Assembly (NCBI GenBank): GCA_010909165.1
Contig: VJWM01000011.1
Location: 1,550,001-1,614,000 of the forward strand
DNA from: Anthoceros angustus
Taxonomy: Eukaryota; Plantae; Anthocerotophyta
Direction of reading: 5' to 3'
DNA: 64,000 nucleotides
Below the pieces are notes generated by a model that saw only the letters and a list, made by a program, of their open reading frames with translations, was not told where the DNA came from and did not search any database. How positions within the stretch are numbered: position 1 is the stretch's first letter; each line of letters opens with the position of its first letter. The position numbers and the translations under genes were made by a program. Positions 1 through 64,000 of this stretch are shown here, piece after piece.

Positions 1-355
1 ACACACACACACACACACACTGATTGGGCTCTACTGCTTACGGGATCTGTATGTCTACACACATCCGCCTATCTCGGCACTTCCTACGGTAAACATCAGC
101 AATCCACTTCCTTCGGATTGCTCCTTCCTTTTATGAGCCATCCTTCTCCATGCCATAAATGTCTTTGCTATCTTGAGGAGATGTGTGCTGTGACCGAGGC
201 GCCGCCTTTGCGTTAATGCTCTTGTCTTCCTCGACTTTTGCCACACTGCTTATGCACATACTTACACGGCCTTTCCTTACAATACTGCTGCGGCTACCAT
301 CGATCATATTGCTATACGGTTATGCTTACCAACATGCACATCCCCTAAACATGCG
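1..355. repeat. Dispersed repeat of about 350 bp, copy 1, starting with (CA)n; partner at 12001-12350
   Basis: (CA)n followed by TGATTGGGCTCT...ACATGCACATCCCCTAA recurs at 12001-12350 in the same orientation, roughly 90% identical by eye. Confidence 0.85.
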
Positions 356-399
356 TACCCACACCCTATCATGCTAAGTCACATGCTTCTATCCCGTTT

Positions 400-1200
400 G
401 TGTCACGACATATACTTTCTAGAAAGTCATGTATCTTCTAGAGAATATCTTCTTGGGCTTTAGAAAATATTTTCTAGAAAGCCTAAGAGTAAAGGGCAAG
501 TCAATTTACCAATAGGATTAAGAGAATATCTTCTAGAAAGCCCAAGAGTAAAGGGCAAGTGAATTTACCAATAGGATTAAAGTATAGGGCATGTCAATAG
601 AGCAATAGGATGCAAGGCTGAGGGCTATATAAGGCCAAGCACATGTAGGTGTGGGGTGTTGTGTGTGAAAGTGTGAGTGTGGTGTGTGCAAGTGTGCATG
701 TGGTGTGTGCAAGTGTGCAAATATTATGTGCAAGTGTACTTGTATTCCCTCTCATACAACACCCCATACTAATATAATATATGGCACTAGACACACTACA
801 CTAGGTACTGCAGCATATTTCAGCACAGCCCCACACCCACACCTCAGGTGGGCTTGGCCATATTTCGCTTGAATCCTATTGGTGCATCCGCTGACCTTTA
901 TACTTTAGTCGTGGAGAACATGTTTTAGAAAGCTCAAGACTAAGGGGCCAGCCAACTGAACAATAGGATTCAAGTACAAGGCAAGTCAACAGACCAACAG
1001 GATTCAAGGCTAAGGACTATATAAGCCAAGCCCACCTAGATGTGGGGTGTGGTGTGTGCAAGTGTGCTAGTGTGCTAGTACCTAGTGTGCCTAATGCATA
1101 TAACCCACATCGTATGGGAGTGTTGTGTTCCCTCTCCATAAAGACTGAACTCTTTTTTTGCAGCATTCTTAACACCTTTCTCAGTCTTTGTGGCACCAAC
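400..1200. repeat. Two diverged LTR-like/promoter-like units
   Basis: About 520-720 and about 925-1100 share TAGAAAGC.CAAGA...AATAGGATT...CTATATAAG(G)CCAAGC...GTGGGGTGT-(GT)-rich blocks. No clean termini were found. Confidence 0.4.
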
Positions 1201-1254
1201 TGCCGTCATTGAAAGCAGGCGTGCTGAATGTAAACTTGCTAGCGGTGTTAGCAG

Positions 1255-1530
1255 AGCACCAATGGCGGTGTCGCCTTTGGCTTAGCAACCAATGGCGAGG
1301 TCACCGCTCAGAGAGCTAATGGCGCTGGTCACCGCTTAGCGACCAATGGCGCAGTCAACCTTCGCTTAGCGACCAATGGCGCAGGTCGCCGGCTTAGCGA
1401 CCAATGGCGGCCAGTCACCGCTTAGCGACCAATGGCGCAGTCACCGCTTAGCGACCAATGGCAGCCTGGATTAGCAGCCTATGGCAACAGATGCGACCTT
1501 TGGCATAGCCCAATGGCGCAGTCACCGTCT
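1255..1530. repeat. Tandem array of an approximately 26-bp unit CTTAGCGACCAATGGCGCAGTCACCG, about 10 degenerate copies
   Basis: Units are directly visible, with no unique spacers. Confidence 0.85.
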
Positions 1531-1689
1531 TAGCGGCCGATGGATTCGATGTACTCGTGTATGTCCATTGTTTGCAGACAAGATGCAGTTCATCGTATCA
1601 ATGCTTGGCACCAATCTAAGCTAAATTAATATATACCATTTTTCATTTGATTGATCATAGCATATCAGGATGGCCAAGTAGGCTGAGAG

Positions 1690-1952
1690 TGATGAAAATC
1701 ATGTTAAGCTCTAAGCATAAAAGATGCTTGCATTACAATGAATATAATAGAAAGTACAAAAGCCTATTTATAGGCAAGGTGGCTAGGTGGTTATAACCAT
1801 AAGTTGTTATAACCGCCAGTTGGTTGTAACTAATATAACAACTAACCTCATAGGACAACTAACTAAGTAACTACTTAATGCCCTAGAGATAAATTAAAGC
1901 ATAAGTAAAGGTGCCCTAGTAAATATTGCCCTAAACTATATGTATTTTATCA
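1690..1952 (-). mobile_element. Probable orphan LTR of a Copia-like retrotransposon
   Basis: TG...CA ends with a short terminal inverted repeat (TGATGAAAA/TTTTATCA). The minus-strand GAGTGGGAG polypurine tract sits immediately before it, the same PPT as the Copia at 61986-61996. Confidence 0.45.
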
Positions 1953-2459
1953 CTCCCACTCACTATGAATGTAGGGGTGAAAATAAGCTACAAAATGAGA
2001 CTAAATACACTAGCAAACTCCTACTAGATAGATAGTTACTAGCTCAGAAAATAAACTGAAAGTCTATGTAGCTTGAGCAAACTAAACTAAATTAATGATT
2101 AATTTAGGTGTGTTAAATAGGTATTTAAAAATCGAGAAAAAGCAAAAAGAAAAGCCCGAAATTAAAAATGGGGGATAATGCAAAACCCCCCGAAATTAAA
2201 ATAAGGGGATAATGCAAACACACCCCGATGTGTTGGGAGTCGGGATCGGGACCTTCTGTCAAGGCGTCGTCTATAACCACCACACTTTCCAGTAGGACCT
2301 TGTCATTCGAAGGAAGTGTCTTGGCTGTTTTACCCGTCAATGGCGGTACCACAGAAAAATGCACTCGTGTAGCCATCTTGCAAAACCTCATGGAGAAAAT
2401 AGTTTAGTGGTACAAACTTCTCGGACTTGGGAACTGGGCTTGGTATTGTTGGACTCTTA

Positions 2460-3400
2460 GAGATGCTTCAGATCCTGACTAGAAAACTATGCATCAGTTC
2501 GTCCATGTCTGTCCACCAGCTCTGACCTGATTGCTTCCACGCACGGATTTCAATTTTGTGCCTGCTCCCACATCTGGGCATTGGTTTATGTCTTTGGCAA
2601 CAAAAGATAGGCTGACGCATCTTTCTTGTGGCAGACTCTAGGTCCTAGAGTCTGCCAGATTGCGACATCAGTACAGACACTGACTGCAACCAAGCAAGTG
2701 CCTCATCCAGTCGGCCTGCACGGCCCAGGAGATCAACCATGCACGTGTAGTGCCCCATTTTGGGGGTGATGCCGTAGTCTTTGATCATGACATGAAAGTA
2801 TGTAGTGTCTCCCCTCGCTTACTAGCGCCGTATGACTGTCAGTACGTCTAGCAACGTGTTGCCATCTGGCTATTACCCATCATCTCCCATGCTGAGAAGC
2901 AAGGTACAAACATCTTCACTGACTCCTTTTCACCAAGTCCATGAAACACCCTCTAAGCTGCCTTTAGCATACTCTAAGCAGCCAGACTCGGCATACATGT
3001 TCCATACACAACTGCCTACAAAGACATCAGATCGATGTCCTAGTTTTCTAGTCTGCAAATGAAGCGGCTAACCCTTCTCTAGAGCTGAGCGCCTCACATG
3101 TGCATATGCCTGCAGTAGGCAGACAAATGTCACCTAATCCGGTTCTGCACTGCCATCTTCTTGCATAAAACTAAAGAGATAAAGAGCTTTTCGGCCCATG
3201 CCCTTTGTTTCCAAGTCTGTGAAGGTTTCTTCAGTGTCATCCAAGTTGCCACACTTTGCATATCTGTTTACCAAACAGTTAGCGATGAGAAAATCAGCTG
3301 TATGTCCTCCTTGTAAAATCTGTGTATGAAGCAGCTTCCCCTTATCCAATGCCGAGGCACCCACTCTTGCACCAGCTTGCAGGAGGAACATTAACGTCAT
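2460..3400 (-). pseudogene. Degenerate PLS-class pentatricopeptide repeat (PPR) gene with an E/E+ type C-terminus
   Basis: Translated fragments ALDKGKLLHTQI...IANCLVNRYAKCGNLDD (ORF 3134-3508), [25 protein letters not shown] (about 2700-2750) and WKQSGQSWWTDMDELMHSFLV, interrupted by stops and frameshifts. Confidence 0.75.
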
Positions 3401-3939
3401 GCAATTGGGTACCTTCTCCAAGGCTGGCCACACTTGCAATTGAAGCCTTGGAGAAGGGGATTCAGCTGCAAGTGTGGCCACACTTGCACACGCTAGTAGG
3501 ACGCGCACAAATGTCCCACAGGTCTGGGCACCGCCATGCCATGAAAGGGACTGAGGTAAGCTCTGGTTCGATGAAAGCCACCAGAATTACCAGATACTAT
3601 CTCGTTGCGGTTAAGGATGGATTCAAAGCACAAAGATAACACATGGAGCGCCAGTCTGCCCGAAGCAGAAGAGAAGTGGAGCAGCGGCAGGCTACCGATC
3701 AGAACGTGAAGCGGAAGCTACGAGTTGCGGCCGGGCAAGGGCATTCCGTAGGTAGACTGTCTAACAGATCAATCAGACATTTGAGTTTCTCGAACTCTAA
3801 AAATAAGGACAACAGCACCAGGTCGCTTGTTGAGGCATGATGGTAAGCTTCGGCAGCAACAGGCATTAAGCCAGGCACCCCACAATACGAATAGACCCAC
3901 TAGACTAATTGGGTGCAAAGGTTCCGAAACCTTGACACG

Positions 3940-5471
3940 CTACTTCACAAAGAGATACTTCTGCAACTTCAGGGTTACATACACTAATCCCAACAAGACA
4001 GGTACCTCAATCAACGGGCCAATGGTTGCAGCCAATGCCTCTTGAGAGTCTATGCCAAAACTGCCCACAGCCACGGCTATGGCAAGCTCGAAATTGTTGC
4101 TGGATGCAGTGAACGACTGAGTAACAGCCTCTGCATAAGGGATGCCCAGACGACGACACAGCCACACAGATGAGAAGAAAACGATTGTGAAGTACAGAAG
4201 CATAGGGACCGCCACTCTTGCCACGTCCCCGATGTGGTCGACAATCTGATGAGCTTGGATGGAGAACATCACAAAAATAGTGTACAGCAGGCCAATAAGA
4301 GCCCAGGGCGCTATGAAAGGTATGAACTTGGTGTCGTACCACTTTCTACCCACGGTGTAACGTAGGAGTACCTTGTGATGAATCCAGCAGCCAGAGGAAC
4401 TGAGAAAAAGCAGCACACTTCTGGCGATACCCCAGGCCCCTACATCAATGCCCTTGCCCTGGAAACCACTTTAAGATAGAAGAGAGAAGTGGAGTATACA
4501 ACACCATCTGCATCACAGAATTGATGGCCACCAGTACTGCACACAGCTGTCCATCTCCCTTGGCCAGATCATTCCATATGAGCACCATGGCGATGCATCT
4601 GGCAATCCCCACCAGAATAACCCCTGCCCTGTAGTGCTCAAGATCCGGAAGTGTGGCCCAAGCAAGGCCTGTCATGAGTGCAGGGCCCACAAGCCAATTC
4701 AGAATGAGGCTCAACACCACATTTCGCGCCAGTCCTCCAGTCTTGATTGTTTTATAAAGAACTTCATACCGAACTTTGCAGAGAACTGGATACATCATGA
4801 CCCACAGTCCTACGGCAATAGGCAGAGAAACAGATGCCAGTTTCACAACCTCCAGTCTCTTCTTGATTCCTTTCACATAGTAACCAATAACGAGTGCCAA
4901 TGCCATGTCCACAAGTATCCAGACGAACAGGTAGCGATCTAGCAAAGACAACTTCTTGAACAGGCCTACATCTGCGATAAGTATTCATGCCGAGTAGGTC
5001 AGTCACACTCTAGGAACTCTTCAGAAGACAAAGAAAGCCAATCTTTCACGAACTGAAATGCTGTACCGGCGGAGTCGTCAGCTCCAGGCTTCATCACAGC
5101 CTCACACAAGCTCCTCCATGTGGTAGCAATATTGACACACTCGTCTGCCGATCAAACGCCTGGCAACATGCACTTTAGAGTAATTACCAAAACAGCAGAG
5201 ACACTCTCAATTTCTCACAGCACAAACATGAAACTTGCCACCAGCAAGCCTTCACGAGAGGTGGAGCTCACTTCTCTGCTGGTGCAACAATAAACCCCGG
5301 CGCAATTTTCGTCCGGCTGCGCAGCAACATCGGCTAATGCTGAACCATTTGCCACAAATCTGCAGCGCAAACCCCGTCCGCGCTCTGAATATTGAAGGAG
5401 GTCTGCTGCGCACCAACCGGGCGGCAAAGAACCTCCACTTCATCCCTTTCAAAGGGAACTTCCAGGGCCAT
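3940..5471 (-). CDS. ACR3: ACR3-family arsenite efflux transporter (copy a); 3 exons at 5471-5272, 5159-5067, 4971-3940; about 444 aa once small deletions are corrected
   Basis: Motifs LSLLDRYL, GLWVMMYPVLCKV, NWLVGP.LM, GIARCIAMVLIWN, SNNFELAIAVA and GPLIEVPVL. Phase-compatible GT-AG introns at 5271-5160 and 5066-4972. About seven 1-2 bp deletions (near 5373, 5100-5115, 4365-4480), mostly in base runs, so either assembly error or a young pseudogene. Confidence 0.88.
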
Positions 5472-8400
5472 GACTCGGCACCGGAATGTCACCTAGCGCG
5501 CTCCTCACGCCAAGGACGAATGCCGTCTCCTGATGAAGCACCCTGACAGAGATGCAAATGGCGCCAGCCGCAAAATCGCCACAAGTGAGAAGCAAAATGC
5601 TCCACGCGAATACACAGCACTGCAGCCAAATCGGATCTGCTTTCGGGCTAACAAAACGATAGATGCACTGACTCCAAGGCCTTGACAAACATGAAAGATG
5701 GTACACCACGAACACCAATGTGCTGCTTCCCTCTCCCGCTCATACGATGCATTCCTGCAGAATACACTTCCCAGTTTGTGGCCGACGGACAACCACCTGC
5801 CGTCAGCACAGATCATCAACTCGGTGGAGAGCAACAACGGGTTGAGCTTCCCACCGGCGTCACAGCCAGGGGCCAAGGCCAGCTCGGCAGCAACGATCTT
5901 GGGAGAGCCTGCTAAAGGCGGGCCGGACCCACATTATACTGTACACCGTGGCAGATCGAACACGAGAAGCCGGTTCCTGGGTATATCGGAAGCCGGGAGC
6001 CGGTAGCACCCTCTCTCTACAAGCATGAAACCCCGTACGGCCTCATTTCGGCTCATTTTTTTTGGGTCGCGCGGAGCGGCTGCCTCCGCAAGCTCCGTTT
6101 TACGGTCCGTTTTGGGCGGTGTCCACCGCTTTTGTTTTGCATTTAGAGTTTTGTATTTAGGGTTCTTAGTTAGGGTTTCTGGTATATGTAATTATATTTT
6201 TCTTTTCTGTTGTTTCGTTAATCAGTATTCAAGACAGTTATGTCCTAATTAGGTATATTTTTTATTACTGACATTTTTTTCCCCAACAGTTTTCAGGGCT
6301 CTAACGTTGTTATGGTTTTTGACCGTTTTATGTTGCCCCTACGCATTATTGCTCGATCAATTAGCTTATTTTAGTCATGTTGTAGTATAATGGATGTCTA
6401 ACATTTTTATGTTGTTCCTTACCATAGTACCTCTGTGTTTTTGGTCGCATGGGTAATTTTCAGGTGGGCGGCATGTTCCCTCTTCTATTTTGCATTTTGT
6501 ATTCAGTTGCTTTTTCTAATACTTTTATGGATTTTAACACTGTTATAGCTTCTAATAATTTTATGTTGTTTCTTATCAAAATTACTTTATTTATCATCAT
6601 ATTCTACTGATTTTGTATGTCACAGCAATGACCAGGCGACAGCAACACAAGCCCGGATATTAGACTCGCAACCCTAGACTGAACAGCAATATATTTGGCA
6701 TATACTTTCATTCTCGTAATTAGAAAATAGAACTAATACATGTAATTCAAGTAATTAGTTGAATAGCCTATTTAACTTTCTTGACCTGCACCACCATACA
6801 TGTACAAGACTTAATGGTCATTTGCTGCACTTCTCTTTATAGTAAGATATCAACATCACCTAAATTGTATGTCTCCAACTTACGGTCATTGTTTACGATA
6901 TCCCTCCATGTCCTACATCCCGTTCCATTTCAGCAATCTTGGCTGCCATCCCTGAATTCCATGTCTACAATATAGTAAAATAAAACATGAATAATAATTC
7001 AACAATAATAATAATATAAAGTATAAAATCAAACTTAAGTTAAACTTAATCAGAGCAATTGAGCGAGCGGAAGGGCAAGTATAGTCGGGAGGGCGGGAGG
7101 ACTTGGGGTATAGAAGAAAGCATGAGCCGGTGTCGTAGAGAGAAGGTACACCGGAGGACCCGGTTCACATCCGCCACCGTGTACCGTATAATGATTGTTG
7201 TGGGTCCGGCCCGCCCATAGAAGAGACGCGGGCGGATGTCGATCCAGATGCGCTTGGGGTCCATGTTGGGATGGGAAATGAGATACCTAGTCTACTTTAT
7301 TTGTGCATTTCAAGACCAGGGCTATTTCGGGACAACAGCCGCTGGCAAGCTGCACAGAAGCCTATCCAAGGTTGGAAGCGGCACCAAACCAACCAACCAT
7401 ATGAACTCGGAGTTCGATGTCTTCTCAAACCAAAATTTCATAGCCGAGGAGTTACTGTTACCAGGTCCAGATCCTGGAGCGGCAGATTCATCTGCATCTG
7501 GGAGACCTCGATTCATCCGCATCCGGGACTACCAGGTGGCCCTTGGAGGACGACGAGGGCAGATTCTTCAACCTACGAGTCTCATTGAATGGTTTTTGAC
7601 GACAGGAATTTGTCGGAGGGGGCCAGCTTTTTACCTCCACCGATGAGTTGATTCAAATCCCAGGATTGCAATGGCTCTGGTATGACAATCAATTCTATCA
7701 ACCAAGGAGCTTCTGAGGAAAAAAATTGCATCTGGCTAGGAATGCCAGCCATTGCCAGGATGGAGGAGCGGAAGGTTCATCTGCATCCGGGACGGAATCT
7801 GTTGGTGCTTCAAGGGCCGCTGACTTGGTGTGCGTGCGTTGCAAGCGTCGATCAGGAAGCATCTTGCCTGCTCAGCGCTGCCTCAGCATTGCGCGATCTG
7901 CTGTGGAAGACTCTTCTGTCCAGGAACCAGCGTCGGCCAGCCAGGCTCAAGAATATCCGGATTACTGTACAGCTTCGATAGATAGGGAGCACGTCTGTGC
8001 GCGGATGGGACCCAGCATCTAGCTGCGTTTTGGGCTTTGAATTCGGAGGAGACTGGAGGAAGCACCGGTGGATGAGGTGCAAGATTGGTGACTTGCATTC
8101 GAGAACTGAATGTGGCGTCTGGCTTGGTTGTTGGATTGCGAGAGGCAAGGGGGACTGCATGCTAGCACGGTGCACTGCACATGGACTGGCTCCTCCGAGG
8201 CTCAAATTGCATGTATCTACCAACTCCGGAGATCACACGCCTGGAACGGGTACTGGCTCGAGATTGTGAGAAGTATTCACCGTACGTGGTGCTTAACTGG
8301 GGAGCTTGGAGATGTTGAAAAAGGAGCGCAACAATGTCGAAGCTCTGTCTCTCATACCTTCTTAGCAAAGCGCGCATTTGATAGAAAATAGAGGTATGGG

Positions 8401-8708
8401 TCGAAACCTTGGCTTTGGTGCTGCGTTGAGAAGGAATTGACGAGGAGCTTTTGCCGTGCTCATTTTGATACACGGAGCCCGCGATAGAGATCTTGCCAGG
8501 CGGGTGATGAAACAAGTTTTAAGCATCCAACACAAGCATAACAGTTTTCGAGTCGTTGATTGCTACGAGCGAGAAATGCACCAAGCCTCCCTATCACACA
8601 CACACACAACTACCATAATTAAACAATAGTCGACTGCTAGACTGTCGTCGGAAGCACCATGCCCTTGCTTGCCTGTAAGGTAGAGGGAGCAGATCTGCAA
8701 AGTGGCTG

Positions 8709-9197
8709 TCACACAGATGCGGTTGCAGTTGCGGCTGCGGCTGGCTCAGGAGGTGGTGGATGGACCAATTCTTCCTCTTGGCCCTGGTCTTGGGATTTGG
8801 CATAGCCTTGCTCTTGCACAAGGAGCTGGATGCGGCGCTTGATGTCATCCCTAATGAGGCGGACGGTTTCCACGCTCTGGCCCTTGGGATCCTGCAGCTG
8901 CCAGTCTACCCGCTGCAGCCCGGGTACGTATGGGCAAGCTTCCCCGCATCCCATGGTGACCAGCAGCTTGCTCTTCTCCGCAACCTCCTTGGTGAGCAGC
9001 TGCGGCTTCTTGTCCGACAGATCGATCCCGACCTCCTTCATGGCCTCCAGGACCTCCGGGTGCACGCGGCTGCCGGGCACACTCCCCGCCGACACGGCGT
9101 ACGCCAGCTTGGGATCCGCCAAAGCGTCGAACCAGGCTGCCGCCATCTGCGACCGCCCCGCATTGTGCACGCACGCGAACAGGATACAGTCTGCCAT
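8709..9197 (-). CDS. arsC: Bacterial-type arsenate reductase, LMW-PTP fold, thioredoxin-coupled type; 162 aa, intronless CDS
   Basis: Uninterrupted ORF with P-loop C9-VHNAG-R15-SQMA, resolving pair TMG-C84-GEA-C88-P and DW..QD103-P. An in-frame TGA two codons upstream fixes the start. Low-complexity tail EEELVHPPPPEPAAATATASV. Confidence 0.9.
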   Translation of the reverse strand: MADCILFACVHNAGRSQMAAAWFDALADPKLAYAVSAGSVPGSRVHPEVLEAMKEVGIDLSDKKPQLLTKEVAEKSKLLVTMGCGEACPYVPGLQRVDWQLQDPKGQSVETVRLIRDDIKRRIQLLVQEQGYAKSQDQGQEEELVHPPPPEPAAAATATASV

Positions 9198-9542
9198 GCC
9201 TCAATCTTGCGCTGCCTTCCTCACCCTAGAAGCATGCTTCTTGCCAGGAGAAGTAGCCGCAGTCGGCCCGGCCGTGGAACCGTGGAATGCGGAAGGTGGC
9301 TCTCTCCGATTCTAGAATATCCGGGTTGGCCCTTGAGATGTGAGCAAGTTGCTCCTGCGAAAAGCGCCTTCCAGACACACTGGACGATAAGCAAAAAAGA
9401 GAGGAAACAGCAATACCGGTAGTATCACCTGGCTTTTAGACTTCCTGCTGTTTTTCTTCAGCAATCAGAACGCGGAGCGAACAGAACACGGGGTAGATAG
9501 CTTGAATTTGATACCTTTCATACTTTCGCACACGCTGTGTCA

Positions 9543-10974
9543 CAAAGAGATGCTTCTGCAACTTCTATGTCACATCCACTAATCCCAAGAAGACAGGTAC
9601 CTCAATCAACGAGCCAATGGTCGCAGCCAATGCCTCTTTAGACTCTATGCCAAAACTGCCCACGACCACGGCTATGGCTATGGCAAGCAGCAAGCTCGAA
9701 ATTGTTGCCGGATGAGTAACAGCTTCTGCATAAGGGATGCCCAGACGTCGACACAGCCACACAGATGAGAAGAAAACGATTGTGAAGTACAGCAGGATAG
9801 GGACCGCCACTCTTGCCACGTCCCCAATGTGGTCGACAATCTGATGAGCTTGGATGGAGAACATCACAAAAATGGTGTAGTAAGCCAATGAGAGCGCAAG
9901 GCGATAGGAAAGGAATGAACTTGGTATCGTACCACTTTCTTCCCATGGTGTAACGTAGGGAGTGCCTTGTGATGATTCCATCAGCCAGAGGAACTCCAGG
10001 AAAACGCAGCACACTTCTGGCAATAGCCCAGGCCCCCACATAAATGCCCTTGCCACTGGAAACCACTTTAAGGTAGAAGAGAGGAAGCGGAGTATAAAAC
10101 AACACCTGCATCACCAGTATTGCACACAGCTGTCCATGTCCCTTGGCCAGATCATTCCATATGAGCACCATGGCGATGCATCTGGCAGTGTCCACCAGAA
10201 GAACCCCTGCTCTGTAGTGCTCAAGATCTGGGATGAGGCTCAACACCACAACCCGAGCAAGGCCTCCAGCCTTGACCCATCTTGTAAAGAGCTTTCTTAC
10301 CGAACTTTGAACAGAACTGGATACATCATGACCCACAGTCCTACGGCAATAGGCGAGATACAGATGCCAGTTTCACAACCTCCAGTTTCTTCTTGATTCC
10401 TTTCACGTAGTAACCAATAACCAGTGCACATGCCATGTCCAAAAATAGCCAGACGAACAGCTTCTTGAACAGCCCTACAGCTGTGAAACAATATTAATGC
10501 CGAGGAAGTCAGTCACTCTCTAACAACTCTTCAGAAGACAAACAAATCCAATCTTCCACAAACTAAAGTGCTATACCTGCGGAATCGTCAGCTACACTCT
10601 TTTTTACAGCCTCGCACACAGGCTCCCCTCCATGTGGTAGCAATATTGACACACTCGTCAGCCGATCAAACCTGGCACAACATACACTGAAAGTAATTAT
10701 CAGAGGGAATCTCAACTTCTCACAGCACAGACAATTAAACTTGGCGCCACCGACAAGACATCGATGAGAGGCCAAGTTCACTTCTGTGCTGGTGCAACAA
10801 TAAAACGCTGACTGAGTCTTCGTCAGGCTGAGCAGCAACAGTCGAACCACTCGCTACAAATCTGCAGCGCAAACCCCCGTCCGCGCTGTGAAAATCGAAG
10901 GAGGTCCGCTGCGCACCAACCGGGCGGCAAAGGACCTCCACTTTGTCCCTTTCAAGCGGAGTTTCCCGGGCCAT
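9543..10974 (-). pseudogene. ACR3: ACR3 paralogue (copy b), decayed; same 3-exon layout (10974-10782, about 10672-10577, 10480-about 9543)
   Basis: Colinear with copy a, including both introns. Deletions of 21 nt (LSLLDRY), 54 nt (LNWLVGPALMTGLAWATL), 15 nt (AINSV) and 13 nt before NNFE, plus frameshifts and a TAG at 9565-9567. Confidence 0.85.
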
Positions 10975-11721
10975 GACTCGGCAACGGAATGTTGCCTAGC
11001 GCGAGCCTCAGGAGTCCGTCACTGCGCCAGGGCCTGCACAGTGCACACATGGTCCGCAAGACACAAGTCCGAGACAAGTCAGAAACACAGGCACGAGCAA
11101 ATTTGAAGGCCATCACCTCATGCACCGAGATGCAAATTCCGCCAGCTGCAACATCATCAGAAGTGAGGAAGAAAATGCACTCTACTTCACAGCACTGCAG
11201 GAAAATCGGATTTGCTGTGGAGCTAATCAAAACGATCGCTGCACTGACTACAGAGCCTTGACGAACAAGTAGCTCACAACGCGCACCAATTTTCAGCTTC
11301 CCTCTCGTGCTCCAATTTTGCGTTTATTAGAAATGATTTAGTGCAACATATCAAAATGTGTTAGAGACTGAATGATGGCTGCGTCCATAGCCACTCTGGA
11401 GATCGAATATGGATGTTGAGACTGAGGAACACTTTGTTTTCCTCTGTCTCATATATGAAGATATTAAGTATATATTTATCAATTTATTTACAACATCTCA
11501 ATCTTTACTAAAGGGTTTTTTCAATTATTTTGATCCTATTATTGTAGGAGTTTGCTTGAAACAAATATGAAAGATGAGGACCACCCAAATTCAACTTCTC
11601 AACTTGCCGGATATTTGATTATGCTTCACAGCACTAGTCTCTAAGCCAAACTCAGAATAGCAGTTAATTTTCACGATAGTTTCCATGTATATCTGTCAAA
11701 TCAGTCCCATGACGGAAATCA

Positions 11722-12390
11722 TCCTTAGTGGACTTAAATAAAATTCTTCTTCTTCTTCTTCCGTTATGAATAGTGCCCTAAAAAATAGGTCATAAAGAGT
11801 GCTCTAAAAATAATAAATTTGTATATGTCGCGCCATAACCGCATAGCTGCTCACTTCTCTCACGAAACAAACCAAGTCTACCATGAACCAAGCTCTATTA
11901 TGCTTTACACTCCATTTACCTATTTCTATTGCATAAAATAAGAGCCGCAAATGGGATTGCTGATGTGCAAAAATCAAAGTATTTCGATTTCATTCACTCG
12001 CACACACACACACTGATTGGGCTCTGCTGCATACGGGATCTGTGTGTCTACACACATCCGCCTATCTCGGCACTTCCTTCGGTAAACATCAGCAATCCAC
12101 CTCCTTCGGATTGCTCCTTCCTTTTATGAGCCATCCTCCTCCATGCCATAAATGTCTTTGCTATCTTGAGGAGATGTGCGCCATGACCGAGGCGCCGCCT
12201 TTGCGTTAATGCTCTTGTCTTCCTCTTGACTTTCTGCCACACGCCATTTATGCACATACGGCTTACACGGGCCTTTCCTTACAATACTCGTACTATGCAG
12301 CTACCATACGATTGCTATACGGTTATGCTTACCAACATGCACATCCCCTAAAAGAAGAAGAAGAAGAATTTTATTTGAGTCCACTAAGGA
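11722..12390. repeat. 39-bp inverted repeat pair (11722-11760 and 12352-12390) ending in AATAAAA-(TTC)n
   Basis: TCCTTAGTGGACTYAAATAAAATTCTTCTTCTTCTTCTT and its reverse complement, one mismatch. Confidence 0.8.
12001..12350. repeat. Dispersed repeat of about 350 bp, copy 2
   Basis: Direct match to 1-355. Confidence 0.85.
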
Positions 12391-12994
12391 CATGCCATAG
12401 CCACGCTCGGAGAGGCACGGGCGATGCCCGGGCTTCCACAATCAAGACGTAACCTAACGGAATGTCTTCAATGCTCACGTGGTGCGCTATAAACGGGATT
12501 ATTAGGCCTCACTCCATCTCCTTCCCCACACATTTAAATTTCCTTACGGACTCCCACGACTCCGCCTCGCTGATGCACCGCCATGGGCGCCATCTCCCGG
12601 CCGGGGCTGGGCTGCCGTCTCCTCAGGCAGGCCAGTCTAACAAGTGGAAATTGTGCAACCTCTAGGTCACGAGCAACGATATTCTTGGCGGCGTCATGGT
12701 GTTCCGAACGACCTCTACGGAAGTTTGTTCTTCCACATTCGAGACCGCATTCTATCTGGCATTGCGAAGATTAGGGCGTAAGATAGCATTTCATTTCTCC
12801 GATCACCAAAGCCGTGTTCGTGAAAATCTGCTGATATGAATAGACTGGGCCGGCCCTCTCGTAATCAAGTCGGGCCGCCGTCCCGCCCTCCGTGCTGCTG
12901 CGGGTCTAGCCCTCCGCTACTACCGTGCTCCCGCCTATGTTTCTCCTACCAAAATTTACTCCTTGCGAGAAGGACGCCGTTGGTGCCTGAAGGC

Positions 12995-13215
12995 CGAGAG
13001 CTTGGGAGCCGAGAGCGTGGGAAGCTTAGGAGCCGAGAGCATGGGAAGCTTGGGAGCCGAGAGCGTGGGAAGCTTGGAAGCCTGAAGGTCGCGAGTGTGG
13101 GAAGCTTGGGAGTCGAGAGCGTGGGAAGCTTCAAGGGAGCTTGGGAGCTCAAGTAGAGCGTGGGAGGCTTCAAGGGAGCTTGGGAGTGGCCGAGAGCGTG
13201 GGAAACTTGGGAGCT
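12995..13215. repeat. Tandem array of an approximately 24-bp unit GGGAAGCTTGGGAGCCGAGAGCGT
   Basis: About 8-9 degenerate units are visible. Confidence 0.85.
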
Positions 13216-14924
13216 GTGGTGCTGGTGCTCCTACCCTTGCTTGTCTTCTTGCTCCCGCCCGCTGTGCCGCCGCCTCAGGCCGGCTGCTCCCGCCCTCTGC
13301 TAGTGTTGGTGCTCTGCTAGTGCCACGCTCCCGCCAGGCCGGTGCTCGCTAGTGCCGGTCTGCCGCCCCGCCTCTGCAAGTTTTGGTGCTCCCCGCACTG
13401 CTAGTGTTGGTGCTGGTGCCGCTACTCCCGCCTTTGCTGTCGCTCCTCAACGATCGCTGCTGTTTTGCCCTCGCTGGTTTGTGCTTTTATTAACATGTTG
13501 CTAAAGCTTTTCGTTGTAGATGTGCTAGCTTGAATCGCCAGCAGTCATCTACCACGCTATCGTCAACAAGGGCCATTTGGGTCAACATTGAGGACAAGGT
13601 GCTAGGATGCTGCATCTATTTATAGTGACATGGTGGCGCCGATGAGGAGATTGTAGGAATGACACGGAATCGAAGCGTGCTCTAAAGAATGCCGTGGACT
13701 CGACAAGCCCGTGGTGTGACGAAGCCTTGAGGACGCACCCAAGTGGAAGCGCCCACTTGGTGTTGGCACACTGGAGACTTTGTCCCGCGAGAGGAAGGGG
13801 TGAACGTCAGATGATGCTTCAACTAAGGAGGCGGTGGGAGGCGACGTGTTTGACCTCGTTTGGTGTAACAGAACGGCCTGAGGCTTACGGTGGAAAGGAT
13901 CCAAAAGTTTTCGATAAGGAGGGCGGAACATTGATGACCGATCTTCCATATTTATGGTAGCGAGCTAGTAGTGGTGGCCAAAAATCCCGAGGTTGATGGC
14001 CTTGGGCATCCTAGTGGAGAAAAATGCACAAGGTCAGAACTGTTAGCCTTCAAACAAGAAACAGATGGGAGGAAAGCCTTGAAGGAGGAGAAGAAGAAGG
14101 GTCAGGGGAGAAGGAGAAGAAAGTGGATGTCCGGTGAAGAGACCTCGATTCACAAGGTCCCGTAACAAGGTCACAGAGGTGGGGAAAGGTAAGGCTGGAT
14201 TGAGCATGTGTCTTGATTCGAGGACCATGAGGAGGTGAGACAGTGACGGTGAGGGGAGCAAGAGCAGGAGGACATGCCGCCAAGGAGCGTGAGGAAGAAC
14301 TTATTCGATAAGGAGGCGTAAGTCATAGGCTTGGTAGAGGAGGACAAAATCATCGTGTTCTTTCAGCAGAGGATGGAGAAGAGGAGGCACAATCGTGTGG
14401 GTCATTTTCGCTCCAAATAGTTGATTGTCCAAGTTTTTTTGGTGATATGCTTGAGCTTGATCCTGTGAGCGCAGTGATTGCGGATCGGTCCGGATATGCC
14501 GTCACAGTGCTCAATGTTTTGTGTTGGAGCTTGATCCAGCAGATTGTTTTGTGTTTGAAGTGTGCTTTCAACCTTGACAGATGCATCTAATGACATCCGC
14601 ATGCCTTGAGCGCCTTAGCAGTGAGTGGTGGGTGTGATGCGTGATGATGCGTCTCTTTGTCCAGATGTCACAGGCTCAAAATCATGCGCTTCATTAGCTT
14701 ATGGTTGTAGTGCGCCATGAGCTTATGGTTGCCGGGTCACAGGTGATCAGTGCAAAGCTGTGAATGGGTAGGTGGTTTAGGTTAGATGGTTGGCCCGATA
14801 GGTCATGTGCTCGAATATTTTTATGTGTGTGTTGGAGCTTGATCCGAGCTGATTGTTTTGTGTGTGTGGTGTGCTTTGAACCTTGACAGATACCGCTTCT
14901 ACTCACGCTTGAACACGTGAATAC

Positions 14925-15045
14925 CGCCTTCAGCAATCCTGCCGCAGCCTGCCTTCAGCAGCCCCCTGCCTTCCACAGCCCCGCCTTCAGCAGCCCCGCC
15001 TTCCAGCCCCGGCCTTCAGCCCTTCAAAGACACCGCCTTCAGATC
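14925..15045. repeat. Short tandem array of a CAGCCCCGCCTTC-like unit
   Basis: Directly visible. Confidence 0.7.
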
Positions 15046-15719
15046 CTTGACATGATTAGCCTTGTGTGTCGGATCCTTGACACCCACATCCTTCCGTGTT
15101 AGACAATATGAATGCACAGCCTTGAGCCCTAGCGTAGGTGGTGGGTGATGCGGCCGTGTTAGATGCTTTGTCTACATGTCATCTACATGCTCGGTTTGCG
15201 TGCCCCGCCTTGAGCCCTACCACACATTTCAAAGGGTTTCCATGGTTTCGCATCCATCGCGATTAATGTGTTTGCCCTTGCACAATTGTGTACACGATGG
15301 GATCCGTGTTTTTATTTGCGACCTTATGTTGACTGACACCGATTGTACAAAAGTATCGCCTTGGCAAGCTCGTTTTGTAAGTTCATCACCGCATGGTGTG
15401 GGTGTTTCCAAGTTGGTAGCATGCTAATTCTTTGCTCGCATTTGTTTTCCCAACTCGCTGATTGTTCAAACCGCTTTAGGCTCTGTTGGGAGGGATACTT
15501 CATGGGGCACTTGGGCATTCCGACATCCGGTGCACATTGGCAAGGGTGCAATCGGGCATATTGACATCCGGTGTTGTTTGGTCATTCGGTCAGACCGCTC
15601 GCAGTCGCCGCGGCTTCCGCTGTGTGGGCATCTTGGCATGGGGTGCGGCTTCATCACCACGGCAATTGGGCATTTTGTCATTCCCTCGCGCTGCGCGCAT
15701 TTCATTCCCTAATGTCCGC

Positions 15720-16200
15720 AGATGGGCATTTCGTCATTCCCTAATATGTACATTTCATTCCATCATGTCGCGCTAAGGCATTTCGTCATTCGATCATGTT
15801 GGCTTGGGCATTTCGTCATTCCATCATGTCGGGATGGGCATTTCGTCATTCGATCATGTCGGCTTGGGCATTTCGTCATTCCATCATGTCGGCATTTGGG
15901 CATTTCGTCATTCGATCATGTTGGCGATTGGGCATTTCGTCATTCCATCATGTCGGGCAGTTGGGCATTTTGTCATTCCATCATGTCGGGCAGTTGGGCA
16001 TTTCGTCATTCCATCATGTCGGGCAGTTGGGCATTTCGTCATTCCATCATGTCGGGCAGTTGGGCATTTCGTCATTCCATCATGTCGAGGCAGTTGGGCA
16101 TTTCTTCATTCCCTAATGCGAGTGATTGGGCATTAGTCATTCCCTCACGTCGGGCAGTTGGGCATTCCGTCATTCCCTCACGTCGGGCAGTTGGCCATTT
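15720..16200. repeat. Tandem array of an approximately 33-bp unit GGGCATTTCGTCATTCCATCATGTCGGGCAGTT
   Basis: More than a dozen units; this array explains the repetitive ORFs at 15722-16417. Confidence 0.9.
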
Positions 16201-16299
16201 TTGGAAGTTCATCTCTCTTGTTTTACAATGTGCATCCCACCCTCTTGTGCACACCGATACTCGAGCGCACAAGCACATAAAGCATAAATTCTGGTTGAG

Positions 16300-18550
16300 G
16301 AGCTTATCTCCTTGTCAAGGAAGAGAACCGCTTGTCATGATTGCAAGCGAGGAGACAAGCAATCTAGTGGCAGCAAAATTGCTCTTGGTGAGCTCACCAG
16401 CACGCGCCTTGCAATAATCTATGACAAGAAGGTATGGATCTTTCCAGACTTCAACTTTATATTCTTTTCAACGAACAAATGCCGGAGTATTCTCTGTAGA
16501 AGAGGATGCACATGTTGCCCATGTTCGAGGCAACATCGTATTGCATGTGAGGCGCAGACAATCTCACCCAACAACAAGGAGCGTGACACCTTCAACGAAC
16601 GGTTAATTTGGCGGAGGACTTACATGATGCCTTCGGCCGTATACATAGTTTGACGCTGAAGGGAAAAAGGACTCCTCAGTGGATTCCAGCTCCTTGTTAC
16701 ACCAGCCAAAATGTGCCCCTTCATATCACAAAGTGCTGCGTGTGCACCAGGTTGTCCTCCTGTTGTTTGCATCCCTTGGCTCTTGTTTCAATTTGCTGTC
16801 CATGTCTCTAACGACTATTGGTTCCATGGTGATTTGCAGGGGGTTCGGATGCTATGAGTTCGTTTTCCTCCCCTGTGGGCACTGTTTTCATGATGCATGC
16901 CTCTACCAACACATGTTGGTCACGTGACTGCCCCAATCCCGCTTGTTGTCTTCCGCCTCGCAAAGTGGCTCAAGGCTAAGGGTTGGCTATTCATTGGCAC
17001 CGCCCCGCACTGCCGATGATTGATTTGTAGCTCCCACTATAAATAGTGTTCGATGGCTTTTTGAATCAGGATGGAATCTGAAAACGGAAGCAATAACGAT
17101 TTTCAAATCCAAGAAGGTACTTGTTTTCGTCTTATACGTTTTTTTACTTTGCTTTTTCTTTTACTAACTTTTAGTGTGTCAACCCCCTGCAGACAGCAAC
17201 TACAGGACGCCACCCTGTGAGCGCCCCACTGACAAATTGCTTCCCACCCATGGGGATCCAGGATATGACGCTAACGCAGAGTTTCAACCACCACTGCTGG
17301 AGATAAGAAAGATCGAAAAATGATTGCTGTTAGTCCTGTATGTTCTCGTTGATCAGAGTCTAACAAAACCCGTGGGTTGCAGTCCTCTGCGAGCACACAA
17401 TGTTCTCTGTGATGGACAAACAAGACCTTAAGCATCTTTGCGAGATGCACCTTGATTGAATAAGATAAAGAAGGTAAGCACTTTTCTTTAATTCATAAAC
17501 TTGATCTAATTATGCTCAAATCCAAAATCTTAACCCTAAATTTATCTCTCAGGATATCAAAAGAACCTTGAACAACTCAATTGGGAACGTACACTTGTGG
17601 AAAGGTTTAATGGACACGATTTCAATGCAAACAATGTTGGAGGGATATCAAAGTTCAATCCAGCAATCGAGGTAATCAAAATTACATTCATACCTTCTTT
17701 GCTTCTTCACATTTACCTTCTTATAACTTAACACATTCGAATCTTTGGAAAACAAGTCTGCAAAAACATAAAGGACAAAGTCGATAAGATTGACAACAAC
17801 ATTGACAACGCAGCCATCTCCAATCGTATACAAAATGTATTAGGTATATAATTTGCATTAATATGATTTTGGTTTAAGAAAGTAATGATTTTGGTTTTGA
17901 TCGTGCAAAAAGAGAAAAATTGATGACTTCAGGAGGATGGACCAACTTACGGGCCGTCACTTGAGTTCACCGAGTTTGGAAAGTGGATGAGCAATTTTCA
18001 ATATCCACCACTTTTCAAGACTTTAAAGATAAGTATTCGCAATTTGGGAGCATAGTCTAAAAGAGCACAAACCCATCTTGAATGAAGATGGGTCCAACCC
18101 AACATTCGAAAGCAAAGACAAATCCAAGCAAGTAAGCGATAACTTCTCTTTTCACTATTATTTTCATTACATATAATTCTATGTAATGTAATGTATGCAT
18201 TGAATGCGAGATAGGGCAGCAATTGAAAATAAGGAGTTGAAAACGATGACTTGTTGTCTCTCATGGAAGAACCAGAGACAACTAAAACATTCAAAAGGTA
18301 CATCGTTTGAAAGGTAATATCCGCTTGCATTCCAAAAAATTCTAATGTTTATGTTTCTTCGTAACATACGATCACATTTCCGCAGCAGGGGAATCTTCAC
18401 AAAGACGTGTTTAACGCTTGTCGAAAAGGTATATGCAAAGAAAGATCTTCTCCGAATTGAAATGGAGGTAAATGACTAATTACTTTTACTTTTTGTTTGT
18501 AGTTATCGGAGAATCAAAACGAGTTGTTTTCACTCTTTGAGGTGAGTACT
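16300..18550 (+). pseudogene. Degenerate multi-exon gene with a RING-H2 finger, probably transposon-borne
   Basis: Removing intron 16751-16839 (GT...CTAAC...GCAG) joins KCCVCTR to GFGCYEFVFLPCGHCFHDACL; DCPNPAC follows after a frameshift. Further AT-rich GT-AG intron-like segments at about 17117-17191, 17474-17551 and 17844-17932. Many stops. Confidence 0.5.
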
Positions 18551-19043
18551 AAAGTTAAAAATAGATAAGTTTTATATATGAATTCGACAATGGTTTAAAT
18601 TGCGTAAATATTCTCGCTTGATGAAATATTCAAATGATAATACATTTATCCGGACCATACAATCAGCAGCTCAAAAGTACTATTCAAGAGACGGACACGA
18701 ACCATATTACACTCCATCTACTCCAATAGAATATGTGTGATTTAACCAAAACTATTTTGATTAGAGCCTAATTACGATGGATGATGATAATCCTTTTATT
18801 GTGTAAAAGGATTGAAAACGAAATGATACGAGTGAAGTTACCGTAAGAGAGAGAGAAATGACATATAAGCCGGGTGGTATAGGCACCCGCCTAAACAAGA
18901 TCATGCACTCCCGCCTCCGCCTCTGCAGAGTTGCGCGCGCCTCGGCCCGCCGCCTTACGCTGTGGAAAGCCGGGCGACGGTTTAGAACGGTCTCGGCCTC
19001 ACGGCCTCGACTGCTCGGCCGTGACGCCCGCGTCTGCCCCTAA

Positions 19044-19170
19044 TACATGGGCACTTGTATATTGGTGTACTTGTCTTGCCATGTGGTTACGGTCCCGTGG
19101 TTACATGGGCACTTGTATATTGGTGTACTTGTCTTGCCATGTGGCTACATGGCTACATGGCACGGTTACA
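19044..19170. repeat. Two copies of an approximately 58-bp unit, reverse complement of the subterminal repeats at 33750-33910
   Basis: TACATGGGCACTTGTATATTGGTGTACTTGTCTTGCCATGTGG matches the 33780-33900 region in inverted orientation. Confidence 0.8.
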
Positions 19171-22100
19171 TGGCTACTTCAACACTTGTTCGCATCATGT
19201 GTTTTGTGCCGGTTGGGCACTTCACCACTGCAGGTGTGTGGTAGCTTTCGTGTTTAGGGCTTTGCTTAAAGTCCATGCTTTGGCGTCCGATAACTATACC
19301 TTTGTTTTGTAGGGCGGTCACGGCGCGCGACAGGCAGCTCATCCCGGTCACGGTGCGCGACAGGCAGCTCATCCCCGTCACGGCGCGACAGAAGTTACAT
19401 TGGGCGCCCACATGGCTTCGACAGCGGCTCTGCTTTCGCCCGGAACCCATCCTCCGCGTCGACGGTCCCGCTGGTTCTTCGTGGTTTGGGAGTGCTTCAC
19501 CTCCACCGGGTTAACTCTACAGAGACCACTTCTCTCACACAATCCTTCATCGTCAAGGGATTGAGACTGAGCATGATGCTTTCCGCTTTTCACTATCTTT
19601 GTTTGAATTGGAAGGGATATGGGTGGATCTGGGTTTCGCGAGGGTCAGAGGGTGTGGTGATTCCACCGCTGGGATGTCTCGAGTATATCCTTTGACCGAC
19701 ACACCCCGCCCTATTGGGAGTTGGGCTTTCTTGTTGATCGGAATTGTAATGAAGAAGCGTTATCCTTTGCCGCGGAACTGGTCGGCGGTTATGCAGGATC
19801 CGGTTGGGAAGGATGCCGGTGGAAGTGGGTGCCTCAGTCTCCATCTTGCAATGAGGAAATTTCAGTTCGAGCACGAGATCCAATGCATCGAGGTCGGACG
19901 AGTTCAAGGGATGTATGAGTTTGAGGCAAGAATTCGCCATTGGTGCAATTTTTTGCATTTACCCGAGCATCGACATTGTTGTCGGCGACCCGGAGGCCCG
20001 GGTGACATGGTCCGAGTCCTCACGAGTAAGAGATTGGTTGTCCACATGCTAAGGGCATTGTAATGTGACTAATCGCTTGAGAAATTGAAGCAGGAGGCCC
20101 AGGCTGGTGGCAAAGTTTACCACAAGATGTGGTTCCAGGTGCAAGTGATTTCGTTGAAGACAGCAACTTCTTTGCTGGCTGGGAAGTTGGATTGAGAGGT
20201 GGCCAAGCTGTAGGCTTAATGTCTAGATGTGAGCATCAGGCAGCACCACGCTGCCTGATGGTTGGCATGTGAAGCAATTCTAGGTAGGCGGCTAGAATGC
20301 TGTTTCTAGGCTTCCGACATTTTCATACATAACGCTCTTGTGTACCAGGTTTCGTGTACAGACAACAAGGTTGTAGGTTGAAGTCTGGTTGTAGGTTGTA
20401 GGTTGTAGGTTGTAGGTTGAAGTCTGAAAAAACTTTCAGGCTTCCAAACAAATAGGAGCTTGTTTACTGCTGAAAGCTCCATACGCTGAAGTCTGTTTCT
20501 AGGTTTTGCATATGTGAATGTGCTCAGAGGTGAAGGCATGTGTGTGTGAAAGCTTCCCAGAGTAGTGGATGTGAAGCCGCTTGAGGGTTCGCTGGTTCTA
20601 GCCTCACGACAAACCGACGGGCATCACGACACATCAAACACTCATACAAAGCAGACTTCGAGCATCACAATCAAAGCAGACTTCGGGCAATAGAAATCTT
20701 ATTAGATACATGTCCAGAGTTTTTCTCACCTTTCTGACATCATGCCCATTCAGAGGCAAACTTTACAATGCCCAAGGCCTCACTCACAAATTCAAAATCC
20801 ATCCCACTGATTGGCCATCTAGGCTTGCTTTCCACAGACCCGGGCATGATTCAATGAGAAGTAATCATCTCACCCCTTTCAATGGTGGCCTTATGCACAC
20901 GCGTGGCCTTCTACCCGGGCAACTTAAAGCCCGCGGTCTACCCCTAGTTCCACTTTATGAGCACGAGCACCCTCGCTGCACTACGGGGTCCCGCCTTTGC
21001 ACTCAATGGAAGCTATGGCGCCCTTGACAGGAATGGATGATATTGTTGTGATGGAGGGGACATGGAATCTCCAAGCCGAGCAACGGCCAAGGGCGCCTCT
21101 TTGCCGGAGGTGAGTATCACCATCTAGCTATGATGATTCACGCTTTTCAACTTGGCTAAAGATTGCATCGAATGGAACGGGCCAAGGCACGGCAGCGCTA
21201 TCGGAAGAAGGTGCGAGCTCTGGTTGGCCCCTATGCCAGCCTTCACGCACTGCAGGCCGATGGACGGAGGACAAGGTGCTCTCCACGGATGACTCAGCGA
21301 GCACGACACCGCGTTGTGGTAGATCGAGGCGCCTCGAGCGGGTGGTTTCCTTGTCATCGTGCTTGCATATAGCATGTATGGTCGAGGCATGTCCGCAAGA
21401 GGGATGTGTGGCACACCGCCCGCTCATGGGTGTGCTATGCTTGGCGAGGCGATGTATTCGTACGCCGGGTCAAGGCTGCCTGAATCTTTGCTTGTTGCTT
21501 CCTCGCTCAATTGTGGAATGATTTGTACATTATACTTTCTAGCAGAGAGGCATGAGTGTCGTGCATTGTGAAATCGATGCTATGGCACTATACCACAATT
21601 CAATAATAAAATGATGTCTTCATTCTCTCGGCTAAAACGAGGCTTGCCATTTCCAAAACTCTTCACAAATGGCCTTGATGCTTTTCATTTTGACACACTG
21701 CCTTAGGAGACAGTGCTTTTTAGGCTGCGTAGCCTTGTGTAGCTAGCCATTCTTTTGAGGCAATGTAGCTCGTGTAGCTATGCGAAGTGCACACTGATTA
21801 ACACCCGTGTAGGGTGTTAATCAGACAAATCCAAATGCACATCTAGACAAGCAAGGCAAGTGTGAAGGCTCACAACTGCACAACATTCCAATTGCCAATC
21901 TGAACACACTGAACTCACACACACAACATAGTTTGAATCCATGTCACAACATCCGCTGAGCCGAGCCTGGCATGTTTAACATGGTTCACCACCAAACTAA
22001 AACCATATCTCGCAGAAAATCAGAGGCATCCACAGCTAAATTGCCCAGACACTTCCACACCAGTTGGGACTCCACACTCTCTGACAAGTCGTGGATAGCT

Positions 22101-22277
22101 TTGCTGCAGTCCCTCTCCTAGTTCGCCACAGCTTGATCCAGCCATGCTCTATATCCAGCAGAAAGCCAGTACAGCTGTGGAGTCTTCTTGTTCTTCTCGT
22201 TGGCCTTCGGAATAGCTACCATTGGAAACTTTGTGGTCACATGTTGCCTTCAAGCATTATTGGGTCACCACGTGGCC

Positions 22278-24088
22278 TCAATCTAGCAGCTCAAAGGCAC
22301 TTTTGTCAGACGGCACTTGCTCATAGTAATAACCTTTCACCACTTTTTCACCCGCCGTAAAAATCTCACCACCCCAAGCGGGGTCTTCCGTCTGCTCAGC
22401 TAATGTCGTGAGTGCCTCTGTGCATTTCAGTGCATACCACTTGACCTTCTCCTTATTATCCTTCATTGCACGCACCATGAAATTGTCTCCTGGATGCAGT
22501 GACGCTGCACCAAATTCCAGACCTGGTGGTGCTTCCACCAAGGCACCTTGTGCTGCTTTCTTGGGACGCCCTGGTCTCCCGGTCTTGGAGGCACTCTTTC
22601 GTTTCAATGTGCCTGGAGTCTGATCCGGCTTGCCTCTTGGTTTGCGGAGAGACTGACGTCCCACCGAAGCTTCACCACATCGGAGTGTATGTCAAGTTGT
22701 GGTGCTTTCCGTCTACCAGGAATAGCTTTCGGTGAATTCAATTCCTTAACCTGCTCTGTGGGCACTTCCTTACCCAAAGGCAAGAGCTAGCTTGGGCCTC
22801 GCTCATAGTGGTCGGCAAAGTGGGCACTGCCACCAACAAGTTGCCACGTCAGCGGTGGCGACCCATAGTGGCCACTACACCACCACTGCAAGTGGCCACT
22901 ACATCACCAACACAAGTGGCCACTGCATCACTTGCACAAGTGGTCACTTCCTTACCACTCGGTGGGGCCACTTCCTCATCGTCCTTGGTGGTGGCCACCT
23001 CCTTCTCTGCTACCAATCCCCTCTCTAAGAGCATTTCCACATCTTTGGGCAATTCATCCTCAGCTGGCACTTCAGCTTCATCTTTGGGCACTTCATCCTC
23101 GTTTCATCTTCATCCATCGCAGCTTCCACATTCTTCCCTTCTGTGTCTCCATTGAGGTGGACAAAGACGGGCAAAAAATCTACGGCCTGAGTATCTGCCT
23201 GCACAATCTGGGTTTCAGTATCGACAGCCAAAGTTTCATCCTCTTGCACAACCTGAGTCTCCGTAAAAAGAATTTGGGTATCCTCCTCCACTGCCTGATT
23301 GTCCACTCCCTGAGATGCATCTTTGCCAGGCTGGACATCAACAGCCACACATGTGTGCCCACCATGTCTTGCCTGGTGAGGCATTATTGGCACACAAGCG
23401 CATGACCTGCCTCACTCACGGAACACTGGGGCCAACAACAAAGAGGTTGCCACGCTCGAGGCACCCCATTCATCGGAGGCCAACCCCAAACATGACACTG
23501 CTGGGCTGCCCGGAGAGTGGGAAAAATATCGCATCACACTACACCCTGTGGTGCGTGCCTCACTCGGACTCAAACCCCGGGTTTGAGTCCGAGGCACCAC
23601 CACCTCCGGCCAGATCTCGGATATAGTTGTGCATCGCCAACAAGGACGACTGGATTAGCCTCAGACCGTATGGGTGGCTGCTGCCCACGAGGTGGTGTGA
23701 TGAACGCCTGAGCACCTCCAAGCGGGACAAGGGCAGCCATCAGTATGTGCCTATGACCAAATGAATCCAAGTTAGCACAAATGTCTTGTGAAAGTTGTCC
23801 CAAATCATGAAGCCAACTTACACAATTACTAACTGTGAGACTCCCAAATGCCTTCTTCCGAGGCAACAGGGCACTATCTTGTGGCAAAGACACCGAATTC
23901 TTCCAAACGGTGCTCCATAATGTGGAAGTCTCGCAGGCAACCATGGTAATGCTCTGTCCACTCTCTCTCCTGATCACGTTCCCATGCGTGAAGCACCCGG
24001 AACGACGTATCGTGGACGTAAGTAATTTGCCCTTGCTCAACTTGTTGATCTCTGGCGCACGATTCCAATTGTCCGGACTACCCTGCAT
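22278..24088 (-). pseudogene. Degenerate transposon-associated ORF with an acidic low-complexity middle and a C-terminal domain related to the transposase tail at 34894-35256
   Basis: GDNFMVRA...WYALKCTE...AGEKVVKGYYY aligns by eye with GDNFMVFA...FYLLQCTE...AGEAVVVGQYY. Fragmented by stops and frameshifts. Confidence 0.5.
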
Positions 24089-24479
24089 CAGAATAATGTC
24101 AGAAAATGTTTGTCAGCATCAATCCAGTGAACTTGCCGGCAGCAGTAGGTGCGAACATGTTTCAAACTGTGCACACAAAAATGCATGTTTTCACAAGATG
24201 GCAAAGATCTGGCTAAAGACTCAAAGAACGAGAGTCTTCTACCAGACGAACCCCTTACCTTTGCTTTCGTCAACCCAACTATGCAATAGTTTCCCCAGCC
24301 GGCAGCCCAACCCTCCAGACACGTTGTTCGAAATGACAGCCATGAATTATTGGAACGGGACGTACTTACCAGGTGTCGCCTTCTTGCGTGACCTTTGGCT
24401 GCAGCTCGAAATCCTGGAGGGGAAGGAGCGAAGGTTAGAAAGTGCATGACAAATTTTACATCCGCATTTACATGCATCC

Positions 24480-24735
24480 GCGTGGTTCGGAATGCCGCGA
24501 CTTAAAGGCGCGTGTTGCGGCTTGCCGCCACTCAACGTTGCGCGTTGCGGCATGCGGCCACTCAACGCCACGTGTCGCGGCATGCCGCGACTTGACGCCG
24601 CGTGTTGCGGCATGCCGCTTATCAACGCCACGTGTTGCGGCAAGCTGCGACTCAACGCCGCGACTTGCGGCATGCCACCACTAGACGCCGTATGTGCGGC
24701 ATGCCGCTTATCAACGCCACCACTCGACTAGACGC
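24480..24735. repeat. Tandem array of an approximately 30-bp unit with a palindromic core GCGGCATGCCGC
   Basis: About 8 units of consensus GCGTGTTGCGGCATGCCGCGACTCAACGCC. Confidence 0.85.
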
Positions 24736-24899
24736 TGACTCGACATATGGTTAACTCAAACTGCGTACAACAAAAAGCTTTCAGTCTTATCATACCTTGA
24801 CGACAGCCGCTTGGTGGCGCTCAAACACTCTGCACAGCTCGGGGCATCAGCGGAGATGGATCAAAACAGCGACATCTTGGCGGATATGGAAATGAGTTC

Positions 24900-26600
24900 A
24901 ACATGTAGGCGCAGCGACGTTTGCTCCTAGAGTTTCCCCAAGAAAAGAACATGTGCAGCGTGAGAACCGCGAACCAAGGTGATGTTGCGAAACTATCACA
25001 GGAAGCGTCTTTGAAGGCGATGGAGACCTGCAGTGATGATCAGAAACAAAAGACGAGTGAGAAACGAGACAGAACCTGTTCAACTTGGTCGCCTTCACCC
25101 AATCTTCTCAAAACAAGGTTTCGAAGCCTTCTCACCTGTCGCGGCTAGGACTCTCCCGCTAAAGGACCTTCAGCTAGACTTGGGCAGTGAAGGCGTGGTG
25201 CGGAGGAGGATCTCTGATGGTGAAGACAGCGCCACTCTGAAGAGAACCCTCCTAGAGACGCCAAGAAGACGACTTAAGCTGCTGGCGGCGTAGCGCTGAA
25301 CGTTGTTGAGCGGACCCTACAGCCAGACTCCAGAGCCGATCGCAATCGACGCCAAGAAGGCGGCAAGGCTGGCGGCGGCGGCGGCGAACGTTGTTGGCGG
25401 ACCCTACGAGACTCGAGCCGATCGCAATCGCGATCAGCGACGAAACTGCCGGAATGGTGGCGATAGCGGCTTCTAGGGTGCAGCTGTTTATGTACTGAGG
25501 TGTTAGGGTTCTAGATGGTTCGCGGCTGGTGTGTACGTGGCAGGCTGTGATTCGGTGGCAGGTTTGGGTTACGCTCCGCCGCTTTGGGGTTTGGAGATTA
25601 GGTTTGGTCGAGGCAGTCTAGGTATGGTGAAGGTCGGCTAGGTTTGGAACAAGAAACCTAGGTTTGGGTGAGGGGGCGGCGGCGGCTAACCAATCGCGAA
25701 CCTAGATATGTTCGGACCACGGCTCGGGATTTTAGGTTCGGAATTTTCAAATGTGGTTCGGTAGAGAGAGAATGTAGGCGCAATGCAGCCGCTTGCTCCT
25801 AGAGTTTCCCCAAGAAAAGAACATGTGCAGCGTGAGAACCGCGAACCAAGGTGATGTTCTGCCGAAACTATCCCGGAAGCGTGCTGAAGACGATGGAGAC
25901 CTGCAGTGATGATCAGAAACAAAAGACGAGTGAGAAACGAGACAGAACCTGTTCAACTTGGTCGCCTTCACCCAATCTTCTCAAAACAAGGTTTCGAAGC
26001 CTTCTCACCTGTCGCGGCTAGGACTCTCCCGCTAAAGGACCTTCAGCTAGACTTGGGCAGTGAAGGCGTGGAGGAGGATCTCTGATGGTGAAGACAGCGC
26101 CACTCTGAAGAGAACCCTCCTAGAGACGCCAAGAAGACGATAAGCGGGCGGCGAAGCAACGCTGTTGAGCGGACCCTACGACGAGCCGATCGCAATCGCC
26201 AAGAAGACGACGAAGCCGGGCGGCATCAACGTTGTTGAGCGGACCCTAGACCAGAGCCGATCGCAATCGCGATCGAAAACGGACTGAGCCTGCCGGAATG
26301 GTGGGCGGTAACGCGCGGCTCCTAGGGTGCAGCTGTTTATGTACTCAGGTGTTAGGGTTCTAGATGGTTCGCGGCCGGTGTACGTGGTGCGTGATTCGCG
26401 GGGTTTACGCTCGCCGCTTTGGGGTTTGTAGATTAGGTTTGGATGGTGAAGGTTGGCTAGGTTTGGGACCAGAAACCTAGGTTTGGGTGAGGCGGCGGCG
26501 GCGGCTAATCAATCGCGAACCTAGATATGTTCGGACTACGGCTCGGGATTTTAGGTTCGGAAAATTCAAATGTGGTTCGGTAGAGAGAGAATGTAGGCGC
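24900..26600. repeat. Tandem duplication of an approximately 850-bp unit
   Basis: 24902-25775 recurs at 25772-26600; differences are mostly small indels. Confidence 0.85.
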
Positions 26601-26633
26601 CGACAGAGCGAGAACGGCTAGGGTTTGCGGGCC

Positions 26634-26640
26634 TATATAA
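26634..26640 (+). promoter_or_regulatory. Candidate TATA box (CCTATATAAG context)
   Basis: Lies at the switch from GC-rich sequence to a long T-rich leader/intron-like region upstream of the degenerate gene at 29.6-33.3 kb. Position-based inference only. Confidence 0.35.
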
Positions 26641-26713
26641 GCAGCTTGTTTTGAAGTTAGTCATTCTTGCTGCTGTGTTTCGTAGGCTGTAGTTGCGCTC
26701 CTCTTCCGGATGG

Positions 26714-27490
26714 GGAGCGTGTGTGTGCATGTTTGCTTTTCGAAGTTTTAGGTCCTACGCCCGGCTCCGAAGGCCAAGTTTTGATCTGTCTTGTGGTCAA
26801 GGTGCTGCGCTCTGCTTTATAGGTTTGTTCGTCTCACGTTCAGGGCTTTTATGCCGTTTGGATGGAAGGCCCTTGTGTTGTCTTTTTCGTAGGCCAAGGT
26901 TCATTTTGCTTTAGGTTTAGACCTTCTCCAGTCGTTTTTCGAAGGCCGAGGTCTTTTTCTCTGTTTCGATGTCCACTGTTTTGGAGCGTGTGTGTGCATG
27001 TTTGCTTTTCGAAGTTTTAGGTCCTACGCCCGGCTCCGAAGGCCAAGTTTTGATCTGTCTTGTGGTCAAGGTGCTGCGCTCTGCTTTATAGGTTTGTTCG
27101 TCTCACGTTCAGGGCTTTTATGCCGTTTGGATGGAAGGCCCTTGTGTTGTCTTTTTCGTAGGCCAAGGTTCATTTTGCTTTAGGTTTAGACCTTCTCCGA
27201 TCGTTTTCAAGGCCGAGGTCTTTTCTCTGTTCGATGTCCACGTTTGGAGCGTGTGTGCATGTTTGCTTTTTTAGGTCCTACGCTCGCCCGGCCAAGTTTT
27301 GATCATCTTGTGGTCAAGGTCGCGCCCGCTTTATAGGTTTGTTCGTCACGTGTGGCTTTTATGCCGTTTGGATGGAAGGCCCTTGTGTTGTCTTTTTCGT
27401 AGGCCAAGGTTCATTTTGCTTTAGGTTTAGACCTTCTCCAGTCGTTTTTCGAAGGCCGAGGTCTTTTTCTCTGTTTCGATGTCCACTGTC
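26714..27490. repeat. Triplicated unit of about 270 bp
   Basis: GGAGCGTGTG...GATGTCCAC starts near 26714, 26984 and 27246. Confidence 0.85.
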
Positions 27491-29599
27491 GTTTGGTATT
27501 TTCGCTCTGAATGCTCCGATCCGAAGGCCAAGGGTTTGTGATTAAAGCCATGGTGTTCTGTGTTTCAAACGTGTGGTAGTCTGAACGTCGACGTGGTGTT
27601 CGGTACCGAAGGCCAAGGGCGAAATTAGATCGAAGGTTGTTTTTGCTTTCTGCAGGCTCGGGCTTCGTCTTAGCGCATTCTTCTATAGATTCAGTCTAGT
27701 TTCTTGTACTACTCCAGGCTATTACTGTCTTGTCTTTTGGTAGCTGATCATTCTGTTTAGCAGTGGCTTGACTTTGTTGTTGTGATTCTAGCTCTTACGG
27801 TCTGTTTGACCCGTTCTTGCAGATTTCTTTCGTTCTGGTTTTTGGCTAACAACTTGTTAAGTGTTTGCTTCGCGTTGTCTTTACCTTTGGCTGTGTTTGT
27901 CTGTGGTTCACTTAACAGTGTTTTGGTCACTTCGTTTTGTTTATTTGGCTCGTCACGATCGCTGTGGATGTCTTATCCGGTGTTGTCGTTGCTTTCTTGA
28001 AAGATAATTTGCTGTTGTTTGCAACTGGCTTTGCTGTAAGCGTGTTTAAAAAGTCTGTCAAACATTTCAATAGCATTTCTCGTCCTTCATCTGAGTGCTT
28101 CTTAGCGATGCTTTGTGTATTGTGGTTGTCTACCCGTGGTTCTTAACACACTTTTTTACTGTTTGTGTTGAATGGTTTTGGTCCTTTGTTTTGCTCTGTT
28201 CGTACCTAGAATCAGATGTTTGTACTGCTCCTAGTTTGGTAATCTGATTGTCTATGTGTTTGTGCTTTAATCTTATGTCTGACTGTTGTTTTCACTGCTG
28301 CTTACGGATCCAGCTTTACTTAAGACTTAGTTTGTTTCCTATGTTGTTAACTGACACTGTGTTATCTATGTAGTCGTGCAGGGATATTAGGCGCTGGAAC
28401 TGTTGGTCAAATTATCTGCGAATCGGGTGCAACTGTCACGTACATGGATTGGGTTGGTGCAATCGGCATTCTATATCATGGTTTTGATTGTTGTAAGTGT
28501 TTTTGTCAGCCTATAACTGATGTCAGGTTTTGTGTCTCAGGCCTCAGGTCGAAGTCAGATGCCTAATTTTTAAAGGTCTACTCAGTTTCGGTTGTTGTGC
28601 AGTTCCAGTTCTAGTTGTTTTTAGTTTAAGAGTGGAGTTTTTCCTTTCAGTGTTTCCATCTATTATCCGTCTAACTGACGTTAATTTGTTTTCTCAGGCA
28701 GTAGTCTATGTGGTATTGTATTCTTCCGAGAGCACATTGTGGTGAACGTGACAAATTTTTCCAACTTGTCTTGTCCGTTTCAAGTGTAAGTTGTGTTGTA
28801 CTTTGTTTGACATTTGTGTTTTATGTGTTGTTGTTTTGTTGTTATCAGGCTAAATATGTTAGGCATTGTTTCAAACAGCCTTCTGACCTTTGTTTCTCGT
28901 TCAGATTTGTTTTGACCGCTTTCAAGACTGTCCATTTGTTTTCTTAAGGTGTGTTTTACTGTGACTTAGCTGGAAGTGTATGTTTCATTGCATATTGTAA
29001 ACTTTAGGCAGTGTATTGTTTGTTTATCGTTTAAAGCAAGAAGTGTGTTGGTTATCATTTGCTAACATATTTCTTTTCAGGCCCACTGTTGTGTTTTGAA
29101 AGCGCCAACCCTAAGGTACTTGTATGTCAGTTGTCCTTAATGTGTTTTTTAGTGCAATATCTGCTTGTTTCAGTTTGATTAGTTGTTTCTGATATGATAC
29201 TATTCTTGTTTCTTGACGCAGGTGCTGTAAGGTCAAGTTTTAAAGGCCTAGATCAATTTATTTGGTCTGCAGGAAGAGGTTATTTATCATTTCTTGTTTT
29301 CTTTTTAGCTTGTTCTTGTTCGGGTAGTGTACTTTTTAAGCCTTCATTTCTTTCTCACTTGCCGGGAGGCCTTTCTTTTCGTGAAGCTTGTGGTTTGTTA
29401 AGAATGGAAGTATCTTCTTTCTAACATGAAGCGGGGACGTAAGAATGAAACAATGCATGGGGTCAAGGAGTGTTTTTGTCCCATTTCCCACAGCCCTTTG
29501 CTTTTCTTAGTTTCATTTATAATCAACTGGTAGACATTCCAGCAGGTTGTCATTTGGAAGTGGCAAACATCATGTGAGTATTAAGTGTCTGTGGCCCAT

Positions 29600-32500
29600 T
29601 GATCCTCCACGTTTACCTTCCATTTGTTTCTCTTTCGGATCACTCTAATCTTTATGTTTTTTGGATGGCTCCTAAAAGAAAACCCACGGGGCTCTTGGGC
29701 GGGAAGGAAACAGGGATCTCTGGCCGAAGTCATGGCCAAGCCATATACAAGACAGCGTGTCAAATCCGCGGTTCCGCATACTGCAACTCATCCGCTGCAG
29801 GATGATGGCAAAGTTGATGGTGTCTTGGTGCACAGTGAAGGAACTTACTTAGTTCCCAAAAAAGACTTGCCCAAACCGCCAAGGCGATTTTCATCCAAGA
29901 AGGACGCTCGACGTGCAGCTGAGTTTGTTCAGAAGAGGAGAAGGGTGGACACTCGACCTGTGGCTTTGGTTGAAGGTCCTCTTGCAGAGATTACTAACTA
30001 TGTCCCGATTAATGAGAGAGGGGTCCGGTTTGTGGGGAGAATGATTTCTTGATAGCGGATCCCATGGTTGTGAGTGCCGCCAAAGCACTGAGTCTAGAGA
30101 TTTGTGCGTCTGCCGTTGAGCATGCTTTACAGTGGGCGATTCCATTGTGGTTCCCGACCGAGTCATCCCGATCAAGAAGTGCTTGATATGTTTGAGAGGC
30201 TAAAGTGTGATGATCCCAAGATGACTTTGCCATGGGTATGGAGGAAATTGATGATGAAGCAATTTTCGAGAGCGGATTTGACCCAATAGTCCCGGAGGGA
30301 GGCGGAATGATGCTTAGTGGTGGGGAGGATAGGTCCAAAGCGGCGAATAAGCGGTGTCAAGTCGTCTTGGGGCCTTTATGAAAGTGAGTGGGGTCGGGGG
30401 ATGGGATATCTGTTGAGGATATCCTCACAAGGATCTAATCTTATTCGATATCCTTTTTCCATCAAGTTCGAATCAAGGACAATAGGAGATTTTCTCCGAA
30501 GCGTAAGTAGTGATGTTTTTTACTTGTTGATTTTGATAGTTCGACTTTCTTCACATGGTGATTTTTTGTTCTCTCTTGTGCGGTTGATGTCTTTCTTTCG
30601 TGGTTTTAACCGAATTTTAACAAGGAAGTGCATCTTGAACCAAAGCCGGCTTGGTTCGATGTTCCGTGATCAACATGTTTCATGGAATTTTCCATGGGGT
30701 CCAGCGGTTGGTTGCCATGAAAATCGCAAGGACCTTGGGATTGTGTCATGTCGAAAAGAGGTGAAGTTGATTTCGATGATGATGAGCGGATTCTTTCACG
30801 AGATCATCAATGCTCATTTGGGCGGGGGCTCAAAAAAGGTAATATTGTTGGTTTAGGGGTTGCACCTTGATTGTTCATGTATGGTCTTAAACCTGGAGGC
30901 CATGCCCTATTGTTTGCAGGTGTGCATATTTCTGCATGACCAGGTTTGGAGTTCGAGGTGGTGAAGAGTTACATAACCTGCTCATCAGGGACTTCTCGTT
31001 CTCAGCAGATTCAGGAGGACCTTTTGTTCAGTATGTTTTGGTTGTTTTAGGGTTCATTGTATCTTTGACATTGTTCATTGTATCTTTGATTTTGATGTAC
31101 TGTATTAAGCTTGCTTTTATTTGCAGGTATCACGAACGGCTTTCAAAAAATTACAAAGTGGACATGAAGAATTACCAGAGCGAGCATTTAGAAAAGGTCA
31201 AGATTTACTGAGGATGTTATCGAAACTTTTAGAGTCATTATTGAACACTCTCCCAAGTGGTCCGCGACAAAAATTTGTCAATTCGTGGTTTCGTTCAATT
31301 CAACGATTGATAACCCAAGATCAAATGTAAGTTTGTTGTTATTTGGGCTTAAGTTTTGTGGTTTGTATTTACTAAGCTTGTTTTTGGCTAGGCTTGGTAT
31401 GCAAAACTCCGTGTTTCAAAAAGGAATGTTGTCAAGGTTCATGAAGACCATGGTGAAGCGTGGGCGTTGGCTATTACACCAATAAGAGCTGCCGTGTAAC
31501 AATGATTACACGTTTGACGATGGCTCGGTGCCTTATCTTTGGGAGAAGTGTGGTAGCCATAAAAGCATCTGGATTCTCAAGGTAATATGTTTTGAAAGCT
31601 TGTGACATTTGAGTCCTTTGTATGTTCCTTCCCCGATGTCGATATGGTTTGCGATATGACCGTCCGGTCAAGCAAAGCAAGCAGCAGAGTCCTTGTTCGT
31701 GAGCGGCGATCCTATCGAGCTTTTGAACGAACTGAATCGGATGCGGGATGATTTAAGGGTGTTCTTCCGTCAAGCTGTCCTCAATGTGACTCGAAATTGT
31801 ATTTTCTAGTCAGCCTGAAGATCAGCACCCCTTGCGAGTGCAACAGGTTAACAATGTAAGTGTTTGAGATTTGTTGCAAGTTTTGTAGGACTTGTTTTGA
31901 TTAATTCTGTGTCCTGACTTGTTTTTGTGTGTTAGGTCTCTGCCACTCTGTTGTTCATCATGAAAGCGGACCTTTGAACAATGTCAAGACCGAATCGAGT
32001 TTTCTGCACCATGTGGTCCACTTTGTCACAAGTTCGGTTGGTATTGTCGTTCCTTGGTTGCGATCGCCATGTTGGATCTGTTTTAATCATCTTGGTCTCT
32101 GTTACAGGCGGTGGGAGGCGTGGTGTTTTGGTTGCAAACATACCTCCGCATGGCCAAGGCATCCGGATGGATAACGGCACCAACAATGGGTGTTCTAGTG
32201 AAATTCCATATGTTGACAAGGTTGATTCTTTGTCCTCAAGTTCGTTGGTATTGTCGTTCCTTGCGCCCGCCATGTTGGATCTGTTTTAATCATACCGGTC
32301 TGTTACGTGTGGAGATCGGGTGTTTTGGTTGCAAACATACCGAAAGCGCCAAGGCATCCGGATGGATAATCAACAACCAACAATGTGTTCTAGTGAAATT
32401 CCATATGTTGACAAGGTTGATTCTTTGTCTGCTTGTTTTGTTTTCACTTCTTTTGGAGTTTCGATTATGTTTATCTTGGCGGTTGTGAATCCTGCGACTA

Positions 32501-33300
32501 GTGGAAGCGACCTTCATCCCTCATTTCAACATTGATACATGAGGGAAGTGGATGCGTGGTCCCTCCGTTGGAGGGCATTGTGCATAGTGAGTGTGATCAT
32601 CATCCGGGTTAACCAGATGTAAATGTGTGGTAGCACCTCTGGATATTGTATTGCACTGTGATCGCAAATGGAAATGGAAGTGGCTTTGAGCGGCTTCGAG
32701 ATTGAGTCGGGTGGAGTATGATAGGCAAACATTGGAGTTTTCGGCAAAAGGATTTGGAGGCTCTTATAGAGACAGGCGTGCGGTTGAATTACGAGTCTCT
32801 AAGCAAGAGAGAAAGCCCTTGAGATTGAGGCGGAGAAATGTGGAGAGGAGACAAGAGCACATTAAGCATCAAGAGGCAAGCGGCGGATGGAGCGGCAAGA
32901 GGTTCAAGGCTGCGGTGGAAAAGAGAACAGAGCGTAAGAATGTGTCTCGAGATATTTGCAGCTATCTCGTGAAAATCCGTCGAGATTGGTAAGTTTTCTT
33001 ATGCTCTTTATTAATCAGCAGTACATTGAAAATCAATGGTTGTATTTTATTAGGTTGTCACCTTGCAGGAAGCGGACAATTTCGTCCAAGTCCTCAGCTT
33101 CATCAATTGGTTGCCAAGAATGATGCTGTACAACTGCCAATCAAGCCAAGTGGTCGTGAAAATTACGTTTTCAATCAGTATAATTGTACGATCAATTTCC
33201 TAAATAAGGTGAGTATCATTTCTTAAGTATTTGCTATGATTATTTCCAGTGTTTTCTAGTATCGCCTAATCACGGTTTGTGTCGCTGCTTGTTTTGTAGG
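29600..33300 (+). pseudogene. Unidentified degenerate multi-exon coding region, probably a transposon accessory gene
   Basis: Coding-like basic or charged ORF fragments (29624-30052, 31121-31330, 32702-32992) separated by T-rich GT-AG intron-like segments. No family motif recognised. Local duplication of about 210 bp at 32030-32430. Confidence 0.3.
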
Positions 33301-33711
33301 TTCCATTGTTGTTGAAGTAGAGTTCAATCTAGCGAGTTCAATCTATTTATTTACTCTTCATTAGTTGAATTTGTATTTCATGCCATTACGGATATAGAAA
33401 CTCGCAAAGAAAAGGTTTCTTTGTTGGTTTTTGTATATCCCGGATCCGCATGAATATTATTTAACAGAAAATGTTTTTGTCGATTAGCGATTTTGGTGGG
33501 ATTTCTAGAATGAGCTTCTAGACCCGGTGGTATTCACTTGGTCGTCATGTTTTCTACTCTAGTGCTCTATTTTCTACCTTGATGGTAGATGATTTTACCC
33601 CACTTGTATGGTTCTTGTTTTGTACCTTGATGGTAGATGATTTTCACTATAAGAATGAATTTTACTCTGGGTAAAATAATGACCAAAAGGTCAATTTTCT
33701 CTAAAAATTTA

Positions 33712-34330
33712 CACTACCCGAAAACCAGGCGCGGCCGAGGCCCCTGCAGGCGACTTTACGTAACCACGGACCGTAACCACATGGCAAGACAAGTACAATT
33801 AATATACAAGTGCCCATGTAACCACGGACCAGTAACCACATGACAAGTACACCAATGCAAGTGCCCATGTAACCACGGGACCGTAACCACATGGCAAGAC
33901 AAGTACACCATGCCACGACCACATAGCAAGAGAAGTACACCATGCCACACCATCAGAGCAGTGCAAGCCACGGAGCATATCACGACCACATGGCGGGAAA
34001 AGTGAATAACATAAGTGCCCATGTAACCATGGGAACATGCCAGACCACAAGGAAACAAGAGTGAGCCATGCACAAGTGCCCATGTAACCATGGGAACATG
34101 CCAGGGACCACAAGGAAACAAGAGTGAGCCATGCACAAGTGCCCATGTAACCATGGGAACATGCCAGACCACAAGGCAAGAAGAGTGAGCCATGCACAAG
34201 TGCCCATGTAACCGCGGAACATGCCAGACCAAGGCAAGAAGAGTGAGCCATGCACAAGTGCCCATGTAACCACGGGAACATGCGAGGATCACATGGCAAG
34301 AAAAGTGAACAACGTAAAGTGCACATGTAA
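33712..34330 (+). mobile_element. CACTA-like terminus (CACTACCCGAAAA) followed by subterminal repeats of about 58-60 bp
   Basis: CACTA at 33712, then repeated GTAACCAC...CAAGTGCCCATGTAACC units. The partner end was not found in the window. Confidence 0.55.
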
Positions 34331-34893
34331 CCAACTTGAAGGGAACATACTACATATAAAGCCACGTCCATACTTGTTCGCATCGCTTCTTGTTCAACCC
34401 TTGCACCGACATGCCTCCATCCCCACCACACGTGTATGGTCAAGGAAGTTGAATTCAAGATGAATTCATCACACCCTCGGTGCCAAATGGCGTGCACCTC
34501 TGTGAAGAGCCACAAAACCGTGCACATATACGCAGATGCATTTCATTGTTGGAAATTATCTACATGGTTCAAGGACACAACTTACCAGCTCTGCTCTATA
34601 AAGCTGTCAATATCTCTGCCTGAGCTGGAAAATGACCGTGTGCCCACGACCAACGGCATCTGCAATTTATACACTGCACCATGCATTATTGGATCATCAT
34701 TGGATACAAACAAGCTATCTTCATGGATCAAGGAAACAACGATAAGCGGGAATGACATGCCAACAACCTCCCGTCCAGACAACATTACTTGCACACTCCA
34801 CACCAAAACAACTTTACTTACCACTCCACATCAAAACAACCTAAGGATCCCTAACAAGATCATCACGATTACTCTCCTCCACAAGGGAGTCCA

Positions 34894-37800
34894 CTACTTG
34901 TCGAGCATCGATGATAGGACGTATAACAACTCGTCACCATCCTGTTCATGGTGGACCATGTCAAACTTGCATAGTTTGACTAACTCAGCTGGTTGAACAC
35001 TGTCTGCGTTCTCTAGAGGCAAGGTATAGACAGACCCAGGAATATTCTTCTGCAACATGTAATACTGACCAACCACCACAGCTTCACCAGCTTGATGTGT
35101 GACCTGGCTCCAAGGGCAGTATCGGCTTGTGCTAAGCGTGTGCTTCACCTCAGTGCACTGCAGAAGGTAGAATTCTTGGCCCTCATCTTCTTTATTGGCA
35201 AAAACCATGAAGTTGTCACCGACTTCCAAGAGGTCTGCCAAATCTGAGAGATCCACAGCTTCATCATCGGGGCGTCGGCAAGGAGAGCGTCCGGAGTAAA
35301 GGAATTGCTGTGGGGCTGCGGGTAATCCGAGGAGCGGACCATCGATGTGGTCTAATCTTAACTAAATTCCAAAAGCGCGTGAGGAACTCTCTCGCAAGCA
35401 TCATGGTTGCTTTCCATACACTCTGCACAAAAACAAGACAGGCTGCGCATTTTCGATTGCGATCGCCACACTAGCCCCATACAGCTATGCATCTTCTTGG
35501 ACCCGGTATGGGGTCACAAGCATATTTCACCCTCCGATTCACCTCATCCTTGCCAATAAGCCGTAAACTTCTATGCACTCCATGCTGCCCGGATGCATAA
35601 GAGCTTCGCAAGACGAAATGTGTTCTTGCAGTCTTGGACAACATCACCGCATTTTGCAACCTCCCCGTGGGAGAGGACTCGCACTCTAAGGGCTCTCTTC
35701 AAAATAGCACCGCACCATCATGCTCTCCCTTGCCATGGCCACTCCCAAAGTATGACCACACATGTTGCGCCCACCATCAAGCTAGGGTACACGGAGATGA
35801 AGTATGAAGGTCGACATGCCTTGAATTGACTTGTCGCTCCATCCGACCAGCACCAATGCTCCCGAGGTCTTGGGAACCCCGAATCCAACATCCACCACGT
35901 GCTTCATCAAAACAAAGGTTGAACGAAGAGCGTGTCATGCACAAGGTCGTCACCGATGTAGAAGTGGTAGTATTCAATGTTTGCAGGGTTGTCGCATCTA
36001 GGGGCCATTGCGCTAGAAAACCGAGCGAGGATGGAAACACGGTCATTCCGCCAATGCATGGATTTGGATTTCATCTTGGACTCCAAATGCGTAATTCGAA
36101 AAATCCATAACCGAGACAACCACATCGATGGAAACCACTCTAGGCAATGCCGAACTCCAACCCCGCCATCAACAAAGTCATGGAGAATGAAATCCTTCAA
36201 CTTGCCCTTGAAGAACTCAACAAATTCTGTGGATGTGTCTCCATGAAGACAAGTTTGATCCGTTTCTTATCCCGCCCATCCACATCCTTGCCCACAACTT
36301 GGTATTGGAAGCATCTCCATTTTAGAAGAGCATTAGGTGAACATTTATAGAAGTCTCCGGTAGACGAACTTAAGCTTATTCACCCCACATAGGACACAAA
36401 TTGCGGACATGCGAGCATGCCAATCTGCATCACCGCATTTTGCAACCTCCTGCCGTGGGAGAGGACTCGCACTCTAAGGGCTCTCTCAAAATAGCACCTG
36501 CACCATCATGCTCCCTTGCCATGGCCACTCCCAAAGTATGACCAAAGATGTTGCACTGTCAAGCTAGGGTACCGGAGATGAAGTATGAAGGTCGACATGC
36601 CTTGAATTGACTTGTCGCTCCATCGACCAGCACCAATGCTCCCGAGGTCTTGGGAACCCCGAATCCAACATCCACCACCAATGCTTCATCAAAGGTGTTG
36701 AACGAAGAGCGTGTCATGCACAAGGTCGTCACCGATGTAGAAGTGGTAGTATTCGAATGTTTGCGCAGGTTGTCGCATCTAGGGGCCATTGCTACCTGTA
36801 GAAAACCGAGCGAGGATGGAAACGGTCATTCCGCCAATGCATGGACTGGATTTCATCTTGGACTCCAAATGCGACTGAGAAAATCCATAACCGAGACAAC
36901 CACATCGATGGAAACCACTCTAGGCAATGCCGAACTCCAACCCCGCCATCACGAACAAAGTCATGGAGAATGAAATCCTTCAACTTGCCCTTGAAGAACT
37001 CAACAAATTCTACTGGATGTGTCTCCATGAAGACAAGTTTGATCCGTTTCTTATCCCGCCCATCCACATCCTTGCCCACAACTTGGTATTGGAAGCATCT
37101 CCATTTTAGAAGAGCATTAGGTGAACATTTATAGAAGTCTCCGGTAGACGAACTTAAGCTTATTCACCCCACATAGGACACAAATTGCGGACATGCGAGC
37201 ATGCTAATCGCATCACCGCATTTTGCAACCTCCTGCCGTGGGAGAGGACTCGCACTCTAAGGGCTCTCTCAAAATAGCACCTGCACCATCATGCTCCCTT
37301 GCCATGGCCACTCCCAAAGTATGACCACAGCATGTTGCAACCACCTGTCAAGCTAGGGTACCTGGAGATGAAGTATGAAGGTCGACATGCCTTGAATTGA
37401 CTTGCTGCTCCATCTGACCAGCACCAATGCTCCTGAGGTCTTGGGAACCCTGAATCCAACATCCACTGCCAATGCTTCATCAAACAGTGTTGAACGAAGA
37501 GCGTGTCATGCACGAGGTCGTCACTGATGTAGAAGTGGTAGTATTTCTGAATGTTTGCAGCAGGGTTGTCAGCATCTAGGGGCCCATTGCGCCTGTAGAA
37601 AACCAGAACGAGGATGGAAACCTGGTCATTCTGCCAATGCATGGACTAGATTTCATCTTGGACTCCAAATGCGACTGAGAAAATCCATAACCGAGACAAC
37701 CACATCGATGGAAACCACTCTAGGCAATGCCGAACTCCAACCCCGCCATCACGAACAAAGTCATGGAGAATGAAATCCTTCAACTTGCCCTTGAAGAACT

Positions 37801-39558
37801 CAACAAATTACTGGATGTGTCTCCATGAAGACAAGTTTGATCCGTTTCTTATCCCCGCCCATCCACATCCTTGCCCACAACTTGGTATTGGAAGCATCTC
37901 CATTTTAGAAGAGCATTAGGTGAACATTTATAGAAGTCTCCAGGATGAACTTAAGCTTATTCACCCCACATAGGACACAAGTGCCTTGCAGACATGCGAG
38001 CATGCATGCATCATGCCGCACAAAGAGCACTTTGACAAAGCAGTCTCAGCACGCCACACATGTGGAGGAGCATTACAAACAATGGGAGATGTACCCAAAA
38101 GCACCGGACCTCACAAGAACAATGGCAAAGACCACGGGGATGGACACGAGAGAGAGTCCCACGGAGGCCATTCAACGCATCCTTCAAAAAGGCCATCTCC
38201 ACATGATACCGCAACAACAAAGATTACGCTCCTGCAGCTCTTCACAAAAATGGCTTCAACTTCTCAAAGCTCCTGCCCTACTTGAATGTTCGGGTGTTCC
38301 TCACAAAAGCGCAGGTAGAATTCAGTCTGCACAACCCACACATGCGATTCGCCACACCTCAGATGAACTTGAACACCGCCACAATTTGCCCACAAGGCCC
38401 CAAGCAGATGCCTAATTGAAGTTCGGGGCAACATCTACACTAAGCATTTACACACGGTGAAATGAGTCGAAGCTTACAAACCCACAGCTTTGCAGCCAGA
38501 GCCTCATTACGACTTGGTACATGCAATCACTACACCTCAAATGAACCAGATGCCACTAAATTTTTCATCATGTCCCCAAGCGGATGGCCAACTAAGGTTA
38601 CAATCAACATGTACACTAGGCATTCACACACACTCGACAAGGAGATGCCCAAAGATGTAAAAGGCAACCAAGAACATGGATTTGTGCATCACACAAAGGC
38701 ACAAGACCATGACCCAAAAGCGTACTTGCGACATGTCAAGAAAGTGCGTGATGTGGGTGATGAAGGTTTTAGCTTCTTTGTCGCAGCTTGGTATCTTTGT
38801 GTTTGACGAAGGACGCGATTCCCAAAAGCGGGCGATGCTTGCTTTCACATAGGCCGGAAGGATGTCGACCTTGCTTTCCTTCCTTCCCACACCATGTTCT
38901 CGGCACGAAACATATCCTCCACACTGGTGCTCAAAGCTTGATGGATCCGCCTCCGCTCACTCCTATGTGCCGAGAAAGGCTCGAAACCGACCCTTTCCTT
39001 GGATATCCTCGATAAGATAATGTTGAACAAGGTGTTCCTTGCCCGCAATTTGTCACCAACTTGAACATCCTTTAAACTTGTGCAAGCCTCACGCACATTC
39101 TTCAACAACAATGCTCCCAATTGGCATCTTTGGCATCCTGTCGAGCTCTTGGTGAAACATCTTGACAATGGCGGTTACTAAACTTCTCGAATGTCTTGAC
39201 GACATTCTCGCGTGTATCCACTTGTAAGCTCTAGAAGCGATGACCTAATTTGCGAGCCACATCCCGCTTTGCGGCGTCGAGCATTCCTTAACACCTGCCA
39301 TAGCTCGCCGCTCTCTAAACTTACATGCACGGACTTGAAGTTTGGGCACCCCGAGTTTCTTGCACGGTAGCGATTTGCATCCTCTTGCTCCACCTTCCTC
39401 TCTTGCCGCATGGGTCCCCTGCGTTTGACCTCTCTCGAGGAATACCAAGATTCCTTGTTATTCTCCTTCCGGCAACTCTTGAACACCGGCTTCACTAGAA
39501 GATGCTTGACAGGCCGGGCCTGGGCACAGGCGTTCTCGCCCCGTCGGCGTTTACTCAT
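34894..39558 (-). mobile_element. Degenerate DDE transposase, probably Sola-like, with the catalytic segment present three times
   Basis: Motifs DFS(E)NYAFGVQDEIQSMHW, WSDGAASQFK (ORF 37289-37642), YFGSGHGKGEHDG, Cys-rich RYHVE...CHCSCEV and C-terminal GDNFMV. An approximately 785-bp unit recurs at 35819, 36600 and 37390. The superfamily call rests on recalled motifs. Confidence 0.65.
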
Positions 39559-42500
39559 CGGCTCCGATTGATGGTGACCGAGCCATGCCCGCTACACGCA
39601 CAACCCTAAACAAAAGCATACTGTAGACTCCAACTTTGTACCCAGCGGGCCAAGAACAAGCCGGGCACAACCCTAAAAGCACCGATCACCTCGTGGCAAG
39701 CTCGCGCCTCCACGGATCCGGTTGTAGGGTGTAGACGCAGCTGTGGTGATCCTACAAGGTGATACTATCCCACCACCGTGCACATCCAGCTTCCCCTCAG
39801 TTCCATGAAAGCCCATCAAGAACCAGCTTAGAAATACAATGAACCAAGGACTACCTAAACCCAAATGCCACCTCGCCTACCACTTCCCCGCCACCTCAAT
39901 CCACCACTCCCTTGCCAACCCTTGCCACCCCGTACCAGCAGTCCCCTGCCTCAACCCACCACTCGTCCCGCCACATATACCCACCACATGAGCTAAGTCC
40001 AAAGCTCTCATCAAAGAAAACGTTTATCAAACATGAGATCTAAGTAACTGCGCTCCACATATCAGTTCCAGCTCATGCTACATAGTCCACATCGGCGGAC
40101 CTCAAGATAAGCCTACTCTACCTGTGTGCCGAGATCCTCCTCCTTGTGTGGTGTGGTGACCTCTTCTGACAGCAACCCTAAATCGAAGTGCGGCGAAGTG
40201 CCGCGCGGCAACTCAAAATTTGTTCAGTTACACGCTGATGATCCGTTTGCTCATCTCGTAAATATGCTACAAAATGATTTAGGTAAGGGCCAGAGTGCCC
40301 GCTTACCTGCCTGTTCTCGGGCCCACTTCGTAAACATAGTGTGACAAGTGCCCGCTGAGTGAGACAATGCCCATCCCAAGTAGTCTCTAAATTTAGACTT
40401 TCATTTTGAATATTTTCATGAGTATTTTAATTTTAAATTTTAATCTCATGTAGAAGTGATATATTTGTATATCTTGTAAAAAATCAGACGAGTTTAGAGA
40501 AGAAATAAATTAGTTAAAATTATTAACGTTACATGAGGACAAAATAACAATGTTTCGTCCGTTTCTCACTAATGTGAGCACCAAACCATGCTTACACCCT
40601 GAAGGTAGGACCTGCAGCGCCTCTTGCAATTCAGCATTTGAAGTGCTTAGCATCGGCGCCGGCCATGGCCACTTTCCTGACAAGTTGCGGGTGGCAGGTA
40701 GAGGCTGGCAGTGAATGCGGGGCCCTGTACGACCTCTTCAAGCAACATTGTGATGGGAAGTCTGTGTTCCCACGGTTCCATATGCATGTCCAGTACGCAA
40801 CCCGGCATGGGGGTTGTTTGTCTGAAAGGGAGACGGTTGATTTAGGCACTTCGGGCCGATCGGCGAGGCATGGCGGCAATTCTGGCAGAATCCCATGTTC
40901 TTGAACTGCGTGTTTGAGGCGAGGGACAACCCCGGGGCTGGGACACGCACCACATCAAAAGGGAAGTCCATCTCGGATGAGCAAATGTGTGGTGAGTCGC
41001 GGTGTTTGGAGTGTTCATCATAGCCCGCAGCCTTTCATTCTAACACGCAGCCTCGACTCATGCTCGGTTCTTTGGCTACCTTGTAGTACATGGTCCGGCG
41101 ATCATGCAAGTGTCATGCCCCATGACCGTACACCACGCCCTTGCCCGCGATGGCTGGCGGCGGTGTGGCAAGATGCGCCGGCTCATCGTTCTTGAAGAAG
41201 GCCTTCAAGGCGGACATGAAAGCGCATACCCGGAGGTGATGGGTGTGTTGTCTTTAAAGGCCTCGTGGCAAGTGCGAACCATCAACATGCGGCCATCAAG
41301 GAGGCCGTTGCCCTCATCACTACCGGGGATCCGAGTTTTTCGACATTTTGCACGCTTCGGGGACCGAAATTTAGCATGGAGGTGAGCATGGTGCGTGAGA
41401 GGCTAACCGAGGAGGTCTTGTTTAAAAGTGCTTGCATGTTGGGGGCTTGTCGACGGAGATTGCGGTGCATGTATTTTGACGCTTCTGGGCCAAGGTGATG
41501 CCCATTGTGAACACATATCTTGGAGGTGGTCGCTTTTTTTTCTCCGGTGCTCAAGGATGTACGAGATGACTTCCTGAATCTGGGACGACTTTTGAGGCAT
41601 GCACCCCGAGTCAAGAGCATGTTCGCCATGGCGCGGCGGAGGGTGTCTTTGCGGAAAGGGTCAGTACACCTTCATGCCGCACCTCCGCTGTGTTCTGGGT
41701 GAGGCGCCAATTGTGGTGTTTGAAGTACCATTGATGACGGAGGAGACTCCCCACGGCCATGACGTCGTGGGACATTGCTCCTTCCATTGTATGACTCGAG
41801 GACACTATGTGCGGCGAGTCGCCATTTCTCACAACACGGTTTATGGCATGGCCTAGCGTAGATTGCCGAGCCATTGTAGAGGAAGGCCAAGTCGTGTGTG
41901 ATGTGTGATGTTCTTGGGATTGTGGACTACATGTTTCGAAATGCCATCCCATTGGTAATTATTGATCTGCAAGTTGCGTGTTCATTATGCGGTGTTAGCT
42001 TGTGAGTATGTGGGGGAATAGCTTGTGCACACAAAAGGAGGCGAATTAATGCACCCGCTGCGTCGAGGACAACGCGTGGCGTGCGGAATCTTAAGAAAGT
42101 GCGGAGGAGCAATGACGCCGCGCCTGCGGGTGCCTCCGAAAATCGCGATGCCGCCTATTCAATTTCAAGCGGAAGGAAGAGTCCATGCTGGCGCGTTGAG
42201 GAGACTCCATTTCTCGCGATCGAGTTGTGGAAATCAGCCATGGCGGGTCATCAGAGAGCACCGTTTCCGGCCGAGGGCGCGACAGCGAAACACATGGGTG
42301 AAGGGACATCGGAACTAATCGCGGTCGGTCGGTGTGCAAGACTGTGAGGCGGGCGTGAGCAGTGGGGTTGGGGCGGGCAAGGCTAAGGAAAGGAGATGCA
42401 TTCATTGAGCATGGAACGAAGAAGGCGGCGGTGGCTCGTCGCGGTTGTTTTGGCGGATGGGGCCACACGAGGCGGGCGGGATCCGTTGGGGCGGAGCGAG

Positions 42501-43849
42501 CGAGGGACGCAGGCGTGGGCGGCGATGCGGCGGGCGCAGCGTTCCGGTGACACGGTAGAGGCGTCGACATCATCAGCCGTCCATGCCCGGTGTTCGCGCT
42601 TGCGGGCGACATTCGCCGTCTGCCCGCGGATGGGGCCAGGGACATGGTGGCGCATGTCTTGACGGTTGGAGACAAGGGCTGCGGGCTTGGACTCGTGGGT
42701 GGTTTTAGTGCGTGCAGGATGGAACCATGCGAAGTGGAGGATGCCCGGATGAGAGGTGGGCAATGCAGTTGTGACGGCGGGGGTTGCGGCATGCACCGAG
42801 GGTATCTATTTCAGCACATGGACACATTTGAAGTGCGGAGGCTGCGAAGAACAAGGAGCCTCCCGGCTAGGATTGGTGGGTTGGGGCGGGTCCAACGCGA
42901 AGGAGAAGGGGATGCGGGCGATGGGTTGGCCGGCGTTGAGAAGAGTCCGGCAATGGTGGTGTGGTGAGGCGGATGCAGCGAAGTCATCTTCGCTTGGTGA
43001 CGATGGTCGACGGTGTGCGTGGGTGGTTCGATCGCGGCCACGTGTACCATCGCGCGGTGGTGGACACGATGCACCTGCAGCTGCGGGGCCATGCATCCTC
43101 GCGAAAAGCATGCGTGCGACACGCAAAGGCGATGGGTGGCTGGGTGGAGTGGGGATGTGACACTACGGTGCATCGTGTATGGACCGGCCGACAGTTCCGC
43201 TTAGATGTGTGGACGGCGGGGACTACATGGGCATGTTGGCGATGGCATGCGGTCGGATCGGCGGGCGATGACAATTGCCAGCGGGAGGCGAGGGGTGCGC
43301 CGGTCGGCAGCAATGTCGGTTGCCGTTCTCCTTGACAACCAGTGCGTATGTGTTGTCGTGGACAAGGCGTGAGCTTCTTTGCGAAGAGGAGGCGGCTCAC
43401 GTCATCCTCGAGCACTGCCTTTATGGGGGAGCCGAAATTCCAGTGTAGGGGCTGCTTGCTACAAAGAGTCTCGTGTTTCTCTTCAACGCGTGCACACCGG
43501 TGGCCTATCAGTAGAGTTGTGGGGTGGAAAGGCGTAGGAATAATGGTGGGGTATTTCTTTGAAACATTGTATCGTGGATTTGTGGAAAGAAGCAAGGCGG
43601 GGGCATGAATGTCCTTAGGCATGAAATTTGGAAGCAACCAGCGTTCCGAAGTGAATAAGGCACATGCGTATGGGGCCATAGCCAATGAAAAGGAGACAGT
43701 GGCAGGAGGATAGAGCCGAGAGATGGCGGAACACCTGGGGAATCATGGGGGACGGCCCGTGAGATCAGTAGGGAGGTTCGGGAGCAGCGGGGCGATGGAC
43801 GGATTGATGGCGAGGCGAGGGGCGGATGAGGCAGCAGCGGTGTGCAGGC

Positions 43850-44480
43850 GAAGGAGGAGATGAGGGTGATATGTGGGGTGGATGCGGGGGGCATGAGCAG
43901 AGGGGATGGGGTTGGATGGAGGGCGGGCGGGCGGGGGCAGCGGAGGCGGGATGAGGAGGCGGGCGCGGGCGGGGCGAGGCGGGCGGGGAGAGGAGGCGGA
44001 GGAGCGCGGGCGGGCGCGGAGTGGGAGGGGCAAGGCAGGCGGGCGGCGCAGGCGAAGGAGGAAGGCGGAGGCGGGGCGTGGCGCCATCCGGGCGAGTGGC
44101 GGGCGGGGTGAGGCCGTGGGCGCGCGGAGGGAGGAAGGAGGGGCGGGGTGTGCGGGAGGGAGGGGCAGGCGGAGGCGGGGCCGAGGCCCGAGGCGGGTCT
44201 GGCAGGCGGAGGGGCAGCACAGGCAATGAGGAGGATGGCGGAGGGGCGGAGGAGGCTTGGTGCGGCCGTATGGCAGTGGCGGCGGAGGGGAGATGGGCGT
44301 CGCAGCAAGGGAGATGGAGGCCGAGGCGCGGAAGGACGGAGGGGGGATCCGATGGAGGAAGGAGGAAGTGTCGAGGTGGAGGTGGGAGCCATCCCCGACT
44401 CTGAGCAGGCGGCGGGGAGAGGAAGGCAGTCGGCCGGCTGCCCTTGAGTGGAGACTTTGAGGAACATCGCAGAGGGCGGA
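43850..44480. repeat. Purine-rich (G/A) low-complexity GC-rich tract
   Basis: Dense GG/GGG runs on the plus strand; the overlapping Pro/Gly/Arg-rich ORFs are compositional. Confidence 0.75.
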
Positions 44481-44589
44481 GGAGGGCGGACTGACATTGA
44501 AAGGGCTCGCAGCGAGCCGGGATGCACCAGGAGGTGGTGGCCGCACGGTGCCTGTGATGGAGAGGTCGCCACGCCGGTCCGCCGAGAAC

Positions 44590-45290
44590 AATAGAAGACG
44601 CCCGCAACCTCATCCTACAAAATGTGACCATCACGCGTGGTGTGAACTGGGAGTGAGGATTGTGCAAGATCGCGGGCCGGCCGCCGTGCCTGAGGTGTGA
44701 CGGCAGATTGCGAGCCATGCACCGGAGGCCATGGAATGAGGTCGCAGCGATTCGGGCGGTGCAATACACGAATGTAATAATCGATGTACATGTGGCATGG
44801 ATCGTGGAGTGCGGAACTTGGAGCACATGGTGGTCGCCGAGTTAGCCGCAAAGACAACGCATGAAGCTAACGGGTGCGAGTGTGCGGCCGCAGCAGACGC
44901 ACAAGATGTACATGTTCCACTTCGTGGTGCACGCGTATAGATGGGGCAACGACTACATAACGTGGGCGGGCCGGAGGACAACAAGCGGCAGAACAATCTA
45001 CAAGGCGACGCTGAGGCGGTGCATTACGAGCCATGCGGTAGGAGGCCATGGAATGAGGTCGCAGCTGCGCGTTGGTGCAATACGAAACAGGCTCGTGTAC
45101 ATGTGGCACATGTGAGTGTCGGAACTTGGAGCACATGGTGGTCGCTGGTCGATAACCCGACTGCGCCTGACAAGCTAAGGTCACAGTGTTGTCTTTCGGT
45201 ACGACAAGATGTACATGTTCCACTTGAGGTGCCGCGGCCATAGATGGGAGCAGCGCTACATAGTGGCGGTCTTTGGAGGACAACAAGCGG
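44590..45290. repeat. Diverged tandem duplication with a period of about 310 bp
   Basis: GGAGGCCATGGAATGAGGTCGCAGC near 44725 and 45040; GATGTACATGTTCCACTT near 44907 and 45208. Confidence 0.7.
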
Positions 45291-47087
45291 GCGGGAACAA
45301 TCTACAAAGGCGTGCGGAGGTTTGGGCACCCGCAGGATTCGGTCCGATTTGTTGCGGAGCACAACCTAGTTGAGAGGACTGAACCGAGGCGGAGGCGAGA
45401 GAGGCAGGAACTTCATTCGGGGCCATCGGTGCACAATCGGGTAAGGTGGATCTGGATGTCATGTGAGATTTGCCGCAATGTGCTTCCACGAATGCGGCTG
45501 CGGAACCGGAGCCCGTGCCGGAACATAGCAGGCGTGGTTGGTGGGTGGAGTGCGTGGTGTGAGGCGGCGCGCCGAGCTTCCGAAGGAGAAGTGGGGCTTC
45601 CTACAAGAGGTACATGTTGGAGCTGGCGGTAGTGAGTTGGATACCACGAACCCTTGGCACATACATTCCTTGCGACATTCATGCCACCATAAGTGAGGCC
45701 AGGTGGCGACTTTCGTTGAGTGTGGAACTTGCAGGGGTGAAGAAAATGAGGTTGGGAGATGATGACATAGCTGGCCCGTCCGCGGAGGCCTTCGAGGAGG
45801 AGCGTACGCCGCCCGGTAGGGCCGCCCGCTTATGGGGTAGGACGAGGAGGGGCGATTATTAACGACTACTATGTCCTTTGACTACCAGATCGCGCGCGTT
45901 GCAACGCCGCAGCTTCCAGGCACCGCCTCCGGGCATCGCGGTCGATGTGGGTGGGTGAACGCCGCCCCAAGACCGGGTCTCACGTGAACACAATGGGCTT
46001 GCTAATGACGACATAAAGGTTTTGTGTCAGGACATGCAAGAGTGGCCGAGGACATGGGCATCTGACCCGAGGTGCTTGGAAGTGTACAAATTACACCTCC
46101 TGACATGTTGTGGAGCTCACGGACTTGACTCTTTGGGGGTTAGGAACAAGTAGGGTTTTGCTTTTTCAGAGGTCCACAGATAGTAAAATAAGGTGGAAAG
46201 GGCGGCTGCTACCTGATGGTGCTCCCACTGGCCCGAGTGGGTAACTAATTCGCACTATTATGCCAGCCCGAGCTACGGATCGCGTAATCGGAGTAACGGA
46301 TAAGTCCCACTCCCACTCCGGGTGCCAAACAGATAAGTACGCCAGTGAAAGTAATTTAGAAGTTGAGCTGCGTGGAGGGCTGCATCGAAGCGGGCGCACG
46401 TGGGCTGACCGGGCCCCGGTGGAGGTTTGGACATGCAGCAGTGCCAGACTGAGCCAAGGGGTCAAGAGCAGCAGTGTGTATTCACGCCCGCTGGACCTGT
46501 GGGCGGGGTGCCGTAAGGCTGCAGGTACGCTGCGGCGTAAGGTCGAGGTTATGCGAGACCTCCTGCAGCTACGAACAAAAAGAGGTACCCTCCCGCTCAG
46601 CTGTTATTTCCAAACCAAGGGCCGACGAGGAGGGTCGTTTCTGGCTGTGCGACACTCGAGATTCACCCGCAGCCTCAAGGCCCGGCAACCCGGCACCTCC
46701 TCCTGGGCGCTTATCTCTTTGAACGCTCGTACCCGCTGCTCACCGCTAGTTGGAGCAACGAGTCAAGAGGGCGAAGGCGCATGCTGCCAGTCTCTGCACC
46801 AATGGAAGCTCTGACTAAAGGAGGAAGAAGGCGATGGGACCTGTGGGCACGTTGGAGGTATGGGAGCGCAACTTTGCACGGTAGGCAGCAACACCTCACG
46901 CCTGCCATTGTCCATCCCGCCCATCCTGTGCCCACTACCAGCCTTGATGTCCGCCGCACCCGGGACTTGCTCCGAATCGCTGGGTGTGAGGTCCTTAGCC
47001 GGACCGTGAGATGCCAGCCTCCCTCAGCCGGACTTTTTGGGGCCTCACCGGTGACGGCCGTGGAAGAGACACTTTGAACCTGCCACC

Positions 47088-48300
47088 ATGGACGGAGGCT
47101 CTGGGGTCTCGCGGGATGCCGAGAAGACCTAGGAAGTAGAAGCCACCAGGAGGCGCATGGTGCTCCTCCAGGAGCAGTTGGAGGCGGCCCAGGAGGCGAG
47201 GAGGAAGGCAGAAGCTCTCGGCCGCATCGAAGAAGGGAAACGCCGGGAGGCCGAAAGGGAAGTCTGGTCCATTCGACAGGACCGACTAAATCTCACCGGG
47301 TGAGCACCGGGCAGTGCATGAGGCCCAAGCGCTGGTCAAGACCTCCGGGCAGCGGAGAGGGGTAGCGCACAGAGGCGAGGAGGCCCAGAAGCAGAAGGCT
47401 CGCGACTGGCCGAGGCGGCACCGACACCAAGTCGGCAAGCCTGTGAAGGCGGCGAGGAGGCGGAAGCCCGCTAAGATCGACCGCGATCACTATCGGGCGT
47501 GATCGAACCGTGGAGGGAGACGGCAGGATAGCCGCGGGCTAACTCAAGACGGGAGGAGGCGAGGAGGAGGCGGGCCAGCCATGCCGAGGAGAAGGAAGCC
47601 CGCGAAAGGAGATGGAGGATCTCCGACTCCGCGCGAGGTGGAGCAAATGGCGAGATGGAAGACCGAAGAGAGACTCGAGTCAGCCCAAGTTACCATTGAG
47701 AGGAATGGTACTGCGGCGTGATCACGGATCACGAACGAGATAGAGCGGCTCTAGCCTCATATGGACGGAGGAGGTACATGGAACAACAGCAGGACGCCGC
47801 CGAAATGGAGAAGGACTGGCGAAGCACCTGAAGAGTTGCCCGACCGTCTGAGAGGGAGATGGCATGGAGCTAAAGCCGTGGATGAACGGGACGAGAGCAC
47901 CGGACGCAAAAGAAGCCGGTCCAGCGACAAGGCGGCGGGAGCGCCATGGCAAGCCGGCAAAGCAGAGGGAAACGACGGAGCCGGAGCAAAGTGAGCAACA
48001 AGGGCGCGTTGCGGAGAGGTGACCGAGGCGCCTTGTGGCTCGCGAGATTCGCCCGGCCCAAATGACGAACTGGCAGGAGATGGTCCAAAGAAGTTGACAA
48101 AGACGCCCCCGAGCACCAATGGCGAAGGAGTATCGTGCTCCGGGCACATGTGGAAGAGGCAATCCAAAGAATTGACTCGGATTTTGCCTACCATACCGAG
48201 CTCCTTAAGGCATTGAAGCCTCGCCCGCTACAAATCGGACGGACCCCTAAGGCTCGAAGGGGATGAAGGGCATGGGGACAAGACGGACCCTAGTGGCCCC
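47088..48300 (+). mobile_element. Possible 5-prime gag remnant of a Ty3/Gypsy-like element
   Basis: Coiled-coil-like LQEQLEAAQEARRKAE followed by an LKPRPY..G-like motif; broken by stops; no pol seen. Confidence 0.3.
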
Positions 48301-49009
48301 TGCTTTGGAGACGACGGCGGGGAGAAGAGCCTCGGAGGAGGAGCAGACGCGCCAATACAACGGACCTGTGGTAAGTCCACCGCAACCCCGCCCGGAGGAT
48401 AGAGGCGGCCCCGAAAGGCGCTGGAAGGAGAGAGCCAACCACCCAAGACAAGGGTCGGTGGGTAGGATGAGGACCTAGCAAAGAGGTCCCAGATAAGGGG
48501 TCCGGAGCTTGGGACCGGGACCCCATAATAAGTTCGGACCCCGAGGTCCGAACCCGAGATGAGACCGGACCCAGCAGACCGGACTCAGAAGGCGAACTCA
48601 AGTTCGACTCGAGTCGAGACCGGACCCCAGGTCCTGACTCGAAGCAAGGAGGAGTCCCTCCGACTTACGCCGGGGAGCAGCCACGATTCTACCGAGGGAC
48701 CCACGGGGCCAAGGGGGGAAGATGTTGTGGTAACGGCGTCACCGCCACGTGAGCCCAACCTCGATGTGATTCCGGAAGAGGAAGGCCGCCGCGGATCATC
48801 CGATTGGGTGCGCCGCAACTGTCAGGACGGGAGATTGGACCACCAATACCGAGACGGAACCTGTGACCTTCCTGTGCCCACCGCCGACGAAGGAGATAGG
48901 AGGAGGAAGCCACCCAGGTGGTGACGCCTACTACTCCATGAACTCCCCAAATAGCATAAACACATATCCTGTGGTAGACTGCGCCATCGACATCTAGCCA
49001 ATCAATCAC

Positions 49010-51360
49010 AAAATCCAACCACCGGCGTCTTCATGTCGATCCTTTTGGTATTTCAACTTCAATGTTTTGTGCCGCGCAAGTATCCGAATATCCTCTTGGA
49101 TCGCTTGATAATCTTTGTTGTCGGGGTTGGCCAAGAATCGACTCACAACTCCACTTGTCTGCCAATGTTGGGCCTTGTCTTGTTGCCAAATATGTAAGAC
49201 AGCCAACGGCACGTTGATAGAGAGTCTTATCTATCTTCTCTTTCTCCTTTTAGGTTGTAGGCTCATGCTTCCATCACCTTGCGCTTAATCTTGAATGTCC
49301 ACTTGATCCTATGCTCTTCCTTCCGTGAGGTAGAGGAGTGATTGCCCAAGTTTTGTTCTTGAGAAGAGAGTTATACTCTCACGGCTTCTTTCCACTCCTT
49401 CGCCTTTGGTCCTTCCAATGCTTCCTTTAGGCTTTGTGGTTCGCCGGCATCTGCCAATCATGCCTCCTCATATACACATGCATTCATGGATTCCAAGATC
49501 TTCTGCGAAGGTTTCCATTGTCTCGTTAATCTTCTCAAGATTGGTTTGTCTCTCTCGAATACTTCGAGCTTCCTCTTCTTCGTCAACTGCGATAATGCTT
49601 TGATCTTCATCTACTTCTTCAACCGCGACATCGAGAATTTCCCTTTCTCCCCCCTTTATGTCGCATTGTTGAGAAGGTTCGTTGGGCTCAGGAGCAGGTT
49701 ACTCAAGAGTGTCATCATACTCGGAATCCTCATCAGGGTTGTCAACATACGCCGTCGGATCCTTCATGATAACCACTGGGGTTGGAGCTCCCACTCCTTT
49801 GCTAGGTTCCACAACCTCATTAAATACAACGTCCCTGCTAAAAATGATCTTCTTCCTTGAAAGATCATACAACAGTAGCCTTAATCTCGAGAGTATCCAA
49901 GCATAAGGCACTTCACGCCTTTTGGATCCCATTTTGTTCGGGTTTGCTTGAACGTGAGCATAAACCACCAACCAAAGATCCTCAAATGGCTTATGTCGGG
50001 CTTGGCCGGACCACGCTTCCTCCGGTCATTCCAACAATAGCTTTGGTTGGAACTCGATTCAAAACATAGGTTCTTTGTAACATGACCTCACCCCAAAACG
50101 TACTTCCAAGCCACTATGATGTAACATGCATTTAGCGCCTCCACCGACTTAAGTTTGCGCTCCCACTCCATTTTGCTCCGGTGTGAGGGATGGTTAGTTG
50201 CCTTCCAATTCCATGCTCCTTGCAAAAGCGTTGGAAGTCGGTGGAGATGTATTCACCTCCGTTGTCACTACGCAAAGTCTTCGACGTTGTCCACTTGCGT
50301 TCTCCACCATGGCTTTCCATTCCTTGAAGAGTGTAAATACACCGGATTTCTCCTTCATAAGATATGTCCAGTCTTCCTAGTGAAATCATCCACAAACACC
50401 GAATGTAGCGGGCTCCGCCATGAGTGGATTTTCATTGGACCACACACATCCGTGTGTACCAACTCTAGCGCCATCTTTGCTCGTCGTGCAATCTTTGGGA
50501 ACTTAGTTCGTGTAGCTTTCCCATTATGCACCCTTGGCATAATTGCACCACCCACTTCTTTCAAATCCAAGCGAACCATATGTTGGTTCTTCATCAACTG
50601 ATATTGTCCACACCAATGTGCCCCGCGTTGATGCCATAAATCAATAGATCCAATGCTATTTTGCGAACTATCCATAAAGGTGCAAGCTTGCCTTCCCATG
50701 TACACAACTTGTACAAATTTCCTATCGGACGCCTAGCAATCACTTTAGCATTCGATAACTCAGTTGCTGATTGGATCCAAATCCTTTGGAATTGAACACA
50801 ACCTCATGACTGATCGGCAATTTTGCATGTAAAGAAGATTCCTCGCAAGATGAGGCACATGATGCACGTCCACTGAGACTCCTCCGGAAGATGGACTCGT
50901 AACACTCCTCTTCCCTTGATGTCATGTGACCTATTGTCACCAAGCGCCACCGTATGCCCCTCCGCAATACCTCGTAGCTTGAGAACCAAGGAAGGTTATA
51001 AGCGAAATCTTTGGGATGCACGAGTCAAGGTACAAACTCTCATCCTTCTTTGATGAAGTCGCTTGATCTCTTTCGGTGAAGCACGCGAAGATGTGTTCTT
51101 GGTCCTTCTCGCTGACTTGATTAGCTTGGGATGATTTCCCCTTCTTCAAGTCTACCAATCTTATTTTACAGTCCTTTGCGTGGTGATTGGGCTTCCTGCA
51201 ATAATAACAAAAGCCTTTCACCTTTCTCTTTGCATCTGTATCCTTTGTCCCTTCTAGAGACTTGGCTTGCGACGTCTTCCACCGTGATGTGCCCTTCTTC
51301 GAGAAGAGTGCCAAGCCTTCGTTGCCTTGTGTCTGGAAAGAACCATCAAGCTCCGACGAA
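49010..51360 (-). mobile_element. Ty1/Copia internal fragment (zinc knuckle, integrase, partial RT), same family as the element at 57803-62155
   Basis: CYYCRKPNHHAKDC, VHTDVCGP, KTLRSDNGGEY and KNKTW..TPLP. Reverse complement of about 58700-61530 with the central RT deleted; many indels; no LTRs seen. Confidence 0.9.
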
Positions 51361-52231
51361 GGCAGAATAAACGGACATTGTGCTCCGACACATCGCATAT
51401 AATGGAATGATACAGAGAAGATTAGCATGGCCCCTATGCAAGGATGACACGCACAAATCGAGATACAGACGAGCATCATCACACCAAGAAGCACAGACAG
51501 GCAATGCCATCATCACTTGCAGACGTCACAGACGGGCATCATGACGCGACGGCGGCATAGATGGGCAATGCCATCATGACACCAAGGCGTACACGAAAGC
51601 CGAAATAAGGAATGACTGCTACATCATGGGGCCTTGTGCAAATCCACCCTTCTGGACACTCTGGCTGGGATGACCAGGACCCCGCTGATCCTCAAGATTC
51701 GGATGCCTTGAAGCTATGTCCACCGCATTACGAGGGGAACTGCTAGTGAGCAAGTACAAGTCATCCATTTCTTGCTCAAAATGCTGCAGATACTGCTCGA
51801 AGGTAACATGTCCAGACACGTAGGTTACTACTGGCTACGTCTTGCAATGTACCTTGCGTGCTTTGTGCCTGGCCATGTGAACCATATTCTACAGCGTCGG
51901 CAATAGCTATGATGCCATACAGGTAGGTGAATGACCATTTCAACTCAGGCCCCCATAGATATCTCCATTCTCTGCAGCCTGGTCATTAGTCTTGGTTACA
52001 CATTGTACACTCCCTGGGTTACACAAAGGGGTGCTCTCCAGCCTGAGCAAGAAGGGCCTTCACCGTTTGAGTATTGAGACTAATACCTGCCATGCACACA
52101 CTCACAGTTTCAGATGTATCCTGCTTGGGGCATGGCACCGTCTGTGTTGGGAAAGTAATTCGAAACCCCCAAGTTTCACATAGTATCCACAGCAAGGCCG
52201 TGTGCAGTCTTGTCATAGCTCGGTTGGCAGA

Positions 52232-54924
52232 CTAATAGTCCAGGACAGCCTCGATCCTTATGGGGACACCGCTATTGGGGCATGGCAGACCCGAAACGTC
52301 GAGGCCAGTGTCTGGCTTATCTACTGTCCACCTGTTTCGACACCAGGTCGGCACCCGTCGGTTAGCCAAGAAGCATATTTGGGGATGGGGATTGTAGATG
52401 ACCTGTGAGCTATTGCAGAAGAATGGAGACGCACCTGAATTTGAGCATCATGTGATGCAACATCACTTTCATGTCCATAAGTGCCAGCTCCTTCCCAAGG
52501 CACAATCTGGTTCCACCTCCAAATGCCAGCAGGGTGTAAGGTTTCGGTGGCACCTGTTGGTAGACAAGGAACGCAGAGTGTCACAAGGTTACTCCCAAAA
52601 TGTTGTTGGATGTCTATTAGTCGGAGATGACTGTATGATTTCTAATGCCGAATTCAAGCATCAGGCTGCTTACATCGAAGCGAGAGGGATCGAACGTCTC
52701 CGGGTCTTGGAAGACTTCTGGACTATGGTGCAAGTCGTGAGTGTCATGCACAAGGCTCCAGCCTTTAGGAATGTGGTATCCTGCAGGTGGCACATGTGTC
52801 AGGCACGGAGAAAGCTTCGGGTAAATCATTGCGGCAATCAAGCACTAGTCTGTGACCCATGTTAGGACTCCCTGCTTGGAGTAGGGAAGAAATCTGAACG
52901 GTTGGCGATGCCAGGTGCAGCATACATGCCGTTGAATGTGAAGTCCTCCTTGACCTGTCGATTCCACCAGAAAGCGAGAGAAGAAACTCGGAGTGCCTCG
53001 TTGATCACCTGGAGGCACACGTACATGAGACAAAGACAGATGGATCTTAATTAGGAGGCCAGATTCCAGTGAGTAGCTGTGCGGCACTAGGGTGGAGAAT
53101 GTTGAGGTATCTGAGTCTCACTTTCACTGTGTAGGCCATCGGTTGGCCGAGATCCGCCCATGTCAGTGCCTCTCCAGCTTGTTTGTTTCTTCTCACTGCC
53201 AAATGCTCCGCCTACAGTTCAAGCAGGAAAACAAAACCTCAAGGTGAAGTTGGCTTCGATCCAAATTGTTCCAAACGAATGTCGTTTCCTATGGACGACG
53301 TCTGTGACAGCCAGGGGCCACGCTCACCAGCAGCTTCTCCTTGACGCTGGGATTCTCATGCAGCAGCTTGAGCTTGAAGCCAGTGTGTTGGTGGTGGTCT
53401 CAAACCCAGCAACGATCAGGGTGACCACATTGTCCCTCAGCTGCTCGTCGTCCAGGGCAGGCTTGTCGCTGGAAGAATCGGGGTCGACTGCCTTCATCAT
53501 TTCACTCAGCAGGTCATTGCAAACGATTTTCCCGCTCCTTCTCAGCGCGATTTCGGTGTCGAACATTTCGCCCAGTTCCTTTCTTGCCTGCAAGCCCAGT
53601 CCACTTGCGTTGTTAGATTTATTGCGGCCCCAGGGCAAGGAGAAATTGGACACTGTGCGCCAAATTGGGCCTCGAACGAATTGGCACCTGCATCGCTTTG
53701 TGAAAGGCCAATCCAGGAAGATTGATGGGCACCGCGAGCAAGTTGTTTCTCACCGTTTCGGTGAGCCGCTCACCAGCAGCTTCTCCTTGACGCTAGGATT
53801 CTCATGCAGCAGCTTGACAAGCCAGGTGAGTGTGTTGGTGGTGGTCTCAAACCCAGCAACGATCAGGGTGACCACATTGTCCCTCAGCTGCTCGTCGTCC
53901 AGGGCAGGCTTGTCGCTGGAAGAATCGGGGTCGACTGCCTTCATCATTTCACTCAGCAGGTCATTGCAAACAATTTTCCCGCTCCTTCTCAGCGCGATTT
54001 CGGTGTCGAACATTTCGCCCAGTTCCTTTCTTGCCTGCAAGCCCAGTCCACTTGCGTTGTTAGATTTATTGCGGCCCCAGTGCAAGGAGAAATTGGACAC
54101 TGTGCTCCAAATTGGGCCTCGAATGAATTGGCACCTGCATCGCTTTGTGAAAGACCAATCCAGGAAGATTGATGGGCACCGCGAGCAAGTTGTTTCTCAC
54201 CGTTTCGGTGAGCTCACGGCCCCTGTCACGCACCGGACCAGGACCCCAGCTCAGCACCAGTCCCACGATCACATGATAAGAGAACTGCGCACCGTCAGCA
54301 ACTACCCATTACAATCCCAAGCTCACTAACATTGCAATTTGCGCACAAACGGCAAGAGTGGCCCAATTCTGGTGCGCTCACCTTGGCCATGTCGTGCCTG
54401 ACGACGGGGACGTCGCCCAGCTTCCAGGAACCGAGCGTCTCGAGAGTCGCTTGCTCCACCACGGGCAGATACTTCCTAATCCTCTCGCCCATGAAGGCCT
54501 CGTTGAGCATTTTGCGATAGAGCTTGTGCCTGGGGCCGTGCACATTGAGCATGGACTCCTCGCCGACCAGCTTCCTCCCGGGGAGGATCTGGTGCGCATG
54601 CACCAGCTTGTCCTCGCTGGCGACCAAGAGTTTGGCCGCCTCGGCGCCCCTGAAAAACACATACGGACTGCCCAGCAGGTGCGACTTGAACACATCGCCA
54701 TACTTGCGAAAGCGCTTTGTCATGAATGTCTCCAGATCCCCGCTCTTGAAGTAGCCCATGAGCTCCATCGTCTCTCCCAGCAGCGGGAAGCCCATGGTCC
54801 CCGGCAGCTGCTTGGAGCCCTTGGGCGCCCATATCCCCCTCCGCTCCCAGTACCTCCACACTGGCCAGCCCACAGCAAGCACCGCAAGAGCCACCCCTAT
54901 CTCCACAGCCAACGTCACGTCCAT
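52232..54924 (-). CDS. Cytochrome P450, CYP85 clan (copy A); 8 exons at 54924-54382, 54284-54135, 54034-53774, 53211-53122, 53008-52930, 52780-52674, 52553-52435, 52331-52232; about 482 aa
   Basis: LPGTMGFPLLGET, I-helix AGFETT, K-helix EALR, FDPSRF and heme motif FGGGTRLCLG. Exon sizes of 150/90/79/107 nt are typical of CYP85-clan genes. The summed CDS of 1449 nt stays in frame. Intron 5 has a GC donor. Confidence 0.88.
53324..54190. repeat. Internal tandem duplication of about 430 bp covering part of exon 2, intron 2 and exon 3 of P450 copy A
   Basis: 53324-53760 repeats 53770-54190; the extra copy is frameshifted in the I-helix region. Confidence 0.85.
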
Positions 54925-55370
54925 GGCTGCCCTGCGATTCTTAGAAGAACGGAATGCAATTTCAAGAATGCCATGCCGCAGCAATCCCTCCTGCTTTCGC
55001 ACATTGCTGACTTCCGGGTGAAGTGTGGACTTGTCAAGTCGCAAGCAGATGCTGCAGCTTTTTTCTCAAAGAATCTCCAACTTTTCTGAATACAGTGCCG
55101 TCGAAACATGCGACAGCAATGGGACTGCCAGAGGGACGCAGACGTCGGGCTGCCCTGCGATTCTTAGAAGAACGGAATGCAATTTCAAGAATGCCATGCC
55201 GCAGCAATCCCTCCTGCTTTCGCACATTGCTGACTTCCGGGTGAAGTGTGGACTTGTCAAGTCGCAAGCAGATGCTGCAGCTTTTTTCTCAAAGAATCTC
55301 CAACTTTTCTGAATACAGTGCCGTCGAAACATGCGACAGCAATGGGACTGCCAGAGGGACGCAGACGTCG
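54925..55370. repeat. Apparently exact 223-bp tandem duplication immediately upstream of the P450 A start codon
   Basis: 54925-55147 matches 55148-55370. Confidence 0.9.
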
Positions 55371-55618
55371 TACAACAACACCTTTTGCTAAAACTGGAAT
55401 GAACTGCCAGACGGACCCAGACGTCCCAGACGTCATAGCTCTCCTTTTGCCGCAACCCACTGGATAAAATATTGACGCACTACGGTTGGACCCCTAGCTG
55501 AGCCCATATCCTTCGAGTGCAGGATCACTTTATCCCAAGGTTTACGGCAAGCCCATATGTATTACATTAGCGGCGGCTTTAACACACAGGGTTTAATATG
55601 TTGGAGCACATCGTGCGG

Positions 55619-57802
55619 CTATGGGAGTGAGCGCTCCTGCTGCCTACTGTCCTCCGGGATTGTGGCTGTTTGGAAGGAGCCACAGGACTCCATGTGCAAT
55701 CTTATCATAGCTCGGTTGGCAGATTGATAGTCCTGAACAGCCTCGATCCTTATGGGGACACCGCTATTGGGACATGGCAGACCCGAAATGTCGAGGCCAG
55801 TGTCTGGCTCATATACTGTCCACCTGTTTCAACACCAACTCAGCACCCGTCGGTTAGCCAAGAAGCATGTAGGATAATATTGCGAATGACTTGTGAACTA
55901 TTTATTGCAGAAGAATGGGGACGCACCTGAATTTGAGCATCATGTGATGCAACATCACTTTCATGTTCATAAGTGCCAGCTCCTTCCCAAGGCACAATCT
56001 GCTTCCACCTCCCCACGCCAGCAGGGTGAAGGCTTCGGTGGCACCTGTTGGTAGCATCGGAATGAGGGGTGTCACAAGATAACTCCCAAGATGTTGTTCG
56101 TTGTCTATGATTCGGAGACGTCTGTAATGATTCTAGTGTTGAATTCAAGCATCAGGCTCTTACATCGAAGCGACAGGGATTGAAGATCTCTGGGTCTTGG
56201 AAGATTTCTGAACTATGGTGCAAGTTGAGTGTCAAACACAACGTTCCAGCCTTTAGGAATGTGGTATCCTGCAGGTGGCACATGTGTGTGTCAGATAGTG
56301 AGAAAGCTTGGGAATATCATAACGGAAATGAAGCACAGTGATCACCATGTTAGGACTCCCGCTTGGAGTAGGGAAGGAATATTTACGGTTGCCAATGCCA
56401 GGTGCAGCATACATACCGTTGAATGTAAAGTCCTCCTTGACCTGTCGATGCAACCAGAAAATGAGAAGACACTCAGTGCCTCGTTGATCACCTGCATGCA
56501 CACATGAGACAAGACAGATGGATCTTAGCTTACGCCAGATTCCAGTGAGTAGTGGGCCACAACTAGGTTGGAGAATGTTGAGGATCCGAGTCTCACTTTC
56601 AAGGTGTAGGCCATCGGTTGGCCGAGATCCGCCCATGTCAGTGCCTCTCCAGCTTGTTTGTTTCTTCTCAGAGCCAAATGCTCAGCCTACAGTCACAAAC
56701 GCAAAAACCAAACGCCAAGGTTGGGCTCGCCTGGATCCAAGCTGTTCCAAACCAATTTCGTTTCCTATGGACGACGTAGCTGTGTTATATCCCCAGGGCC
56801 AGGCTCACCAGTAGCTCCTCCTTGACGCTGGGATTCTCATGCAGCAGCTTGACAAGCCAGGTGAGTGTGTTGGTGGTGGTCACAAAGCCAGCAACGATCA
56901 TGGTGAGCACATTGTCCCTCAGCTGCTCGTCGTCCAGGGCAGGCTTGTCGCTGGAAGAATCGGGGTCCACTGCCTTCATCATTTCGTTCAGCAGGTCGCT
57001 GCGAACAAATTTTCCGCTCCTTCTCAGCGCAAATTCGGTGTCGAACATTTTGCCCAGCTCCTTTCTTGCCTGCACGCCCAATCCACTTGCGTTGTTCGGT
57101 TTATTGCGGCCCATTGCAAGCCTTGGGAGAAATTGGACACCTGTCCTCCAAATTGGGCCTGGAATCAATTCGCACCTGCATGGCCTTGTGAAAGGCGAAT
57201 CCAGGAAGATTGATGGGCACCGTGACCAAGCTGGTACTCACTGTTTTGGTGAGCTCCAAGCTCCTGTCACGCACTGGACCAGGACCCCAGCTCAGCACCA
57301 GTCCCACGATCACATTATAAGCGAACTGTGCACCGTGAGCAGATACCAGTTAGCAAACATCACGAGCTCTGCAAAAACATTGCAATTAGATTGCAGACAA
57401 ACGGTAAGAGTGGCCCAATTCTGGTGTCCTCACTTTGGTCATGTCGTGCCTGATGACGGGGACGTCGCCCAGTTTCCAGGAACTGAGGGTCTCGAGAGCC
57501 GATTGCTCCGACACCGGCAGATACTTCCTCATGCTGTCGCCCATGAAGGTTTCGTTGAGAATTTTGCGATAGAGCTTGTGCCTGGCGCCGTGCACATTGA
57601 GGAGCGACTCCTCGCCCACCAGCTGCCTCGCGGGGGGGAACTGGTGCGCCTGTACCAGCTTGTGCTCGACTGTGACTAAGAGCTTGGCCGCCTCGGCGCC
57701 CTGAAAACACATACGGACTGCCCAACAGGTGCGACTTGAACACATCGCCATACTTGCGAAAGCGCTTTGTCGTGAATGTCTCCAGATCCCCGATCTTGAA
57801 GT
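55619..57802 (-). pseudogene. CYP85-clan P450 copy B, exon 1 interrupted by a Copia insertion; the 5-prime end resumes near 62190-62290
   Basis: Colinear with copy A across all exons. Homology stops at 57802 (TTGAAGT|TGTTAG) and resumes after the 3-prime LTR (AAGCCCATGGTCCC.GCAG.TGCTTGGAG). Several small deletions; the copy A stop codon is read through. Confidence 0.85.
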
Positions 57803-60800
57803 TGTTAGAAATCTATAGGATTGGTGCAACACATCACATATTAGAGTTATGAGTATAAGTCCTAGAAGTATAGGATTATCCCCAGAGCGAGATAGGGTTT
57901 CATACTATCGAGAGTATGACAAGGCCAAAGGCTATATATGTATGCATAGCACACCATTTCTAATGTAATCGAACTGAATACTGCTTTCTAACATGGTATC
58001 GAGCATGGTTCAGAGATGCGTAAAGTACTGCACCACCGCAGTGGGACTCTTGCCACTTGTCTTCTATTGCATTGTTTGTAGTTATGCACTAAGTGTCCGT
58101 GGAAAGCTCGCTTGCAATTTGTGAAGCTTGGTAGTAGTTTTGGTGCGAGGAACTTTTGTCTTGTCTTTGCATAGCTTTCGAGGTGTGCATATGGAGACTA
58201 CGCCAAGTGGAGAAGTTTGATGGCGTGAACTTCACATTATGGAAGTTGAAGCTAAAATCTCTTCTCATTGAGGATTGTGGAAGTTTGTGGAAAATGGACT
58301 TCCGATGGCGCTCGAAAAGGATATAGACAAGGATGCGAAAGCCTTGGCTAATATTATCTGAATGTGATGACATTCTCTCACAATTGAGCGAGTGTGTCTC
58401 TTCGCAGGATGCATGGAAAATTCTTTGCACAACGTGAGAAGAAGAGCATTGTGAGCGAAATGCCGGAAAGTCAATTCTCCAACTTCAAGATGAGGAGGCG
58501 ACACGTTCAACAACATGTCAACAAGTTGAAAAGCTTGGTTGATCAAATGAGGGAGGCAGATCAAACCTTGGAGGGTAAGGTGATCACTGTCCCGAGTAGT
58601 TTGCCACCATCATGTAGGCAATTTTTATTGTCTTATAGGGCATCCGTGCGTCCAAGTGACAATCAACCAACCTTTGATGAGGTGGTTAGATTACTCCTAC
58701 AAGAGGAGCTTGATGGTTCTTTCCAAGGCAACGAAGGCTTGGCACTCTTCTCAAGAAGAGCACATCACGGTGGAAGACGCAAGCCAAGTCTCTAGAAGGG
58801 ACAAAGGATAAGATGCAAAGAGAAAGGTGAAAGGCTTTTGTTATTATTGCGGAAGCCCAATCACCACGCAAAGGATCAGAAATAAGATTGGCGACTTGAA
58901 GGGGAAATCATCCCAAGCTAATCAAGTCGAGAAGGACCAAGAACACATCTTCGCTTCAAAAAGAGATCAAGCGACTTCATCAAAGAAGGATGAGAGTTTG
59001 TACCTTGACTGCATCCCAAAGATTCGCTTATAACCTTCCTTGGTTCTCAAGCTACGAGGTATTGCGAGGGCATAGGGCGCTTGGTGACAATAGGTCACAT
59101 GACATCAAGGGAAGAGGAGTGTTACGAGTCCATCTTCCGGAGGACTACAGTATTAAAGACGTGCATCATGTGCCTCATCTTGCGAGGAATCTTCTTCTGC
59201 CGCAAAAATTGCCGATGGTCATGAGGTTGTGTTCAATTCCAAAGGATTTGGATCCAATGAAAGCTGAGTTATCGAATGCTAAAGTGATTGCTAGGGCGTC
59301 CAATAGGAAATTTGTTGTGTGCTTCGTGGGAAGGCAAGCTTGCACCTTTATGGATCAAAAATAGCATTGGATCTATTGATTTATGGCATCAACGCAGGGC
59401 ATTGGTGTGGACAATATCAGTTGATGAAGAACCAACATATGGTTCTGGCTTGGATTTGAAAGAAGTGGGTGAGCCGCAATGCCAAGGGTGCATAATGGAA
59501 AGCTACACCGAACTAAGTTCCCAAAGATTGCGTGACGAGCAAAGATAGAGTTGGTACACACGGATGTGTGGTCCAATGAAAATCCACTCATGGCGGAGCC
59601 CGCTACATTCGGTGTTTGTGGATGATTTCACTAGGAAGACTGGACATATCTTATGAAGGAGAAATCGGTATTTACACTCTTCAAGGAATGGAAAGCCATG
59701 GTGGAGAACGAAGTGGACAACGTCAAGACTTTGCGTGAGTGACAACGGAGGTGAATACATCTCCACCGACTTCCAACGCTAAGGAGCATGGAATTGGAAG
59801 GCAACTAACCATCCCTCACACCGGAGCAAAATGGAGTGGCGGAGCGAAGTCTGGTGGAGGCTAAATGCATGTTACATCATAGTGGCGAAGTACGTTTTGG
59901 GGTGAGGTCATGTTACTGAACCTATGTTTTGAATCGAGTTCCAACCAAAGCTATTGTTGGAATGACCGAGGAAGCGTGGTCTCAAGCCCGACATAAGCCA
60001 TTTGAGGATCTTTGGTTCGGTTTATGCTCACGTTCAAGCAAACCCGAACAAAATGGGATCCAAAAGGCGTGAAGTGCCTTATGCTTGGATACTCACGAGA
60101 TTAAGGGCTACGGTTGTATGATCTTTCAAGGAAGAAGATCATTTTTAGCGTGGACGGTTGTATTTAATGAGGTTGTGGAACCCATCAAAGGAGTGGAGCT
60201 CCAACCCCGTTATCATGAAGGATCCGGCGGCGTATGTTGACGACGATGAGGATTCCGACTATGATGACACTCTTGAGCAACCCGCTCGAGCCCAACGAAC
60301 CTTCTCAACAATGCGACATAGAGGGGAGAAAGGGAAATTCGATGTCGCGATTGGAGAAGTAGATGAAGATCAAAGCATTGTCGAATTGAAAGAAGAGGAA
60401 GCTCAAGTATTCGAGAGAGACAACCAATCTTGAGAAGATCGAGACAATGGAAACCTTCAAGAAGATCTTGGAATCCATGAATGCATGTGTATGAGGAGGC
60501 ATGGTTGGCGAACCACAAAGCCTAAGGAAGCATTGGAAGGACCAAAGGCAAAGGAGTGGAAAGAAGCCGTGGAGTGAGTATAACTCTTCTCAAGAACAAA
60601 ACTTGGGCAATCACTCCTCTACCTCACGGAAGGAAGAGCATAGGATCAAAGTGGACATTCAAGATTAAGCGCAATGATGGAAGCATAGAGCTAAGGCAAG
60701 GCTGGTGGGGAAAGGATATACACAAGTCCTGTGTGTGGATTATCCGATACCTTCTCCCCGCGCTAAGATAGCATCTATCCGAGCTCTCCTAGCTATCGCA

Positions 60801-62155
60801 GCCGACATGGAGATACATCATATGGATGTTACGCGTTCTGAATGGAGATCCGGATGAAGAGATCTACATGGACCAGCGAGGGATCGAAATACCGTGACGC
60901 GAGGGAGAGGTATGTAGGCTGCTAAAGGCTCAGTATGGTCTTAAGCAACCGCCTTGCTTGGTATCGTAAGGTTGATGTGTTTTTCCTCTAGAGGTTTCAA
61001 GAAAACCAATGCCGATTGGAATATCTATGTGAAGAGAGTGGGAGAATCCATAATTATCATTGTTTATGTGACGATTTGATTATTGCTAGCAATGACATGG
61101 AACTCTTAGACTCGAAAGCAAAGCCTTAATGCAAGCTTTGACATGAGAGATTTGGGTGAGCTCCACTATTCCTAGGAATAAAGGTGGAAAGGAATAGGGC
61201 TAACAAATGATCTCTTTGAGCCAACAAACATATGTGGAGACCATATTGAGCTGCAAGATTGCAAACCCATGAAGACGCCAATGATCTTCAATGAGAAGCT
61301 ATCGCAGGAGATGAGCCCTACAAAGGAGAAAGAGAAGATAGATAAGACTCTCTATCAACGTCGTTGGCTGTCTTACATATTTGGCAAAGGACAAGGCCCG
61401 ACATTGCAGAGGCGTGGGAGTTGTGAGTCGATTCTTGGCCAACCTCGGACAAAGATTATCAAGCAATCAGAGGATATTGATACTTGCACAAAACATTGGA
61501 AGTTGAAATACCAAAAGGATCGACATGAAGACGCCTGTGGTTGGATTTTGTGATTACAATGGAGATGTCGATGGCAGCAAGTCTACCATGAGGATATGTG
61601 TTTATGCTATTTGGGGAGCCATTTCATGGAGTAGTAGGCGCCACCATCGTGGCTTTGTCCTCTGATGGAGTACATGGCAATATCTCACGCAACAATGGAA
61701 GCAATATGGCTACGACGATTCAAGAAATGGGATTTAAGCGGGTGCAACAACCATCTTCAACGACAATCAAGGTTGCATTTACTTAGCAAAGAATGCTACT
61801 TTTCACGCGAGGACGAAACACATTGAAGTAAAGCATCACTTCAAGAGAGAAAGTTCAATCCAAGGAGATAGAGCTAGCGTATTGTCCCACTATGGACATG
61901 CCCAGATGTTTTGACCAAAAGGGTTGACTTTAGAGAAGCACGTTAAGTTTAGCAAGATGTTAGGCTTAAAAGAGTAACTGATGTGTTGAGTGGGAGTGTT
62001 AGAAATCTATAGGATTGGTGCAACACATCACATATTAGAGTTATGAGTATAAGTCCTAGAAGTATATAGGATTATCGGGGCGAGATAGGGTTTCATACTA
62101 TCGAGAGCAAAGAAATAAAGGCTATATATGTATGCATAGCACACCATTTCTAATG
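57803..62155 (+). mobile_element. Near full-length Ty1/Copia LTR retrotransposon
   Basis: 5-prime LTR 57803-57993 (TG...CA, 191 bp); Met-type PBS TGGTATC(A)GAGC at 57994; gag, integrase, RT and RNaseH remnants (KTWAITPLP, YARTKHIEVKHH-like); PPT TTGAGTGGGAG at 61986-61996; 3-prime LTR from 61997. ORFs are broken by many 1-2 bp deletions. Confidence 0.92.
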
Positions 62156-62399
62156 TCTTGAACACAGGAATATTTGTTTTCTAGTATTATCCCGGCTCCA
62201 TAGTCTCTCAAGTGAAGAAGCCCATGGTCCCAGCAGTTGCTTGGAGATTTGGCGCCACATCCCCTCAGCTCCAGTAAAGCCAAAGGGCCCCAAGCCACTT
62301 CGCCATATCAAGCGTCACTCAATCTCACACCATGTCGACTTCACGGGCGCCTCGCACGATTCTTTCAACAGCAGATTCCAAACTCAAGAATACAGGCAA

Positions 62400-63560
62400 C
62401 CCGCACTCCTCCCACTTCACACAATGCTCGATATAAGGGTAGGAGTCAAAGGGAATATGTGATGTCGATTCTTGGTCAACCTCGACAAGTAGTGAAGATC
62501 AAAGCATTGGCGTGCAAGAGATATTGCGATTAACTAAGCGCCCGCCATCCAAAGCTCATTGTCAAGTAGTTGCAATACCAAAAGGATCACATGAAGACCC
62601 TGTGTTTGAGAAGATTCAGACAATGAGGACGCTTCAGATCCTAATCCCTACAGGATAAGCAAAAGTTTGTATATGCTATTTGGGGAGCTATTTCATGGAG
62701 TAGGCCAAAATTTCATGTGTCCAAGTACTGGAAGGACCATGGAGTACAATGGCAATATCTCACGGGAGTGGTACAATATAGTCATTGCTCTCAAGATGGG
62801 ATTTGCGTAGTATCCAACTCATCTCTCAACGACAATCAAAAACTTGCTGGCATTTAGCCGGGTTGAGCCAATGAGATAAAAACACATTAAAGTAAGCAGT
62901 CACTCATAGAGAGAAAGTTCAATCCGAGATGAAAGGCATACCCGTCTCACTCAAGATTAAGCAGTATGTTTTGGATCAGTGGTTGACCTTTAGAGAAGCT
63001 AATGCTTAGTTTAGTGCATAAGGCATTAAAAGAGTAGCAATCGATGTTGAGTGGGAGTGTTAGAAATCTATAGGATTGGATACACACTGCTATAGTCCTG
63101 TGTGTGGATTAAGTCCTGTGGAAGTATATAGGATTATCCCTGTCGCTAAGATTCATCTACTACTCGAGTATGACAAGGCGCAGTTATAAGTACAGCGCAA
63201 AATGCCATTTCAATGTGCAACTCAACTAATGGTCAATGTATAGGCCCATCGATTAGTCTCCCAAGCAATGGAAGCCTGTCCCCACTGTAAGAGATCTGGG
63301 ATCGCAGGCATCAATCCCCTCCGCCTCCCGCTATGACTCCACACCGCCGCCACGGCCGGACAATGGGAAATACCGTGCAAGCGGCCATCTTAACTCTAGG
63401 TATGCCACACCCAATGTCACTCCAAAGGCTCAGATGGCATCCGATTCTTACAACGGAATTCAAACTCAAGAATGCAAAGGCAGCCGCACTCCTCCCACTT
63501 CACACAATGCTCGCTTCATGAGGTGTGGGATCACAAAATGCTCGGCGTCAAGAGTCATGA
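62400..63560. other. Very noisy extra copy of the Copia RNaseH/PPT/LTR end plus the P450 5-prime fragment
   Basis: A third GAGTGGGAG-TGTTAGAAATCTATAGG at about 63050-63075 is followed by scrambled P450-leader-like sequence; probably a low-quality consensus. Confidence 0.55.
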
Positions 63561-64000
63561 AGTGTGAAGGCAAGTTGAGGCGGCCGATTCATCATGCGTG
63601 GCCTTAGCCGCCACTCCAATCCCCACAACCATTGTCACGTCGGGTTGCCTGCGATACTTCAAACAAGCTGAATACATTTCAAGGCGTCTGCGAGGCAATT
63701 GCGATCCCTCCCGAGAGCAGATGCATGGAATTCTTCAAAACTAGATTATTTACCAGGCCGGCCTCGTCAGCACTCTCCATCCGCCACAGCGTGTCACGGT
63801 CAGTATCTGATCATTGCCTCCATATCCATGCATGCGACGACATGTGCGATGAATCAATCCATGTCTGCGAGTTTGAGCAGTTCTAAAACTTCGCCAGTTT
63901 TCATTTATTTAGCTTCAGTTCTTCATTTCCGGTAATCATATTTAAAGCGTTACTTTCCAAGCCCGTTCAGTTATAAGCATTGTAGCGCTTATTTTCGGTG

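Follow-up and report, generated by a model that had tools for sequence, protein, structure and literature searches.

A plant-type ACR3 gene beside a bacterial-type arsC gene in the hornwort Anthoceros angustus

Results

Gene order and assembly quality

The window analysed here is a stretch of 64,000 nucleotides from Anthoceros angustus. Its minus strand carries, at 3940-11312 and by rising coordinate, ACR3, arsC and an ACR3 pseudogene, i.e. pseudogene, arsC and ACR3 in the direction of transcription. A first-pass annotation of this DNA had placed three arsenic-resistance genes here, all on this strand and in this order, which Pfam, NCBIfam and a duplication alignment confirm. They correspond to the annotated genes AANG005600 (ACR3), AANG005601 (arsC) and AANG005602 (pseudogene) on scaffold17, whose coordinates minus 1,550,000 equal the window coordinates exactly in all three cases. 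The three genes appear, undiscussed, in the supplementary tandem-gene table for A. angustus. Outside the window, 20 kb upstream, lies AANG005598, whose annotation lists an SBF as well as an LMWPc domain; it represents a second unit of the same genome.

The A. angustus assembly is of the Nanopore/wtdbg type and its source material had required heavy decontamination (PMC7027989). Between the window and short-read DNA contigs (X1) there are about 7 gap letters per kb and 0 substitutions. This gap-only mismatch points to residual long-read indel error in the window, which leaves fine details of the pseudogene and the C-terminal tail of ArsC uncertain.

ACR3 and its decayed duplicate

ACR3 consists of three exons. 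Exon 3 (3940-4971, stop codon 3940-3942) encodes the whole 10-TM core, as defined by NCBIfam acr3 and the restored reading frame. By rising coordinate it is followed by intron 2 (4972-5066, 95 nt, GT..AG on the minus strand), which RNA contig X2 record 9 has spliced out, by exon 2 (5067-5158), which lies within the spliced RNA contig and encodes part of the N-terminal extension, and by intron 1 (5159-5270, 112 nt), whose joint is found in RNA contigs of both X2 and X7. Exon 1 (5271-5882) holds the 5' UTR and the start of the coding sequence (ATG at 5471), the RNA contig extending to 5882. The spliced contig measures 1831 nt at a depth of 232, and RNA of a third species (organism C) contains a joint nearly identical to that of intron 2 (skipping 99).

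NCBIfam acr3 (TIGR00832) matches both halves of this copy with 187 and 169 bits. The raw window splits it through four small deletions into two open reading frames (ORFs) in different frames. However, the letters missing at 4364, 4401, 4456 and 4486 are present in the X2 RNA contig and in the X1 DNA contigs from the same sample; since RNA and short-read DNA restore all four indels, the frameshifts are Nanopore assembly errors. With the four letters restored, exon 3 is a single uninterrupted ORF of 344 codons containing GIARCIAMV and NNFELA. The gene, which the first-pass annotation had listed without a pseudogene mark, is therefore intact once corrected, though not as the raw window reads; it is spliced and expressed.

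The exon 3 product is 86-89% identical to hornwort ACR3, and in the ACR3 tree a hornwort clade (SH-aLRT 99) lies inside a land-plant clade (SH-aLRT 99). Translation of exon 1 gives a Cys-rich N-terminal tail with ...VLCRPVG... and GLRCRF. The latter contains LRCRF, the arsenic-responsive retention motif published for MpACR3 (PMC13674352). To judge from the hornwort clade and the LRCRF-bearing N-terminal exons, ACR3 is a plant-type gene of vertical inheritance. The earlier alternative of a whole module retained from a bacterial transfer is not supported, since only arsC is bacterial-like.

The second ACR3 copy (9530-11312, minus strand) retains remnants of the N-terminal exons and forms with the first a 1.8-kb duplicated block (3935-5741 vs 9530-11312). 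The copies show about 80% identity in a gapped 1.6-kb BLAST alignment and 86% mean column identity in MAFFT. Copy 2 has suffered deletions of 21, 54 and 15 bp and several frameshifts, its NNFELA region is scrambled, it stops early, and its RNA depth is 0 over the stretch examined (9500-9899). By these lesions and the zero RNA it is a pseudogene. It lies upstream of arsC, with 333 bp between its 3' end and the arsC start codon.

The arsC gene and its product

The arsC coding sequence (8709-9197), on the same strand as ACR3 and without introns, encodes 162 amino acids classed as an LMW-PTP-type arsenate reductase by ORF, Pfam (LMWPc, E=1e-16) and PDB match. The best PDB match is the arsenate reductase 3T38 (E=2.6e-28). 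Cys9 lies in CVHNAGRS, and Cys84 and Cys88 lie in GCGEACP, where 3T38 has CVHNAGRS and GCGDVCP; the protein thus carries all three cysteines of the thioredoxin-coupled class. A Pro/Ala-rich C-terminal tail of 27 amino acids is unmatched in the aligned bacterial homologues. No targeting peptide is detectable in ArsC, hence it is probably cytosolic. The closest relatives are bacterial (60-71% identity, mostly Myxococcota and Acidobacteriota), in agreement with the bacterial character first assigned to the gene. GC3 (0.75-0.82) resembles the value for a host P450 exon.

Fold and P-loop are common to LMW-PTP and ArsC, and three NCBIfam ArsC equivalog models all remained under their cut-off (70-78 bits vs 158-215). 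The protein might accordingly serve in planta as a phosphotyrosine phosphatase or redox protein that stands beside ACR3 incidentally. We regard this as unlikely, as every one of the best PDB matches is an arsenate reductase, the Cys triad is that of the thioredoxin-coupled class, the nearest source-named bacterial homologues carry the name ArsC, and in at least five eukaryote genomes and contigs the gene is again found next to ACR3.

Two separate transcripts

The arsC transcript (8577-9483; X2 RNA records 11-13) is unspliced and about 0.9 kb long, of which about 286 nt are 5' UTR; it has a depth of about 92 and no splice joint. RNA depth falls to 0 on both sides of it, over 9500-9899 and over 5900-8100. 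The latter stretch belongs to the 2.7-kb spacer that separates arsC from ACR3 downstream of it (5883-8576), which contains essentially no RNA although DNA contigs cover it, and no spacer ORF tested matched Pfam. ACR3 and arsC are thus transcribed as two separate mRNAs in one RNA sample. Because no RNA lies between them the locus is not an operon, and the 'operon-like' character initially ascribed to it is not supported in the sense of co-transcription, ACR3 moreover having spliceosomal introns.

The arsC RNA contig (821 nt) differs at 7 sites from both the window and the DNA contig. It may stem from another individual or from a paralogous unit, so that expression of arsC is found while expression of exactly the window copy is not strictly proven. 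Five of the six coding differences are synonymous. A second species (organism B) has an arsC transcript about 94% identical with mostly synonymous differences (7 of the 10 shown). This synonymous bias, within the species and against the organism B ortholog, places arsC under purifying selection. RNA of organism C contains ACR3 and no arsC at 90% likeness or more.

An intronless, GC-rich arsC in a Nanopore/wtdbg assembly with residual indel errors, from material that needed heavy decontamination (PMC7027989), could in principle be bacterial contamination stitched into a mis-joined cluster, a hazard that the first-pass annotation had named. This is highly improbable. An independent contig of short-read DNA (X1 record 8) runs across 8479-9778 with 0 substitutions, covering arsC and both flanks and joining it to 248 nt of the ACR3 pseudogene. 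Moreover, a discrete arsC transcript with UTRs occurs in a library prepared with an mRNA-Seq kit (PMC7027989), the related transcript is found in organism B, the ArsC tail is eukaryote-style, and arsC GC3 is host-like. The three genes form a real neighbourhood in the nuclear genome of the hornwort.

ACR3-ArsC linkage in other green lineages

Linkage in related genomes, proposed as a check on the cluster, was found repeatedly. The liverwort Riccia sorocarpa has two loci with adjacent and divergent ACR3 and ArsC genes, R1sor_006536/006537 and, by gene numbers, R1sor_001618/19/21. The same arrangement occurs in the liverwort Calypogeia fissa and in a Chlamydomonas eustigma-like contig (L007); a liverwort-like contig (L001) and Coccomyxa, the latter at 10 kb, also show linkage. 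Linkage is not universal, since neither the moss Ceratodon nor the lycophyte Diphasiastrum carries an ArsC within 10 kb of ACR3. Published green-algal ACR3/ArsB-ArsC(-ArsH) neighbourhoods include the streptophyte Klebsormidium (PMC7826186). Across the green lineage, ACR3-ArsC adjacency therefore appears repeatedly: in chlorophytes, in Klebsormidium, in liverworts and in the hornwort A. angustus. We found no literature description of the neighbourhood in land plants, the liverwort pairs included. The cluster, at first thought undescribed in plants, is thus known in algae and apparently not yet described for land plants.

Discussion

The locus is, with good probability, a plant-type ACR3 and a bacterial-type arsC acting as a reduce-and-export pair from separate mRNAs, accompanied by a decayed ACR3 duplicate. 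Such a linked pair had been suggested from the start, and transcription of both genes in one RNA sample and recurrence of the adjacency in liverworts and algae speak for it. ArsC would reduce As(V) to As(III) via a Cys9 to Cys84 to Cys88 disulfide cascade and would be regenerated by thioredoxin; the As(III) would then leave through ACR3. The pair would resemble a bacterial arsC-acr3 module with eukaryotic, monocistronic expression. Reduction of arsenate by this ArsC, its coupling to thioredoxin and an induction by arsenic are predictions; adjacency of genes in a eukaryote is by itself no proof of co-regulation. The local layout is best read as an ancestral ACR3->arsC tandem unit in which ACR3 was later duplicated and its upstream copy decayed; the remains of that copy would now form the sequence immediately preceding the site where arsC transcription begins.

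Bacterial ars operons and actinobacterial ACR3-ArsC fusion proteins likewise set reduction and export side by side, using the same LMW-PTP subfamily. Unlike bacterial ars operons, the hornwort locus has no polycistronic mRNA and no ArsR repressor, and its ACR3 is interrupted by spliceosomal introns and encodes a eukaryotic trafficking domain. The best solved homologue of the hornwort protein, Corynebacterium glutamicum ArsC1' (3T38), is a thioredoxin-coupled three-cysteine LMW-PTP arsenate reductase with an identical P-loop (CVHNAGRS) and a conserved GCGxxCP cysteine pair, the match covering only the core of about 120 residues of the 213-residue chain. Hornwort ArsC, whose activity is predicted, has no N-terminal extension and has its own C-terminal tail. 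The yeast reductase Acr2 belongs to the CDC25/rhodanese type and not to the LMW-PTP ArsC enzymes. Yeast does show that an arsenate reductase gene can adjoin ACR3 in a eukaryote, its ACR1, ACR2 and ACR3 genes being contiguous (Bobrowicz et al. 1997, as cited in PMC7826186).

Within plants, Marchantia polymorpha MpACR3 (PMC13674352) and other plant ACR3 (bioRxiv 10.64898/2025.12.14.694196) resemble the hornwort protein in having a lengthened N-terminal tail that contains Cys, and LRCRF, a motif for retention and arsenic sensing; both papers treat ACR3 alone and mention no neighbouring reductase gene. The green-algal ArsB/ACR3-ArsH-ArsC neighbourhoods of Chromochloris zofingiensis, Coccomyxa subellipsoidea and Klebsormidium nitens (Foflonker & Blaby-Haas, Mol Biol Evol; PMC7826186) are likewise nuclear, combine an ACR3-family exporter with a bacterial-like LMW-PTP ArsC, and contain duplicated units; their ArsC proteins are reported there to be closer to bacterial homologues than to each other. 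Unlike them, the hornwort locus belongs to a land plant and has a same-strand tandem, a decayed ACR3 duplicate and land-plant LRCRF N-terminal exons; ArsH had no match among the window ORFs scanned. The pairs of Riccia sorocarpa and Calypogeia fissa comprise the same two families 1.5-2 kb apart, with an ArsC intronless or nearly so and an ACR3 of two small exons and one core exon, as in the hornwort. However, liverwort pairs are head-to-head, whereas the hornwort pair is tandem, and liverwort ArsC groups with algal ArsC in maximum-likelihood trees, whereas hornwort ArsC does not.

The phylogenies give a clear answer for ACR3, which is vertical, and a divided one for ArsC. A bacterial arsC gained once, early in the green lineage, may have become linked to ACR3 and passed vertically to algae, liverworts and hornworts, the hornworts rearranging the divergent pair into a tandem and mosses and vascular plants losing it. 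Linkage from chlorophytes and Klebsormidium to liverworts and A. angustus fits such a history, as does the single clade of algal and liverwort ArsC (UFBoot 94 / SH-aLRT 81). Forcing all green-lineage ArsC, hornwort included, into one clade costs 8.6 lnL (p-AU 0.33), and ArsC is short (about 135 aligned columns). Yet every maximum-likelihood tree separates hornwort ArsC from the algal and liverwort clade and groups it with sequences from bacteria and metagenomes, Acidobacteriota MAGs among them (UFBoot 98 / SH-aLRT 90 in one tree, SH-aLRT 87-90 in others). It is 69% identical to the best bacterial proteins and only 56-59% to liverwort ArsC, a hornwort plus liverwort clade is rejected under a mixture model (p-AU 0.02), and the orientations are unlike. 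We consider the single early gain credible, if somewhat short of an even chance.

Nearly even are the chances that a later transfer from a soil bacterium brought arsC, inserted or retained directly downstream of ACR3, and we lean slightly towards such a separate bacterial transfer rather than ancient inheritance. The isolated position of hornwort ArsC among plant ArsC, its higher identity to bacteria, the tandem orientation, the intronless gene and the clearly vertical ACR3 favour it. On the other hand, AU tests disagree (p = 0.02, 0.11, 0.33), two separate insertions beside one gene would be a strong coincidence unless linkage is strongly selected, and arsC has host-like GC3 and about 6% nucleotide divergence between species, which makes it not very recent. 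If the separate, later transfer is true, the reductase-exporter neighbourhood was assembled convergently in hornworts and in the line of algae and liverworts.

Layout of the arsenic gene locus

The first-pass annotation had recognised three arsenic-resistance genes on one strand, and profile matches together with alignment bear this out: an ACR3 gene, an arsC gene and a decayed second ACR3 copy lie on the minus strand at 3940-11312. All three appear in the supplementary tandem-gene table of the A. angustus genome paper (PMC7027989), as AANG005600 (ACR3, scaffold17 1553940-1555094), AANG005601 (LMWPc, scaffold17 1558519-1559197) and AANG005602 (ACR3, scaffold17 1559565-1560974), the scaffold positions being those of the window plus exactly 1,550,000. 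A duplicated block of 1.8 kb comprises the two ACR3-like copies (3935-5741 and 9530-11312), which share 82-96% identity in gap-free segments and approximately 80% over a gapped 1.6-kb BLAST alignment.

Outside the window, the region scaffold17:1516751-1538545 holds two further annotated members of the group 20-37 kb upstream, 12-34 kb from the window: AANG005596 (ACR3) and AANG005598, a single gene model with both SBF (ACR3) and LMWPc domains (PMC7027989). The latter may represent a second ACR3-arsC unit, a fusion gene or read-through transcription. With these two models upstream, the window represents one end of an array of about 44 kb comprising four ACR3 and two ArsC copies.

A direct repeat of 350 bp (90% identity; 2-349 and 11995-12352, about 12 kb apart) flanks the whole ACR3-arsC-pseudogene block, and its left copy may run past the beginning of the window. 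The repeat may be a dispersed one, or it may be a trace of the segmental duplications behind the array. Immediately downstream of ACR3, a PPR-repeat fragment at 3134-3508 on the minus strand (weak match, PPR E=3e-4) is probably a gene remnant.

Elsewhere in the window, two related P450 N-terminal exons lie in tandem on the minus strand at 54295-55044 (Pfam p450 E=1e-8) and 57386-57832; each carries a long antisense ORF, and nearby repeated ORFs (53160-54329, 56822-57679) match no family. The stretch 42000-48000 has a GC content of 0.60-0.63, a strong positive GC skew and long Pro/Ala/Ser-rich minus-strand ORFs. A short-unit tandem array at 15660-16200 is open in several frames, with ORFs of repetitive sequence (GHFVIPSC / WAFRHSIMS), and a minus-strand ORF with a CCHC zinc knuckle (50937-51494, E=1e-3) is probably a retrotransposon gag remnant.

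The downstream ACR3 is an intact gene of plant type

In the raw window the downstream ACR3 is distributed over two ORFs in different frames, with deletions of 1, 1, 2 and 1 bp. These four frameshifts relative to the upstream copy and to Riccia suggest a pseudogene. That reading is ruled out by reads from the same sample: an RNA contig of 1831 nt (depth 232) carries added letters at 4364, 4401, 4456 and 4486, which are all four deletion sites, and further ones at 5102 and 5599, and short-read DNA contigs show identical added letters in this gene. Across 3900-9899 the window differs from the DNA contigs by approximately 7 gap letters per kb and by no substitution. The A. angustus assembly was made by Nanopore/wtdbg/Pilon (PMC7027989), and such a rate of indels without substitutions is the residual error typical of this kind of assembly. 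With the four letters restored, exon 3 becomes a single ORF of 344 codons containing the motifs GIARCIAMV and NNFELA.

The RNA contig defines three exons on the minus strand, at 5882-5271 (with the ATG at 5471), 5158-5067 and 4971-3940, and its splice joints define two GT..AG introns of 112 and 95 nt. In RNA of a third species the first joint (112 nt) is matched and the second nearly so (99 nt), and the Riccia ACR3 gene shows the same three-exon layout.

The Cys-rich tail encoded by exon 1 contains GLRCRF and is the extended N-terminal tail of plant ACR3; LRCRF is described for Marchantia MpACR3 as a retention motif that responds to arsenic (PMC13674352). TIGR00832 matches both halves of the core (187.1 and 169.4 bits), and two conserved residues are kept in the read-corrected exon 3, Cys in GIARCIAMV and Glu in NNFELA. 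The corrected core shares 86-89% identity with three proteins, among them one from the hornwort Nothoceros aenigmaticus. In the ACR3 tree the window protein joins Nothoceros in a hornwort clade (SH-aLRT 99) nested within a land-plant clade (SH-aLRT 99) and a streptophyte clade (96). The hornwort ACR3 is of plant type and vertically inherited.

The upstream ACR3 copy is a pseudogene

In the copy at 9530-11312, segments of 21, 54 and 15 bp are missing, the reading frame is shifted at several points and meets an early stop, and the NNFELA region is rearranged. No RNA covers 9500-9899, the portion examined. Since multi-codon deletions are not explicable as assembly error and RNA is absent from this portion, the upstream copy stays a pseudogene.

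arsC encodes a thioredoxin-type arsenate reductase candidate

Between the two ACR3 copies, arsC is an intact ORF of 162 codons at 8709-9197 on the minus strand. Its product contains a LMW-PTP domain (Pfam PF01451, LMWPc, E=1e-16, residues 5-125), and the 15 PDB matches with E<=1e-5 are arsenate reductases except for one, whose entry title names a low-molecular-weight phosphatase family protein. Among solved structures, Corynebacterium glutamicum ArsC1' (3T38, E=2.6e-28) is the closest; this enzyme works by a cascade of three cysteines that is coupled to thioredoxin. The P-loop CX5R(S/T) is present as C9-V-H-N-A-G-R15-S16 (CVHNAGRS) and aligns to an identical P-loop in 3T38. The cysteine pair C84 and C88 in GCGEACP aligns with GCGDVCP of 3T38; from the literature on Cg_ArsC1' we take these two residues to be the cascade cysteines.

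Scores stay below the NCBIfam equivalog cut-offs of TIGR02689 (78.5 vs 157.6), PRK13530 (76.2 vs 215) and TIGR02691 (70.4 vs 174.3), and the hornwort protein is assigned to another ArsC subfamily, the Myxococcota/Actinomycetota type. The N-terminus begins at the catalytic loop, without a transit peptide. At the C-terminus, a Pro/Ala-rich tail of 27 residues lies outside the bacterial alignments (query coverage 77-88%). With a GC3 of 0.75-0.82, arsC resembles a host P450 exon (GC3 0.75) in this respect.

arsC is transcribed separately from ACR3 and is conserved between species

Expression of arsC is documented by a discrete, unspliced RNA contig of 821 nt (8660-9483, depth 92), with short contigs reaching 8577. 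RNA depth is zero on both sides of arsC, over 5900-8100 and 9500-9899, so the arsC signal is not carry-over of genomic DNA. The operon-like character proposed in the first-pass annotation does not extend to co-transcription: the two RNA contigs are separate, the gaps between and beyond them lack RNA, and ACR3 is spliced. Because the arsC transcript starts within about 50 bp of the pseudogene 3' end, its promoter must lie within the decayed ACR3 copy.

At seven sites the arsC RNA contig departs from the window sequence; six of these differences are coding, and all but one of the six are synonymous. The contig may derive from another individual or from the paralogous unit. RNA of a second species contains an arsC of approximately 94% identity, with 7 of 10 listed differences synonymous. 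The synonymous excess in both comparisons indicates purifying selection on arsC.

A short-read DNA contig bridges arsC and the neighbouring ACR3 pseudogene. Together with the discrete transcript and with the second-species ortholog, it rules out contamination as well as a mis-join.

ACR3 and ArsC are neighbours in other green genomes

The two best relatives of the hornwort ACR3, in Riccia sorocarpa (chromosome CM100796; PMC11923412) and on a liverwort-like Logan contig of 4.6 kb, both adjoin an LMWPc gene, head-to-head and with about 2 kb between the genes. In Riccia the pair occupies 7579-8007 and 10001-11648 of the locus excerpt from CM100796.1, and a second locus (R1sor_001618/001619 with R1sor_001621) lies on another chromosome. 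The leafy liverwort Calypogeia fissa has a divergent pair 1.5 kb apart (6230-8475 and 10001-10423 of its locus excerpt). This conserved liverwort pair is annotated merely as hypothetical or unnamed proteins. Another Logan contig (SRR24390608), whose ACR3 groups with the chlorophyte Chlamydomonas eustigma, carries ArsC and ACR3 head-to-head, 165 bp apart (1-294 and 459-1853), and about 10 kb separates the two genes in the chlorophyte Coccomyxa. For Ceratodon, a moss, and Diphasiastrum, a lycophyte, neither annotation nor TBLASTN placed an ArsC within 10 kb of ACR3. The linkage noticed in the hornwort is found in related liverwort and algal genomes.

Neighbourhoods of ACR3/ArsB, ArsH and ArsC have been described in Chromochloris, Coccomyxa and Klebsormidium (PMC7826186). 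The hornwort locus fits this eukaryotic, green-lineage ARS gene neighbourhood, with a nuclear exporter gene and ArsC within a few kb of each other, recurring across species. ArsH is the third member of the algal neighbourhoods (PMC7826186); in the subset of window ORFs scanned, an FMN_red match was not obtained.

Origin of arsC

Among 5.8 billion sequences the nearest proteins are bacterial ArsC with 60-71% identity; an exact-sequence look-up found no record identical to the window ArsC. A scan of prokaryote genomes recovered relatives mostly in Myxococcota, also in Acidobacteriota and Planctomycetota and in a few Pseudomonadota. Scan and tree together pointed to no specific bacterial donor, Acidobacteriota MAGs being nearest in the tree.

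The liverwort, Coccomyxa and Chlamydomonas-like ArsC sequences form one clade (UFBoot 94 / SH-aLRT 81), and the hornwort protein falls in a separate bacterial/metagenomic clade (98/90) whose named members are Acidobacteriota MAGs. Its identity is up to 69-71% to bacterial proteins versus 56-59% to liverwort ArsC. Forcing hornwort and liverworts into one clade cost 34.8 lnL under a mixture model (p-AU 0.02) and 28.9 lnL under LG+G4 (p-AU 0.11), and forcing all green-lineage ArsC into one clade cost 8.6 lnL under LG+G4 (p-AU 0.33), all on about 135 alignable columns. The last result would accommodate a single ancient acquisition common to the green lineage; on the whole we lean slightly towards a separate acquisition of the hornwort arsC. 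We give a little under an even chance to a fuller scenario, in which arsC came from a soil bacterium independently of the arsC of algae and liverworts, and both ended up, or were kept by selection, beside a vertically inherited ACR3: a convergent assembly with a reductase family so far unreported from embryophytes.

The suggestion that the linked module was retained from a bacterial transfer is not supported for the module as a whole, arsC alone being bacterial-like by its nearest matches and ACR3 plant-type and vertical by its tree. The ACR3 phylogeny, the introns and the exons encoding LRCRF rule out that a bacterial acr3-arsC operon was transferred in its entirety.

Discussion

In this study, we show two neighbouring, separately transcribed genes in A. 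angustus that contain the full set of catalytic motifs and are kept between species. ArsC would reduce arsenate to arsenite in the cytosol with thioredoxin, and the arsenite would then be exported by ACR3, whose trafficking is probably under arsenic control via the LRCRF tail. The most simple reading of the local architecture would be an ACR3-arsC tandem unit whose ACR3 underwent duplication, followed by decay of the upstream copy; the remnant of that copy presumably now lies immediately upstream of the arsC transcript start.

To our knowledge, work on arsenate reductases of land plants has concerned enzymes of the rhodanese/CDC25 type (ACR2, HAC1/ATQ1). Searches of the bryophyte, liverwort and hornwort literature on ACR3 and arsenate reductase yielded neither a LMW-PTP ArsC in land plants nor a linkage to ACR3. 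Recent papers on plant ACR3 (PMC13674352; bioRxiv 10.64898/2025.12.14.694196) mention no neighbouring reductase and treat ACR3 as a stand-alone gene, the horizontal-transfer section of the A. angustus genome paper (PMC7027989) names no arsenic gene, and the bryophyte pangenome paper leaves ACR3 and arsC genes unmentioned. The initial impression of a cluster undescribed in plants holds for land plants, but the neighbourhood type is already published in green algae (PMC7826186), and the hornwort locus is a land-plant member of it. Two points are new: the pair occurs in two bryophyte lineages, in differing orientations, and the hornwort reductase may have originated independently.

Indel errors in the published hornwort assembly produce false frameshifts, and pseudogene calls genome-wide need read support. 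As to arsenic biology, bryophytes possess an expressed bacterial-type LMW-PTP ArsC physically paired with ACR3, which extends the algal ARS neighbourhood into embryophytes. For work on arsenate tolerance and for engineering, ACR3 and arsC offer a two-gene module that is simple and open to testing, and the locus provides a clean case for weighing inheritance against repeated selection for linkage after horizontal transfer in the functional clustering of plant genes.

Follow-up and report, generated by a model that had tools for sequence, protein, structure and literature searches.

Does the nuclear genome of a hornwort encode an arsenate reductase of bacterial type, and, if so, where does the gene come from and which partners does it work with? 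The question is raised by a short minus-strand open reading frame, here called arsC, in a stretch of 64,000 nucleotides of Anthoceros angustus DNA (the window, within which all positions below are counted). By an exact coordinate match to the tandem-gene table of the published genome (PMC7027989, supplementary file 3), the window belongs to scaffold17, at an offset of 1,550,000. The same supplement places gene AANG005601 at window 8519-9197, with an LMWPc domain and the same start codon as the arsC reading frame. It is annotated only as a low-molecular-weight or protein tyrosine phosphatase (PMC7027989), a description that hides the function proposed here.

The features of the locus are collected in the table below. 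The earlier note on this DNA, made from the letters alone, had described an intact, intronless reading frame; it indeed runs from an ATG to its stop codon with no internal stops, and the corresponding RNA is unspliced. The catalytic set recognized in that note (C9, R15, C84, C88 and D103-P104) is complete and, together with the M-G-C-G-x-x-C-P segment, invariant across 41 sequences, i.e., the arsC protein and 40 bacterial homologues. Likewise, what had been taken for an added low-complexity C-terminal tail corresponds to about 30 residues (133-162) which are predicted to be disordered and have no counterpart in the 40 aligned bacterial proteins. A TGA lies two codons 5' of the arsC ATG, so that an N-terminal extension is impossible without splicing. 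Given that C9 is already catalytic, this arrangement leaves no space for a targeting peptide, and the product is predicted to be cytosolic. The gene is also visibly GC3-rich, as had been pointed out, with values of 0.83 (core) and 0.42 (tail), yet it is within the host range: in the window, the neighbouring ACR3 exons have values of 0.52-0.59 and a cytochrome P450 exon has 0.75. The median GC3 of the bacterial homologues, 0.83, equals that of the arsC core. Base composition thus says little for or against a foreign origin.

Table. Features of the arsC locus and its ACR3 neighbours (positions in the window)
Feature	Position	Strand	Basis
arsC coding sequence, 162 aa plus stop, intronless	8709..9197	-	ORF list, Pfam LMWPc, homologues
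P-loop C-V-H-N-A-G-R-S, codons 9-16, predicted nucleophile C9 and R15	9150..9173	-	alignment
C-G-E-A-C, codons 84-88, putative resolving cysteine pair C84/C88	8934..8948	-	alignment
D-P, predicted general-acid motif, codons 103-104	8886..8891	-	alignment
Low-complexity C-terminal tail, predicted disordered, codons 133-162	8712..8801	-	alignment, pLDDT
5' UTR of arsC, minimum extent (end of RNA contig)	9198..9483	-	RNA contig 8660-9483
3' UTR of arsC, with length-variable (CA)n near 8588-8600	8577..8708	-	RNA contigs 8577-8689
ACR3-A, intact, spliced and expressed plant-type arsenite efflux gene, AANG005600	3940..5882	-	ORF pieces, Pfam SBF on paralogue, RNA
ACR3-B, decayed ACR3 copy directly upstream of arsC, AANG005602 (9565-10974)	9530..11010	-	comparison with ACR3-A

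The neighbours of arsC are two copies of an arsenite efflux gene, in the minus-strand order ACR3-B, arsC, ACR3-A. For ACR3-A the published model AANG005600 covers window 3940-5094 (PMC7027989, supplement). A 1831-nt RNA contig matches 5271-5882 of this gene with one mismatch, and in the RNA of a second species, presumably a congener, whose ACR3 exons are about 90-95% identical to those of A. angustus, the GT..AG intron at 5159-5270 has been spliced out. The regions of the two copies (3935-5691 and 9530-11267) form a duplication with 81-86% identity, introns included, and the duplicated block ends at 9530, 333 bp short of the arsC ATG. ACR3-B has accumulated at least nine frame-shifting indels, together with deletions of 54 and 15 nt, where ACR3-A is open; a 2-nt deletion at 9878 removes bases that are kept in the mRNAs of both species. 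ACR3-B is a pseudogene, and the published model AANG005602 covers it.

Both copies carry an L-R-C-R-F motif in the N-terminal exon (at about 5367 in exon 5271-5471 and at about 10869 in exon 10735-10974). In plant ACR3 proteins, this di-arginine/cysteine motif has been described as an arsenic-sensing trafficking signal (bioRxiv 10.64898/2025.12.14.694196; PMC13674352). The presence of the plant motif in both copies indicates that the pumps are native plant genes and that arsC is the foreign element. A joint transfer of ACR3 and arsC was also considered and judged unlikely in view of the plant-specific motif, the spliceosomal introns and the identity of only 40-56% between ACR3-A and the bacterial ACR3 genes found near arsC homologues. 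A fusion of ACR3 and arsC at this locus was rejected as well, with stops on both sides of the gap and an RNA contig that ends at 9483.

Beyond the window, the published array at scaffold17:1516751-1538545 continues with AANG005596 (ACR3) and AANG005598. The latter combines ACR3 and LMWPc in one model and lies about 11.5 kb below the window start (PMC7027989, supplement). Altogether, the published models give a total of four copies of ACR3 and two of the LMWPc domain in less than 45 kb of scaffold17. Within the window, tblastn detected no second arsC remnant, and no ArsH was noticed near the arsC locus. A direct repeat with 91% identity (2-349 and 11995-12352) brackets the block of ACR3-A, arsC and ACR3-B and possibly delimits a larger unit of duplication in the ACR3 array.

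The relatives of the arsC protein are bacterial. Of 8000 scored database proteins, the 120 best are all bacterial or metagenomic (54-73% identity, with E values of the best matches of about 1e-55 to 1e-63), and some of these 120 are two-domain fusions. When one genome per bacterial species is considered, the closest relatives belong to the Polyangiaceae and other Myxococcota, the Acidobacteriota and the gammaproteobacterial Nevskiaceae (Stenotrophobium, Panacagrimonas and Solimonas), with identities not exceeding 69%. The 57 genome loci and 80 metagenome loci collected are likewise all bacterial or metagenomic, and none shares more than about 70% identity with the arsC protein across its full core; ACR3 lies within the flanks in only 8 of these 137 loci. 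In the JGI metagenomes, mostly from soil and rhizosphere, no closer donor or plant relative exceeded 69% across the complete core; a single partial match had 76% identity along 101 residues. At the DNA level, identity to any sampled bacterium is 74% or less. No plant or algal relative occurs among the best matches, in databases that are poor in such genomes. The exact arsC protein had no match in public assemblies and is not among the protein-database matches; the differing 3' end of the published model (8519 versus 8709) may explain the missing database entry.

The phylogeny agrees with the domesticated bacterial gene proposed in the earlier note. The nearest sequences in the searches are all bacterial ArsC. 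In a maximum likelihood tree of 57 sequences, of which it is the only eukaryotic one, the hornwort protein is nested inside a clade of Myxococcota, Acidobacteriota, Nevskiales and Planctomycetota, from which two starred branches exclude the sequences of Actinomycetota and Chloroflexota. Within this clade the protein is part of a polytomy, with a long terminal branch of its own (0.93 versus a median of 0.15), and the tree does not single out a donor phylum. A bacterial origin of arsC at some point is very likely. The most probable source of the gene is a soil bacterium, and the divergence of about 30% from every sampled bacterial sequence most likely reflects a transfer that was not recent.

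The age of the transfer leads to the alternative that survives best, according to which arsC entered the green lineage once, or entered early streptophytes, in an ACR3-ArsH-ArsC neighbourhood, was inherited vertically down to the hornworts and was lost in most land plants. Neighbourhoods of this composition exist in Chromochloris, Coccomyxa and Klebsormidium nitens (PMC7826186), the hornwort gene adjoins ACR3 just as the algal genes do, and its long branch and its distance from all sampled bacteria would fit an old entry. Against such a history, the ArsC proteins of the algae are reported to resemble different bacteria more than one another (PMC7826186), a pattern suggestive of repeated acquisition, and the hornwort locus has no noticed ArsH. 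Moreover, the tree, with no other eukaryotic sequence in it, places the hornwort protein within a shallow polytomy of bacteria and not beyond it, and its best matches, drawn from databases with few plant and algal genomes, are without a plant or algal relative. We consider a single ancient entry unlikely and favour an acquisition from bacteria at the level of the hornwort lineage.

With regard to enzyme class, Pfam reports a single domain in the arsC protein, LMWPc (PF01451, E = 9.9e-17, residues 5-125), and no rhodanese domain of the HAC1/ACR2 type. The NCBIfam scores lie below the curated cut-offs, with 70.4 bits versus 174.3 for TIGR02691 (arsC_pI258_fam), 78.5 versus 157.6 for TIGR02689 (glutaredoxin type) and 76.2 versus 215 for NF010053. 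The protein is thus related to the pI258-type and Synechocystis-type equivalogs and is not a member of any of them. The best solved structure by sequence is 3t38, the thioredoxin-dependent enzyme Cg_ArsC1' of Corynebacterium glutamicum (HMMER, E = 2.6e-28), followed by the reductases of Synechocystis, S. aureus pI258, Cg_ArsC2 and B. subtilis. When the two are aligned by HMMER, C9, C84 and C88 correspond to C88, C162 and C166 of Cg_ArsC1', which are named as its catalytic cysteines in PMC6514093, citing Villadangos et al. 2011.

An AlphaFold (AF2) model built on 41 sequences has a mean pLDDT of 87 over residues 1-132 and of about 52-56 in the tail. Its top Foldseek matches are again 3t38 and pI258 ArsC, with a probability of 1.00 and TM scores by target of up to 0.90. 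The signature had been read in the earlier note as that of a bacterial thioredoxin-coupled ArsC such as ArsC1', and 3t38 is indeed the closest structure both by sequence and by fold. Among the Foldseek matches the arsenate reductases rank first, at 26-40% identity, whereas true LMW phosphatases have 16-25%, lower than every ArsC structure. The protein has the structural features of the LMW-PTP-fold ArsC class of pI258 and Cg_ArsC1', namely the fold, a P-loop of the form C-x5-R-(S/T), two extra cysteines and the D-P motif. It falls outside the LMW-PTP phosphatases of the ACP1, Wzb and YwlE type, with ArsC structures closer and the cysteine pair present. Alignment and model together support the assignment to the LMW-PTP fold and to a Cg_ArsC1'-like subgroup with a C-x3-C resolving pair.

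The product could nevertheless be mainly a low-molecular-weight protein phosphatase or another thiol-redox enzyme, with the adjacency to ACR3 being coincidental. The fold and P-loop are shared with phosphatases, the published annotation is that of a protein tyrosine phosphatase, and the scores stay under the NCBIfam ArsC cut-offs; set against these points, the solved structures at 26-40% identity are all arsenate reductases, the reductase-specific extra cysteine pair is conserved, and an LMWPc domain stands beside ACR3 at two places on scaffold17, which together make a phosphatase role quite improbable. The genomic context also favours the reading as an arsenate reductase, with arsC flanked by two ACR3 copies and AANG005598 nearby. 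Judging from the sequence, arsenate reductase activity is likely, and, by analogy with the bacterial enzymes, thioredoxin is its reductant with moderate confidence.

The gene is transcribed and its core is conserved. In an RNA run from the sample that also supplied short-read DNA, reads reach a depth of about 92 across 8483-9483 and are absent from the intergenic DNA to either side; the arsC depth amounts to about 40% of that of the functional ACR3 mRNA (about 232). An 821-nt RNA contig (8660-9483) is unspliced and continues through the arsC stop codon. The model AANG005601 ends at 8519, 190 bp past the stop of the reading frame, and its published 3' end is probably wrong. The 821-nt contig is a variant with 99% identity to the window copy, from which it differs in the coding sequence by six substitutions and a 3-nt deletion. 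Five of the substitutions are synonymous and the sixth is V145I in the tail; the deletion drops one codon of an Ala/Thr run, also in the tail. Codons 1-132 of the expressed variant therefore carry five synonymous and no non-synonymous changes.

Two versions are also found in the 3' UTR, where one RNA contig is identical to the window (depth 31.5) and another is a variant (84.6) with three mismatches and a 2-nt gap. The only exact RNA match to the window copy is a 113-nt contig of the 3' UTR. Within that UTR the (CA)n run at 8588-8600 differs by 2 nt among the assembly, the short-read DNA contig and one of the two RNA variants. The presence of two transcript versions suggests two expressed arsC copies or alleles, and the expressed variant may be the second copy, AANG005598. 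The variant contig was not found in the DNA run.

Could transcription be no more than read-through from the ACR3 pseudogene into a recently inactivated or functionless relic? The position of arsC 333 bp downstream of the pseudogene and the lack of a defined arsC promoter would suit this explanation, as would the RNA run of the relative, in which arsC has no coverage. Conversely, the reading frame is intact with every invariant residue kept, five synonymous changes stand against no replacement in the core, and the RNA depth reaches some two fifths of that of a functional ACR3 gene. In addition, the adjacent ACR3-B has gathered many frameshifts while arsC has remained intact, which favours selection on arsC. 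A relic is thus very improbable, and we regard arsC as a domesticated, expressed gene.

The earlier note had judged contamination unlikely because of the plant flanks and had proposed reads joining arsC to plant DNA as a check. Such a link is provided by the independent short-read DNA run of the sample used for RNA, where one contig spans 8479-9778 with no mismatches and joins arsC to the 3' part of ACR3-B. DNA read depth over arsC is 14.3, compared with 9-20 in the surrounding unique DNA, and ACR3-A on the other side is spliced. Furthermore, the DNA run of the second species contains a 229-nt contig that covers 8888-9116 with six differences (97% identity), at the same depth as the ACR3 contigs of that species. 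The integration of arsC in the plant genome is practically certain. Bacterial contamination or a chimeric assembly, which an intronless, GC3-rich reading frame with only bacterial relatives might bring to mind, is effectively refuted by the mismatch-free contig and even depth, the closely similar piece in the second species, transcription with UTRs, the DNA identity of at most 74% to any sampled bacterium and a low-complexity tail that is not bacterial-like.

How the enzyme might operate can be modelled on the characterized bacterial enzymes. The P-loop cysteine C9 would attack arsenate, and C84 would then form a C9-C84 disulfide with release of arsenite. C88 would move the disulfide to the surface as C84-C88, where it would be reduced by plant cytosolic thioredoxin and NADPH-thioredoxin reductase. 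The arsenite would finally be exported by the ACR3 pumps encoded alongside. As for the history of the locus, an arsC gene encoding the LMW-PTP fold would have passed from a soil bacterium into the hornwort nucleus and settled immediately behind a native ACR3 of plant type. The resulting operon-like ACR3-arsC pair occurs at least twice on scaffold17. Taken jointly, bacterial acquisition at the level of the lineage, arsenate reductase function and coupling to thioredoxin appear reasonably probable. A more far-reaching proposal is tentative and rather doubtful: that a land plant has built an operon-like arsenic module from a bacterial arsC that arrived, or was kept, directly downstream of its native ACR3, that the pair was duplicated as a unit, with one copy perhaps converging by read-through or fusion on the mycobacterial ACR3-ArsC arrangement, and that arsC has been kept by selection despite the decay of the adjoining ACR3.

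Some features elsewhere in the window deserve mention. Two similar blocks (53160-55089 and 56822-57832) each contain a cytochrome P450 first exon on the minus strand (54295-55044 and 57386-57832); they look like a tandem duplication, of which the second copy appears degraded. A tandem array at 15755-16000, with a period of about 30 nt and copies that are 88-90% identical, gives rise to a spurious repeat reading frame at 15722-16417. On the minus strand, 42091-44826 is a GC-rich low-complexity stretch with long, overlapping reading frames rich in Pro, Ala and Ser.

The account of horizontal gene transfer (HGT) that Zhang et al. 2020 gave for the A. angustus genome (PMC7027989) comprises 19 genes in 14 families, with other donor phyla, and its supplementary HGT text and figure legends mention neither AANG005601 nor AANG005598. 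Its filter was set to 30-70% identity to the best bacterial match and more than 150 aa, which places arsC near the filter edges. Literature searches yielded no report of an ArsC of the LMW-PTP type from any land plant, hornworts included; a catalogue of 1,809 bryophyte HGT families (PMC12513842) lay outside their coverage. The earlier note had gone further and inferred a third route to As(V) reduction in plants. The bacterial-type reductase in that claim is supported, whereas its novelty was overstated in view of the precedent in green algae and Klebsormidium (PMC7826186).

If the enzyme works as proposed, a land plant would possess a thioredoxin-driven arsenate reductase that is structurally unrelated to the rhodanese/Cdc25-like enzymes characterized in land plants and is encoded beside the pump that exports its product. 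The hornwort arsC gene would then offer a compact and testable case of a foreign gene wired into native detoxification, and also of plant genes clustered by function. Of greater interest is the repeated pairing of ACR3 and arsC, with a possible fusion in the second copy. Together with ACR3, which angiosperms are not known to possess, arsC is also a candidate part for the engineering of arsenic handling.

Several known systems can serve as a reference. The plant arsenate reductases HAC1/ATQ1 and ACR2 have a rhodanese/Cdc25 fold. The hornwort protein would share their proposed cellular job, the conversion of As(V) to As(III) before efflux; unlike them, it contains LMWPc only and would rely on a disulfide relay of three cysteines. 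With Cg_ArsC1' (3t38) it has in common the fold, the P-loop C-V-H-N-A-G-R-S, the pair within T-M-G-C-G-x-x-C-P and the D-P motif, at about 39-40% identity over 125-128 aligned columns. The differences are that the hornwort protein lacks the N-terminal region of about 80 residues of the 3t38 chain, has a disordered C-terminal tail of 30 aa according to the model, is encoded in a plant nucleus and is nearer (62-69%) to uncharacterized proteins of Myxococcota, Acidobacteriota and Nevskiales than to Cg_ArsC1'.

The mycobacterial ACR3-ArsC fusion proteins, e.g., that of M. tuberculosis, are discussed in PMC6514093. They likewise couple a pump to an LMW-PTP-type reductase, with ACR3 first, and the AANG005598 model also fuses both domains. 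In the window, by contrast, the genes are separate: a stop ends ACR3-B, a TGA precedes the arsC ATG, and the RNA stops short of ACR3-B. A parallel to the arrangement as a whole is found in the ArsB(ACR3)-ArsH-ArsC neighbourhoods of Chromochloris, Coccomyxa and the streptophyte alga Klebsormidium nitens (Foflonker and Blaby-Haas 2020, PMC7826186), where recent duplications of algal ARS genes have also been reported. The hornwort locus resembles them in that a bacterial-like ArsC stands beside ACR3 in a genome of the green lineage, again with recent duplications. It differs in belonging to a land plant, in having no ArsH in sight and in the pseudogene state of one flanking ACR3. Similar pairs of ACR3 and a bacterial-like ArsC are thus already known from green algae, and the hornwort adds a land-plant case.
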